The translations under genes were made by a program, and so were the position numbers. Under the pieces are notes generated by a model that was not told the origin of the DNA, did not search any database, and saw only the letters and a list, made by a program, of their open reading frames with translations. DNA of 43,808 bases from Candidatus Jordarchaeia archaeon (GTDB lineage: Archaea; Asgardarchaeota; Jordiarchaeia; Jordiarchaeales; Jordiarchaeaceae), in contig JAHQXB010000170.1 of assembly GCA_029856435.1 (NCBI GenBank), positions 1-43,808 of the forward strand, in the 5' to 3' direction. Positions 1 to 43,808 of this stretch are shown here, piece by piece (positions within the stretch are counted from its first letter, which is position 1; the number at the start of each line of letters is the position of its first letter).

Positions 1-33
1 GAGCCGGGTTAGTCTAGCGGCGAGGCGCCGGAC

Positions 34-49
34 AGTTCTTTGCCCGGAA
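34..49 (+). other. tRNA intron 1 (16 nt) at position 32/33
   Basis: BHB-like motif: central helix CCGG 28-31 with CCGG 44-47, 3-nt bulges AC|A (32-34) and AA|T (48-50). Removal restores the 7-nt anticodon loop CTGCAGA. Confidence 0.85.
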
Positions 50-63
50 TGCAGATTCGGTAT

Positions 64-92
64 TTCCGGCTTTACCTCAAGCTGGGGCCGAA
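64..92 (+). other. tRNA intron 2 (29 nt) at position 46/47 (variable region)
   Basis: Central helix CGGT 58-61 with GCCG 87-90, bulges AT|T (62-64) and AA|A (91-93), 8-bp intron hairpin 65-72/79-86. Removal gives a 5-nt variable loop TATAC. Confidence 0.85.
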
Positions 93-105
93 ACCAGGGT
101 TCAAA

Positions 106-136
106 ATCCTTGGAGGTTTCTCTCCAGTGAGGAACA
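106..136 (+). other. tRNA intron 3 (31 nt) at position 59/60 (T loop)
   Basis: The T stem forms the outer helix; central helix TTCA 100-103 with GGAA 131-134 (one A-G mismatch); bulges AA|A and CA|T; intron hairpin 107-116/121-130. Removal gives the T loop TTCAAAT. Confidence 0.85.
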
Positions 137-297
137 TCCCTGACCCGGCTTCACTTAAACCCTCAAAATAGTTAATGGAAACTAAAAAGCTCCAGAGGTA
201 GAAGCCTCAAGGATTCGTATGGAAAAGGGAAAGCGATAAATAATTATGCTGACCAATAAAAGTTTTAATGTGGTTGGCCCTCTCATAGTGGTATGTC

Positions 298-948
298 TTG
301 TACAATGGTAGTTTGGAGAGTGGGCTGTTGAATTTTGGGCGTGACGATGTTGTTAGAATTAGGAGTGCTCTTGACGCTTTGGTCTCTATTTTGTGTGTGG
401 TCAGGGCTTTTGCTCCGGAGTATAATTTTGATTCTGCTGCGGAGGAAAGTATTAGGAGGCTTCTGGAAACTGTACGGGACACCCTGAAGTTAACCATGGA
501 TAAAATTGGTTCGGGAAAGCTGGAGGGGGTGAAGAACACTGAGGTAAAGTCAGTTGATTTTTCGGGTGTTCTTTTTATTACTGTTTCTTCCTCTGCGCGG
601 AAGAGGCTTTTGGATTTGGGTGTTGATGCTAGGTTTGTGGTGGTGACTGGTGGGCCTCTGGATGTGGGTGATGTTAAGATTTTGAATCCGGGTATTTCTG
701 AGGGGGCTCTTGAAACTGTGAGGCGGAAGGTGGAGGGTGTTTGGCGGGAAATTGAGAGGAAGGCTCTAGGGGCGAGAAGGATTCTGATATTGGCTGAGGC
801 GGGTAATAGGGGGGATTTGATGGTTTCTGAGAGGGTGGGTGAAATCGAGAGGAGGACGGGTGTGAAGGCCTTTGTTAAGACTTTTTCCAGCCTCAGGGAT
901 TTGTCGCCTGAATTTTTTGAAGAGTTTTTGGGTGATGCTGGTGTTTGA
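298..948 (+). CDS. pscE: SepCysE-like (DUF2100) protein, partner of SepRS/SepCysS
   Basis: The C-terminal half (LFITVSSSARKRLLDLGVD..VVVTGGPLDVGDVKILNPGISEGALE..RRKVE) matches the DUF2100/SepCysE pattern. Its stop overlaps the pscS start. The TTG start is uncertain. Confidence 0.75.
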   Translation: MYNGSLESGLLNFGRDDVVRIRSALDALVSILCVVRAFAPEYNFDSAAEESIRRLLETVRDTLKLTMDKIGSGKLEGVKNTEVKSVDFSGVLFITVSSSARKRLLDLGVDARFVVVTGGPLDVGDVKILNPGISEGALETVRRKVEGVWREIERKALGARRILILAEAGNRGDLMVSERVGEIERRTGVKAFVKTFSSLRDLSPEFFEEFLGDAGV

Positions 949-2140
949 TGAAAGTGTTTTGGAGAAGTACAGGAATTTGGTTCGCGGCGTTGAGGAGGAC
1001 GCGATAAATCTTCATCCTATCCAGTCTGGGGGTAGGGCTGGTGATTATCCGGGGGTTGTTCAGGCTGTTTTGAGGTTTGTTGATGGTTATAGTGTGTGTG
1101 ATTTTTGTATGAAGGGTAGGTTGGATCTCATTGATTCTCCTCCCCTTTGTGATTTTCATAGGGATATTGCTGACTTTTTGGATATGGATGTGGCTAGGCT
1201 TTTTCCGGGTTGTCGCCAGGCTCAGTATGCTGCGTTTCATGCTTTGGTTAAATCTGAGGACACTATTATTATTGATTCATTGGCACATTATAGTACTTAT
1301 TTGAGTGCTGAGAGGGTGGGTGCAAGGATTGTTGAGGTGCCGCATTCAGGATATCCCGACTTTGACCTATTTCTTGACGCTTATGCAGAAAAGATTGAGG
1401 AGGTAAAAAAGGAGACGGGTAAGTGGCCGGCTTTGGCCTTTTTAACTCATGTTGATTACAATTATGGTAATGTTTTTGATGCAAAGAGTGTGGGCAAAAT
1501 TGTGCATGATTATGGAATTCCCTTTGTGTTAAATGGGGCGTATACTGTTGGGCGAATGCCAGTTTCTGGAAAGGAGTTGGGTGCAGATATTTTGACTGCT
1601 TCACTGCACAAATCTTTTGCTTCTCCGGCACCCTCGGGTCTTCTGCTGGCTAGCAGGGATTATGCAGAGGTTATCTTCAAAAGTTCTTCGATTAGGGGTC
1701 CTTGGAGTGGTAGAAGTTTTGAGAATAAAGAAGTTGAAACTTTAGGCTGCACTCTTCCCGGCTGTGTAGTTATAGGTGTTATGGCTGCTTTTCCATATGT
1801 TGCTGAACGCGTTAAACATTGGGACGAAGAAGTTAAAAAGGCAAGGTATTTCATAGAGCAATTAGAAAGGGTGGCAGGGATTAAACAGCTGGGGCAGCGT
1901 CCACATAACCATGACTTGGTGCACTTTGAAAGCGAACCATTTTTTGAGATAGCCCAGAAACATCCTCGGAAAGGATTCTTCCTTTATGAAGAATTAAGGG
2001 AAAGAGGAGTCGCCGGAGTTCAACCCGGCTTATCAAAGTTCTTCAAGGTTTCAACGTATGGAAAAACATGGAACCAGATTAAACTAGCGGCTGAGGCATT
2101 TCTAGATATTGCACGAAAGTATAGCATCCCAATACATTAA
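935..2140 (+). CDS. pscS: Sep-tRNA:Cys-tRNA synthase (SepCysS), PLP-dependent
   Basis: Motifs INLHPIQSGG, DGYSVCDFC (CxxC), AHYSTY, LNGAYTVGRMP, SLHKS (PLP Lys) and TLGCT. Start is placed at ATG 935 rather than 872 because of the overlap with pscE. Confidence 0.95.
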   Translation: MLVFDESVLEKYRNLVRGVEEDAINLHPIQSGGRAGDYPGVVQAVLRFVDGYSVCDFCMKGRLDLIDSPPLCDFHRDIADFLDMDVARLFPGCRQAQYAAFHALVKSEDTIIIDSLAHYSTYLSAERVGARIVEVPHSGYPDFDLFLDAYAEKIEEVKKETGKWPALAFLTHVDYNYGNVFDAKSVGKIVHDYGIPFVLNGAYTVGRMPVSGKELGADILTASLHKSFASPAPSGLLLASRDYAEVIFKSSSIRGPWSGRSFENKEVETLGCTLPGCVVIGVMAAFPYVAERVKHWDEEVKKARYFIEQLERVAGIKQLGQRPHNHDLVHFESEPFFEIAQKHPRKGFFLYEELRERGVAGVQPGLSKFFKVSTYGKTWNQIKLAAEAFLDIARKYSIPIH

Positions 2141-2363
2141 CAAATGGAGTATAATGAGGGAGATAACCTGTTTCATTAAGGTGCAAGGGGTATTTTGGTG
2201 ATTGTGTTTCTGCCAGTTGAATCAGTGTTTACTGGCCTTTTTTCAGCTAAATTTGCTAGTTTGCGCAAAAAGGGTTTGAACATGATTAGTAAGGGGCCTG
2301 CAGTGCTACGCTTGAGGGATGTTTAAGCCCCAAAAATTTTGCTAGGTGAAATGTTTTGGAGGT

Positions 2364-2777
2364 TTATATTTTGTATTTTTCTCGGTATAGGGATAGAAGG
2401 TTTTGGATTTCATTATTTTGTTGGGCGCTTTCCTCTAGAATGTCTAGTACCTTGCCTATGTTTACTCCGCCTACTTTTTGTTTAATTTTTAGGTTTGATT
2501 TGAGGTCTAGGGGTGATGGTTTTCCCTGTAAAAAATCCAAGTATGATTTGAGTGGGGCTACATATTCTGCTTGGTAGTCGGGTATTTTGTCGGGGGTTAT
2601 GGAAATCCTTCCGTTTCCCAGAACTAGTGTGAAAGCCATTTCTCCCTCTGGTTCTGGTACTGCAGTGATTCTCTCGTAAATCTTGATTTTGGGTATGACT
2701 TGTAGAAATTCTTGGCTCTTTTCCTCCCGTGGTATGGCTTTCTCAAATATGTGTTTGAAGATATTAAATAAATCCAT
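2364..2777 (-). CDS. Small protein with a possible SCP2 (sterol carrier protein 2)-like fold
   Basis: 137 aa. FTLVLGNGRISIT..PDY..EY......YLDFLQGKPSPLD..SNLKI resembles the SCP2 beta-sheet/helix pattern; the assignment is by eye. Confidence 0.5.
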   Translation of the reverse strand: MDLFNIFKHIFEKAIPREEKSQEFLQVIPKIKIYERITAVPEPEGEMAFTLVLGNGRISITPDKIPDYQAEYVAPLKSYLDFLQGKPSPLDLKSNLKIKQKVGGVNIGKVLDILEESAQQNNEIQNLLSLYREKYKI

Positions 2778-2916
2778 GACAATTCCCCTGTTATAATTTC
2801 TTGCTTAAAGAAATTGTGCAATTTGGTATTTAAAGCTGTTCTTTAGGAATTCTTAACTATATTATAAATATTGTTTTTTATTATTAGTGATTTTTTGAAA
2901 AGTTTGGGTTATATTT

Positions 2917-4194
2917 TTAAGTATCTTTTTCAATTACCCTTCTGACTATTTCTAAGAATTCGCTCTTGAAGATGCCCTTCTGAAGTGTCCTCATTTTCTC
3001 TTTTACGTCCATGAAACGGGCGCGGATGATCTCTTTGCTCTGCTCTTCCTGTTTCTTCTTTAACTCGTAAACTATCTCTCTTATCTGTTCGTCTGTAGCT
3101 TCTATTCCTTCCTCCTGAAGCAAGTACCTCACAATGTGTCGTCCTGACTTTTTGCCCAAGAATAGCTCAGTCTGGCGTCCTATAAGTTCTGGGGGAAATG
3201 GTTCATAGGTGTTTTTATTCCTCAAAAGAGCATAAACGTGAATGCCACTCTCATGCCTAAAACTGTTATCTCCAACAAGAGGCTTATGCACTGAAAGAGG
3301 AATTCCAAAAGTTCTCTCAAAAATTTGTGAAACCTCGTAAATGCGGTCCAGCTTTATGCCAGTATCAACCTTATACAACAGTTCCAGAGAAACAACAACC
3401 TCCTCAAAGGAAGCATTCCCACCCCTTTCCCCATACCCATTTACGCAGGTGTGAGGGTAAATGACGCCCTCTTCCACTCCGGCAAGAGTGTTGGCTGTTG
3501 CCAACCCGAAATCATTGTGGCAGTGAATGGAAAGAGGAATGCTCCTATTAAATCTGGAGTTTAATTCATCTCTTACTCTACCAACAAGATATTTCATGGA
3601 TGTTGGGCGCATCACACCTAAAGTGTCTGCTAGTGCAATTTTGTCTGCTCCCGCATCTATGGCAGCCAAACAAAATTTCATTAGTTCATCAAAATAGGCC
3701 CGCGTAGCATCCTCAGCTACAAAGTCCACAACCACACCATGATCTCTTGCATAGTTTATGGCGTCGATCAACATTTCAACTGCTTCGTCCACGCTTTTCC
3801 TTAGTGAATACTTGAGTAGAATTCTACTAGTTGACATGAAAATGGGGATTTCTTTAACATCGCAGTCCAGACACGCATCTATGTCAGCTCTTCTTGGCCT
3901 AGCGGTGGCAGCAACCTTTGTATTAACAAGATTCTCACGTGATAGAGCCTTAACAACCATTTTCTCGGATTCAGAAACAGCAGGATAACTTGGAACAATA
4001 ACCTTAACTCCAATCTCATCCAATACCTTTGACAAATAGACCTTCTCATCCACCGTCAAAAAAGTACCCGGCGTTTGCTCACCATCCCGCAAAGTTTCGT
4101 CCCAGATGAAAACTTTCTTCGGCAAGTGCTTAGGCAGAGTTTCCAGTATCCTATTATAATCCATTACTTGTTCTTCTACTGATTCCAAAACCAT
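2917..4194 (-). CDS. LeuA-family (DRE-TIM) synthase lacking the C-terminal regulatory domain; homocitrate, isopropylmalate or citramalate synthase
   Basis: DETLRDGEQ, HCHNDFGLATAN, GERGGNA and HESGIH motifs; 425 aa. Confidence 0.85.
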   Translation of the reverse strand: MVLESVEEQVMDYNRILETLPKHLPKKVFIWDETLRDGEQTPGTFLTVDEKVYLSKVLDEIGVKVIVPSYPAVSESEKMVVKALSRENLVNTKVAATARPRRADIDACLDCDVKEIPIFMSTSRILLKYSLRKSVDEAVEMLIDAINYARDHGVVVDFVAEDATRAYFDELMKFCLAAIDAGADKIALADTLGVMRPTSMKYLVGRVRDELNSRFNRSIPLSIHCHNDFGLATANTLAGVEEGVIYPHTCVNGYGERGGNASFEEVVVSLELLYKVDTGIKLDRIYEVSQIFERTFGIPLSVHKPLVGDNSFRHESGIHVYALLRNKNTYEPFPPELIGRQTELFLGKKSGRHIVRYLLQEEGIEATDEQIREIVYELKKKQEEQSKEIIRARFMDVKEKMRTLQKGIFKSEFLEIVRRVIEKDT

Positions 4195-4333
4195 CCTTCA
4201 GAAACCACCAAAAATTTTAGTACGGGGAAACAGAGTAACAAAAGTTTAAAAATGTTATATTAACTACGAGTAAGGCTGTAGCATTTCTTGAATGCAGGAC
4301 CTCTAAAATCTTGTTCTGAATATATTTTAATGT

Positions 4334-5068
4334 TTAGTTAATAGTTTTCTTTAGGTCTTCCCATAGTTTTGGTAGGATTTCTGCTGCCATTCCCCGAATG
4401 GAAAGAGTCACATATGGTGTTAAGACTGTAGGTTCCCTATTTACTTCAATCACTACTGCACCACTTTTTCTGGCTAGCAGTGGGAGGTCTCGCGCCGGCG
4501 AAACCACCCCCGATGTCCCTATGACTAGGAAAAGTTCTGCCCTCCGGCTAAGATCTAGGGCGGCCTCCAATGTTTTCTGTTCTAAGGGTTCCCCAAATTG
4601 GACCACGTGGGGACGGAGTGCTTCCCCACAACTATGTATAGGAGGAATAGTTTCAAGGGGTGTTTTTGGCAGGTCAACTATTTCGCCATCTCTAGGGCAC
4701 CTCCCCTTCCACATATTGCCATGAAGCTCCAGTACTTTTCTACTTCCCGCACGATGATGCAGACCATCAACATTTTGAGTTATAAGATAGAAATTGTAGA
4801 AGAAATCCTCCATTTCTACAAGTGTGAGATGAGCCGCATTTGGTTCACAGCGACTAACAAGTTCCCTTCTCCACTCATAAAACTCCCAAGTTCCCCTAGT
4901 ATTCCATGGGGGACCGGATTTCCCAGCAAGGTTCCTAGCTGTCTCATTTTCCCACATTGAACCTCTGCCTCTGAAAATAGGCACCCCGCTCTCAGCAGAC
5001 ACACCTGCCCCAGTAAGGGCTACAATCAAAGATTTTCTATTCAAATTTAGTTTACCAATAAGAACCAT
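4334..5068 (-). CDS. cobB: Sir2-family NAD-dependent protein deacylase (class III-like)
   Basis: TGAGVSAESG, TQNVDGLH, LHG, IGTSGVV and EVN motifs; the YxxR motif (FYEWR) associated with desuccinylase activity is present. Confidence 0.93.
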   Translation of the reverse strand: MVLIGKLNLNRKSLIVALTGAGVSAESGVPIFRGRGSMWENETARNLAGKSGPPWNTRGTWEFYEWRRELVSRCEPNAAHLTLVEMEDFFYNFYLITQNVDGLHHRAGSRKVLELHGNMWKGRCPRDGEIVDLPKTPLETIPPIHSCGEALRPHVVQFGEPLEQKTLEAALDLSRRAELFLVIGTSGVVSPARDLPLLARKSGAVVIEVNREPTVLTPYVTLSIRGMAAEILPKLWEDLKKTIN

Positions 5069-5288
5069 CTATTCTCCATCCCCCAGGGGAATATAAAAAT
5101 TAAAAGTAACTCATCATTTTAATTTCAATTATGAACTGGAAGGAAACGTACATAAACTGTTCCACATCATTAAGGCTATAAATGTCTAAACATTTATAAG
5201 TTTTAAAAAGTTTTTTCCTAAGTATTTGAGCATTTGCGATGTGTGACTTAATTCTAAGAATTGTAAACTTATTTGGAGTTGATTGTTT

Positions 5289-6332
5289 ATGAGAGCTGCC
5301 TTGTTTCAAGGACCTAAGGCTAAACCTATGTTTACTGTTGGAGAGGTGGAAAATCCCAAGCCTAAGGCCAACGAAGTGGTGGTAGAAGTTGAGGCCTCAG
5401 CTTTGTGTGGGACAGATCTTCATATTCTGGATGGGACGCTTCTTGGCAAGGCGTATAAGCAACCGCCATTAATTGTAGGTCATGAGTGGGCGGGTACAGT
5501 TGTTGAAGTTGGTAGTTTAGCTGAAAAGTTTAAAGTGGGTGACAGAGTTTTCAGCTCACCAAACTTTTCCTGTGGTGTTTGCACCTTCTGTCTGAGGGGA
5601 CGACCCAACCTATGCGATAAGAGAGGGGTTTTCGGGCTGAATGCTCCAGGAAGCAATGCGGAGTACATTGCAGCACCGCAAGAATCTCTTTATCATCTTC
5701 CAGAGGGAATAAGCTTTAGAGTGGGTTCCCTGATAGGCGACACTCTTGGAACCGCTTATCACGCGGTTAGACGGGCGCAAATACAGCCGGGAGATGTAGT
5801 AGCGCTGTGGGGTCTGGGACCTGTAGGTATGACAATAGCCCAAATGGCTAAGATTGCGGGAGCCGCAAAATTGATAGTTGTGGATGTGGTTCCTTCGAGA
5901 CTGGAAGAGATTAGTAAGTTGGGCGTTGCCGACCACATAATTGATGGTAAAGAAAAGGACGCAGTAAAGGAAATAAAAGATTTGACTGGTGGAGTGGGTG
6001 CGGACATCACAGTTGAGGTGACGGGTGTAGATTTGGCTTTAGGCCAAGCCTTTGAAGCTCTGCGTAAGGGAGGAAAACTTTTACTGGTAGGGACACACTC
6101 TAAGAAATATGAGCTTTGGTCTCTTGCGGTAATGTATAGGGAGATTTCCATTATTGGAACATTTGCCCACGTTCCTACCGAGGCGGAGTATTTCGTAAAT
6201 CTTGTGGAGTCAGGAAGAATCAAGTTGGAGCCACTAATCACCCATGAATTCGGATTAGATGAGGTGAACACCGCCTTTGAGCTTTTCATGGCAAGAAAAA
6301 CTAATAAAGTAATTCTCTATCCCAAAAAGTAA
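5289..6332 (+). CDS. Zn-dependent medium-chain dehydrogenase (threonine/sorbitol dehydrogenase-like)
   Basis: LCGTD, GHE, structural Zn motif CGVC..C..G..NLC, and the GLGPVG Rossmann motif. Confidence 0.92.
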   Translation: MRAALFQGPKAKPMFTVGEVENPKPKANEVVVEVEASALCGTDLHILDGTLLGKAYKQPPLIVGHEWAGTVVEVGSLAEKFKVGDRVFSSPNFSCGVCTFCLRGRPNLCDKRGVFGLNAPGSNAEYIAAPQESLYHLPEGISFRVGSLIGDTLGTAYHAVRRAQIQPGDVVALWGLGPVGMTIAQMAKIAGAAKLIVVDVVPSRLEEISKLGVADHIIDGKEKDAVKEIKDLTGGVGADITVEVTGVDLALGQAFEALRKGGKLLLVGTHSKKYELWSLAVMYREISIIGTFAHVPTEAEYFVNLVESGRIKLEPLITHEFGLDEVNTAFELFMARKTNKVILYPKK

Positions 6333-6341
6333 GCCGACAAG

Positions 6342-6360
6342 AATTCACATATTGTGAATT
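6342..6360. terminator. Perfect hairpin between convergent genes (possible terminator or protein-binding palindrome)
   Basis: AATTCACA-TAT-TGTGAATT (8-bp arms), 10 bp after the dehydrogenase stop. Confidence 0.4.
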
Positions 6361-6433
6361 GGGTCACTGCGCATCACAACTCCAATTTCCTAGTTTCAAC
6401 GTTTATGTGACAAGGTGTTTTAAAGAAGCTCAA

Positions 6434-6958
6434 TCATTTTTTTGAGCGCCGGTTTAAAACAGTTAATCCCAAGAAACCAGATAATGTGCCTAAAGCTAAT
6501 AGGGCTAGGATACCTGCCCAGTCAAACGTGTATCCTATTCTTATAGCCTCATTCTGCAAGAATAGACTGAAAATTGAAACACTCAGCCCTATTAGTGGGC
6601 AGTCGGGTAACCATTTTTTTTCGCCACTCCATGAGAAATATACTAACGCCGCTACGGTCCCAGATACAATAGTAGTAACCACTGCGTAAACCAAATCGAA
6701 ATTATGATAATAGCCATAGAGTGTAACCTGTGAATAATCAACTCCCGCAATTCTTGAAATTATATAAGGCCTCAAGCCTGAAAGCACCGCTAACAAAAAA
6801 AGGCTAAAGCCAGCAGACGCAAAAATGAAAGTTAAACCTCTTTTAGGCGAATAGTCCTCCTCGAATTCGAAAGTTTCAGTCTCTTTCTTTGAAGCGTCGT
6901 CTTCAGAATTGGAACTCTTCTTATTTGCAATCCCACTATTTTTTTCCTTCACCATCAT
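6434..6958 (-). CDS. Hypothetical membrane protein (about 4 TM segments, charged N-terminal tail)
   Basis: 174 aa ORF with an acidic/lysine-rich N-terminus followed by four hydrophobic stretches. Confidence 0.75.
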   Translation of the reverse strand: MMVKEKNSGIANKKSSNSEDDASKKETETFEFEEDYSPKRGLTFIFASAGFSLFLLAVLSGLRPYIISRIAGVDYSQVTLYGYYHNFDLVYAVVTTIVSGTVAALVYFSWSGEKKWLPDCPLIGLSVSIFSLFLQNEAIRIGYTFDWAGILALLALGTLSGFLGLTVLNRRSKK

Positions 6959-7080
6959 CCATCCAGTAGATAGGGAGCTAGCTGAGATTCAGTATTTCAG
7001 TAATTTTAAAAAGTTTATCTAAACATACAAGCTCCCGACTTCCAGTTTTAAACTAATAAGTTTTTTGAGAGTTATATTAT

Positions 7081-7217
7081 CTTGACAATGTTAAATTTGG
7101 TTCGTTGCTGCTTGTTTCTTACTGTTTTTTATCTTTTAGGTGAGGAAAAACGCTTTTCCCGCGGCTCTTAATTAATAGTACTAAAATGGGAATCGGCTCA
7201 AATTTAACATTGTCAAG
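7081..7217. mobile_element. 137-bp MITE-like element
   Basis: Perfect 19-bp terminal inverted repeats CTTGACAATGTTAAATTTG (7081-7099) and CAAATTTAACATTGTCAAG (7199-7217), flanked by the direct repeat TTAT (7077-7080, 7218-7221); no ORF inside. Confidence 0.7.
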
Positions 7218-7877
7218 TTATAGTCTGCCTTTTTATCCATATGTTTAAACAACACTCCGGGGGGCTGAATTTTTGTGGTTTGACCTTGCCTTAGCCTGCC
7301 TCTGCATCCCTTCCTACCTCCATTTTTCTACACAAGGTGTTAAAAAAGATGGGAAAATGGTTTCTCTCAAGCCAGCCACAAAAACAGATCCCTACAAACA
7401 GGAGTGCTGCCTAAACATATAGTTTTTATGCCTCCATTTGTGAGTAGAATCTTCTTTGCAACCACAACGGACTAGAAACCCTCACCAAAGACTAGCAAAA
7501 ATACACGATTAGAAACAGGAGCCACAAGGTTCAACCAATTAAGGGATAGGAGAAACAAAGATACCAACCACAGCAAGCACATCTCCAAAACTGAGAAATC
7601 GGCTTCTCCTCTCCTTTGAACTTTAAATTAGGTATTAAAAAATTATTTTTTGGGGATTAAAATAGAACAAACATCATATAACCACTCGAAGGGCTTACAT
7701 CTTGCGAGTCGGGTAATAACACGGGTATTGGTAGTTTTAGGATTGTTCAATCAACTAGTTTTTAGTCGCTTTCCCCAAAATTTAGTTGAAGGTGTAGGTT
7801 AAGAGTTTTTGTCGTCTCTAGCAAGTCGGGTGAACCGTGGGCTTCGCTGTTGTTTCTTGTTGATGGCGAGGGTTGGC

Positions 7878-8153
7878 TTAAGTTTCTCCTTCTTCTGCGT
7901 AGTATTCTAGTGCTTGTCTCTTTAGTTCCTCTCGTTCGTCTTCGTCTATTTCATATTTTTTTGCTTCTCCACCCTCGACTACTATTGTCTTGTCTTTTGG
8001 TGTGTGGGGTATTTTGACCACTAGGCGATATTTTTTTGTGTCGGCTGCGTCTGTTTTGTAGCCACATTTTCTGCATATGAGTGTGCTTTTTCCTTCTTCC
8101 TTTTTGGGCATTAGTAATGTTCCATCGTTGGGACAAAATGACACCTTTTCCAC
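7878..8153 (-). CDS. RpoM/TFS/RPB9-like protein with only the N-terminal Zn ribbon plus an acidic helical tail
   Basis: FCPNDGTLLMPK..LICRKCGY N-terminal ribbon and HTPKDKTIVV linker; no C-terminal TFIIS-type ribbon. Confidence 0.8.
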   Translation of the reverse strand: MEKVSFCPNDGTLLMPKKEEGKSTLICRKCGYKTDAADTKKYRLVVKIPHTPKDKTIVVEGGEAKKYEIDEDEREELKRQALEYYAEEGET

Positions 8154-8244
8154 CTTTCTTGCGTTGGTGTTACTTTTTAATGTTCATTTTAAATGTCCGT
8201 TTAATTACCACACTTACTTATTTATACGTTTTTCTGATGCACTA

Positions 8245-8288
8245 AAATGTGTAAAACTATTTTTTAAGGCGCCAATTTTTACACATTT
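8245..8288. promoter_or_regulatory. 12-bp perfect inverted repeat upstream of the RpoM-like gene promoter
   Basis: AAATGTGTAAAA (8245-8256) and TTTTACACATTT (8277-8288) with a 20-bp spacer, just upstream of a minus-strand TATA-like element near 8221-8228. The region is AT-rich, so chance is possible. Confidence 0.3.
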
Positions 8289-8703
8289 ATATAAAAAAAG
8301 CATAAAAGAATAAAATTATTTATAAAAATAAAACAATATAATGAATTATTTTTTAAATAATAGTTGTTGTACTGAACTTAGCTAATTTTGAAAATTTCAA
8401 TGTTAGGCCCCTCCTTTGATAGAACCACCAAATTTTTTAGTATTATGTGCTTCTTTTCACAACCACTTTTACAGTTCATTTTTCTAGCATTAATAGGCGG
8501 TTAACTATTTTTCCTAGACCTACTCTTGTTTATCTGACTGGTTTTTCGCAAAATTAATATACTAATATTATTCCTTTTTAGAAAATGTCAATCCTACATA
8601 TATGCAAGAATCTCCACTGTGTCTTTGTATGTAGACGTAAATATTATTACAGTTGTATCAATTTTGACTAAGATTCTGTTAACGTATTTTGGAAGTATTG
8701 GTG

Positions 8704-9315
8704 ATGATTAAGGGAATTGTTTTTGATTTAGATGGAGTTCTAGTGGGTTTGAACCTAGATATGGATGTTTTACAGGAAAGACTGAAGGAAGTGTTTGAGG
8801 CTAGAATTGAAGCTCAAAAAATTTTTGGCACCTGTGAAAAATTGGCTTTGGAGGATTATGAACGCTACAGAAGGGCTATGGACGCTCTGGACAAGGTGGA
8901 ATTAGAAGCCATAGATAAGTCTATGGTAATTTTCCCAGAGTCGAGAAAGGTTCTTGAGAGTTTGAAGGAGAAATATGACCTTGTGCTTGTTACTCTACAG
9001 GGGAGGATCCCAGCGTACAAAGTGTTGGACATATTGGGCGTAAAGGATTTCTTTAAGGCTATCTTTACTAGAGAGGATTCTTTTTCTCGCCAGGAGCAGA
9101 TAAAGCTCGCCGTAGACTTTTTAAATTTCCAGTGCAATGAAGTTTTGGTGATTGGAGACAGAAGGAACGATGTGTATTGCGCTGAAAAAGTGGGATGCAG
9201 TGCTTTGATAATCAAGAGGCCCTACAAGGAGATAAAGGGAATGAGGGTTATAAGTTCACTTGAGGAGATTCCCGGACAAATCGAAAACATCAACAAAGAG
9301 AGGAGGGTAAGGTAG
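8704..9315 (+). CDS. HAD-superfamily hydrolase (phosphoglycolate phosphatase-like)
   Basis: FDLDGVL motif I, VT motif II and IGDRRND motif IV; start placed at ATG 8704. Confidence 0.88.
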   Translation: MIKGIVFDLDGVLVGLNLDMDVLQERLKEVFEARIEAQKIFGTCEKLALEDYERYRRAMDALDKVELEAIDKSMVIFPESRKVLESLKEKYDLVLVTLQGRIPAYKVLDILGVKDFFKAIFTREDSFSRQEQIKLAVDFLNFQCNEVLVIGDRRNDVYCAEKVGCSALIIKRPYKEIKGMRVISSLEEIPGQIENINKERRVR

Positions 9316-9364
9316 GATTTCTGATAAGCCTTCAGGAAGCTGGTAAAAAGTTTTTTACTGCCCT

Positions 9365-10057
9365 TTAGTGGTTTTTTTCTTTGTGGCGGAGTTCGAGTTC
9401 TGTAAATATTTTATCTAAGTTAATATTTTTGTATGCAAGTAGAATCATTATGTGGAAGAGCAGATCTGTAGCTTCATGTATTACTTCTTTTTCGTTATTG
9501 TTTTTTGCGGCTTCTGCGAGTTCGCCGGATTCTTCGCTTATTTTGTTAAGTATTTTTGCTTCACCCTCCTGTACTATTTTTGCCACATAGGAGTCAACGG
9601 TGGGCTTTTCTATTCGTTGTTTTATTATGTTGAAAACTTTTTCAAGTATCTTTGACTTTCCGTATACCTCTTCGGGTTCAAAGATTTTTTCTTCCGAAAT
9701 CTTTTCGCTTCCAACAATATTGTGGAAGCATGAAAAGTAGCCTTCGTGGCAACAAGCCTTAACCTGTTCCACCCTAAAGAGTAGTGCGTCACCGTCACAA
9801 TCATAATAGGCTTCCTTTACTATTTGATAGTGTTTTGACTCCTCCCCTTTCATCCATATTCTATTTTTTGTTCGGCTGAAATAGTGCATGTATCCTGTGG
9901 ATAGAGTTTTTATTAGGGCTTCTTTGTTCATAAAGCCCATCATGAGTACAGTATTTGTCTCGATATCCTGAACTATAGCGGGAACTATGCCATTCATCTT
10001 ACTAAAATCAAGTTTGGATAATAGAGCGTCTATGTCTTCAAGATTAAATGAGTTCAA
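9365..10057 (-). CDS. hisIE: Bifunctional phosphoribosyl-AMP cyclohydrolase / phosphoribosyl-ATP pyrophosphatase
   Basis: HisI motifs (YFSRTK..IWMKGEES, DCDGDALL, CCHEG..SCF) fused to a HisE domain (KISEESGE, HEATDLLFH). Confidence 0.93.
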   Translation of the reverse strand: MNSFNLEDIDALLSKLDFSKMNGIVPAIVQDIETNTVLMMGFMNKEALIKTLSTGYMHYFSRTKNRIWMKGEESKHYQIVKEAYYDCDGDALLFRVEQVKACCHEGYFSCFHNIVGSEKISEEKIFEPEEVYGKSKILEKVFNIIKQRIEKPTVDSYVAKIVQEGEAKILNKISEESGELAEAAKNNNEKEVIHEATDLLFHIMILLAYKNINLDKIFTELELRHKEKNH

Positions 10058-10067
10058 CTTTTTTTCC

Positions 10068-10868
10068 TCACAGTCTTACCAGTACATTTCTTTCTGCAAG
10101 ATATTTCTTTACTTCCCCTATGGAGTAGACTCCATAGTGAAAAATGGAGGCAGCCAGAGCTGCATCAGCTTTCCCCTCGGTTAGAACTTCATAGATATGC
10201 TCTAGATTGCCAGCTCCTCCAGAAGCTATTACGGGTATATTCACTTTTTCACATACCGCTCTTGTGAGAATTATATCGTATCCCGTTTTTGTGCCGTCGC
10301 AGTCCATACTTGTGAGGAGAATCTCTCCGGCACCCTTCTTCTCCACTTGCATCGCCCACTTGATAGCGTCTATTCCGGTGGGTTTTCGGCCTCCATAAGT
10401 GTACACTTCCCACCAGCATCTTCCCTGCGGTGTTTCCACTACAATTTTGTCAGGTGCCTCTTCGTAAACTCTTTTCGCGTCTATGGCGCAAACAATACAC
10501 TGACTGCCAAACTTCTGGGCGGCCATACGTATTAGTTCTGGTTTCTCCACCGCTGAGGTGTTTATAGCCACTTTGTCCGCCCCAGCACAGAGTATTTGTC
10601 GGATATCCTCTGTGCTTCTTATTCCACCGCCTACTGTAAAGGGTATAAATACTCTGTCCGCCGTCCTCTTAACCACATCTATCAAAATTTCGCGTTTATC
10701 GCTTGATGCTGTCACGTCCAAGAATACAAGTTCGTCGGCCCCTTGCCTGCTGTACAATTCACCCAGCTCGGGGGGGTCTCCTGCATCCCTCAAGTTTTTG
10801 AATTTTACACCCTTAACTACTCTGCCTCCAGTCATATCTAAGCAGGGAATTATTCTTTTTGCAAGCAT
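10068..10868 (-). CDS. hisF: Imidazole glycerol phosphate synthase cyclase subunit
   Basis: [43 protein letters not shown] and ALAASIFH motifs. Confidence 0.97.
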
Positions 10869-10871
10869 TTT

Positions 10872-11585
10872 TTAGACCCCCATACTAATTGCTTCCTTCA
10901 AGTCTATGCTTCCTTCAAATAAAGCTTTACCTATAACCACTCCACTAACACCAATCTTTTTGAGATTCAGAATATCATCAAGGCTTCGAATCCCACCCGA
11001 AGCTACCACCCTAATTTTTACGGATTTAACCAGCTTTTGCATAGTTTTTAAATCAACTCCCTTAAAAGTTCCGTCTCGCACAATAGAAGTGGATAGTATC
11101 CAGCCAGTCCCCAATGTCTCCATTTTTACTGCAGTTTGGAACAGGTTGTCCTGTGTAACCTTTTTCCAGCCCTCAACAGCAACTTTTTCTCCTTTGTAGT
11201 CCAAAGAAACCATAACATGTTTTGAACCTATTCTTTCAGCAAGTTCACTAACAATTTTGGGATTTTTAATGGCTTCGGAACCTAAAATTATTCTTTCCGC
11301 ACCCTGCGAATAAAGGTTTAGTGCTTTTTCGATATTCCTTATTCCTCCACCTACCTGCACCTTTGCGGAGAGGGTTTTAATTAAGCTGATTACAACGCTA
11401 AGATTGTCTCCACGACCTAGGGCCGCGTCCAAGTCTATTACATGGATTGCTTCTGCGCCCTCCCTCTCCCATCTTAGAGCTGCATCTATGGGATTTTCAT
11501 AGTACACCTTTGCGGTTTCTGGGGCGCCCTTAGTTAGTCGAACGCATCGCCCCCCCAGAATGTCCACTGAGGGCATGACCAACAT
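10872..11585 (-). CDS. hisA: ProFAR isomerase
   Basis: [33 protein letters not shown] and VASGGI motifs. Confidence 0.95.
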
Positions 11586-11587
11586 TT

Positions 11588-12196
11588 TTACTCCTCACAC
11601 AGTTTAACAAAGTTTTTAAGCAATTTGATTCCCACTTCTCCCGATTTTTCTGGGTGAAACTGTGTCGCGTAAACATTTCCATACTGGATTATTGAGGGGA
11701 ACCTAACTCCATAATCAGTCCAAGCCACAGTCACCTTTGAATCTTCTGGTATGGCATAGTAGGAGTGAACAAAATAGACATATGAATTATCAGGTATACC
11801 TTCTATGAGAGATGAGCCTTTTTTCTCCAGAAGCAGTGTGTTCCAGCCTATATGTGGGATTTTGACATTGGGTGGAAGTTTGACTACTCTTCCCTTAACT
11901 ATGTTTAGCCCTTGGTATGATCCGTCTTCGGTGCTCTCGCTGAATAATAGTTGCATTCCCAGACATATTCCTAGTAGGGGTTTGCCCCTCTTAACGTATT
12001 TAAGAATAAAATTGGTAAGCGGCTTCAAGTTTTTTATTGCATCTCGAAAGGCTCCCACTCCGGGAAGGGCTAAGGCGTCTGAATTGGCTAACTCCTTTTC
12101 CCTACTAGAGACGACGCAGTTAGCTCCCACCATACGCAAAGCATTTTCCAAACTCCTCAAGTTTCCCATTCCATAGTCAATGATGCCGATGAGCAT
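11588..12196 (-). CDS. hisH: Imidazole glycerol phosphate synthase glutaminase subunit
   Basis: DYGMGNL, LPGVGAF, GICLGMQ, YFVHSY and QFHPEKS motifs. Confidence 0.97.
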   Translation of the reverse strand: MLIGIIDYGMGNLRSLENALRMVGANCVVSSREKELANSDALALPGVGAFRDAIKNLKPLTNFILKYVKRGKPLLGICLGMQLLFSESTEDGSYQGLNIVKGRVVKLPPNVKIPHIGWNTLLLEKKGSSLIEGIPDNSYVYFVHSYYAIPEDSKVTVAWTDYGVRFPSIIQYGNVYATQFHPEKSGEVGIKLLKNFVKLCEE

Positions 12197-12762
12197 TAGA
12201 GGGTCCCCTTTGCACTTGGTACCTCTTCTTCTCCTCTCCTAGGGTCTATACTAACGGCTTGTCTTAGGGATAGGGCCAAAGCTTTGAACACTGCTTCCAC
12301 CTTGTGGTGATTGTTGTTCCCATATAATACTTTGATGTGTAGATTCATATTCGCTGATTGTGCAAGTGAAAATAGAAAGTGTTCAATGTCCTCGGCTTCT
12401 ACATCTTCGATAGTAACTTCTTTTAGATTTATGTCTAGGTTCACGTAGCTTCTTCCACCAAGATCTATTGAGACCAGCACCAGAGAGTCATCCATTGGGG
12501 TGATTGCCCATCCGAATCGGAAGATTCCCTTCTTTTTCCCCAGAGCCCTATTTAGGGCTTCTCCCATAGTTAGGGCGACGTCCTCGATTATGTGGTGGCT
12601 TAGGTCTCCCTGTGCCTCTATGCTAAGATCTATGAGGGAGTGTTTTGAAAGTGTTTGTAGTTGATGTTCAAGGAATTTTATGCCTGTTTGTATGTTTCCT
12701 TTTCCGGTTCCATCAAGATTTACTTCAACTTCCACTCTGGTTTCCAGAGTCTCTCTTTTCAC
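12196..12762 (-). CDS. hisB: Imidazoleglycerol-phosphate dehydratase
   Basis: RETLET, TGIKFLEH, HHIIED, PMDD and NNHHKVEAVFK motifs. Confidence 0.95.
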   Translation of the reverse strand: MKRETLETRVEVEVNLDGTGKGNIQTGIKFLEHQLQTLSKHSLIDLSIEAQGDLSHHIIEDVALTMGEALNRALGKKKGIFRFGWAITPMDDSLVLVSIDLGGRSYVNLDINLKEVTIEDVEAEDIEHFLFSLAQSANMNLHIKVLYGNNNHHKVEAVFKALALSLRQAVSIDPRRGEEEVPSAKGTL

Positions 12763-12772
12763 CTTAGCGGTT

Positions 12773-14011
12773 CTAATTTTTCATCACCTCCAAGTTGGTA
12801 AAGAGAGGTGATAAATCATTTGGGGAGGGTAATATAATGTCGGCATCCAGTGAAATGAATTTTTTAAATAGCGATTCCCTATCGGCTGTTGCATACAAGA
12901 CCCCTATGCTTAAAACAGAATATGTGCCTTGTTTCTGTGCTTTTTTTGCTGCTATTATGTCGGAAACAGTGTCTCCAACATAGCCAAATATCCTTTTTGG
13001 AGGTTTTATCCTGTCTGCTACCGTTAACAGTGAGTAAGGGTTGGGTTTTTCTAGACTTATTTCTATGCCTTTGCTTCGAAGATTTTTTTCAGCCAAAGTT
13101 ATGTCCTCAAGGAAAACAGAGGAATCTAGGTCAAAATAGTTTTCATAGTTTTTAAGTCTTTGAAGTATGGGGAGTGTTTGGCTGCGCTGGCGGCTGGATG
13201 CAATGCCGAACCTAGAGAAGCCCAGCTTCGAAATCAAGGTTTTAAGAACTTGCTCCTCTAGTATGAGCTTTTCGTTCTCTATAAGGCCGGTTCCCTTATA
13301 GAATATGGGGTTGGTTCCATAGACATTCTTGAATACTTCGCTTCCCGAATATATTTCCTCAAAGTATCTCTTAATTATATTGAGGTCGTAGATTGATTCT
13401 TGATAAAGACATAAATTCTCTAAAATTTTTGACGCTTGATCAAAAGTTATCCCTAGGCTTTCAGCTAGCTTATTTTTTGCGTTTTCTTCAGCTGAGGGTA
13501 AACCACTCTCATCCAGTGAATCCACATAGTTCTTAAGACTCCAGTCGCCAAAGCGGCTGGAAGCTAGCCTTATGGAGTTGAAGCCAGCCGATTTACACAG
13601 GTTTCCAAACTCTTCCAGTTTGTGCAACTTGGACTCTAGGTTCCCGTTCCCCTCCACTAATGCTAAGAGTTTATTTTTGTGATTTTTAATGTTTATTAGA
13701 AGGAGGGTTACGAAGTATAGGATGACACCATAAGTTAGATGCCAATCATTGTTGAAGCCTCCCGAGTTTTTAAAGAGGCTTATTTCCTCAGAGGTGATAA
13801 AATCACCCGTAATAGGGCCCAACTTCAGGATTTCTGTGAGGTACCATTTTGTAGTTTTGATTATCGCCGTTATGAAGGAGTCTGAGACATCTATCAGAAC
13901 CCCGTCACAGTCAAATATCAGACATCTTAAATGTTCCAAGAGATCAGCTGAGGATTTTTTCACGTATCCTTTATCGCCAGTGGGCAATTGGAGTTCGAAA
14001 TAATTTTTCAT
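12773..14011 (-). CDS. Large-cap HAD hydrolase in the his cluster; candidate histidinol-phosphate phosphatase
   Basis: FDCDGVLID, IASSR, EKPNP and YVGDTVSD HAD motifs. It sits between hisC and hisB and overlaps the hisC stop. Confidence 0.75.
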   Translation of the reverse strand: MKNYFELQLPTGDKGYVKKSSADLLEHLRCLIFDCDGVLIDVSDSFITAIIKTTKWYLTEILKLGPITGDFITSEEISLFKNSGGFNNDWHLTYGVILYFVTLLLINIKNHKNKLLALVEGNGNLESKLHKLEEFGNLCKSAGFNSIRLASSRFGDWSLKNYVDSLDESGLPSAEENAKNKLAESLGITFDQASKILENLCLYQESIYDLNIIKRYFEEIYSGSEVFKNVYGTNPIFYKGTGLIENEKLILEEQVLKTLISKLGFSRFGIASSRQRSQTLPILQRLKNYENYFDLDSSVFLEDITLAEKNLRSKGIEISLEKPNPYSLLTVADRIKPPKRIFGYVGDTVSDIIAAKKAQKQGTYSVLSIGVLYATADRESLFKKFISLDADIILPSPNDLSPLFTNLEVMKN

Positions 14012-15123
14012 GGCTCCTCACTGAATGCTTCTTTAATAGAGTCTAGTAGCCTTTGATTTATTTTTCTTGGCCCTAATGTTATTCTCAGGCAGTTGTTAAG
14101 TAATGGAAGATCGCTCCGGTCCCTAACTAGGATTCCTTTACTTAAAAGTTTGTTCTGTAAGGATTTGGCAGTATAGTGCGGTTTGACAACCCTCAAAAGT
14201 AGGAAATTAGCCTGTGAAGGATAGGCTTTCAAGTTTTCATTCTTATTTAACTGGTTGTATAGAAATTCCCGTTCCTCCTTTACTTCCAATATTTTTTTGT
14301 ATAAATAGTCCCAAGAGTCAATTAGCACGACCACCATTTTCTGGGCCAGTTTATTAACGTTGTAGGGAACCACAGTTTTTCTTATGATGTCTGCTAGTTC
14401 AGAATTGGTGGCGGCGAACCCTATTCTTAGTCCAGCTATTCCAAACGATTTAGAAAAGGATCTCAGAACTATCAGGTTCTCATAGTCATTAATCCATTTA
14501 AGCAGCGTGTAATCTGCGAAGTCAGCGTAGGCCTCGTCAACTGCCACAATACAGCCGCTTTCCTCTATGATACGTTTAATGCCTTCTTTGGGGTATTGGT
14601 TTCCTGTGGGATTGTTGGGGGAACAGAGAAATATGATTCTTGTCCTAGGTGTTACCGATTTAAGTACAGCCTCCACGTTGGGTGAGAAGTCCTCGTTTAG
14701 AAGAACTGTCTGGGGTTTTCCATTTAGCAGTAATGTGAAGAAGCGGTATATACCGAAGGTGGGTTCCAGTATAATGGTTTCGTTTCCTGGCTCGATGAAG
14801 ACTTTGGTTAGAATGTCTAAAACTTCGTCTGAGCCGTTACCCAAAACGATTTCAGAGCTTTCTAAAGCAAAATGTTCTGCTATCGCCTCTCTGGTTTCAA
14901 CGGTTTCTGGGTCGGGATATGATCGAAGGTCCAGTGTGGAGATCGCCTCTCTAATTTTTTCCAGTATCCACTCCTTTTCTATGAAGAGGTTTTCGTTGGC
15001 GTGGAGTGGTAGTATGTCTTCTTTGGAAACACCGAGTTGCTTTGCCAACTCTTCGGGAGAGATCTCTCCCTGATATGGTTTAAAGCCCAATACTATTTGG
15101 CGTATTAGTTTTTCATTTTTCAC
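14008..15123 (-). CDS. hisC: Histidinol-phosphate aminotransferase
   Basis: LHANEN, GNGSDE, SPNNPTG, DEAY and RSFSKSFGIAGLRIG motifs; start placed at GTG 15123, overlapping the hisD stop. Confidence 0.95.
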   Translation of the reverse strand: MKNEKLIRQIVLGFKPYQGEISPEELAKQLGVSKEDILPLHANENLFIEKEWILEKIREAISTLDLRSYPDPETVETREAIAEHFALESSEIVLGNGSDEVLDILTKVFIEPGNETIILEPTFGIYRFFTLLLNGKPQTVLLNEDFSPNVEAVLKSVTPRTRIIFLCSPNNPTGNQYPKEGIKRIIEESGCIVAVDEAYADFADYTLLKWINDYENLIVLRSFSKSFGIAGLRIGFAATNSELADIIRKTVVPYNVNKLAQKMVVVLIDSWDYLYKKILEVKEEREFLYNQLNKNENLKAYPSQANFLLLRVVKPHYTAKSLQNKLLSKGILVRDRSDLPLLNNCLRITLGPRKINQRLLDSIKEAFSEEP

Positions 15124-16405
15124 TCTTAAACCTCGCTTTAATCGATTCTGCGTGAGCGTATAAGCCCTCAAATTCAGCTAGAGTAACCACAGTTTCGGCC
15201 AATCCCTTAAGGCCAGCATGAGAGCATTCAATAACACTGATGGTCTTCACAAAGTTATATGAGGACAGACCCGAGTAAGCCTTGGCGTATCCTCCTGTGG
15301 GTAGAACATGGTTTGAGCCCGCGGAGTAATCACCCACTGCTACTGGAGAGTAAGACCCCAGAAATATTGCTCCCGCATTTTTCACTTTTTTTAAAAGAGA
15401 TTTGGGAGATTTAACATGAATTTCCAAGTGTTCTGGAGCATAATTGTTTGAAAATTCCACCGCTTCGTCCAAATCCCGTGTAACAAGTATCCATAGGTTC
15501 TCCAAGGATTCCAAAAGTATTTCCTTACGTGGAAGAAGTTCCAAGAATCTATTTATGGAACTCTCAACTTTGTGAGCTAGTACCTCTGAGGTGGTGAGAA
15601 GTATCACTTTGGCTTGGGGGTCGTGTTCCGCCTGTGAGAGCATATCCGCCGCTATAAAGTTAGGGTCTCCAGTGTCATCAGATATTATGAGCAGTTCACT
15701 GGGGCCCGCGGGAAGGTCTATCCTAACGTGTCTACTAACTAAAAATTTTGCTGCCGTCACGTAAATGTTGCCGGGTCCGAATATTGCTTCAACTTTTGGA
15801 ATCACTTCAGTTCCATAAGCCATTGCAGCTATTGCTTGGGCTCCTCCAACTTTATAGATCTCTGTAACTTCCGCCTCACTACATGCTACAAGTATTGCAG
15901 AGTTAATGGTTCCATTCTCCTGGGGCGGTGTACAAACAATTATTTGTTCTACGCCCACCAATTTGGCGGGAACTGCGGTCATTAAAACTGTTGACGGGTA
16001 GGCCGCCCTACCTCCAGGTACATAAATCCCCACCCTTTCCAAAGGTCTAATTATCTGAGAAACATTAACTCCAGATTGAGTATTGCAGGAAAATTCATTT
16101 ATCTGTCTCTCATGAAATTTTCGAATGTTAACCATAGATCTGTTAATGGCTTTAAGCAATTTCGGGGGCACATTTTTGTAAGCGGAGTTAATCTCTTCCT
16201 CTGAAACTCTGAGCTTATCTTTAGAGATAAATACCTTGTCAAAATTAAAGGTATAGTCAATTACGGCTTCGTCTCTTCTTTGCTTCACGTCATCCACTAT
16301 GCTTTGCACTGCTGGAAGTATTTTTTCCAACTCCAAATTGTAACGGTATACTATAGCCTGCTTTTCCTCGTTAGTCAGTGAACTCAAACCTCTAATTTTT
16401 ACCAT
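15113..16405 (-). CDS. hisD: Histidinol dehydrogenase
   Basis: YVPGGRAAYPS, GGAQAIAA, GPGNIYV, PAGPSE, QAEHD, APEHLE and GSNHVLPT motifs. Confidence 0.97.
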   Translation of the reverse strand: MVKIRGLSSLTNEEKQAIVYRYNLELEKILPAVQSIVDDVKQRRDEAVIDYTFNFDKVFISKDKLRVSEEEINSAYKNVPPKLLKAINRSMVNIRKFHERQINEFSCNTQSGVNVSQIIRPLERVGIYVPGGRAAYPSTVLMTAVPAKLVGVEQIIVCTPPQENGTINSAILVACSEAEVTEIYKVGGAQAIAAMAYGTEVIPKVEAIFGPGNIYVTAAKFLVSRHVRIDLPAGPSELLIISDDTGDPNFIAADMLSQAEHDPQAKVILLTTSEVLAHKVESSINRFLELLPRKEILLESLENLWILVTRDLDEAVEFSNNYAPEHLEIHVKSPKSLLKKVKNAGAIFLGSYSPVAVGDYSAGSNHVLPTGGYAKAYSGLSSYNFVKTISVIECSHAGLKGLAETVVTLAEFEGLYAHAESIKARFKSEK

Positions 16406-16500
16406 TCCATACACTCCAAAATTTGGTACTCTTCACATCAAAAACCTAAGATTCTAAAGCAAGTAACATTCAACCGAATATCTGTTAAATTTTTGGTGAA

Positions 16501-17802
16501 TTATTTTACTCCTTGCAGGTAACTAATTAGATTTCCAATTTTTACTAATTCTTGCATCTCCTTCTCCATATTTCTGACCACTACTTCTCCCTGTTCGAAT
16601 TCCTTTTTACCCACTATGACTACGTATGGTATTCCCATCTTATTTGCCCGTTCTAATCCTTTACTCAGCTTCCTTTCCAAAATATCCAGTTCTGTGGACA
16701 ATCCATTCTCTCTCAAACTCTTTGAAATTCTTATCGCCTCTCCCTTCAGTTCCTTATCTATATAGAGTACGAGTATCTGTGGCTTCTTTTTTAGTGGAAA
16801 GTTAAATCCCTGCCTTTCCAAGGCTAGGTGGCAGCGGTCTACACCGATGGCGAATCCAGTTGCGGGAAATGACCCCCCGCCGAACTGTGCTACTAAGTCA
16901 TCATAGCGTCCACCGCCCCCCACCGCTATTCCTAGGCTTTGAACGAATCCCTCAAAAACTGCACCCGTGTAATAATCAATTCCCCGCACTATGCCCAAAT
17001 CCACCATAATATACGAATCCAAATCGTATAGCTTCAGAATTTTAACAATATCAGATATATTTTGTATACAGGCTTTCACCTCTTCGTTTTCAACCCTATC
17101 AAGAATCTTTTTTGTTACTCTGACATCTCCCCTGAGGTTTGGAAGCATCCGAAAAACATCCTTCATACTGGAGCTCACATCAACCTCTTTAAGTGCTGTC
17201 TCTAAACCCTCCTCGTCCTTCTTATCTATTGATCTTCGAATGGCGGCCGCCTCCTCCAGAGAAAGGCCTGCCTCTTTAACTATAGATTTAAAGAGTCCCA
17301 CATGACCCAATTCCACCACAAGCCCCTTCAGTCCGATTCCACTTAGAGTGGTGATAAATACGGCAATCACCTCCGCATCGGCATCTGGTAAACTGCTTCC
17401 ATAAAGCTCAATGCCCGCATGCCAAAACTCTCTCTGGCGCCCGGACTGAGGCTCCTCATAACGGAACATGGGAGCCAAATAATACATTCGCATCGGAATA
17501 GGGTGATTTCTAAGCTGAGTGGCTACTACACGCGCAATGGGGCTGGTCATTTCCGCCCTCAAAGCTAACTGGCGTCCACCCTTATCCTTGAAACGAAACA
17601 TGCTCTCCTGTAGTTCTTGACCAGTGCCTGTAGCAAGCGAATCAAAGTATTCAAAGGTGGGTGTTCGAATCTCTTTAAAGCCCCAAAGCTCAAAATTTGT
17701 ACGCATTTTATTCTCAATATAACTTCTTTTTTCCATGTAATCGAAGTAGTAATCTTGAGTTCCCTTAGGAGTTTTAAGCTTAAAAGAAAGGTTCTTACTC
17801 AC
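16501..17802 (-). CDS. hisS: Histidyl-tRNA synthetase
   Basis: PKGTQD, FRYEEPQSGRQREF, RGIDYYTG and GGGGRYD motifs plus a complete C-terminal anticodon-binding domain. Confidence 0.85.
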   Translation of the reverse strand: MSKNLSFKLKTPKGTQDYYFDYMEKRSYIENKMRTNFELWGFKEIRTPTFEYFDSLATGTGQELQESMFRFKDKGGRQLALRAEMTSPIARVVATQLRNHPIPMRMYYLAPMFRYEEPQSGRQREFWHAGIELYGSSLPDADAEVIAVFITTLSGIGLKGLVVELGHVGLFKSIVKEAGLSLEEAAAIRRSIDKKDEEGLETALKEVDVSSSMKDVFRMLPNLRGDVRVTKKILDRVENEEVKACIQNISDIVKILKLYDLDSYIMVDLGIVRGIDYYTGAVFEGFVQSLGIAVGGGGRYDDLVAQFGGGSFPATGFAIGVDRCHLALERQGFNFPLKKKPQILVLYIDKELKGEAIRISKSLRENGLSTELDILERKLSKGLERANKMGIPYVVIVGKKEFEQGEVVVRNMEKEMQELVKIGNLISYLQGVK

Positions 17803-18782
17803 CTTTTAAACCTCCAAAAGACGCATTATATAAGTGGCTGGAAGGACTAAAAACAAATGCCAAAAATTGAAGACTCTTAGTAAGTGTGGAAACGGTCAGC
17901 TCCAGCCACCGTACTGCACCTCAAACAAGAACGTATTTCTGAGACATTAAAATGTAATATGTCCAACAATAGAAGCGTTGGCTTCTGCAGTTTTCCTAAA
18001 GCATTGGATGATATAAACTTTCTGGTACATTTTTGGGGGACCCCGTCTTAAGTATGTAGCTTCTCTTCTATGAGTCAATCGTTTGATTCTTCTCAAAAAA
18101 AGGAGGCTTAACAGGGCTTCCTTCCAAATAGGCCTAAAAAATGGTAAGACTGGCTAACCCTGCACACATACCATGTCAACAAACTACATACTTACAACAA
18201 GGTCTCCATTTTTGGTGCTGCCAAACCAGCGCCACTCATCGTGGGCGGATTCGTGACGTGTAAAAATGTCTTGGTTTAAACTTCATTTGGCGTATAGGAC
18301 AAGGGGAAAATTCCTCTTAATAAGGCGTAGAATGTGACAAAAATTTACGAACAAACACTATCCCCACGATGGAAGACCAAGGAAACTGCTTATCTTTTGT
18401 GTATGTAAATTTACAAGGCCACATATTTTTTGAACAGTCTTGTTGCTGCTTATCGGTATGTAGGTTCAAGGTACATCTAAAAAGATTCAATTTTCTTTTA
18501 TTGTAGTTATCCACAAATACACAACTTAACTCCCCTACTAGGTATAGAATTTAGAAAAAAGGGAACCGCTCACCTCACTTCTAGCCAATAAATAAGAATT
18601 ATACAACGAATATACACTTCAAGCCAAAAACATCTATCACGTAGCTAAAATTGTTAATATGCTGTCAAAAAGCGATTAAAATTAAAAAGTTATAAAAATT
18701 CAGATTTAGTAAAAAGAGTTTGAATAACAGCATAAAAATCCATAGTATTATTTATATTTATATACAGGAGTTCTATAAACCT

Positions 18783-19148
18783 ATGGAAGAATATACCCGG
18801 CTCGCGGAGTTTTACGGCACAAAATTCAGTGAAAGATTCAAAGAAGTCTACAGCAGAGCTAAAGATCCCAAATTGAAAAGAAGATTAGAGGACTTCCACA
18901 AAGACTTTGAACATGGCATCAGAGTAAAATTCCCCACACTAATCTACATAATCAACTATCTGCTGGACCATAACAGTTGCGACAAATTTGAGATGCGAGA
19001 CTGGGTCGCAGGCAAAATGATAGAAGAAATAGATTTCGTAACAGAAACTTCACTCGGCCTGATCAAAAGCTACACCACCACCATAAACGCCCTCAAAAGG
19101 TACAAGATAATCAAAATTAGAGGAAAAGAGGTCAAACTCCTAGTCTAA
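18783..19148 (+). CDS. Hypothetical protein, possible winged-helix-like C-terminus
   Basis: Coherent 121-aa ORF from ATG 18783, downstream of an AT-rich promoter region. It ends in a helix-helix-beta pattern (TTINALKRYKIIKIRGKEVKL). Confidence 0.65.
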   Translation: MEEYTRLAEFYGTKFSERFKEVYSRAKDPKLKRRLEDFHKDFEHGIRVKFPTLIYIINYLLDHNSCDKFEMRDWVAGKMIEEIDFVTETSLGLIKSYTTTINALKRYKIIKIRGKEVKLLV

Positions 19149-19307
19149 TGCCCAAATCCCCACAAACATTCAGCAAAAACAAACCAAACTAGCAATCAAC
19201 ATCAAAGGAAAAAACGTTATTCGAATCAAAATGTATCAACAATCTCATGCATTGAAATTTTTGGGGGGAAGATCCAGAATTTAGAGGCGGTAAAATGGTG
19301 ACACCTT

Positions 19308-19793
<486 letters not shown>

Positions 19794-20080
19794 CTAATTT
19801 TATTTTGTAAACTCTGAGAGAGGACAAAGGAGAATCCATCTACCAGAGCTACAATAAACAAGAGGATAGACGTATATTTAAAATTATTCAAAAACGCAAC
19901 CACCACAGCAAAACAGTTTCATTCACCAATAGCAACCCCCCCTAAAATAGGAAAACACCAATTACTCCCAAAAAAAGTTAAACTAAAAGAAACATAAAAC
20001 CAAAAAAATACAAAAGCCCAAAAAAGCGGAAACCACAAGCATCATCAACAAGAATCAACCCAAAAAGCTTTAAAGTTTGT

Positions 20081-20695
20081 ATGGCTCAAAGTCAAAAAGA
20101 ATCCCTCAACACCACTAGAAAAAGCAAGGTGAAAAAATTGATGAATGAACTAGTTGCAAAACATGAATTCATGGGACTAGGAAAAAAACTGGAACTATGG
20201 GGCACACTCGTAGTATGCCTAGGAATCATAAGCATCTCTACAGGAATACTGGCCAGAATAATCTACAAACCCCTTTCCCCACCCTTCCCCGACTATCTAA
20301 GAGTATTCCTGATAATCGGCTTCACCCTAACCGCCCTAGGAATAACAATAACATACTACACACTAAAATGGATAAAAAGCAACTACGAAAAAACCGAAAA
20401 AGAACTCAAAAAAACCAAAGAAAACCAAAAAACAGAAGAACTCAAAAAAACATTCAACGAATACATAGAACACTACGGAAACCAACTACTAAAAGGCGCA
20501 ATATCCTTCGCCAGCACAGCAGCAATAACATTCACCTACGCCTGGATAGCAGTCCACAACCTATTCAGACAATACAGCGACTACGACGTATTCCTATCAC
20601 TAATAATCGTAACAGCCTGCCTAGCCACAACCGCAGTCCTAATAGCATACGGCCAATACTGGAGAAACAGAGCCCAAAAACAAAACATAACATAA
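20081..20695 (+). CDS. Hypothetical membrane protein (2+2 TM segments around a Lys/Glu-rich helix)
   Basis: 204 aa ORF with four hydrophobic segments; convergent with cdc48. Confidence 0.75.
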   Translation: MAQSQKESLNTTRKSKVKKLMNELVAKHEFMGLGKKLELWGTLVVCLGIISISTGILARIIYKPLSPPFPDYLRVFLIIGFTLTALGITITYYTLKWIKSNYEKTEKELKKTKENQKTEELKKTFNEYIEHYGNQLLKGAISFASTAAITFTYAWIAVHNLFRQYSDYDVFLSLIIVTACLATTAVLIAYGQYWRNRAQKQNIT

Positions 20696-20789
20696 AAAGA
20701 AAAAAACAAACTCACTTCCCACTCCCGAACCTAGTATTTAAAAAAGAAAAGTAGGCCAAAAAAAGGAATAAAAAAGAAGGAATCCACCC

Positions 20790-23036
<2,247 letters not shown>

Positions 23037-23060
23037 TTATAAATCCTCCTCGTGTTATCT

Positions 23061-23471
23061 TTATTCTTTATTTGTTTCTTTGATTGTGGTTTGCAGGCGT
23101 TTTAGAAGTCCGAATTCTTCATCTATGAAAGTTAGTAGGTTGGATATGGATTGTGTGAAGTGTATTAGCATTTCTTGGAATAGTTTGTCACCTTGGTTGG
23201 TTAGGAAGTATATGTGTCTTTCGGGTCCTCGTTCTCCTTGGGGGTGGTGGGATTCGCTTTTTATCCATCCTTCTTCTTGTAGGCGTTTTAGGAGGGGGTA
23301 TATTGTTCCTGGTTTGAGTTCTATTTTTCCGTCGCTTATTTGGTATGTTCTTTTTGAGATTTCTGCTCCATGCATTGATTCGGTTTTTATTAGTGCTAGT
23401 ACAATTAGCTCTAGTATTCCTCGGTTCATTTCTCGTATCCAGCATTGTAGTTTTCTTTGGAATTCGTCCAT
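23061..23471 (-). CDS. PadR-family transcriptional regulator
   Basis: RGILELIVL.L....MHG.EI, GTIYPLL.RL..EGWI and R.IY.LT..G motifs; it ends 27 bp upstream of cdc48 on the same strand. Confidence 0.92.
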   Translation of the reverse strand: MDEFQRKLQCWIREMNRGILELIVLALIKTESMHGAEISKRTYQISDGKIELKPGTIYPLLKRLQEEGWIKSESHHPQGERGPERHIYFLTNQGDKLFQEMLIHFTQSISNLLTFIDEEFGLLKRLQTTIKETNKE

Positions 23472-23521
23472 TTTTTTGAGCCTGCCTTAATTTTTGTTCG
23501 GATTTAGGTTATCAGCTATTG

Positions 23522-23566
23522 AATATATTGCATGACAATATATTGAGTGACTATATATAAGTTTTG
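23522..23566 (-). promoter_or_regulatory. padR-cdc48 promoter with a palindromic operator
   Basis: On the minus strand, CAAAAC-TTATATA (BRE/TATA-like, about 23554-23566) is followed by the perfect inverted repeat AATATATTG-CATGA-CAATATATT (23522-23544) over the expected start site. Confidence 0.55.
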
Positions 23567-23592
23567 TGGATGAAACGTAGGCTTCGGGGGGT

Positions 23593-23701
23593 GGAGATGT
23601 AGAATTGCTCGATTTTGTCCCCGAAAGGGGGCTCGTATAGAGGCTTCTTTTTCGATTCGGAGCCTTAAAAAAGGGTTAGAATTGGACTTTTTTACATCAC
23701 T
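23593..23701. repeat. Diverged copy of the 107-109-bp structured repeat
   Basis: GGAGATGTAGAATTG start, GTCCCC-GAAA-GGGGGC hairpin, AGGCTTC..GGAGCCT hairpin and TTTACATCAC end are collinear with the copies at 29331 and 36205. Confidence 0.7.
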
Positions 23702-23829
23702 TTGGAGTAGACAAAAATTATATCAATCTTTTTGGCGGTTTAGTTAAATAGAGAGGACCACAATGGGACATGTTAATTTTAGGGTTTGGTTAGTGTTTGA
23801 GGCTGAGAAAGCATGCTTCTGGTGGTTTG

Positions 23830-24786
23830 ATGAGTGAGGTTAAGAATTTGGAGAATGCCATTAGGGATGCTGAGAGGAACTATTCTGTGGGTAGAATTTT
23901 GGATGCTGCTAATGATTTTAAAACGATTAGTATTATTTTTGGAGGAATGAAGAATTATGCTTCTGCGGCTGAGTTTGCAGTTAAGTCTGGTGATTGTTGG
24001 GTTAAGTGTGGCAACCATTTGCAGGCGGCGATTCTTTACGAGAACGCCGCTCAGTATTTTGAACTTTTGGGGGAGGAGGAAAAATATAAGTTGTATTATA
24101 GGAAGGCTCTAGTTCAGTGTCTCTCTGCAGATAGGAGGGAGAAAACAATTGAGAAGGTTACTCGGGCTCGAAATTTGAGGAGGGCCGCGTTTTGCCAGAG
24201 CAAAATTGATGGGGGTGTTGCTGTTGCTCAGTATTATAGTAGGGCGGGGGAGCTTTTCTCATTAGCTGCCAAGGAGGAAGAGGGGAAGAATGCTTTTGAT
24301 GAAGGTTATAATCTTTTCAAATCGGCGGCTGAGTGTTATCTTCAAATTAAAGATTACCCGTTAGTGGTTCGTAGTTTGATAGAGGCTTTAACCTGCCTGA
24401 ACAAGGTGGTTGACAATTACTTTTCTTCTTATGAGGGAGAAGAACTTAGTGAAATTGTAAAGAGAGAATTAAAGGAGTTTAATGCTACTGCTGAGGCTCT
24501 ATTAAAGAATTTGGAGTTAGTTGATAAGTTGGATAGGGAGGTTTTGGAGAGGTTAGTGCAACTGCTGGTTACGTGGTTGAGGAGGTGTGTCATGTTGGGG
24601 GGTGAAGTTGAAATTAACACGCGATTGTTGGAAGAAGTCGGAAGAGTGATACGAGAAAAGGCAGGGAGTGTCGGTGTGTTAAAAATCTTGGAGGAACTTG
24701 TTTCAAACTGCAATTTTGAAAACATTCAGGTAAGGGGAGAATTTCTTAGGGCAATAGAACTTTTGAGAAGCTCCTTTTTGAAATGA
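23830..24786 (+). CDS. SNAP/TPR-like alpha-helical repeat protein
   Basis: Repeated A..Y/F..AA helical hairpins (MKNYASAAEF..SGDCW...GNHLQAAILYENAAQYF; FKSAAECYLQIKDY) resemble alpha-SNAP repeats. ATG 23830 follows a GGTGG RBS-like element. Confidence 0.7.
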   Translation: MSEVKNLENAIRDAERNYSVGRILDAANDFKTISIIFGGMKNYASAAEFAVKSGDCWVKCGNHLQAAILYENAAQYFELLGEEEKYKLYYRKALVQCLSADRREKTIEKVTRARNLRRAAFCQSKIDGGVAVAQYYSRAGELFSLAAKEEEGKNAFDEGYNLFKSAAECYLQIKDYPLVVRSLIEALTCLNKVVDNYFSSYEGEELSEIVKRELKEFNATAEALLKNLELVDKLDREVLERLVQLLVTWLRRCVMLGGEVEINTRLLEEVGRVIREKAGSVGVLKILEELVSNCNFENIQVRGEFLRAIELLRSSFLK

Positions 24787-24972
24787 GGATTTGTAATGTT
24801 TTACTGAATTTCTGGCATTAATTAATTTTGGAATGCGGGCAGTTTGTATCGACGTTTTTTCGAGCTGTTTTTAATTCTTAATTGGGGGCGATAGTCTTTA
24901 AAAATGTGGGGATAGATGTATTAGTGGTGACTGTTTTAATCTAGGGATGCATCTTAATTTTTGTGAGGAATA

Positions 24973-25677
24973 GTGATGCCTCGAGAGGTGAAACAAGAAC
25001 CAATTTCAATCGCTGAGGCTGCGAGGCTAATTGTGGGTAGTAGGCCTTCCATAGTTGACGGGTTGAGGCAGGGTGTGATTAATTTTTCGGCTCTTGCAGA
25101 GATGATTAAGGAGCAGGTGATGGAGATTGTTGGTAAGCAGTCGGTGAATGTGGATTCCATTAAGATGGCTTTAATGCGTTATGCGGAGGAGTTGAAGTCG
25201 AAAAAGAAACTTTTAGAGGAGCAAATAACAGAGGTCATAGCTAAGAGTATTTTGGAACTTAAAAATGATGTCGCGGTTTTGACAGTCGACCAGAAGAACT
25301 TCATTGTTCGTTTTGACCAAATTTTTAAGTCTCTCAACTCTTTTCGTTTCCTCCAGTTGACTCAGGGAAATGAAACCTTCACTGTTGTAACTGATTTGCA
25401 GAGCAAAGAAAAAATTGTAGAGGTTGTTGGTCAAAAAAGTATAATTCTGGAGATTGAGGACCAGTCTGTAATTGTGATTATAAGTCCCCACCAAATTATT
25501 GAGGTTCCGGGTGTCATTGCGTATATTACGGATCTGCTATCAACTAATGGTGTGAATATTACCCAGATTATTTCGTGTTACACGGATACTTTGTTAATAG
25601 TAGATAGGAAGGATGCCTTGAGGGCGTATCAAATACTTGAAAACAAGATACTTTCTCTGCGTAAAATGTTAAAATAG
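24973..25677 (+). CDS. ACT-domain-containing protein (aspartokinase regulatory-like)
   Basis: C-terminal ACT motif PGVIAYITDLL..NGVNITQIISCYTDT; N-terminal INFSALA helical segment seen in archaeal ACT-only proteins. Confidence 0.85.
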   Translation: MMPREVKQEPISIAEAARLIVGSRPSIVDGLRQGVINFSALAEMIKEQVMEIVGKQSVNVDSIKMALMRYAEELKSKKKLLEEQITEVIAKSILELKNDVAVLTVDQKNFIVRFDQIFKSLNSFRFLQLTQGNETFTVVTDLQSKEKIVEVVGQKSIILEIEDQSVIVIISPHQIIEVPGVIAYITDLLSTNGVNITQIISCYTDTLLIVDRKDALRAYQILENKILSLRKMLK

Positions 25678-25821
25678 GAGTTTTATGTTTGAAAGCAAAT
25701 TTGAAATAGAATTAGAAAGTGGCGACTTTTATTTAAGATGTTTATTATGGCTATGGAAAAATTTTATACAATTTGTTTAAAGAGCGAAATTTATATGAGT
25801 TTATTTTGATTAACTTCCATA

Positions 25822-26064
25822 GTTTACCATGGAGAACTTGGTTTTCATAATTTCCCATAAAAAACTTTTTTTATGCTTTGTCTAAGACGCATAAGTATAC
25901 GGGGTTTGCTATGAAAAATCTTTAGGTTTTCATCCTTTATCTAAAACGCGAAGCGCATGGAGGTTTGAAAACATATTTTCATACTTTATCCTGAACCGCG
26001 AAGCGCATGGAGGTTTACCATGAGAATATGTTTTCATTTGTCTGTAACTCGTGAGCGTATGATT
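25822..26064. repeat. Degenerate ~50-58-bp tandem repeat array between convergent genes
   Basis: The identical 20-mer CGCGAAGCGCATGGAGGTTT occurs at 25947 and 25997. A recurring ATGA(A/G)AA...TTTTCAT hairpin ends at 25848, 25933, 25982 and 26037. Confidence 0.75.
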
Positions 26065-26125
26065 GTCTGTCTATATATGTGTGTGGAGTTTAGGTGGGTT
26101 TTGAGTGTTGTTTGATTTTTTGGAG

Positions 26126-27388
26126 TTATTGTTTGGCGCCGCACTTGGGGCATATTCTTGTCCATTCTGGAATTTCTGATCCGCAGACCCCGCAACGTTT
26201 GTAGCCTTCTCTGGTTTGGGCTGAGATGTCAGCTTCCGAAGTTGTGAAAAACTGAGTTGCCTTTTCTGTCGCATAGGTGGGAGTCTTATAACTTGGGACT
26301 GAAAGCATTGTTAGCGCCTCGTCCGGGGCTTGGATATATTCGTCTCCCTGGATATAGCCGGCGATTTTTCCTTGATTTATTAGATTAGAAAGAACTGCTC
26401 TTAGCTCCTCATCTGATTTTCTCACTCTCCAGGCTATATCGCTTATCTTTATTCTACCATAGATATTTTTACCACCGACTCGAGTTGCGGGAGGAGGGGT
26501 GAGGGGCGCGGGCTCTTTCTTTATTGTAGCTGGCTGGAGTTCCAATGGTGCTGGCTTGGGTGCAACTGCAGGTACGGGCGTTGATAATGGTACTTTTTGT
26601 GGGGGTGGTGGGGTTATTGGGGGAGTTAATGGTTTTAGAGGTGTGGAGGGGGGGATCAATGGTTTGGTGGTTGGAGTGAGGGCTGAGGGTGTGTGCGTCT
26701 CTACTTCGGTTTCCTCTATGAATACTGGTTCTTTTTCGGGTTGAGTCATTGGTGGTGGTTCTAATGGTTGGGAAACTAATTCCCACTCTTCCTCTGGTTC
26801 TGTACCTGTTATTCTCGGCGCGGGGGTTACCTCCTTCTCTATTGGGGGCTTCTGTTCCTCTTCTGTCCATTGAGGCGTAAATTTTTCTTCTGGTGGGGCT
26901 TCGCTGGTGGGAGGTGTTGCTTGTGCGGTTTCTTGAGCTATTTCTTCAAATACATCTAGTGGTGGTGCTTCTTCCTTAGTTTGGGTCATTTCTAGGAATG
27001 TGTCTAGAGTTTCTTCCTCCTTTTCTTGGGGTATTGATTCTTGGTAACTGCTTAGTATTTGTTCTACAAGTTGGACTTCGTCGTCGGTATATTTGTTTTT
27101 TATTTTGTTCCAGTATTCGGTAGCTTTACCGAGATTGCCGGAGCATAGCTCTTTGAGTGAGGAGGCGAAAAGGTAATGGTGATCTTGTATTTTGCCTTTT
27201 TTGCATGATTCTAGGGACTTGGCTGAAAAATTTTTGGCTGAGTCAGTATCTTTTATGGATAAACTGTAGAAACCAGCTAAAGTGAAGAAGTCTGATGCAA
27301 TGTCATAAGCTTCTTCTTCTAGAAGTAGGTTTGCGGTTTCTGAGTAGTAATCGATTTTTCTGTTTATATCGCTTTCTTTATTCGCCAA
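26126..27388 (-). CDS. Multidomain protein: helical TPR/SNAP-like module, Pro/Glu/Thr-rich linker, PCI-like winged helix and C-terminal Zn ribbon
   Basis: YGRIKISDIA.RV..S.EEL...L..LI.QGKIAGYI matches the PCI winged-helix pattern; CGVC..CPKC occurs at the C-terminus; a low-complexity linker of about 200 aa separates them from the helical module. Confidence 0.75.
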   Translation of the reverse strand: MANKESDINRKIDYYSETANLLLEEEAYDIASDFFTLAGFYSLSIKDTDSAKNFSAKSLESCKKGKIQDHHYLFASSLKELCSGNLGKATEYWNKIKNKYTDDEVQLVEQILSSYQESIPQEKEEETLDTFLEMTQTKEEAPPLDVFEEIAQETAQATPPTSEAPPEEKFTPQWTEEEQKPPIEKEVTPAPRITGTEPEEEWELVSQPLEPPPMTQPEKEPVFIEETEVETHTPSALTPTTKPLIPPSTPLKPLTPPITPPPPQKVPLSTPVPAVAPKPAPLELQPATIKKEPAPLTPPPATRVGGKNIYGRIKISDIAWRVRKSDEELRAVLSNLINQGKIAGYIQGDEYIQAPDEALTMLSVPSYKTPTYATEKATQFFTTSEADISAQTREGYKRCGVCGSEIPEWTRICPKCGAKQ

Positions 27389-27462
27389 GGTTTACCACCA
27401 TATTTACTTTCCTCAATAAATTCTTTACCTACAGTATTTATTAATCTTCGCAGAGAGGGTGT

Positions 27463-28221
27463 TCACCTTAAATTTTCGAGGCATTGGTTCACAATTTTAA
27501 TTTCAGATTCGCTGAGGTTGTCCTTAATTCTGTTAAATAACTGCGTAGACTTTGAATGGTCTCTACTGCAAATGGCTTTACTTAAAGCGGCCACGTCATA
27601 GTTTTCGTCTTTAATATTATTCTTACTGCATAGTTCAAGTGCTCTATCTGCTTTTTTAACTGCGTCATCAAAGTTTGATATTGCAAAGCTGCACATGGCG
27701 GCCCAGCTCAGATTTGCTGCGGCGTAACCGTAATCTTTTTCTTCTAGCAATATTTCGGCGTACTCTGAGTAGTTTTGGGCTGCCAACTCAAAACAGTTTT
27801 TGAACGAGTCGTAATGTGAAAGAGCTTTGTAGGCTATAGCTGAATCACTGTAGAGGAGGGCTGCAGATACAAGATTTCCAGCCATACTCATTTTCTCGCC
27901 TTGGTCAAAGTAGGTGGCAGCAGCTTCCTGCATGAGTTTTTCGAATTCAACCCTTTTTCCAAGGTTCTGGTAGCATAGAGCCATTTTTTCAGAATCCATC
28001 GCTGCGGAAACAGGGTAGTTTATCTTTTTATGGTGCTTATAAGCTTCGGTGTAACAATTAAGGGCTTTTTCATAATTTTTAAGTTTAAAATAGCAGTCTC
28101 CTGCTTCTCTCAGTTTATCTGCGGCTTTTTCAATATATTCTTGACCTGCAACGGTACCTGTAGCTTGAGACTCATAACTTCTTGCTTTGCTAAGCAAAGC
28201 TTCGCAATCCTTTTCACTCAA
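27463..28221 (-). CDS. alpha-SNAP-like helical repeat protein
   Basis: EALLSKA..IEKAA....AGD.....KNY..A......A..HH......SAA parallels the N-terminal repeats of eukaryotic alpha-SNAP (by-eye comparison). Confidence 0.7.
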   Translation of the reverse strand: MSEKDCEALLSKARSYESQATGTVAGQEYIEKAADKLREAGDCYFKLKNYEKALNCYTEAYKHHKKINYPVSAAMDSEKMALCYQNLGKRVEFEKLMQEAAATYFDQGEKMSMAGNLVSAALLYSDSAIAYKALSHYDSFKNCFELAAQNYSEYAEILLEEKDYGYAAANLSWAAMCSFAISNFDDAVKKADRALELCSKNNIKDENYDVAALSKAICSRDHSKSTQLFNRIKDNLSESEIKIVNQCLENLR

Positions 28222-28473
28222 AGCTTTCCCACCAAAAAGCTTTAAATTTACTAGGTTTAGCAGACTTATATTTTTTGAGGGAGTAAATAATTTGCGAATT
28301 TTAGTTTTCTGTTTGTTTTTACAGTTTTAATTTGTTTTTCCACTTTCCTTATTTTTCCTTTTCACTTATCCTTTCTGTTTTGATTTTAGTAATGAGGGGG
28401 AAGAAAAAACAATTCAATTATCACATTTTTGACTTATTTTTTTCTACTCATAGGGTAATATAAAAGGTTACTG

Positions 28474-29166
28474 TTAAAGTTTTATGTGTTTTTCATTTTT
28501 CTGGCTTTTGGCGATGTTGAAGCAGTTTTCAACAATGCGTACGTATTCAAAATATTCAGTTTCGCCTAGGTAGTCATTGGACAGCTTTTCTTGGAACTTT
28601 ACCCAGTGAGCCTGAGCCTTCCCTAATTTTCCGTTAATTAGGGCTCCACAAGTTTTTGCTAATTCTCGCCTCCAAATTCTAATTCTTTTTGTTTGGGCTA
28701 AATCCAAACTTTTTAGGGCGAGATTTTTAGCTAATTCTTTGTCGCCAAGGAGGAAACTGCAAAAAGAGGCCCAACTATATTCAGAGATGGCAGTTTCGAT
28801 TAAAGAAGTAGATTTTCTTCCTACATCTTGCCATTTGGCCATATTTTCTTCAGCTGCATCTATATGCATTTTTGCGGATTGTGACAAATTTTCCACGAAT
28901 TTGTTATTATTGCCGACTCCACGATAATAGGAAGCGAAGCCACTGTAAACTAGGGCCATATACTCTTTTTTGTCCAAGTGCTCATTTGCGACTTCCATAG
29001 CTTTATTATAACAATCAAGAGAATTTAGCAAGTCGCTGGACTCCCTGAAAAAACACCCTGCTCGAATATATCTCAGGAAGGCTCCAACAAAATCACCGCA
29101 CTTTGCGTGCTCTCTAGCATCATTCAAATATTCCAAAGCGGTCTTTTCAGCAATCATTGAAAGCAC
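28474..29166 (-). CDS. SNAP/TPR-like helical repeat protein, paralogue of the two neighbouring genes
   Basis: TPR-like CYNKAMEVA and YYRGVGN segments; the C-terminal SWASFCSF..D...A...A.KSL..G.LGKA..HW module is shared with its neighbours. Confidence 0.7.
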   Translation of the reverse strand: MLSMIAEKTALEYLNDAREHAKCGDFVGAFLRYIRAGCFFRESSDLLNSLDCYNKAMEVANEHLDKKEYMALVYSGFASYYRGVGNNNKFVENLSQSAKMHIDAAEENMAKWQDVGRKSTSLIETAISEYSWASFCSFLLGDKELAKNLALKSLDLAQTKRIRIWRRELAKTCGALINGKLGKAQAHWVKFQEKLSNDYLGETEYFEYVRIVENCFNIAKSQKNEKHIKL

Positions 29167-29330
29167 CTTCTTTTGGATGTACTAACGAGTCCAAAATTAA
29201 AATTTACCATTCCTCCAGAAATAAGACGCGCTAAACAAGAATTAGAGAGGCCGAAAAACGCCTCTACGAAAGTTGACAAGAGAAGATTCCAGCGATTCGA
29301 AATTTAAAGGTAACGTTAAGACTAACTAGC

Positions 29331-29437
29331 GGTGATGTAGAATTGTTCGGTTTCGCCTCAAAAAGGGGTGTTTATAGGGCTTCTTTCATGATTTGGAGCC
29401 TTACTAGGGAGATGGAACCGAATAAATCTGCATCACC
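29331..29437. mobile_element. 107-bp structured repeat / MITE-like element
   Basis: Terminal inverted repeat GGTGATGTAGA/TCTGCATCACC; flanked by AGACTAACTAGC (29319-29330) and AGACTAATTAGC (29438-29449); near-identical copy at 36205. Confidence 0.8.
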
Positions 29438-29853
29438 AGACTAATTAGCTTACCGTCGCAAATTATATTGTACAAGTTTTAGGCTGGCTCAGCTGAACAC
29501 GCCTAGAATGCTTGGGGAGGATATCTAAAAAAGAAACAGTTTATAGAGCGTAAAACTTGTAGGAATATTATCCTATTGAACCTCAAATGGGTAAATGTTT
29601 GCGTAAACGATATCTGGGCGAAGTATTCTAAATGAAACAAGTTGTGACAGCCGAAGAACAAGTTGCAGCACTTTCAGCATGAATTTGTGAGATAGTGAAT
29701 TCTGCCAATCAGTTGACCGGCACATTTTAGAATTATGATTTGTGTCTTTTAGAACTTTTTCCAAGGTAATTTGTTTCGAGTATTACGTTAAATTGAAATT
29801 ATACGGGGATTACTTTTTTCCGTTCACTTTCTTTTCTCACTGGAGGTTAGAGC

Positions 29854-31125
29854 TTGTTAAAAGAAAAAGTTGCTAGTTTTACAGCACGCCCCGACGAGGT
29901 TGATTTGTGTGTATTACTATACTCTGGAGGGCTAGACACTTCCTGTATGCTTGTGTGGCTACAAGAAAAGTATAATACAGACGTTATTACAGTAACTCTT
30001 AACGTGGGGCAGGCAAAAGATTTCAGGGAAATAGAGGAAAAGGCCAAAATGCTCGGCGTCAAAAAGCATTATACCATAGACGCTAGAGAGGAATTTGTAA
30101 ATGAGTACATAATGAAAGCCATTAAGGCTAATGCACTTTACCAGGACGCCTACCCCATAAGTTCATCGCTATCACGACCATTAATTGCAAAATGGGGAGT
30201 GGAAATCGCCAAGAAAGAAGGCGCTGATGCAATTAGTCACGGTTGTACAGGCAAGGGAAATGATCAAGTGCGTTTTTCTGTTACGATTAACACTCTTGCA
30301 CCAGAGATGAAAATTATTGCGCCAGTGGTTGAGTGGGGAATGAGTCGTGACGACGAAATTATATATGCCCAAGAGCATGGAATCCCCATCCCCGTTACAG
30401 TAAATTCGCCATATAGTATAGATGAGAACTTGTGGGGTAGAAGTATAGAATGTGGAGTTTTAGAACACCCAGAAGTTGAGCCTCCACCGGATGTCTTCCT
30501 TTGGACAACCCCACCTGAAAAGGCTCCTAATGAACCCTGCTACGTTGAAATTGGCTTTGAAGAGGGCGTCCCAGTTTCTGTTGACGGCGTGCGAATGAAT
30601 GGTGTTGATTTAATTATGAAGCTCCACGAGCTGGGGTGCATACACGGCGTTGGAAGAATTGACCACATGGAAGATAGAATTGTGGGGTTAAAGTCTAGAG
30701 AAGTATACGAGTGTCCAGCAGCAACGATTCTCCTGAAGGCGCACAAGGATCTTGAGAAATTTGTCTGTACTAGGCATGAAAACGCCTTCAAGAAGCTTGT
30801 GGATGAGCAGTGGACAAGCTTAGTTTATAGCGGTCTCTGGGTCGAACCTCTAATGGAGGACTTGGAAGCATTCATAAATAATGTGAATAGGAAGGTTACG
30901 GGCACAGTACGGCTCAAGCTCTTTAAAGGAAACGTTAGTGTTGTAGGCCGCAGTTCCAACTACGCCCTCTATGATGAGAATCTCGCAACCTACGATAGAA
31001 AGTCTACTTTCAACCAGTTGGCTTCACTGGGCTTCATCGAGTTGTGGGGGCTACAGTCCAGAATGGCTCAGGTAGTTAAGCCGAAAAGCGGGGGAATACA
31101 AAGCAAAACCGTTAAATACATGTGA
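29854..31125 (+). CDS. argG: Argininosuccinate synthase
   Basis: LYSGGLDTS, HGCTGKGNDQVRF, SIDENLWGRSIECG and KSREVYE motifs. Confidence 0.97.
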   Translation: MLKEKVASFTARPDEVDLCVLLYSGGLDTSCMLVWLQEKYNTDVITVTLNVGQAKDFREIEEKAKMLGVKKHYTIDAREEFVNEYIMKAIKANALYQDAYPISSSLSRPLIAKWGVEIAKKEGADAISHGCTGKGNDQVRFSVTINTLAPEMKIIAPVVEWGMSRDDEIIYAQEHGIPIPVTVNSPYSIDENLWGRSIECGVLEHPEVEPPPDVFLWTTPPEKAPNEPCYVEIGFEEGVPVSVDGVRMNGVDLIMKLHELGCIHGVGRIDHMEDRIVGLKSREVYECPAATILLKAHKDLEKFVCTRHENAFKKLVDEQWTSLVYSGLWVEPLMEDLEAFINNVNRKVTGTVRLKLFKGNVSVVGRSSNYALYDENLATYDRKSTFNQLASLGFIELWGLQSRMAQVVKPKSGGIQSKTVKYM

Positions 31126-31145
31126 ATGTGAGAGAAGGAAATCCG

Positions 31146-32642
31146 ATGAGCGACAAACTTTGGGGAGGGCGTTTTAGCAAAAAGTCTAGGGAAGACGTGG
31201 AAAATTTTACCGCGGGAGAGGATATACTCCTCGACCAAAGGTTAGCAATTTATGACGTGTTGGGAACCATCGCCCATGACTACATGCTATATAAGGTGGG
31301 CGTTCTGAACAAGGAAACTCTCCAAAAAATCCTCGTTTCTCTAATGAATATTAAAAGGAGAATTGAGGAGAATAAATTCCAGCTCCTACCAGAGCTAGAG
31401 GACGTACATATGAACATTGAAAAAAAAGTAATCGAGGAAATCGGTGAGGAATATGGGGGGATGATGCACTTAGCGCGCTCAAGAAATGACCAAGTACTGC
31501 TGGATACTAGAATGTATCTCAGAGACCAAATAAATGAAGTCTCGGAGCTGGTTCTCAACTTAATTTCCACCTTTATTGATGTAGGCGAAAAAAATTTAGA
31601 AACACTTATGGTAGGCTACACGCATACACGCCAGGCACAACCGACCACAGTCGGGCACTGGTGCGCCGCCTACATTGACTCACTTCTAAGAATAGTAGAC
31701 AGATTGGAGGAAGTTTATGCTAGAGTTAATCAGTGCCCGCTTGGGTCCGGAGCAATCAGTGGAGTCAGTTGGCCTATTGATAGAAGCTTGACCGCAAGTT
31801 TATTGGGCTTTGACCGCGTTCAGGAAAACACACTGGATGCGGTATCCTCTAGGGGTGAAGTTGAATCCGAGATAGTATTCATTCTTTGTTTATTAATGAC
31901 AATTCTCAGTAGACTGTCCGAAGAGTTAATTTGGTGGTCAACTGGCGAGACGGGGCTAATTGAATTAGATGAGGCTTACACTACTGGAAGTAGTTTGATG
32001 CCTCAGAAGAAGAATCCCGACGTGCTCGAGCTCACTCGGGCGAGGACTGGTAGACTTTACGGCTGTCTAATACAGATCCTTACCATTCTCAAGGGGCTTC
32101 CCTCAGGGTACAATAGAGACCAACAAGAAATCAAGGAGCCCCTTTTTAGAAGTTTGGATACCGCTAAATCCGTGCTCAAAGTTATGCCCGGTTTAGTCAG
32201 CACACTCAAGTTCAATCAAGAACGGATGCTAAAGGTAATCTTGGACAGTTATTCCACAGCCACCGAACTTGTAGATTTATTAATTAAGAAAGCAAAAATA
32301 TCATTTCGCTCCGCGCATAGAATAGTGGGAATGTATGTTAAGCGAACACTTGAAAGCGGTAAAAAAATAGATCCAGAACTGTTGACTACTCTGATTAGGG
32401 AGGAAACTGGTAAAAAAATTGAGTTAGGTGGAGAGGTGATAGAGGAGGCCATTAACCCTCTTGCAATGCTAAGGAGGAGGAATCATATTGGAGGACCTGC
32501 ACCAGTTGAAGTCAAAAGAATGCTAACGGATAGAAAGGAAGCTCTGAAATCTAAAGGAAGTAGCCTTATGAAGAGAATTCAAAAATGTAAATCCGCCTTC
32601 ATAGAGCTGGAAAAACTTGTTAGAGAGGTTATTCCCAGCTAA
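31146..32642 (+). CDS. argH: Argininosuccinate lyase
   Basis: LWGGRF, EDVHMNIE, RSRNDQV, YTHTRQAQP and GSSLMPQKKNPD motifs. Confidence 0.97.
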   Translation: MSDKLWGGRFSKKSREDVENFTAGEDILLDQRLAIYDVLGTIAHDYMLYKVGVLNKETLQKILVSLMNIKRRIEENKFQLLPELEDVHMNIEKKVIEEIGEEYGGMMHLARSRNDQVLLDTRMYLRDQINEVSELVLNLISTFIDVGEKNLETLMVGYTHTRQAQPTTVGHWCAAYIDSLLRIVDRLEEVYARVNQCPLGSGAISGVSWPIDRSLTASLLGFDRVQENTLDAVSSRGEVESEIVFILCLLMTILSRLSEELIWWSTGETGLIELDEAYTTGSSLMPQKKNPDVLELTRARTGRLYGCLIQILTILKGLPSGYNRDQQEIKEPLFRSLDTAKSVLKVMPGLVSTLKFNQERMLKVILDSYSTATELVDLLIKKAKISFRSAHRIVGMYVKRTLESGKKIDPELLTTLIREETGKKIELGGEVIEEAINPLAMLRRRNHIGGPAPVEVKRMLTDRKEALKSKGSSLMKRIQKCKSAFIELEKLVREVIPS

Positions 32643-32766
32643 AAGTGTTCTGTTCGGAACTAGTTATTTTGGGTTGAGTTATTTTTAACACATTATGTTT
32701 TTATATCATTTCTCTTTTTTCTTGCCGCATCCAAAAATACTCGTAAATTATCGGAGGTTAGCAGGA

Positions 32767-32940
32767 ATGAAAGGCAAATGTCCAGAATGCTTCTTTGAGT
32801 TTGATGTGGAAGACAATGTTATGATAGGTGAAATAGTGGAGTGCCCCGACTGTGCGGTTCAATTGGAAGTGCTTGAGAAGAACAATGGCGGTGTAGTTTT
32901 CGAGACTGCACAGTTAGAAGAAGAAGATTGGGGCGAGTGA
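32767..32940 (+). CDS. lysW: Amino-group carrier protein LysW/ArgW
   Basis: CPEC..CPDC Zn motif and C-terminal EDWGE; 57 aa. Confidence 0.97.
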   Translation: MKGKCPECFFEFDVEDNVMIGEIVECPDCAVQLEVLEKNNGGVVFETAQLEEEDWGE

Positions 32941-32948
32941 CTACATCG

Positions 32949-33791
32949 ATGAAAATAGGACTGATTTACAACCAGATATCATGGGAAGAAAAGACAATAA
33001 TTGAAGAGGCAAAAAAACAGGGTTTGGAAATAAAACCTTTAGACTGTAGAAAGATGAGCCTAAAAATACAGGATGGTAACGCCTTTTCAGACATCGACCT
33101 TTTTCTGGAAAGATCTTTAAGCTATACAAAGGGACTTTACTCCACCATGGTTCTTGAATCTCAGGGCTTTAAGGTCATAAATTCGGCTGAGTGCCAAGAA
33201 ATATGCGGCAATAAACTAAAAACCTCTGCTACCTTGTATAGATCGGGAATACCACAACCCAAAACTTACATTGCCTTCTCATACGAATCAGCCCTCAAAG
33301 CCCTAGAAGAGCTGGGGTACCCTGCTATTATTAAACCTTTAATAGGAAGCTGGGGGAGACTGGTAGCAATTTTAAAAGATGAACAGTCAGCAAAAGCCAT
33401 AATAGAGTCCCGAGAAGTTCTGGGTTCTGTTTTTCACAAGGTTTACTACTTGCAGGAATTTATCAAAAGCGGAAGAGACATCAGAGCCTTCGTGGTGGGC
33501 GAATCAGTAGTTGCAGCCATGTATCGCTATCTGATTCCAGGAGACTGGAGAAGCAATGCAACCATAGGCGCCAAAGCAGAAGCATGCAAGGTTACACCAG
33601 AAATTGAAGACCTAGCCCTTAAAACAACCACCGCAACCAGAGGCGAAATAGTAGGTGTCGACATGTTCGAAAATGAAAATCAGCTCCTAGTGAACGAAGT
33701 AAACCACGCCCCCGGATTTAGACACATAACGCTGGCCACAGGGGTAAACGTAGCCGAGAAAATTATAAACTATTTACACAGGTGCAAATAA
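32949..33791 (+). CDS. lysX: LysW-glutamate / alpha-aminoadipate ligase (RimK/ATP-grasp family, LysX/ArgX)
   Basis: KPLIGSWGRLV, YLQEFI, RDIRAFVVG, DWRSN and VNEVN motifs; directly follows lysW. GTG 32937 is an alternative start. Confidence 0.93.
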   Translation: MKIGLIYNQISWEEKTIIEEAKKQGLEIKPLDCRKMSLKIQDGNAFSDIDLFLERSLSYTKGLYSTMVLESQGFKVINSAECQEICGNKLKTSATLYRSGIPQPKTYIAFSYESALKALEELGYPAIIKPLIGSWGRLVAILKDEQSAKAIIESREVLGSVFHKVYYLQEFIKSGRDIRAFVVGESVVAAMYRYLIPGDWRSNATIGAKAEACKVTPEIEDLALKTTTATRGEIVGVDMFENENQLLVNEVNHAPGFRHITLATGVNVAEKIINYLHRCK

Positions 33792-33886
33792 GAAAAAACA
33801 CCCAAAAACGCAAAGAAAAATTTGCTTATAAAAAACGTTTTTTCGTAGTCAAAAATGTTGGCACATGGTAAAGGAGAGTAACATCG

Positions 33887-34687
33887 TTGATTATTACAAT
33901 TAAAATTGGAGGATCATTAGCGAATAGGGAAACAGAGAGCCTGGTAGAAGATGTGAGCAAGCTGATAAAGGAACACAAATTAGTAATTGTTCACGGTGGA
34001 GGGCCTCAGATTAATCAAATCTCCAAGAAACTGGGGAAGGAGCCGATAATTGTGAGGTCGCCTAGCGGCTTTAAAAGTAGATTCACAGACAAAGAAACAA
34101 TGGATATAACAATCATGGCCATGGCGGGCAAAGTGAACAAAAACATAGTTGCCCTCCTACGTAAAAACCAAGTTCCCGCAATAGGACTAACTGGGCTAGA
34201 TGGAAAGACGATAGTCGCCGAAAGAAAAGACAAGATAGTTGCCATTGAGAACGGCAAAAAAAGGGTACTGAGAGGGGATTACAGCGGCAAAATCAGGGAA
34301 GTAAACGGAGCACTCCTCAAATTAATCATGGAAAACGGGTATCTTCCAGTAGTTGCACCCATTGGAATCAGTCTAGATAACGAGCCGGTAAACCTTGATG
34401 GGGATAGAGCCGCGGCGTACATCGCAAAGGCGGTAAACGCGGATATTTTCGTCTCACTCACAGATGTTCCAGGATTAATTATCGATGGTGAGTTGGTCCG
34501 AAATCTTAACAGGCAAGAAGCTGAGGAAGTTCTGAAAAAAGTGGAGGGTGGAATGCGGAAGAAGATTTTTGCAGCCCTTGAAGCTCTTGATTTAGGTATA
34601 AAAACGGTAATTATTTGTTCTGGTCTTGAAAAAAATCCTGTATCTTCAGCGCTTGAACTTAAAGTGGGGACTGTAATAAAATGGTAG
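33887..34687 (+). CDS. lysZ: LysW-glutamate / aminoadipate kinase
   Basis: IKIGGS, VHGGG, RFTDKET, NLDGDRAAA, LTDVPG and GGMRKK motifs. Confidence 0.93.
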   Translation: MIITIKIGGSLANRETESLVEDVSKLIKEHKLVIVHGGGPQINQISKKLGKEPIIVRSPSGFKSRFTDKETMDITIMAMAGKVNKNIVALLRKNQVPAIGLTGLDGKTIVAERKDKIVAIENGKKRVLRGDYSGKIREVNGALLKLIMENGYLPVVAPIGISLDNEPVNLDGDRAAAYIAKAVNADIFVSLTDVPGLIIDGELVRNLNRQEAEEVLKKVEGGMRKKIFAALEALDLGIKTVIICSGLEKNPVSSALELKVGTVIKW

Positions 34688-35772
34688 ACCCCATAGAATA
34701 CCTTTTGGAGATGCTGGAAATCCCTAGCGTCTCTGGAAAGGAGCACAGATTTTCTGTTTTTTTGATGGAGAGCCTTAAAAACATGGGCTACAAAGTTAAA
34801 CAGGACAACGTGGGAAACGTGCTTGGTAAAATAGGAGAAGGAAGACCCACACTTCTCTTTTCTTCTCATATTGACACTGTTCCGGGAGAGATTCCAGTTA
34901 GGGAGGAAAACGGGAGAATTTATGGTAGAGGTGCCGTTGATGCTAAAGCTTCCGTGGCCTCTATGATACTTGCAGGCTCCATAGTTCCAGAACTGAATGT
35001 GGATGGCACACTGGTATTTGCAGGTGTTGTGGAGGAGGAATCCAGTTTGAGGGGAATTCAGAGTTTATTGGAGGAAGACCTCAAAGCTGATTATGCAATA
35101 TTTGGTGAGCCGACAAAAAACGATAGAATATGTTTGGCATCTAAGGGTAGACTACTATTCAAAATAAATTTGAAAACTAGAGGCGGACATGTAGCCTGTT
35201 CCTGGGTTTACAAAAACTCCATAGAACTTGCATATGACCTTTGGAAAAAAATTAAGGAAAGTGTGGAGACTAAAGAGAAGTCACCCTTCTTTTCCACGAT
35301 TCCTAATCTCACACAAATAGTGGGTGGTGTGGCCCCTAACGTTATTCCCAGCGAGTGCCAATTATTTATAGATGTCCGTTTCCCATACCTTGTTAAATCC
35401 ACGAAGCTTTTGGGAACAGTTGAAAAAATCTTTAAAGAGTTTAGAGAAATAAATGGAGTTCAAATAAGTTATGATGTTTTGAGCCAAATAGAAGGATTTA
35501 GAGCGAATAAGGACTCTACACCAGTGAAAGAATTAGCCAAAGCAATTATAGATGTTAAACACACAGAGCCACGTTACATAAGAAAAACAGGCACCTGCTT
35601 CATGAATCTAATTGGGCGATGGTACAACATACCAATAGTAAGTTATGGGCCAGGAGACCCAGCGCTGGAACACACTGACGAGGAGAACATAGAAAAGAGG
35701 GAATTTTTGGAATCTATAGACATCCTTGAAAAAACAATTAGAAACATTTTTTGCCAAAAAAGAGAGTCCTAG
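34681..35772 (+). CDS. lysK: LysW-ornithine/lysine hydrolase (M20 peptidase, LysK/ArgE)
   Basis: SHIDTVPG, GRGAVDAK, VEEE, FGEP and YGPGD..LEH motifs; overlaps the lysZ stop. Confidence 0.9.
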   Translation: MVDPIEYLLEMLEIPSVSGKEHRFSVFLMESLKNMGYKVKQDNVGNVLGKIGEGRPTLLFSSHIDTVPGEIPVREENGRIYGRGAVDAKASVASMILAGSIVPELNVDGTLVFAGVVEEESSLRGIQSLLEEDLKADYAIFGEPTKNDRICLASKGRLLFKINLKTRGGHVACSWVYKNSIELAYDLWKKIKESVETKEKSPFFSTIPNLTQIVGGVAPNVIPSECQLFIDVRFPYLVKSTKLLGTVEKIFKEFREINGVQISYDVLSQIEGFRANKDSTPVKELAKAIIDVKHTEPRYIRKTGTCFMNLIGRWYNIPIVSYGPGDPALEHTDEENIEKREFLESIDILEKTIRNIFCQKRES

Positions 35773-35909
35773 ATGCAAACATCAACCACTCTGCCATTTG
35801 TAACTTTAATTAAACTTATCTATCACTAGAAGTGATTCATCTGACCCGCCACTAGCATAGACTTTTTAGAAGCCCCTGTTCGATAAAAGTCGTTAATTCA
35901 ATTATATGG

Positions 35910-36110
35910 CCAAAGGAAGGAACGCCCGTTCTGACACAGCGTTAACCTTGCATAGCTTGAGTCTTCCTCCCTCGGTTTCATGGGAAGGCTTTCTCCTAGG
36001 GAACGGTTGAAGCGGGCACATCTCCCTTGTTTTCGGTGGGATGATGTTCCCGGTTGTGGCCCTGTCCTCTTTTGGGCTTTTTCGAGCCTTCCGCATTCCG
36101 GGCTTGAGCT
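35910..36110. ncRNA. Candidate structured non-coding element of unknown family
   Basis: GC-rich intergenic block with stems 35910-35917/36068-36075, 35921-35925/35939-35943, 35967-35972/35998-36003 and 36013-36026/36038-36052; shares three collinear motifs with 43619-43797. Confidence 0.35.
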
Positions 36111-36204
36111 AGAATCGGATGCGCGACATGTATGTGTGGTTTTTTTGAGGAATGATGGGTTTAATGGTTTTTCTTTAACGTTAACTGTTGGGTTTCTCAA
36201 ACCG

Positions 36205-36312
36205 GGTGATGTAGAATTGTTCGGTTTCGCCTCAAAAAGGGGGTGTTTATAGGGCTTCTTTCACGATTTGGAGCCTTATTAGGGAGATGGAACCGAATAA
36301 ATCTGCACCACC
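36205..36312. mobile_element. 108-bp structured repeat / MITE-like element
   Basis: Nearly identical to 29331-29437 (a few substitutions and one extra G); GGGTTTCTCA occurs on both sides (36190-36199, 36313-36322). Confidence 0.8.
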
Positions 36313-36355
36313 GGGTTTCTCAGGTTAACAAGCTTTATTCTAAATAGAAGCAGTT

Positions 36356-36646
36356 TTAAACTCCCATCGAGAATCCAGCAACTTCCTCAATAAATTCCGC
36401 GTCAGCAAAACTAACCTTTCTGAAGAGGTTATCTCCGCTAACTTTTTTCATTCAACCTTCTTGTCACTAGGTGCTATAACTAGAAATGGCTTCTTGCACT
36501 CATTTACTAGCAGTAGAGACTTTGCAATTTGAGATGTGCTTATGCTTAGGGCTAATGCTGCTTGTTCTGAGGTAGCAGTTTTCACACTTAGTTTAATTAT
36601 TTCGGCAGATATATTTTGGTGCCCCAAAAATTTTTGATCCTCTCAA
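36356..36646 (-). pseudogene. YbaK/EbsC (INS-superfamily aminoacyl-tRNA deacylase) pseudogene
   Basis: Manual translation gives KFLGHQNISAEIIKLSVKTATSEQAALALSISTSQIAKSLLL..KPFLVIAPSDKKVE*KKLAEITSSE, then after a 1-bp deletion VSFADAEFIEEVAGFSMGV*. There is an in-frame TGA at 36448-36450 and a frameshift near 36417-36419. Confidence 0.8.
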
Positions 36647-36666
36647 CGCTGATGCAGAAATCAGTT

Positions 36667-37656
36667 TTACATCACAAGTGAAAGGATAGCCTTCTGAACA
36701 TGTAGCCTGTTTTCAGCTTCATCGTAAATTATGGAATGCGGCCCATCAACCACACCGTCTGTGGCCTCAACATTTCTCCTTATGGGCAGACAGTGCATAA
36801 AAATCGAATTTTTATTGGTAAGATCCATCAAGTCTTCGTTGCAAATCCAATTTCGAAAATTCACTCTGAGTTCTTTTTCTTCCTCGGGCTTCCCGTAGTA
36901 CTTGAGGGAACCCCATGCTTTCACGTACACAATATCAGCGTCGCGATAAGCTTCCTCCATGTTATGTGAAACCTCCAAATTGCAGCCGTTCGCCTCACAA
37001 TTGCTCCTAGCCCAACTCATTATCTGTTCATCCAGCTCAAAGCCCTTTGGATGCAGTAGGGTAACATCCAAACCGAACCTCGTCGCTATAAGAAGCGCAG
37101 AGTTGGGAACACTCACTGGCAAGGGTCTAGGGTGGTAAGCCCAGCTTAAAACAAACTTTTTACCCCTCAGATTCCCCATTTTCTCCTTAATAGTTAGTAT
37201 GTCAGCTAGAGCTTGGCAAGGATGAAAGAGGTCGCACTCCATATTAATTACAGGTATATCTGCCCACCTTGCAAATTCACGTACCACCTCGTTACTCTTT
37301 CCATATTGCCAGTCTGTGATGTTTGGAAATATACGAATAGAAATAGCATCGCCATACCTTGCCATAACCGAAGCGGTATCCTTTATAGATTCAGAACCCT
37401 TTCCAATCCAAGCCTTCTCAGCATCCATGTAGACCGCATGGCCGCCTAGCTGAGTCATACCAATCTCAAAAGACAAACGTGTACGAGTGCTAGGATTAAA
37501 AAAAAGCATAATAAGGGATTTCCCCTGTAGCGTCGAAGAGAAATTCTTAGGATTTTTTTTCATGTCCCCTGCAAGCTTTAATACAGACTCCAAATCCTCG
37601 AAACTCCATTCCTGAGTAGTTATCAAATCCTTACCCTTTAAATTGCCCTGAAACAT
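36667..37656 (-). CDS. argF': N-acyl-ornithine carbamoyltransferase (AOTCase/SOTCase, ArgF-prime family), not a canonical OTCase
   Basis: FFNPSTRTR, HPCQALAD, SWAYHPRPLP..VPNS, YVKAWG and HCLPIRRN; the canonical OTCase SMG loop is absent. Confidence 0.9.
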   Translation of the reverse strand: MFQGNLKGKDLITTQEWSFEDLESVLKLAGDMKKNPKNFSSTLQGKSLIMLFFNPSTRTRLSFEIGMTQLGGHAVYMDAEKAWIGKGSESIKDTASVMARYGDAISIRIFPNITDWQYGKSNEVVREFARWADIPVINMECDLFHPCQALADILTIKEKMGNLRGKKFVLSWAYHPRPLPVSVPNSALLIATRFGLDVTLLHPKGFELDEQIMSWARSNCEANGCNLEVSHNMEEAYRDADIVYVKAWGSLKYYGKPEEEKELRVNFRNWICNEDLMDLTNKNSIFMHCLPIRRNVEATDGVVDGPHSIIYDEAENRLHVQKAILSLVM

Positions 37657-37847
37657 GAAGACATCTCCTAGATTTGATATTTTCTTAACATTTACGCTTA
37701 TAGTTTAAAAAAGTTTCAACCAATCACAATTAAAATGCTAGTTCAAATAAAAAATAGAGGTGCGAATTCTTATTCAGAAATACTCGCAAACATAAAATTA
37801 GTGGGCTAAAAATTTAACAAGTCCCAGAGAAAAATTTTTCACCTATC

Positions 37848-38186
37848 TTAGCATAATCCCGCTTCTTGCAATCTCTTCAGTACCTGTTCATACTTTTCCT
37901 TTCTATTTATTATATCGTTAACCATCTCTTCATTCATATGTGTCCCTGGGCGCACCTTAACTTCGGCGTCTACTCCTAAAGCGTCCTTCAGTTTCTTCTT
38001 AATAAGCACACCTATAACTGATCCCATAGGGCACATCGCTGAGGTAGGCTTGAAAGTTACTGTTATCTTTTTATCAGATTCGATTGTTATGTCGTCCTCA
38101 TTAACCATGTCAAGTTCCAATATTGACATCGGCATTTCGGGATCCTGCACTTCTTTCAAAACTTCAAGTACTTTTTGTTTGTCCAA
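37848..38186 (-). CDS. DUF59 / MIP18 / SufT-like Fe-S cluster assembly protein
   Basis: VLEVLKEVQDPEMPMSILELDMV and PTSAMCPMG motifs. Confidence 0.88.
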   Translation of the reverse strand: MDKQKVLEVLKEVQDPEMPMSILELDMVNEDDITIESDKKITVTFKPTSAMCPMGSVIGVLIKKKLKDALGVDAEVKVRPGTHMNEEMVNDIINRKEKYEQVLKRLQEAGLC

Positions 38187-38343
38187 TCATCAATTCTCCT
38201 TTATTCCCTTTTCGCGTGTCTATAATGGTTTGTGTCTTATAAATGTTTTTGGCTCATTTGAGAAATCTTCAATAAAAATTTGGAGAAGCACAACGGTGCT
38301 GCTTAACAATATATGAGAGAATCTCGTTGGGGTTTACTTTTTG

Positions 38344-39585
38344 CTAACATTTTTTTAAAACTTTGGCAATTATGTGCCTTAAGGGTAAATTTGTTTCTTT
38401 TGCTATTTTTTTAAGGTCTTCAAACTCGGGCTTAATTCTGATAACTTTGCCACTTGTATCTCTGGCGATTTTGAGTTTAAACTCGTAGGATTTGCCCTCA
38501 ATATTGATACAGGCAGTATTAATTTCGCGTTTCAAAACTAGTCTGGGAGTGGGGGTTATGCGAACCCCCAAGCTTCCGGTTTCGTCTATTAGTATTCTTG
38601 AAAGTTTGGGGGCGTCCTCCAAGCTCGATATTACTTTGATGATTTGTCCGGGGCGGCCTTTTTTTGTAACAACAGGTATTACGCTGACATCTTTCGCTCC
38701 TTTTTCGAATAGTACATCTACAGTTTGACCAATTATTTCTCCGGAAACATCATCAATGTTGGTCTCCAGAACTGCGACCATTTCCTCAATAAGGTTATAG
38801 GATTTCCCATTTGGAGCCTCACTGTCACCAATAATGATTCTTAAAACATTTGGTATGGTCGGAAAATTTTTCATTCCTGCACCATACCCTACCCTGATGT
38901 TTCGAATGCTGGGGAGAAAATTAGTAAACACGACGCCTAAGCTGGCAATTATTGAAGCTCCAGTAGGCGTAGTTAACTCAAAGTTAAGGGGCCCTCCTCT
39001 CAATAGAAAATTGTTGCTTTTAGCTATTTCTAATACGGCGGGAGGTGGAACGGACATAGTTCCATGCACAGATACCACTTGTCCGCCTCCCACGGCAATC
39101 GATGAACAGAACCATTGACAATCCTTTATTAGACCCAGATCATCGCAAGCCACAGCTGAACCTATAGCGTCTGCTAGAGTGTCAGCAGAACCTATTTCGT
39201 GTAAATGGGTGTAATCCTGATGTTCTCCATGAATCTTAGATTCCGCATCGGTGATAGTTCTCACAATTTTTATTGCAAATTCTTTGGCCTCCTGAGATAT
39301 AGGTAGTTCTTTTGCGCAGGCGATTGTAGCATCTAGAACTTCTTTTCCACTTCTGGGTTCATCTACTTCGTTTGGCACTATTTGAATTTGGGTTGCTTTT
39401 AACTCACACCTCGTGGTTTTACTAATGTTTACTTCTATTCCACTGCAACCTCTGAGAAATTTGGGAATAAGTTTTACAGCTTTGACCACCCTATCGGGGT
39501 CTGCACCTAAATCCAGTAATGCTCCCAAGAACATGTCACCGGAAATCCCAGCCACCTGGCAATCAATAAACGCCATTCTGCTCAT
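38344..39585 (-). CDS. larC: Nickel-pincer cofactor nickel insertion protein LarC
   Basis: AGISGDMFLGALLDLG, HLHEIGSAD, ELTTPTGA, ETNIDD, TKKGRPG and KPEFED motifs. Confidence 0.95.
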   Translation of the reverse strand: MSRMAFIDCQVAGISGDMFLGALLDLGADPDRVVKAVKLIPKFLRGCSGIEVNISKTTRCELKATQIQIVPNEVDEPRSGKEVLDATIACAKELPISQEAKEFAIKIVRTITDAESKIHGEHQDYTHLHEIGSADTLADAIGSAVACDDLGLIKDCQWFCSSIAVGGGQVVSVHGTMSVPPPAVLEIAKSNNFLLRGGPLNFELTTPTGASIIASLGVVFTNFLPSIRNIRVGYGAGMKNFPTIPNVLRIIIGDSEAPNGKSYNLIEEMVAVLETNIDDVSGEIIGQTVDVLFEKGAKDVSVIPVVTKKGRPGQIIKVISSLEDAPKLSRILIDETGSLGVRITPTPRLVLKREINTACINIEGKSYEFKLKIARDTSGKVIRIKPEFEDLKKIAKETNLPLRHIIAKVLKKC

Positions 39586-40433
39586 TTCCTCACACCCTCC
39601 TCGGTTTTTAGCTTTGCCCTGTATCTTGCCACCCTATTTGCTATCAGAGCCGCCGTAGCCCCTGCACCGAACCCATTGTCAATATTGACCACGCTAAGCC
39701 CCGCTACACAGGATTGCAGCATAGTAATGAGAGCCCCCAGTCCCTTCCCTCCGAATCCGTAGCCAGTACTGGTAGGCACTCCAACGACTGGAATGTCAAC
39801 TAGACTAGCTACAATTGAAGGAAGTGTCCCCTCCATACCCGCGACTACAATTAGCGAGTCAACCTCTGCCTCCATCATTTTGCTCAGAGGGGGAAATACT
39901 CTGTGCAGTCCTGCGATGCCTACATCATATGAGGTTAGAACTTCGCAACCCATAGATTCAGCTATGACCTTCGCTTCTTCAGCCACGGGAATGTCTGAAG
40001 TGCCTGCGGTAATAATTCCCACCTTTCCGCCCGTTTTTTCGAAGTGCTTTCCTTTATGGCTCACTCTGACAGTTCCCGATTTTTCAAAGATTTCTAGTTT
40101 AAAATTTTCAGATATCCCTTTTTTTAGAAGGGTGATTTGTTCCTCATTTGCCTTAGAGATTAAAACATATGGTTTTTGTGAAAGTACATTGTTAACGATT
40201 TTTATCAAATCTTCTGGACTTTTCCCTCTAGCAAAAACCACTTCGGGAACACCCTTGCGAAGCTCCCTCCTTAAATCAAACTTCACAAAATCATCTATCT
40301 CTAGGATGCAGCTACTTCTCAGTAAACTCTCTGCCTCATCAATAGAAATTTCCCCAGCAGAAAACTTCTCCAAGATATTTCTTAACTGACTCATCCGGAT
40401 CAATCCTTTATCTCGCAATTTGCTACTAATCAC
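39582..40433 (-). CDS. larB: Nickel-pincer cofactor carboxylase/hydrolase LarB
   Basis: RKGVPEVVFARGK, AGTSDIPVAEEA, DVGIAGLHR, VAGMEGTLPS, PTSTGYG and VVNIDNGFGA motifs; ATGA overlap with larC. Confidence 0.95.
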   Translation of the reverse strand: MISSKLRDKGLIRMSQLRNILEKFSAGEISIDEAESLLRSSCILEIDDFVKFDLRRELRKGVPEVVFARGKSPEDLIKIVNNVLSQKPYVLISKANEEQITLLKKGISENFKLEIFEKSGTVRVSHKGKHFEKTGGKVGIITAGTSDIPVAEEAKVIAESMGCEVLTSYDVGIAGLHRVFPPLSKMMEAEVDSLIVVAGMEGTLPSIVASLVDIPVVGVPTSTGYGFGGKGLGALITMLQSCVAGLSVVNIDNGFGAGATAALIANRVARYRAKLKTEEGVRK

Positions 40434-41275
40434 TTAGAAGTGGGAATTGTAGTCTTCCCTTTTAAAACTTCGTCCATGGCTCCGGTTCTATACCCTTCTG
40501 CATCTATGGTGCAGTACTTAAAACCTAGCTCCTTCAGTTTTTCCACTATTTTGTCTAGAATCTCTATTGAGAATATTTTTTCCCGCTCCTCTTTTCCAAC
40601 TTCTATTCTTGCCAGATCTCCATGACTTCTAACCCTTAATACCTTTACACCAACCAATTGTTTTATGTATCTTTCAGATTCCGCTACTCGGCGTAGTTTT
40701 TCGTAGGTGATAACTTCGCCATAGGGTATTCTTGTGGCCAAGCAAGCCATAGAAGGTTGGTTAGAAACACTTAAACCTCTGTCACGCGCAATAATTCTTA
40801 TTTCCTCCTTGGTTATGCCAGCTATAATGTAAGGAGACAAAATTCCTTCCTCGCGTAGGGCCAAAATCCCTGGACGGTGAACAAGCATGTCCGAGGCATT
40901 ACTTCCCTCAACAACTAATTCGTAGCCTCTTTCCTCAGCTATTTTATTCAGATTTTGGAATAATTTCTTTTTGCAATAATAACATCTATTAGCAGAGTTC
41001 GCCACAAATTGGGGATCATTCAAACTGTCAAACCAGATAACTGTATGCTCTACCTCTAACTCTCTTGCCACCCTCTCCGCGTTTTCTTTCTCTTCGGGGG
41101 GAATGATTGGAGAGTCCACAGTTATTGCCAAAACCTTTCTACATACATCTTTTGCTAAGCTCACCATGACACTACTGTCAACTCCGCCAGAAAAAGCTAC
41201 CATCACAGTTTTACCCCTAAGGACACTGTACACAGTACCTATTTTTGACACTATTTTTTCATCCAATTTCTGCAA
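40430..41275 (-). CDS. larE: Nickel-pincer cofactor sulfur insertase LarE
   Basis: PP-loop AFSGGVDS, RCYYCK, EGSNASD..HRPG, ACLATRIPYG and RVRSHG motifs; GTGA overlap with larB. Confidence 0.95.
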   Translation of the reverse strand: MQKLDEKIVSKIGTVYSVLRGKTVMVAFSGGVDSSVMVSLAKDVCRKVLAITVDSPIIPPEEKENAERVARELEVEHTVIWFDSLNDPQFVANSANRCYYCKKKLFQNLNKIAEERGYELVVEGSNASDMLVHRPGILALREEGILSPYIIAGITKEEIRIIARDRGLSVSNQPSMACLATRIPYGEVITYEKLRRVAESERYIKQLVGVKVLRVRSHGDLARIEVGKEEREKIFSIEILDKIVEKLKELGFKYCTIDAEGYRTGAMDEVLKGKTTIPTSK

Positions 41276-41404
41276 CCTTTTTTATGAAATAATTCTAGAA
41301 GAGTATTCTCAGTAAATAGCTACACTTTTTGTAATATTTAATGATTGTGTGATTGCCGAAAAACTTCGAATTCGAGAAATAAGGTTAAAAGTTCCTAACT
41401 TGTA

Positions 41405-42361
41405 CTATCTACCAGCTAGGTATATTGCAACTCCTATTAGTAATCCGCCGATAACCGTATAGAAGCTGGGAACCTCGCCTAGAAATATGAACGCTAGGGT
41501 TACTGCAAAAACTATTTCTAAAAGCATTATCACAGCGGAAACTGAGGCGGATATGTATTTTAGCCCTGCAAAGTATAGGGTAAACGCTATGGTTGTGCAT
41601 ACCAAGCCAGTGTAGCAAACCGCAATGATCGCTGGGGCAGCCGTTAATGCCAATAGGGAAGACGGATCATAGAAACTGTAGATTGCTGCGGGTACGGCTA
41701 AAATCAGCATAGTAATAATAATCACAGCAGAGGTAACGTCCATAGAATTAACTTTGACACCATTGCTATTTGAGCTATTGAGAAATTTTTTTGAGTAGAC
41801 TATGTAAAAAGCCCAAATTACTCCCCCCAAAAGCACCACCATATCGCCTGTGAATTCACCACTCCATAGGGTCTGAAGATTTCCATTAGTGGTAATAAGA
41901 ATAACACCCAAAACACTAACAGTGATGGCCAGTATTTTCTGGCGACCCATCGATTCTCTGAGAATCAAGAAGGAAAGCACAGCCACAACAATCACATTCA
42001 TATTTATGAGGAGAGACGCCTTACCCGCCGTGGAATGCTCCATACCAATAAACTGGAAAAGGTAGCCCAAAGCGTTAAACAAGCCCAATGCAAAAATCCT
42101 ACGATTCCTCAGGAAATAGAAAGCGTTTCCAGAACCTAGAAACCTAATAAGAATAATAGTCATTAAGCCTGCGGCGAAAAAGCGGAGGAAAACGAAGATT
42201 AAAGGGTGCATAAAGCCCAACCCCCACTTAACTGAGGGAAAGGAGCTACCCCAAGCGAGTGAGGCTAAAATCATTAAAAATTGACCCTTTCTCGCATCAC
42301 TAGAAATTAACCTATTAAACTGCCATCTAGTTGTTTCCAAAAAGAACACCCGAAATTTCAA
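41405..42361 (-). CDS. EamA/DMT-family transporter
   Basis: About 10 TM segments in two repeats; WGSSF, STAGKASLL and LAFIFLGE motifs. Confidence 0.92.
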   Translation of the reverse strand: MKFRVFFLETTRWQFNRLISSDARKGQFLMILASLAWGSSFPSVKWGLGFMHPLIFVFLRFFAAGLMTIILIRFLGSGNAFYFLRNRRIFALGLFNALGYLFQFIGMEHSTAGKASLLINMNVIVVAVLSFLILRESMGRQKILAITVSVLGVILITTNGNLQTLWSGEFTGDMVVLLGGVIWAFYIVYSKKFLNSSNSNGVKVNSMDVTSAVIIITMLILAVPAAIYSFYDPSSLLALTAAPAIIAVCYTGLVCTTIAFTLYFAGLKYISASVSAVIMLLEIVFAVTLAFIFLGEVPSFYTVIGGLLIGVAIYLAGR

Positions 42362-42545
42362 ATACTGTAATTAATGTTGCAACTCTAAAAAGTAGTAAAA
42401 TATATTCTTTTTGCTTAGAAGGAAGCATATAGGCAGAAAAACAGAGATATAAAACCAAACACAAAAATTCCTTTTGGAAAAACTATTTCTAAATAAGAAA
42501 TGTAGATTTCTATAATCGGAAAATAAATTGATGGTAAAGTAAGTT

Positions 42546-43436
42546 TTATTTTTTCTCTTTGACTTGTTTTCTGAGAGTATCGATACCAAAGTCTCCAACT
42601 GTTTCGGAGGTTTCGACCGGACGATACCATGCCTTCTTGGAACCAATCACTGATCTGGACTTCCACCCGACGCTCTTTTTCTCAGCATTGATGTATTCCA
42701 TCATTCTGTCTATTTTTGAGGTTATATCGTTTAGATCGGCGTCCTTAACCCCGTACCCCGGAGCTAGTTCCTTGACTCCTTGCAAGTTGGTTGTGACCGT
42801 GTACCAGAATCCCCAATCGTTCGATAATAACTGGGCAATGTACTTGGCATTTATGCACTCCTCTTCCTTTTCTCCTACTTCATGGGCTCTTATTAGTACA
42901 CATGTATCCTTGATGTCTTTTTCAGCTATTTTCACGATTTGCATTTTTTCAAGCAACATGTCAGTGACAGTTATCGTTGGATAATCTAATTCTAAGCGAT
43001 TCTTAAAATCTATGTCGTGGTTCATTTTGAGCTTTTCATAGAAAACATCAACGTGGAACCACCCTTTTGGGTGATAGTAAATTTGTCTCTCACTAACTGC
43101 TGAGGATATTGTTGTTACTCTTTTAATGTAACCTTGGGAAATGAAAAAGTTCTTAATTTTGTCCCTTTGGTTTTTGTAGGCCATAAAGTCTAAATCCGTA
43201 AACTCTTGGCCCCCCTCGATGCCAAGCCGGCCTATTTTTTTGGAAAAATCCTCCACGTTTTTGGTGTGCAATCTAATGGCAACGCCACCCAGAAGGCGAA
43301 TGGTAAGTTTATTCTTGTCAGCTAAATCTACTAACCTTTTACCTTCCTCAAAAAAGACTTCGCTGGGCACAATACCATTCCATTCTTCGGGCATCTCAAT
43401 AGTAATGTGTTGTCCTCTTTTATCAAGCCATACCAT
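42546..43436 (-). CDS. Uncharacterised Pol-beta-superfamily nucleotidyltransferase-like protein
   Basis: RLLGGVAIRLH...TDLDF...VDVF gives a hGG-x(n)-DxD-x(n)-D arrangement; LLEKMQIV..KD..D and DWGFW are conserved-looking segments. Confidence 0.6.
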   Translation of the reverse strand: MVWLDKRGQHITIEMPEEWNGIVPSEVFFEEGKRLVDLADKNKLTIRLLGGVAIRLHTKNVEDFSKKIGRLGIEGGQEFTDLDFMAYKNQRDKIKNFFISQGYIKRVTTISSAVSERQIYYHPKGWFHVDVFYEKLKMNHDIDFKNRLELDYPTITVTDMLLEKMQIVKIAEKDIKDTCVLIRAHEVGEKEEECINAKYIAQLLSNDWGFWYTVTTNLQGVKELAPGYGVKDADLNDITSKIDRMMEYINAEKKSVGWKSRSVIGSKKAWYRPVETSETVGDFGIDTLRKQVKEKK

Positions 43437-43618
43437 AAATCAGACACTCCAGACATTCTAACACTTAAGAACTTTTTATATAATTATTTGCAACCAAAAT
43501 ATAAAATATTCGGGCAACAAGAACTTGTTAAAAAATAATTTAAATGTGAGAAAGTAGCATAGGTGGGTGTACATGCACCCTTTAATGAAGAACGGAGGAT
43601 GAGAGATGTGATGAGAGC

Positions 43619-43797
43619 TAAAGCAGAGAACGCCTCGGTCACCCTGGTATTCAGAGAACCAGTCTCGTGGGAGGCGGTCTCTGCCCTAACATACACCCCA
43701 AGGAATAGTTATTACTCCTTGGGGAATAAAAACATTTTGGTGTTCTTCACACAGCCCAGCGGAAAAAACATAACCAGCGGTATCCAGGCTCAAGACC
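43619..43797. ncRNA. Candidate structured non-coding element related to 35910-36110 (may extend past the window end)
   Basis: Hairpins 43652-43666/43671-43683 and 43696-43704/43717-43725 (9 bp perfect); closing stems 43637-43649/43781-43797; no credible ORF. Confidence 0.35.
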
Positions 43798-43808
43798 TCC
43801 CCCTAAAC

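Follow-up and report, generated by a model that had tools for sequence, protein, structure and literature searches.

Positions 3-150 of the window (the whole 43,808-nt stretch of DNA that we analyzed) are a genuine tRNA-Cys gene with three short introns at non-canonical positions. The host genome, G000, is a Jordarchaeia/Freyarchaeia (Asgard) MAG of 181 contigs and 3.54 Mb that is 97.8% complete. The tRNA gene lies directly upstream of sepCysE and sepCysS on the same strand. The features are listed below in window coordinates; a slash within the bulges marks the predicted splice site.

3-33, forward strand: exon 1, tRNA positions 1-32 (acceptor 5′ strand, D arm, anticodon stem 5′ strand, C32)
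34-49, forward strand: intron 1, 16 nt, at 32/33, motif type HBh′, bulges A32 C33/A34 and A48 A49/T50
50-63, forward strand: exon 2, positions 33-46 (U33, anticodon GCA, G37, anticodon stem 3′ strand, start of the variable loop)
64-92, forward strand: intron 2, 29 nt, at 46/47, motif type HBh′, bulges A62 T63/T64 and A91 A92/A93
93-105, forward strand: exon 3, positions 47-59 (A47, T stem 5′ strand, T loop TTCAAA to A59)
106-136, forward strand: intron 3, 31 nt, at 59/60, motif type hBH, with the 5-bp T stem as h
137-150, forward strand: exon 4, positions 60-73 (T stem 3′ strand, acceptor 3′ strand, discriminator U73)
298-948, forward strand: SepCysE-like DUF2100 protein (Pfam PF09873, E = 3.4e-17)
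872-2140, forward strand: SepCysS, Sep-tRNA:Cys-tRNA synthase (TIGR02539, 463.6 bits against a cut-off of 365; PDB 3WKR_A, E = 8.5e-109)

Deleting the three introns leaves a 72-nt RNA that ARAGORN types as tRNA-Cys(GCA). In the ARAGORN fold, the product has an acceptor stem of 7 bp, a D stem of 4 bp, an anticodon stem of 5 bp, and a T stem of 5 bp; it has the fold of an archaeal tRNA-Cys with the anticodon GCA, and its cloverleaf score is 28/29. In archaea, the major identity elements of tRNA-Cys are U73 and G34 C35 A36, with G15 and A47 as minor elements and G37, A59, G1:C72, and G10:C25 as minor elements for SepRS (PMC2330236). The spliced product carries this full CysRS/SepRS set, and two of its members delimit exon 3, which begins with A47 and ends with A59. 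The inserts fall at tRNA positions 32/33, 46/47, and 59/60, and the canonical site at 37/38 is empty.

We then asked a solver for the best arrangement of the same stretch. The solver enumerates every BHB-like deletion, applies these in all combinations of one to four, and rates each product by its cloverleaf; to be a candidate, a deletion must allow the final six bases of the 5′ exon to form a 4-bp helix with the final six of the intron, and it must have at least one flanking helix. Its top solution for the window, found blind, was exactly 34-49, 64-92, and 106-136, with a score of 28/29. For comparison, 150 shuffles of the interior yielded a mean score of 20.1 (sd 1.4, maximum 23), even with the anticodon credited free. 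The ARAGORN call and the solver thus agree with a reading of this DNA made earlier from the letters alone (hereafter, the sequence-only reading), which had proposed a 72-nt tRNA-Cys(GCA) with three non-canonical introns and none at 37/38.

The standard splice-site geometry consists of a central 4-bp helix, with each cut made two nucleotides 3′ of a helix strand and within a 3-nt bulge (PMC4090602). All three introns have a central helix (H) with 2 + 1 nt bulges at the predicted splice sites. In intron 1, H pairs 28-31 with 44-47 (CCGG/CCGG, 4/4 pairs), h′ is only 2 bp long (35-36/42-43), and h is absent. Intron 2 likewise lacks h; its central helix joins 58-61 to 87-90 (CGGT/GCCG, 4/4 pairs), and h′ extends up to 8 bp from 65/86. 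The central helix of intron 3 (100-103/131-134) has 3/4 pairs, with an A103.G131 mismatch, and is followed by a 2-bp h′ (107-108/129-130) and an inner hairpin (110-116/121-127). None of the three has both outer helices of the strict hBHBh′ motif, so the motifs are relaxed, being HBh′ for introns 1 and 2 and hBH for intron 3. The sequence-only reading had described correctly placed 3-nt bulges. The bulges are indeed at the sites, but the description was generous: in introns 1 and 2 the 3′ bulge has no closing exon-exon helix, and in intron 3 the mismatch adjoins the 5′ bulge. The same reading had noticed that intron 1 draws one strand of the anticodon stem (28-31) into its central helix and intron 2 the other (58-61), and this is borne out with four of four pairs in each helix.

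Relaxed motifs are frequent by chance: the 148-nt stretch holds 54, against 35.5 in shuffles. They count as evidence here only because the junctions were fixed independently. At a junction fixed beforehand, the chance of a BHB-like motif is 0.4-0.7% per junction.

An independent view of the junctions comes from another Asgard family (f16). In a phylum-wide search with the 5′-end pattern, most matches were other tRNA types, and f16 was the one other family to yield tRNA-Cys. A tRNA-Cys from this family has a strict hBHBh′ intron in the D loop, and the cleavage rule described above reproduces it. The spliced window product is colinear with uninterrupted stretches of f16 tRNA-Cys over all three junctions. 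Removal of 64-92 leaves a 5-nt variable loop, TATAC, that is identical in intron-free stretches of f16 tRNA-Cys.

These comparisons bear on the possibility that the gene is a real tRNA-Cys in which at least one splice site lies in another register, to which we assign only a very small probability. Cutting at 63-93 is favored by a central helix with 4/4 pairs and by an h′ of 9 bp, but it leaves a variable loop of 3 nt; the TATAC identity with f16 settles the register of intron 2 against it. For intron 3, cutting at 105-135 would leave the mature sequence unchanged in three species, but this is impossible in two others (G002 and G005), where 135-136 is TT, and the central helix is absent. A first intron at 29-43 still allows a solution scoring 26/29; its product, however, has A32 and loses the C32 found in all uninterrupted homologs. 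We therefore retain 34-49, 64-92, and 106-136 as the predicted introns.

In four congeners, the whole locus is present and is 88-94% identical. Relatives include the closed, published genome CP147778.1 ("Candidatus Freyarchaeota SRVP19_Freyarchaeia-1," 3,576,204 bp; G005), Candidatus Jordarchaeum madagascariense, and Jordarchaeia QZM_A3, and the named relatives correspond to four of the five other genomes of the genus. An exact-pattern scan across all genomes returned the congeners, chance bacterial matches, and a match in one "Bathyarchaeota" contig (L015), which holds no tRNA and was set aside as chance. In the five-species alignment, 2 of 72 exon columns vary, compared with 24 of 76 intron columns (Fisher P = 2e-6). 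Both exon changes fall in a single acceptor pair, 7:66, which goes from U:A to G:C and is thus compensatory across 140 nt.

Within the introns, the strands that form the three central helices are invariant in all five species, while drift, with 1-nt indels, is seen in the hairpin loops, at 135-136 in the bulge, and in parts of h′. In intron 1, the species differ at loop bases 36, 38, and 41 and by a 1-nt indel, but 42-49 is invariant; in intron 2, 86-92 is invariant. When RNAalifold was applied to four congeners, it found no pair changed on both sides, the sequences being too similar. The invariant part of intron 1 includes a second copy of CCGGA (44-48), which the sequence-only reading had taken as a potential decoy anticodon arm. 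The repeat is real and unchanged in five species, but it is a by-product of pairing, because the intron strand must complement CCGG, a palindrome.

The ortholog in CP147778.1 carries a fourth intron of 33 nt in the D loop, at 15/16, that is absent from the other four species (L005 1471-1503, about 1326654-1326686 in CP147778.1). Its central helix is GTCT/GGAT (4/4 pairs) with a 7-bp h′, and ARAGORN types the product of the four-intron model as tRNA-Cys. Searches for copies of the introns elsewhere (in G000, and in G005 for the D-loop intron) found only chance-level matches of 11-15 nt.

This ortholog is already present in a published table under another name. Supplementary Data 4 of Valentin-Alvarado et al. 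(2024, Nat Commun, PMC11291895) lists 1326639-1326821 in row 3 for Freyarchaeia as Ser AGA, with an Infernal score of 25.2 bits and with one intron according to tRNAscan or three according to R2DT; these coordinates are those of the G005 ortholog of the window's tRNA-Cys. We consider it extremely improbable that the locus is a tRNA-Ser(AGA) with one long intron, as that entry would have it. The entry itself speaks for a serine tRNA, but its Infernal score is very low, a long variable arm is absent, and the "AGA" lies within the 33-nt D-loop insert unique to G005. The insert is missing from G000, G002, G003, and G004, so the serine model cannot be built in the window at all, and in G005 the four-intron product is a tRNA-Cys by ARAGORN. 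The same table gives 38 tRNAs for that genome, and Cys, Phe, His, and Glu are missing from it. Typed as tRNA-Cys, the locus corrects the Ser(AGA) call and supplies the cysteine tRNA absent from the published Freyarchaeia set.

Could the gene instead be a decaying pseudogene full of insertions, with the functional tRNA-Cys elsewhere or unassembled? The genome is an incomplete MAG in 181 contigs (97.8% complete), the gene adjoins a contig end, and its motifs are relaxed. We nevertheless regard this as most improbable: constraint on the exons is strong and includes a compensatory change in the acceptor stem, in contrast to the drifting introns, the ortholog sits in a closed 3.58-Mb congener genome whose published table has no other tRNA-Cys, the synteny with sepCysE-sepCysS holds across two families, and no other tRNA-Cys-like sequence was found in the genome. 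An intron-less tRNA-Cys elsewhere, with the present copy unexpressed, was one of the findings that the sequence-only reading had named as refuting its own proposal, and neither an intron-less gene nor any second tRNA-Cys was found by blastn-short with the spliced sequence, by a scan for GCA anticodon arms, or by inspection of the RF00005 matches (9 inspected, none with a GCA anticodon), a search that is non-exhaustive for differently split genes in a genome of 181 contigs. Positions 3-150 are thus, with high probability, the sole detectable tRNA-Cys(GCA) gene of the host, with three protein-spliced introns predicted at 32/33, 46/47, and 59/60.

The flanks of the gene differ slightly among species. 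In the window and in G003, TCA follows the discriminator (window 150-153), and CCA is encoded in three species (GGCTCCA). A promoter is not visible in the host genome because the gene begins 2 nt from the contig end. Upstream of the orthologs (L002 1405-1440, L005 1355-1395) there is a conserved A/T-rich block, AAAAGTTGGTATAAATAAAAC, about 70-95 nt 5′ of the tRNA, and in L002 and L005 a TTAAAT-like box lies about 30-40 nt 5′ of it. The block and the box are possible promoter elements.

We extended the comparison to the sister family, in which the syntenic tRNA-Cys loci are L063-L066 (about 1280-1465; genomes G006-G009). A BLAST search of this family with the spliced tRNA matched tRNA-Leu rather than Cys, and the real orthologs were found through synteny with sepCysE. 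The gene has four introns in G006, G007, and G008 (16/17, 23/24, 37/38, and 59/60) and two in G009 (23/24 and 59/60). ARAGORN types the spliced products of all four genes as tRNA-Cys, and the cleavage rule also fits their introns. The only intron position common to this family and the window's genus is 59/60. In the sister family, the 59/60 intron is a strict hBHBh′ motif with the central helix TTCA/TGAA (4/4 pairs); the A103.G131 mismatch in the window is therefore a derived weakening. Across the order, seven intron positions occur at this one syntenic locus (15/16, 16/17, 23/24, 32/33, 37/38, 46/47, and 59/60). One shared position among so many indicates, judging from the sequences, fast intron turnover.

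The arrangement tRNA-Cys, sepCysE, sepCysS recurs in G003, G004, and G005, as well as in the sister family, and the cluster is conserved across the order. SepCysE is the scaffold of the tRNA-dependent cysteine pathway. The product of 298-948 also weakly resembles MJ1481, as found in the SepCysS complex (3WKR_C, E = 0.015), and the true start of sepCysS is probably near 947. Elsewhere in the genome, SepRS is encoded on contig C109 (525.7 bits) and CysRS on contig C5 (605.6 bits). Both the direct and the indirect route to Cys-tRNA are thus encoded, and charging of this tRNA with either Cys or Sep is predicted.

Relaxed motifs require a splicing endonuclease of broad specificity, as the sequence-only reading had pointed out. 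Two EndA paralogs are encoded in the genome, both with Pfam endonuclease domains. EndA alpha (192 aa, contig C104) has the Tyr-His-Lys triad, and its best PDB match is the catalytic subunit of Aeropyrum pernix (3P1Z_B, E = 3.2e-45), to which it aligns without gaps through the Crenarchaea-specific loop (CSL), including the conserved L1 loop lysine. EndA beta (197 aa, contig C64) has Thr in place of the catalytic His. The EndA type, a point raised by that reading, is accordingly (alpha-beta)2 with a catalytic alpha subunit. Enzymes of this type with an L1 loop have been associated with broad specificity and reported for Asgard archaea (Kaneta et al. 2018, PMC5829648). The host endonuclease, which has the L1/CSL loop, would be able to accept the relaxed motifs. 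RtcB is encoded as well, with a sole match at C93:302-1636 on the reverse strand of the contig that contains one in-frame TGA.

We infer that the precursor is expressed, cleaved, and ligated as follows. A 4-bp helix would bring together the end of each 5′ exon and the 3′ end of the intron that follows it, the (alpha-beta)2 endonuclease with its L1/Crenarchaea-specific loop would cut two nucleotides beyond each helix strand, and RtcB would ligate the exons. Since the helices of introns 1 and 2 each occupy one strand of the anticodon stem, this stem should form only once both introns have been removed, and the anticodon arm read by CysRS and SepRS should become available only then. The mature tRNA-Cys would be used both by CysRS, in the direct route, and by SepRS followed by SepCysE-SepCysS, in the indirect one. 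The sequence-only reading had gone further, holding that splicing must be ordered or mutually dependent. That does not follow: the two central helices use different strands and can coexist in the primary transcript, so that both introns can be presented at once and the geometry requires no order.

A bolder possibility, which we consider unlikely, is that the introns that sequester the anticodon stem act as a folding lock. Partly spliced intermediates would then be unchargeable, because they would lack the anticodon arm with its major identity elements for CysRS and SepRS, the invariant CCGGA would form a competing arm once intron 2 is gone, and, taken with the seven positions, the locus would record rapid, ongoing intron gain with functional consequences. 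If true, such gain would be taking place in the archaeal group nearest the eukaryotes. Thermodynamic folding does not predict even the mature cloverleaf (anticodon stem P = 0.01), and this same model gives probabilities of about 0.85 for the central helix of intron 2, about 0.1 for that of intron 1, and about 1e-4 for that of intron 3. With the same failing, it gives the decoy arm a probability of 8e-4, rising to 0.1 after intron 2 is removed.

The expectation that standard scanners would miss or mis-call the gene held. Nothing was returned at 3-150 by ARAGORN, whether or not introns were allowed, by Rfam at its gathering thresholds, or by RF00005 at E up to 0.01, and tRNAscan-SE had made the ortholog in G005 a Ser(AGA) at 25.2 bits. 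In the whole host genome, ARAGORN reports 2 tRNAs (4 with introns allowed) and RF00005 reports 9, seven of which are 92-119 nt long. Further hidden, heavily split tRNA genes are likely in this genome. The locus provides a comparative series of close relatives in which one syntenic tRNA gene has two, three, or four introns. This series should be useful for the study of archaeal tRNA intron gain and loss and as a benchmark for tRNA finders, which fail badly on this lineage. The exact predicted junctions can be checked against existing metatranscriptomes.

How much of this is new can be judged against what has been published. The sequence-only reading had suggested that a three-intron tRNA in this lineage would extend a phenomenon described mainly in Thermoproteales; this part falls, since a 2024 publication had already described pervasive multi-intron tRNAs, with as many as four introns, for Freyarchaeia/Jordarchaeia. 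In Freyarchaeia and Atabeyarchaeia, 92-95% of tRNA genes have introns, which are often non-canonical, and more than half of the genes have several, up to four per gene (PMC11291895). That system is the same as ours at the level of the genus, with the closed genome CP147778.1 and the orthologous multi-intron locus in its table. The kind of gene is thus already known in the same genus, and our results do not change the understanding of how such introns work. The present analysis differs in typing the ortholog as tRNA-Cys, with junctions, motif types, a fourth D-loop intron, and an order-wide comparison. What is new is at the level of annotation: the "Ser AGA" ortholog is a tRNA-Cys, it has a fourth intron in the D loop, and only the 59/60 position is common with the sister family.

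The neighborhood also has a precedent. Mukai et al. (2017, mBio, PMC5424206) likewise describe a tRNA-Cys gene that adjoins SepCysS, and they report full-length SepCysE in a selenocysteine-using Asgard lineage. Unlike in that work, the tRNA-Cys here is split by three to four introns, and introns are unmentioned in the text of that paper.

A close parallel outside Asgard archaea is provided by the multi-intron tRNAs of Thermoproteales, whose genes carry as many as three introns each, of the BHB, HBh′, or hBH type, at non-canonical sites that include 59/60 (PMC4090602). For example, the tRNA-Pro(UGG) gene of Pyrobaculum islandicum is interrupted at 25/26, 37/38, and 56/57, according to the same review. 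Thermoproteales also share with the window's host an (alpha-beta)2 endonuclease with a specificity loop. Intron transposition has been reported in Thermoproteales, whereas no sequence-similar copies of the introns were found in the host genome. The gene described here further differs from those of Thermoproteales in that it belongs to the Asgard phylum, lacks the canonical intron, and has introns at 32/33 and 46/47, two positions outside the list in PMC4090602.

Follow-up and report, generated by a model that had tools for sequence, protein, structure and literature searches.

Organization of the locus

The window, a stretch of 43,808 nucleotides, comes from an Asgard archaeon of the Jordarchaeia/Freyarchaeia and carries the gene run argG–argH–lysW–lysX/argX–lysZ–lysK, convergent with a gene for a knotted ArgF'-type transcarbamylase. 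A profile scan recovered all seven genes where a sequence-only reading of the DNA had placed them. The argininosuccinate synthase gene argG (29854..31125, forward strand) scores 567 bits against NF001770 (cut-off 334) and 534 bits against TIGR00032, and its position in the cluster is kept in the relatives L022–L026, L031 and L040; it is followed by the argininosuccinate lyase gene argH (31122..32642, forward strand; TIGR00838, 515 bits, cut-off 279.5). The arg-cluster copy of lysW encodes a 57-aa zinc-ribbon amino-group carrier protein that matches PF21344 (47.7 bits) and stays below the NF041070 cut-off (61 bits, cut-off 75). Its C-terminal end reads EEEDWGE, and 12 orthologues all carry the CPxC...CPDC and EDWGE motifs unchanged. 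The open reading frame extends 5' to position 32695 without conservation of the extension, and the conserved start is M25; the gene was therefore taken as 32767..32940 on the forward strand.

Downstream lie a LysX/ArgX-family ATP-grasp ligase that loads glutamate on LysW (32928..33791, forward strand; TIGR02144, 303.9 bits, cut-off 275.6), the [LysW]-glutamate/aminoadipate kinase gene lysZ (33887..34687, forward strand; NF010659, 275.8 bits, cut-off 223; NF010662, 252.9 bits, cut-off 194), and lysK, an arg-cluster paralogue of the M20 [LysW]-amino-acid hydrolases (34681..35772, forward strand; TIGR01902, 235.5 bits, cut-off 163.1). The nearest solved relatives of the ligase are Sulfolobus LysX (3VPD), Thermus LysX (1UC8) and ArgX (3VPB), and the name ArgX is taken here from gene context alone. 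Second copies of the ligase and of LysK are encoded on another contig, C178, and share 45% and 39% identity, respectively, with those of the window. The spacer between lysK and the transcarbamylase gene is interrupted at 35926..36362 by two multi-copy repeat elements outside the pathway. Copies of the ~275-bp and ~108-bp units are found on dozens of the genome's contigs; the units gave no match in Rfam and are missing from the equivalent spacer of the close relatives L022–L024 and L026.

Family and specificity residues of ArgF'

The transcarbamylase (36667..37656, reverse strand; P0001, 329 aa) belongs to a short-loop "SES" clade. It scores 398 bits against NF003384, the N-acetylornithine carbamoyltransferase profile (cut-off 288), and 274.3 bits, under the cut-off of 280.85, against the canonical OTCase profile TIGR00658. 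The nearest solved sequence is the AOTCase of X. campestris, whose entry 3KZC, together with its mutants, aligns to residues 8–327 with E ~1e-96; SOTCase belongs to the same knotted family (E ~1e-44). ArgF' and the X. campestris enzyme have in common the SxRT, HPxQ and HxLP motifs, the proline-rich loop, the 120s loop, the 80s-loop Trp and the residues corresponding to E144/K252. Family scores, the 3KZC alignment and the family comparison thus identify an N-acyl-ornithine-type (knotted) transcarbamylase with a succinyl-type residue signature, as the sequence-only reading had held.

That signature resides at three positions where ArgF' differs from the X. campestris enzyme: Ser88, Pro180 and Glu297 align to Glu92, Asn185 and the carboxylated Lys302, the first of these replacements having been noted earlier along with the motifs WAYHPRPLP and HCLPIRRN, both of which are present. 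All three residues were located by alignment to AOTCase and are encoded on the reverse strand: Ser88 in the shortened 80s loop W83-I-G-K-G-S88 (37393..37410), Pro180 in the proline-rich loop H175-P-R177-P-L-P180 (37117..37134) and Glu297 in HCLPIRRNVE (36766..36795). At the last position the best PDB match, 3M5C, has Glu, and other entries of the same enzyme have Lys. According to a review (PMC4581275), AOTCase carries Glu92/Asn185/Lys302, and SOTCase carries A/S/P/V/Q, P and V/I/E at these positions; judged by alignment, Ser88/Pro180/Glu297 is this published SOTCase-type signature. The HPR motif, which had also been likened to the succinyl-binding SOTCase, is present but unspecific, as HPK prevails within the clade and HPR also occurs in an AOTCase-type relative (P0127).

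These residues bear on the reading of ArgF' as an ordinary small-molecule N-succinyl- (or other N-acyl-) ornithine transcarbamylase, in which a pathway of free acyl intermediates would start from an acyl-glutamate synthase that has escaped recognition, with the arg-cluster LysZ and LysK acting on those intermediates. We regard this as unlikely. In its favor are the SOTCase-type Ser, Pro and Glu, and H175 and R177, which match the two residues that anchor the succinyl group in the B. fragilis enzyme, H176 and R178 (PMC4581275). ArgF' and SOTCase are also alike in standing in arginine clusters, followed by an ArgE/LysK-type M20 hydrolase. They differ in that ArgF' comes from an archaeal host, has lysW and a LysX-family ligase for neighbors instead of genes of a free acyl pathway, and has a proposed substrate whose acyl group is contributed by a 57-aa protein through its C-terminal gamma-glutamyl. 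The 80s loop of ArgF' is shorter by 10 residues, and it lacks the extension common to both solved acyl-ornithine enzymes, which weighs against this reading.

A loss in the extended 80s loop had been put at about 12 residues; the loss is confirmed, but its size is 10 residues, since the alignment to X. campestris AOTCase contains two 5-residue gaps. Among family representatives at 50% identity, the distance from the conserved Trp to position 92 is 14 residues, against 4 in ArgF'. The deletion might let the carrier tail into the pocket; room for the carrier is, however, not the sole reading of the short loop, because it approximates the ordinary OTCase loop in length (4 residues after the anchor residue versus 3). 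This return to near-canonical length fits a second alternative, that ArgF' has reverted to free ornithine and serves the arg operon as its anabolic OTCase after LysK frees ornithine, with the canonical OTCase acting catabolically together with carbamate kinase. We think this improbable. The 240s loop of ArgF' reads KAWGSL (KSWGAL in AOTCase) and is not of the SMG type, and we know of no characterised knotted transcarbamylase that uses free ornithine. Recognition of the second substrate also differs between knotted enzymes and unknotted OTCases (PMC4581275).

The SES clade and its synteny with LysW genes

Members of the short-loop "W-x4-SES" clade form a monophyletic group (support 0.94) that branches within the long-loop AOTCase/SOTCase-type enzymes, and the named members are nearly all from Asgard archaea. 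In 76 members, W83, E140, H175, L179, P180, K246 and R294 do not vary, and conservation of S88 reaches at least 90%. Within the clade, residue 177 is either Lys or Arg, and position 297 is V, E or I. The invariance of the acyl-pocket residues W83, H175, P180 and R294 argues against a reversion to free ornithine. E140 and K246 are the carboxylate anchors, equivalent to AOTCase E144 and K252.

ArgF' stands tail-to-tail with lysW–argX–(lysY)–lysZ–lysK in all Jordarchaeales loci that extend far enough (L022, L024–L029, L040), and the same arrangement recurs in a Helarchaeota locus (L031) with 65% identity. The pairing of ArgF' with LysW genes that had been noted in the window is thereby upheld, with the lysW–argX–lysZ–lysK neighborhood kept and the tail-to-tail orientation found in two Asgard classes. 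At every locus with the cluster, lysW and the LysX-family ligase share an operon, which speaks against a small free acyl substrate. In the Lokiarchaeia-like locus L032 and in the Asgard genus g18, by contrast, ArgF' lies apart from the LysW genes, which counts against a carrier-bound step.

Genomic context of the arginine genes

Contig C178 holds a second, complete LysW cluster, lysW–X–Y–Z–J–K, with the only lysY and lysJ of the genome. Neither gene was found in the window cluster, which must therefore borrow LysY and LysJ from the second one. The single ArgC homologue and the single ArgD homologue of the genome also lie within this second cluster. No acetyl or succinyl route was found in the genome: ArgJ was not found here or in 5 relatives, and among the 10 AA-kinase-family matches in the genome no ArgB was found other than the two LysZ copies. 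Besides a carbamate kinase, the remaining matches were read, mainly on N-terminal sequences, as an isopentenyl-phosphate kinase, 3 aspartokinase-like proteins, one protein that is likely a UMP kinase, and 2 short proteins. The lack of ArgJ, and of any ArgB, ArgC or ArgD copy beyond the LysW clusters, further weakens the small-acyl alternative. On its side, N-succinylglutamate synthases are still turning up (GapMind 2026 preprint), and LysJ and LysK of T. thermophilus also accept N-acetyl substrates (PMC12998189).

The sequence-only reading saw no canonical OTCase; none lies in the window, but one is encoded on another contig (TIGR00658, 446 bits) beside the archaeal housekeeping genes ftsY, ftsZ, prefoldin and aIF6. 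A canonical argF combined with an acetyl pathway elsewhere had been named as the finding that would count against a carrier-bound substrate: the former was detected in all 11 Jordarchaeales genomes searched, a closed genome among them, and the latter was not found in this genome. Within family f9, 5 of the 9 SES-carrying genomes have a canonical OTCase. The genome also encodes CarB and a true carbamate kinase, confirmed by family scan (TIGR00746, 416 bits), and a catabolic route of OTC plus carbamate kinase has been described in archaea (PMC11032458); both points favor the division of labor assumed if ArgF' uses free ornithine.

No canonical OTCase was found in 4 genomes of genus g18 (89–100% complete, three of them 98–100%), and a PF00185 search of three of these returned only the SES-type ArgF' and a PyrB-like protein. 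The g18 genomes retain ArgG, one ArgC/LysY, argX–lysZ–lysK and lysW, and ArgJ was not found in them; their single LysK is closer to the window copy than to the C178 copy. ArgF' is thus the sole non-PyrB transcarbamylase of the genus, alongside ArgG and LysW genes. The lack of another OTCase there is also what use of free ornithine would lead one to expect.

A putative carrier-bound route to citrulline

The window is best explained as the arginine branch of the LysW (amino-group carrier protein) pathway. The LysX/ArgX ligase would attach glutamate to LysW through the gamma-carboxyl of its C-terminal Glu, LysZ would phosphorylate the bound glutamate, and LysY and LysJ from the second cluster would carry out reduction and transamination to LysW-gamma-ornithine. 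Since an N-blocked-ornithine-type carbamoyltransferase adjoins genes that make ornithine on LysW, citrulline is probably made on the carrier. We give about even chances to the specific proposal that ArgF' uses carbamoyl phosphate to carbamoylate the free delta-amino group of carrier-bound ornithine, giving LysW-gamma-citrulline, and that the adjacent LysK paralogue cuts the isopeptide bond to release citrulline for ArgG and ArgH. The separate canonical OTCase and carbamate kinase would then handle the free amino acids, ornithine or citrulline, perhaps in a catabolic role. Our literature search found no paper in which LysW is linked to an enzyme of the ArgF' type or to citrulline bound on the carrier.

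ArgF' could instead carbamoylate another amine, carrier-bound or free (e.g., LysW-lysine or a polyamine), or act catabolically, its adjacency to arg genes reflecting co-regulation. Asgard genomes do contain several further knotted transcarbamylase paralogues, and the canonical OTCase could supply arginine synthesis in most genomes. We nonetheless hold this very unlikely, given the invariant ornithine-carboxylate residues E140 and K246, the synteny specifically with argG–argH and Glu-type LysW genes, and genus g18, where ArgG must be supplied with citrulline and no other enzyme is a candidate for making it.

Turning to LysW-gamma-ornithine as the substrate, we examined a contact between enzyme and carrier, which the sequence-only reading had proposed to seek by complex prediction and as a basic docking patch. 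ArgF' is not basic overall (pI 5.95), and its composition therefore does not readily point to a surface where the acidic LysW could dock. Two copies of ArgF' folded with LysW scored 0.52, 0.44 and 0.50 in separate runs, with at least 68% contact agreement and a partner pLDDT of at least 76; the median of 0.50, against 0.01 for the best control, lends the pairing weak support, without a reported interface. The mark was calibrated on 80 solved complexes, of which 58 attained it, and on 110 mismatched pairs, of which 2 did. Scores of 0.60 or less comprised just 7 of the 80 solved complexes plus both passing mismatches; unlike the calibration, the ArgF'–LysW prediction used its own alignments and two ArgF' copies.

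The LysW/AmCP pathway of Sulfolobus and Thermococcus resembles the one proposed here in its carrier with an EDWGE tail, its enzyme families, and the use of LysY and LysJ in common by the lysine and arginine branches. In that pathway LysK frees ornithine, and an ordinary OTCase then acts on it. With a canonical OTCase in all the Jordarchaeales genomes searched, this ordinary route is available there too, and ArgF' is dispensable on paper. The Jordarchaeia locus differs in that its arg cluster incorporates a second LysK paralogue along with a transcarbamylase of the acyl-ornithine type.

Gene content of the arginine locus

In the window, argG (29854-31125), argH (31122-32642), lysW (32767-32940), a LysX/ArgX-family ligase gene (32928-33791), lysZ (33887-34687) and lysK (34681-35772) lie on the forward strand and converge on a reverse-strand gene (36667-37656) for an ArgF'-type transcarbamylase of 329 aa, P0001. 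This gene set, first proposed in a sequence-only reading, was borne out by ORF listing and family scans. The core of a LysW pathway is present: a 57-aa zinc-ribbon carrier whose C-terminal EEEDWGE contains the EDWGE ending, together with LysX/ArgX, LysZ and LysK. The name ArgX is given to the ligase from context only; among solved structures, its scores favour Sulfolobus LysX over ArgX by a small margin. We hypothesize that Asgard archaea use a dedicated ArgF' with a shortened loop to carbamoylate LysW-gamma-ornithine and a likewise dedicated LysK paralogue to free citrulline, a proposal that we regard as evenly balanced between right and wrong.

Related loci assign the window to the Asgard Jordarchaeia/Freyarchaeia, and its remaining genes serve archaeal housekeeping and biosynthesis. 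SepCysS (872-2140), the his operon (about 9365-17802) and a CDC48 ATPase (20790-23033) are found farther upstream, and about 0.7 kb past the ArgF' gene lie larC, larB and larE for nickel-pincer cofactor synthesis (38344-41275), preceded by a small ORF with an FeS-assembly domain (37848-38186). Between lysK and the ArgF' gene, the spacer is interrupted by a 435-bp insertion (approximate length; 35926-36362) that is missing from close relatives. It is composed of two repeat families, related copies of which also occur at 29331-29437 and 23593-23667: a unit of about 275 bp shares 80-86% identity with copies on at least 40 contigs of the genome, and a unit of about 108 bp shares 92-98% identity with its copies, one of them just upstream of argG. 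An Rfam scan of 28900-37800 returned no match, and the repeats resemble either non-autonomous mobile elements of small size or an RNA family outside the known ones.

Residue signature of the ArgF' enzyme

P0001 scored 398.1 bits against NF003384, the NCBIfam model of N-acetylornithine carbamoyltransferase (cut-off 288), and 274.3 bits against the canonical OTCase model TIGR00658, just below its cut-off of 280.85. Its nearest solved structures are the Xanthomonas campestris AOTCase entries (E about 1e-96 over residues 8-327), and its 240s-loop region, KAWGSL, is AOTCase-like and not of the SMG type of canonical OTCase. The carbamoyl-phosphate motifs SxRT (S56-T-R58-T59), HPxQ (H145-P-C-Q148) and HxLP (H288-C-L-P291) are all present. 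A proline-rich loop and an extended 120s loop are signatures of the knotted transcarbamylase group (PMC4581275); P0001 has the former as HPRPLPVSVP and keeps the latter, judging from a gap-free alignment of this region to 3KZC. The full-length alignment to 3KZC is the sole ground on which a trefoil knot is predicted for P0001.

AOTCase (EC 2.1.3.9) is marked by Glu92, Asn185 and carboxylated Lys302, and SOTCase (EC 2.1.3.11) by A/S/P/V/Q at position 92, Pro at 185 and V/I/E at 302; in the Bacteroides fragilis enzyme, H176, R178 and R278 hold the succinyl group of the substrate (PMC4581275; the same mutagenesis is summarised in the GapMind 2026 preprint). In the alignment to AOTCase, the three P0001 equivalents are Ser88, Pro180 and Glu297, which confirms the proposed Ser at the Glu92 specificity position and fits the SOTCase rule, not the AOTCase rule. 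The single best PDB match, 3M5C, likewise has Glu at the Lys302 position. By this rule P0001 is predicted to be of the succinyl type and not of the acetyl type. The HPR motif, earlier also read as a succinyl-type mark, is indeed present in P0001, but it is replaced by HPK in most members of its clade and shared by an AOTCase-type relative. The residue rule is what an enzyme of a free N-succinyl route would show, and LysW-gamma-ornithine carries an acyl group close to succinyl; beside the LysW genes of the window, we consider the free route, which would call for an as yet unrecognised synthase, improbable.

A short 80s loop marks a largely Asgard clade

Compared with X. campestris AOTCase, the 80s loop of P0001 has two 5-residue gaps; the shortening noticed at the outset is therefore real, but it amounts to 10 residues and not about 12. 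The substrate-binding Trp of the loop is retained as W83, and the stretch from this Trp to position 92 is 4 residues long versus 14. P0001 thus lacks the extended 80s loop of the knotted family despite having W83. The short loop is about as long as the loops of ordinary OTCases, a point in favour of reversion of ArgF' to free ornithine; with the AOTCase-like 240s loop set beside it, we think reversion unlikely.

Among 150 representatives at 50% identity, the Trp-to-92 spacing is 4 in a group sharing W-x4-SES, termed here the SES clade, and 14 in AOTCase- and SOTCase-like sequences. Among the 120 closest database proteins, the motif W-x4-S-E-S-x-K-D occurs in all but six full-length sequences, five of which have a long loop and one a single extra residue. 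Named members of the clade are nearly all Asgard, from Freya/Jordarchaeia, Helarchaeota, Lokiarchaeota, Hodarchaeota and Sigynarchaeota. A FastTree phylogeny recovers the clade as monophyletic (support 0.94), with a long-loop sequence as its sister and true AOTCase-type sequences next, which indicates that the 80s-loop deletion is derived.

The key residues of the three carbamoyl-phosphate motifs are invariant across 76 clade members, as are W83, E140, K246, H175, P180 and R294; E140 and K246 correspond to E144 and K252 of AOTCase, which anchor the ornithine carboxylate. At the 92/185/302 positions, the clade has mostly Ser (sometimes Ala), Pro and V/E/I. As an indicator of the basic docking patch suggested in the sequence-only reading, the median pI is 8.2 in the SES clade versus 6.6 in long-loop relatives and 5.95 for P0001 itself, a comparison confounded by taxonomy.

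Genome inventory of arginine and lysine genes

The genome of the window, G000, is 97.8% complete with 5.7% contamination and encodes three OTC-family proteins: P0001, a PyrB and a canonical OTCase (445.6 bits against TIGR00658) on contig C94. The absence of a canonical OTCase assumed in the sequence-only reading consequently holds for the window but not for the genome. That reading had named a canonical argF together with an acetyl pathway elsewhere as evidence against its proposal; the argF was found, and the acetyl pathway was not, as G000 has no ArgB, ArgC or ArgD outside the LysW clusters and no ArgJ. Its AA-kinase family contains no ArgB besides two LysZ copies.

Contamination was rejected as the source of the C94 OTCase: the contig has an ordinary tetranucleotide composition (rank 49 of 181) and archaeal neighbours (ftsY, ftsZ, prefoldin alpha and aIF6), and the closed relative genome G038, like every Jordarchaeales genome searched, has the gene too. 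Amid its neighbours on C94, the OTCase gene is immediately followed by that of a DMT/EamA-like transporter (region L021:6531-8450). A true carbamate kinase (416 bits) is encoded on contig C117 (L042:8238-9200), and CarB is also present; the OTCase, transporter, carbamate kinase and CarB set fits a separate free ornithine or citrulline metabolism running in either direction.

A second full cluster, lysW-lysX-lysY-lysZ-lysJ-lysK, is located on contig C178. It holds the single copies of LysY and LysJ, neither of which is in the window, and it is the sole site of ArgC and ArgD homologues in G000; the closed relative has the same layout, with LysY and LysJ in its second LysW cluster. A LysS-type homocitrate synthase is present in G000, and the C178 cluster probably serves lysine while lending LysY and LysJ to the arginine branch. 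The two LysK proteins share 39% identity. The C178 LysW (L020:369-542) ends in EDWGQ rather than in EDWGE, the ending of its orthologue in the closed relative (L039:7700-7873). With Gln at the C-terminus there is no gamma-carboxyl for substrate loading, and this EDWGQ ending is either a true inactivating variant or an assembly consensus error.

Association of SES-type ArgF' with LysW genes

The ArgF' gene lies tail-to-tail with lysW-argX-lysZ-lysK in every Jordarchaeales locus of sufficient length; argG-argH precede most of these clusters, and one locus, L027, has lysY within the cluster. This locus (JAPDJY010000034.1) is labelled Thermoproteota, and its Jordarchaeales-like cluster encodes an ArgF' 78% identical to P0001. 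A Helarchaeota contig shows the same seven-gene arrangement with an ArgF' 65% identical. The genes are not clustered but scattered at locus L032 (ArgF' 55% identical) and in genus g18. Action of ArgF' on some other substrate, to be set against the recurrent arrangement, is in our view less probable still than a succinyl route or reversion.

Canonical OTCase is absent from four g18 genomes (89-100% complete). A PF00185 search of three g18 genomes (98-100% complete) returned only a PyrB-like protein and an SES-type ArgF' as OTC-family members, with SES motifs confirmed in two of the three. These genomes retain ArgG, one ArgC/LysY and lysW; no ArgJ was found in them, and the two examined for an argX-lysZ-lysK cluster have one, its genes nearest to the paralogues of the window. 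On gene content, the SES enzyme appears to be the sole candidate for citrulline formation in these g18 genomes, and LysW the sole putative 'acyl' donor in sight.

A co-occurrence tally across 46 genomes was diluted by NF003384 matches of 240-300 bits in families f7, f12 and f21; these are other knotted paralogues, without SES/HPK motifs and not close to LysW genes, and were rejected as SES-type. The SES type was assigned only in f1, f2 and part of f9, where the matches reach about 320-400 bits, with motifs verified in g1, g2-like, g18 and Helarchaeota loci and with g48, g49 and g59 outside the motif check.

A possible carrier-bound carbamoylation step

LysW-gamma-ornithine is an N-alpha-acylated ornithine with the acyl group CO-CH2-CH2-CH(COO-)(NH-peptide), resembling succinyl (CO-CH2-CH2-COO-), and a pocket of the SOTCase type, anchored by His and Lys/Arg, could accommodate it. 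In solved enzymes the 80s loop walls the acyl pocket; loss of 10 residues there may open an exit for the peptide chain. The adjacent LysK paralogue could then take the role that ArgE has after AOTCase. Canonical OTCase and carbamate kinase, a route described in archaea (PMC11032458), may handle free ornithine or citrulline, perhaps catabolically, and carrier-bound citrulline synthesis would keep anabolic flux separate from their free-ornithine pool.

A predicted complex with LysW, suggested as a check in the sequence-only reading, gives weak support, and no interface is reported. The prediction combined two ArgF' copies, given a 76-row alignment, with LysW, whose 12-row alignment was built from loci of relatives, since a word-index search found only four LysW homologues. 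The median score was 0.50 (runs 0.52, 0.44 and 0.50) and that of the best control 0.01, in a set-up whose two copies and self-made alignments depart from that of the calibration. Of 80 solved complexes in the calibration, 58 attained the mark, as did 2 of 110 mismatched pairs; only 7 of these 80 complexes, and both mismatched pairs that passed, scored 0.60 or lower. Contact agreement between runs was at least 68%, and partner pLDDT at least 76. No solved LysW-transcarbamylase complex is known to us, which makes it unlikely that the score reflects a similar complex memorised by the predictor.

In the literature searched, no paper connects the LysW system with citrulline bound to the carrier or with an enzyme of the ArgF' type, and a 2025 paper on carrier-system evolution mentions neither citrulline nor carbamoyltransferase. 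To our knowledge, no transcarbamylase has so far been shown to act on a protein-bound substrate, and the Asgard ArgF' would be the first. If the proposal is true, LysW-ornithine carbamoyltransferase becomes a new enzymatic step of arginine biosynthesis and LysW-citrulline a new intermediate on the carrier, extending the amino-group carrier protein system by one reaction beyond those described. It would also account for a transcarbamylase of the 'N-blocked ornithine' type in organisms with neither an acetyl nor a succinyl route, and the database name N-acetylornithine carbamoyltransferase would be wrong for these Asgard proteins; even now, their signature residues speak against specificity for acetyl. 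The answer matters for predicting pathways in the archaea most closely related to eukaryotes, and a small set of recombinant proteins would allow a direct test.

Neighbouring genes and related transcarbamylases

A GFO/IDH/MocA-family oxidoreductase gene lies 0.2-2.7 kb from SES-type ArgF' at L030:2289-3200, L031:6391-7308 and L032:8505-9431; none adjoins ArgF' in the window. The L030 contig (DATKTP010000241.1) is assigned by its bin to the bacterium 'Candidatus Deferrimicrobium'. In addition to its SES-type ArgF' it encodes SecE and an Spt5-NGN/KOW protein; archaeal in appearance, it looks like a misbinned Asgard contig. Among the longer proteins searched, no ArgF' fused to LysW, LysK or LysZ was found, which is weak evidence either way. 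The only fusion match, P0277, is a single 658-aa metagenomic protein joining a different knotted transcarbamylase to carbamate kinase; its linker looks low-complexity, and the fusion may have arisen by frameshift. Other Asgard families have two or three extra knotted transcarbamylase paralogues, 40-49% identical to P0001 and without SES/HPK (L045:9082-11185; L046:6034-7074 and 16243-17253; L047:3564-4589 and 13475-14518); some are divergent adjacent pairs, and one adjoins pyrB.
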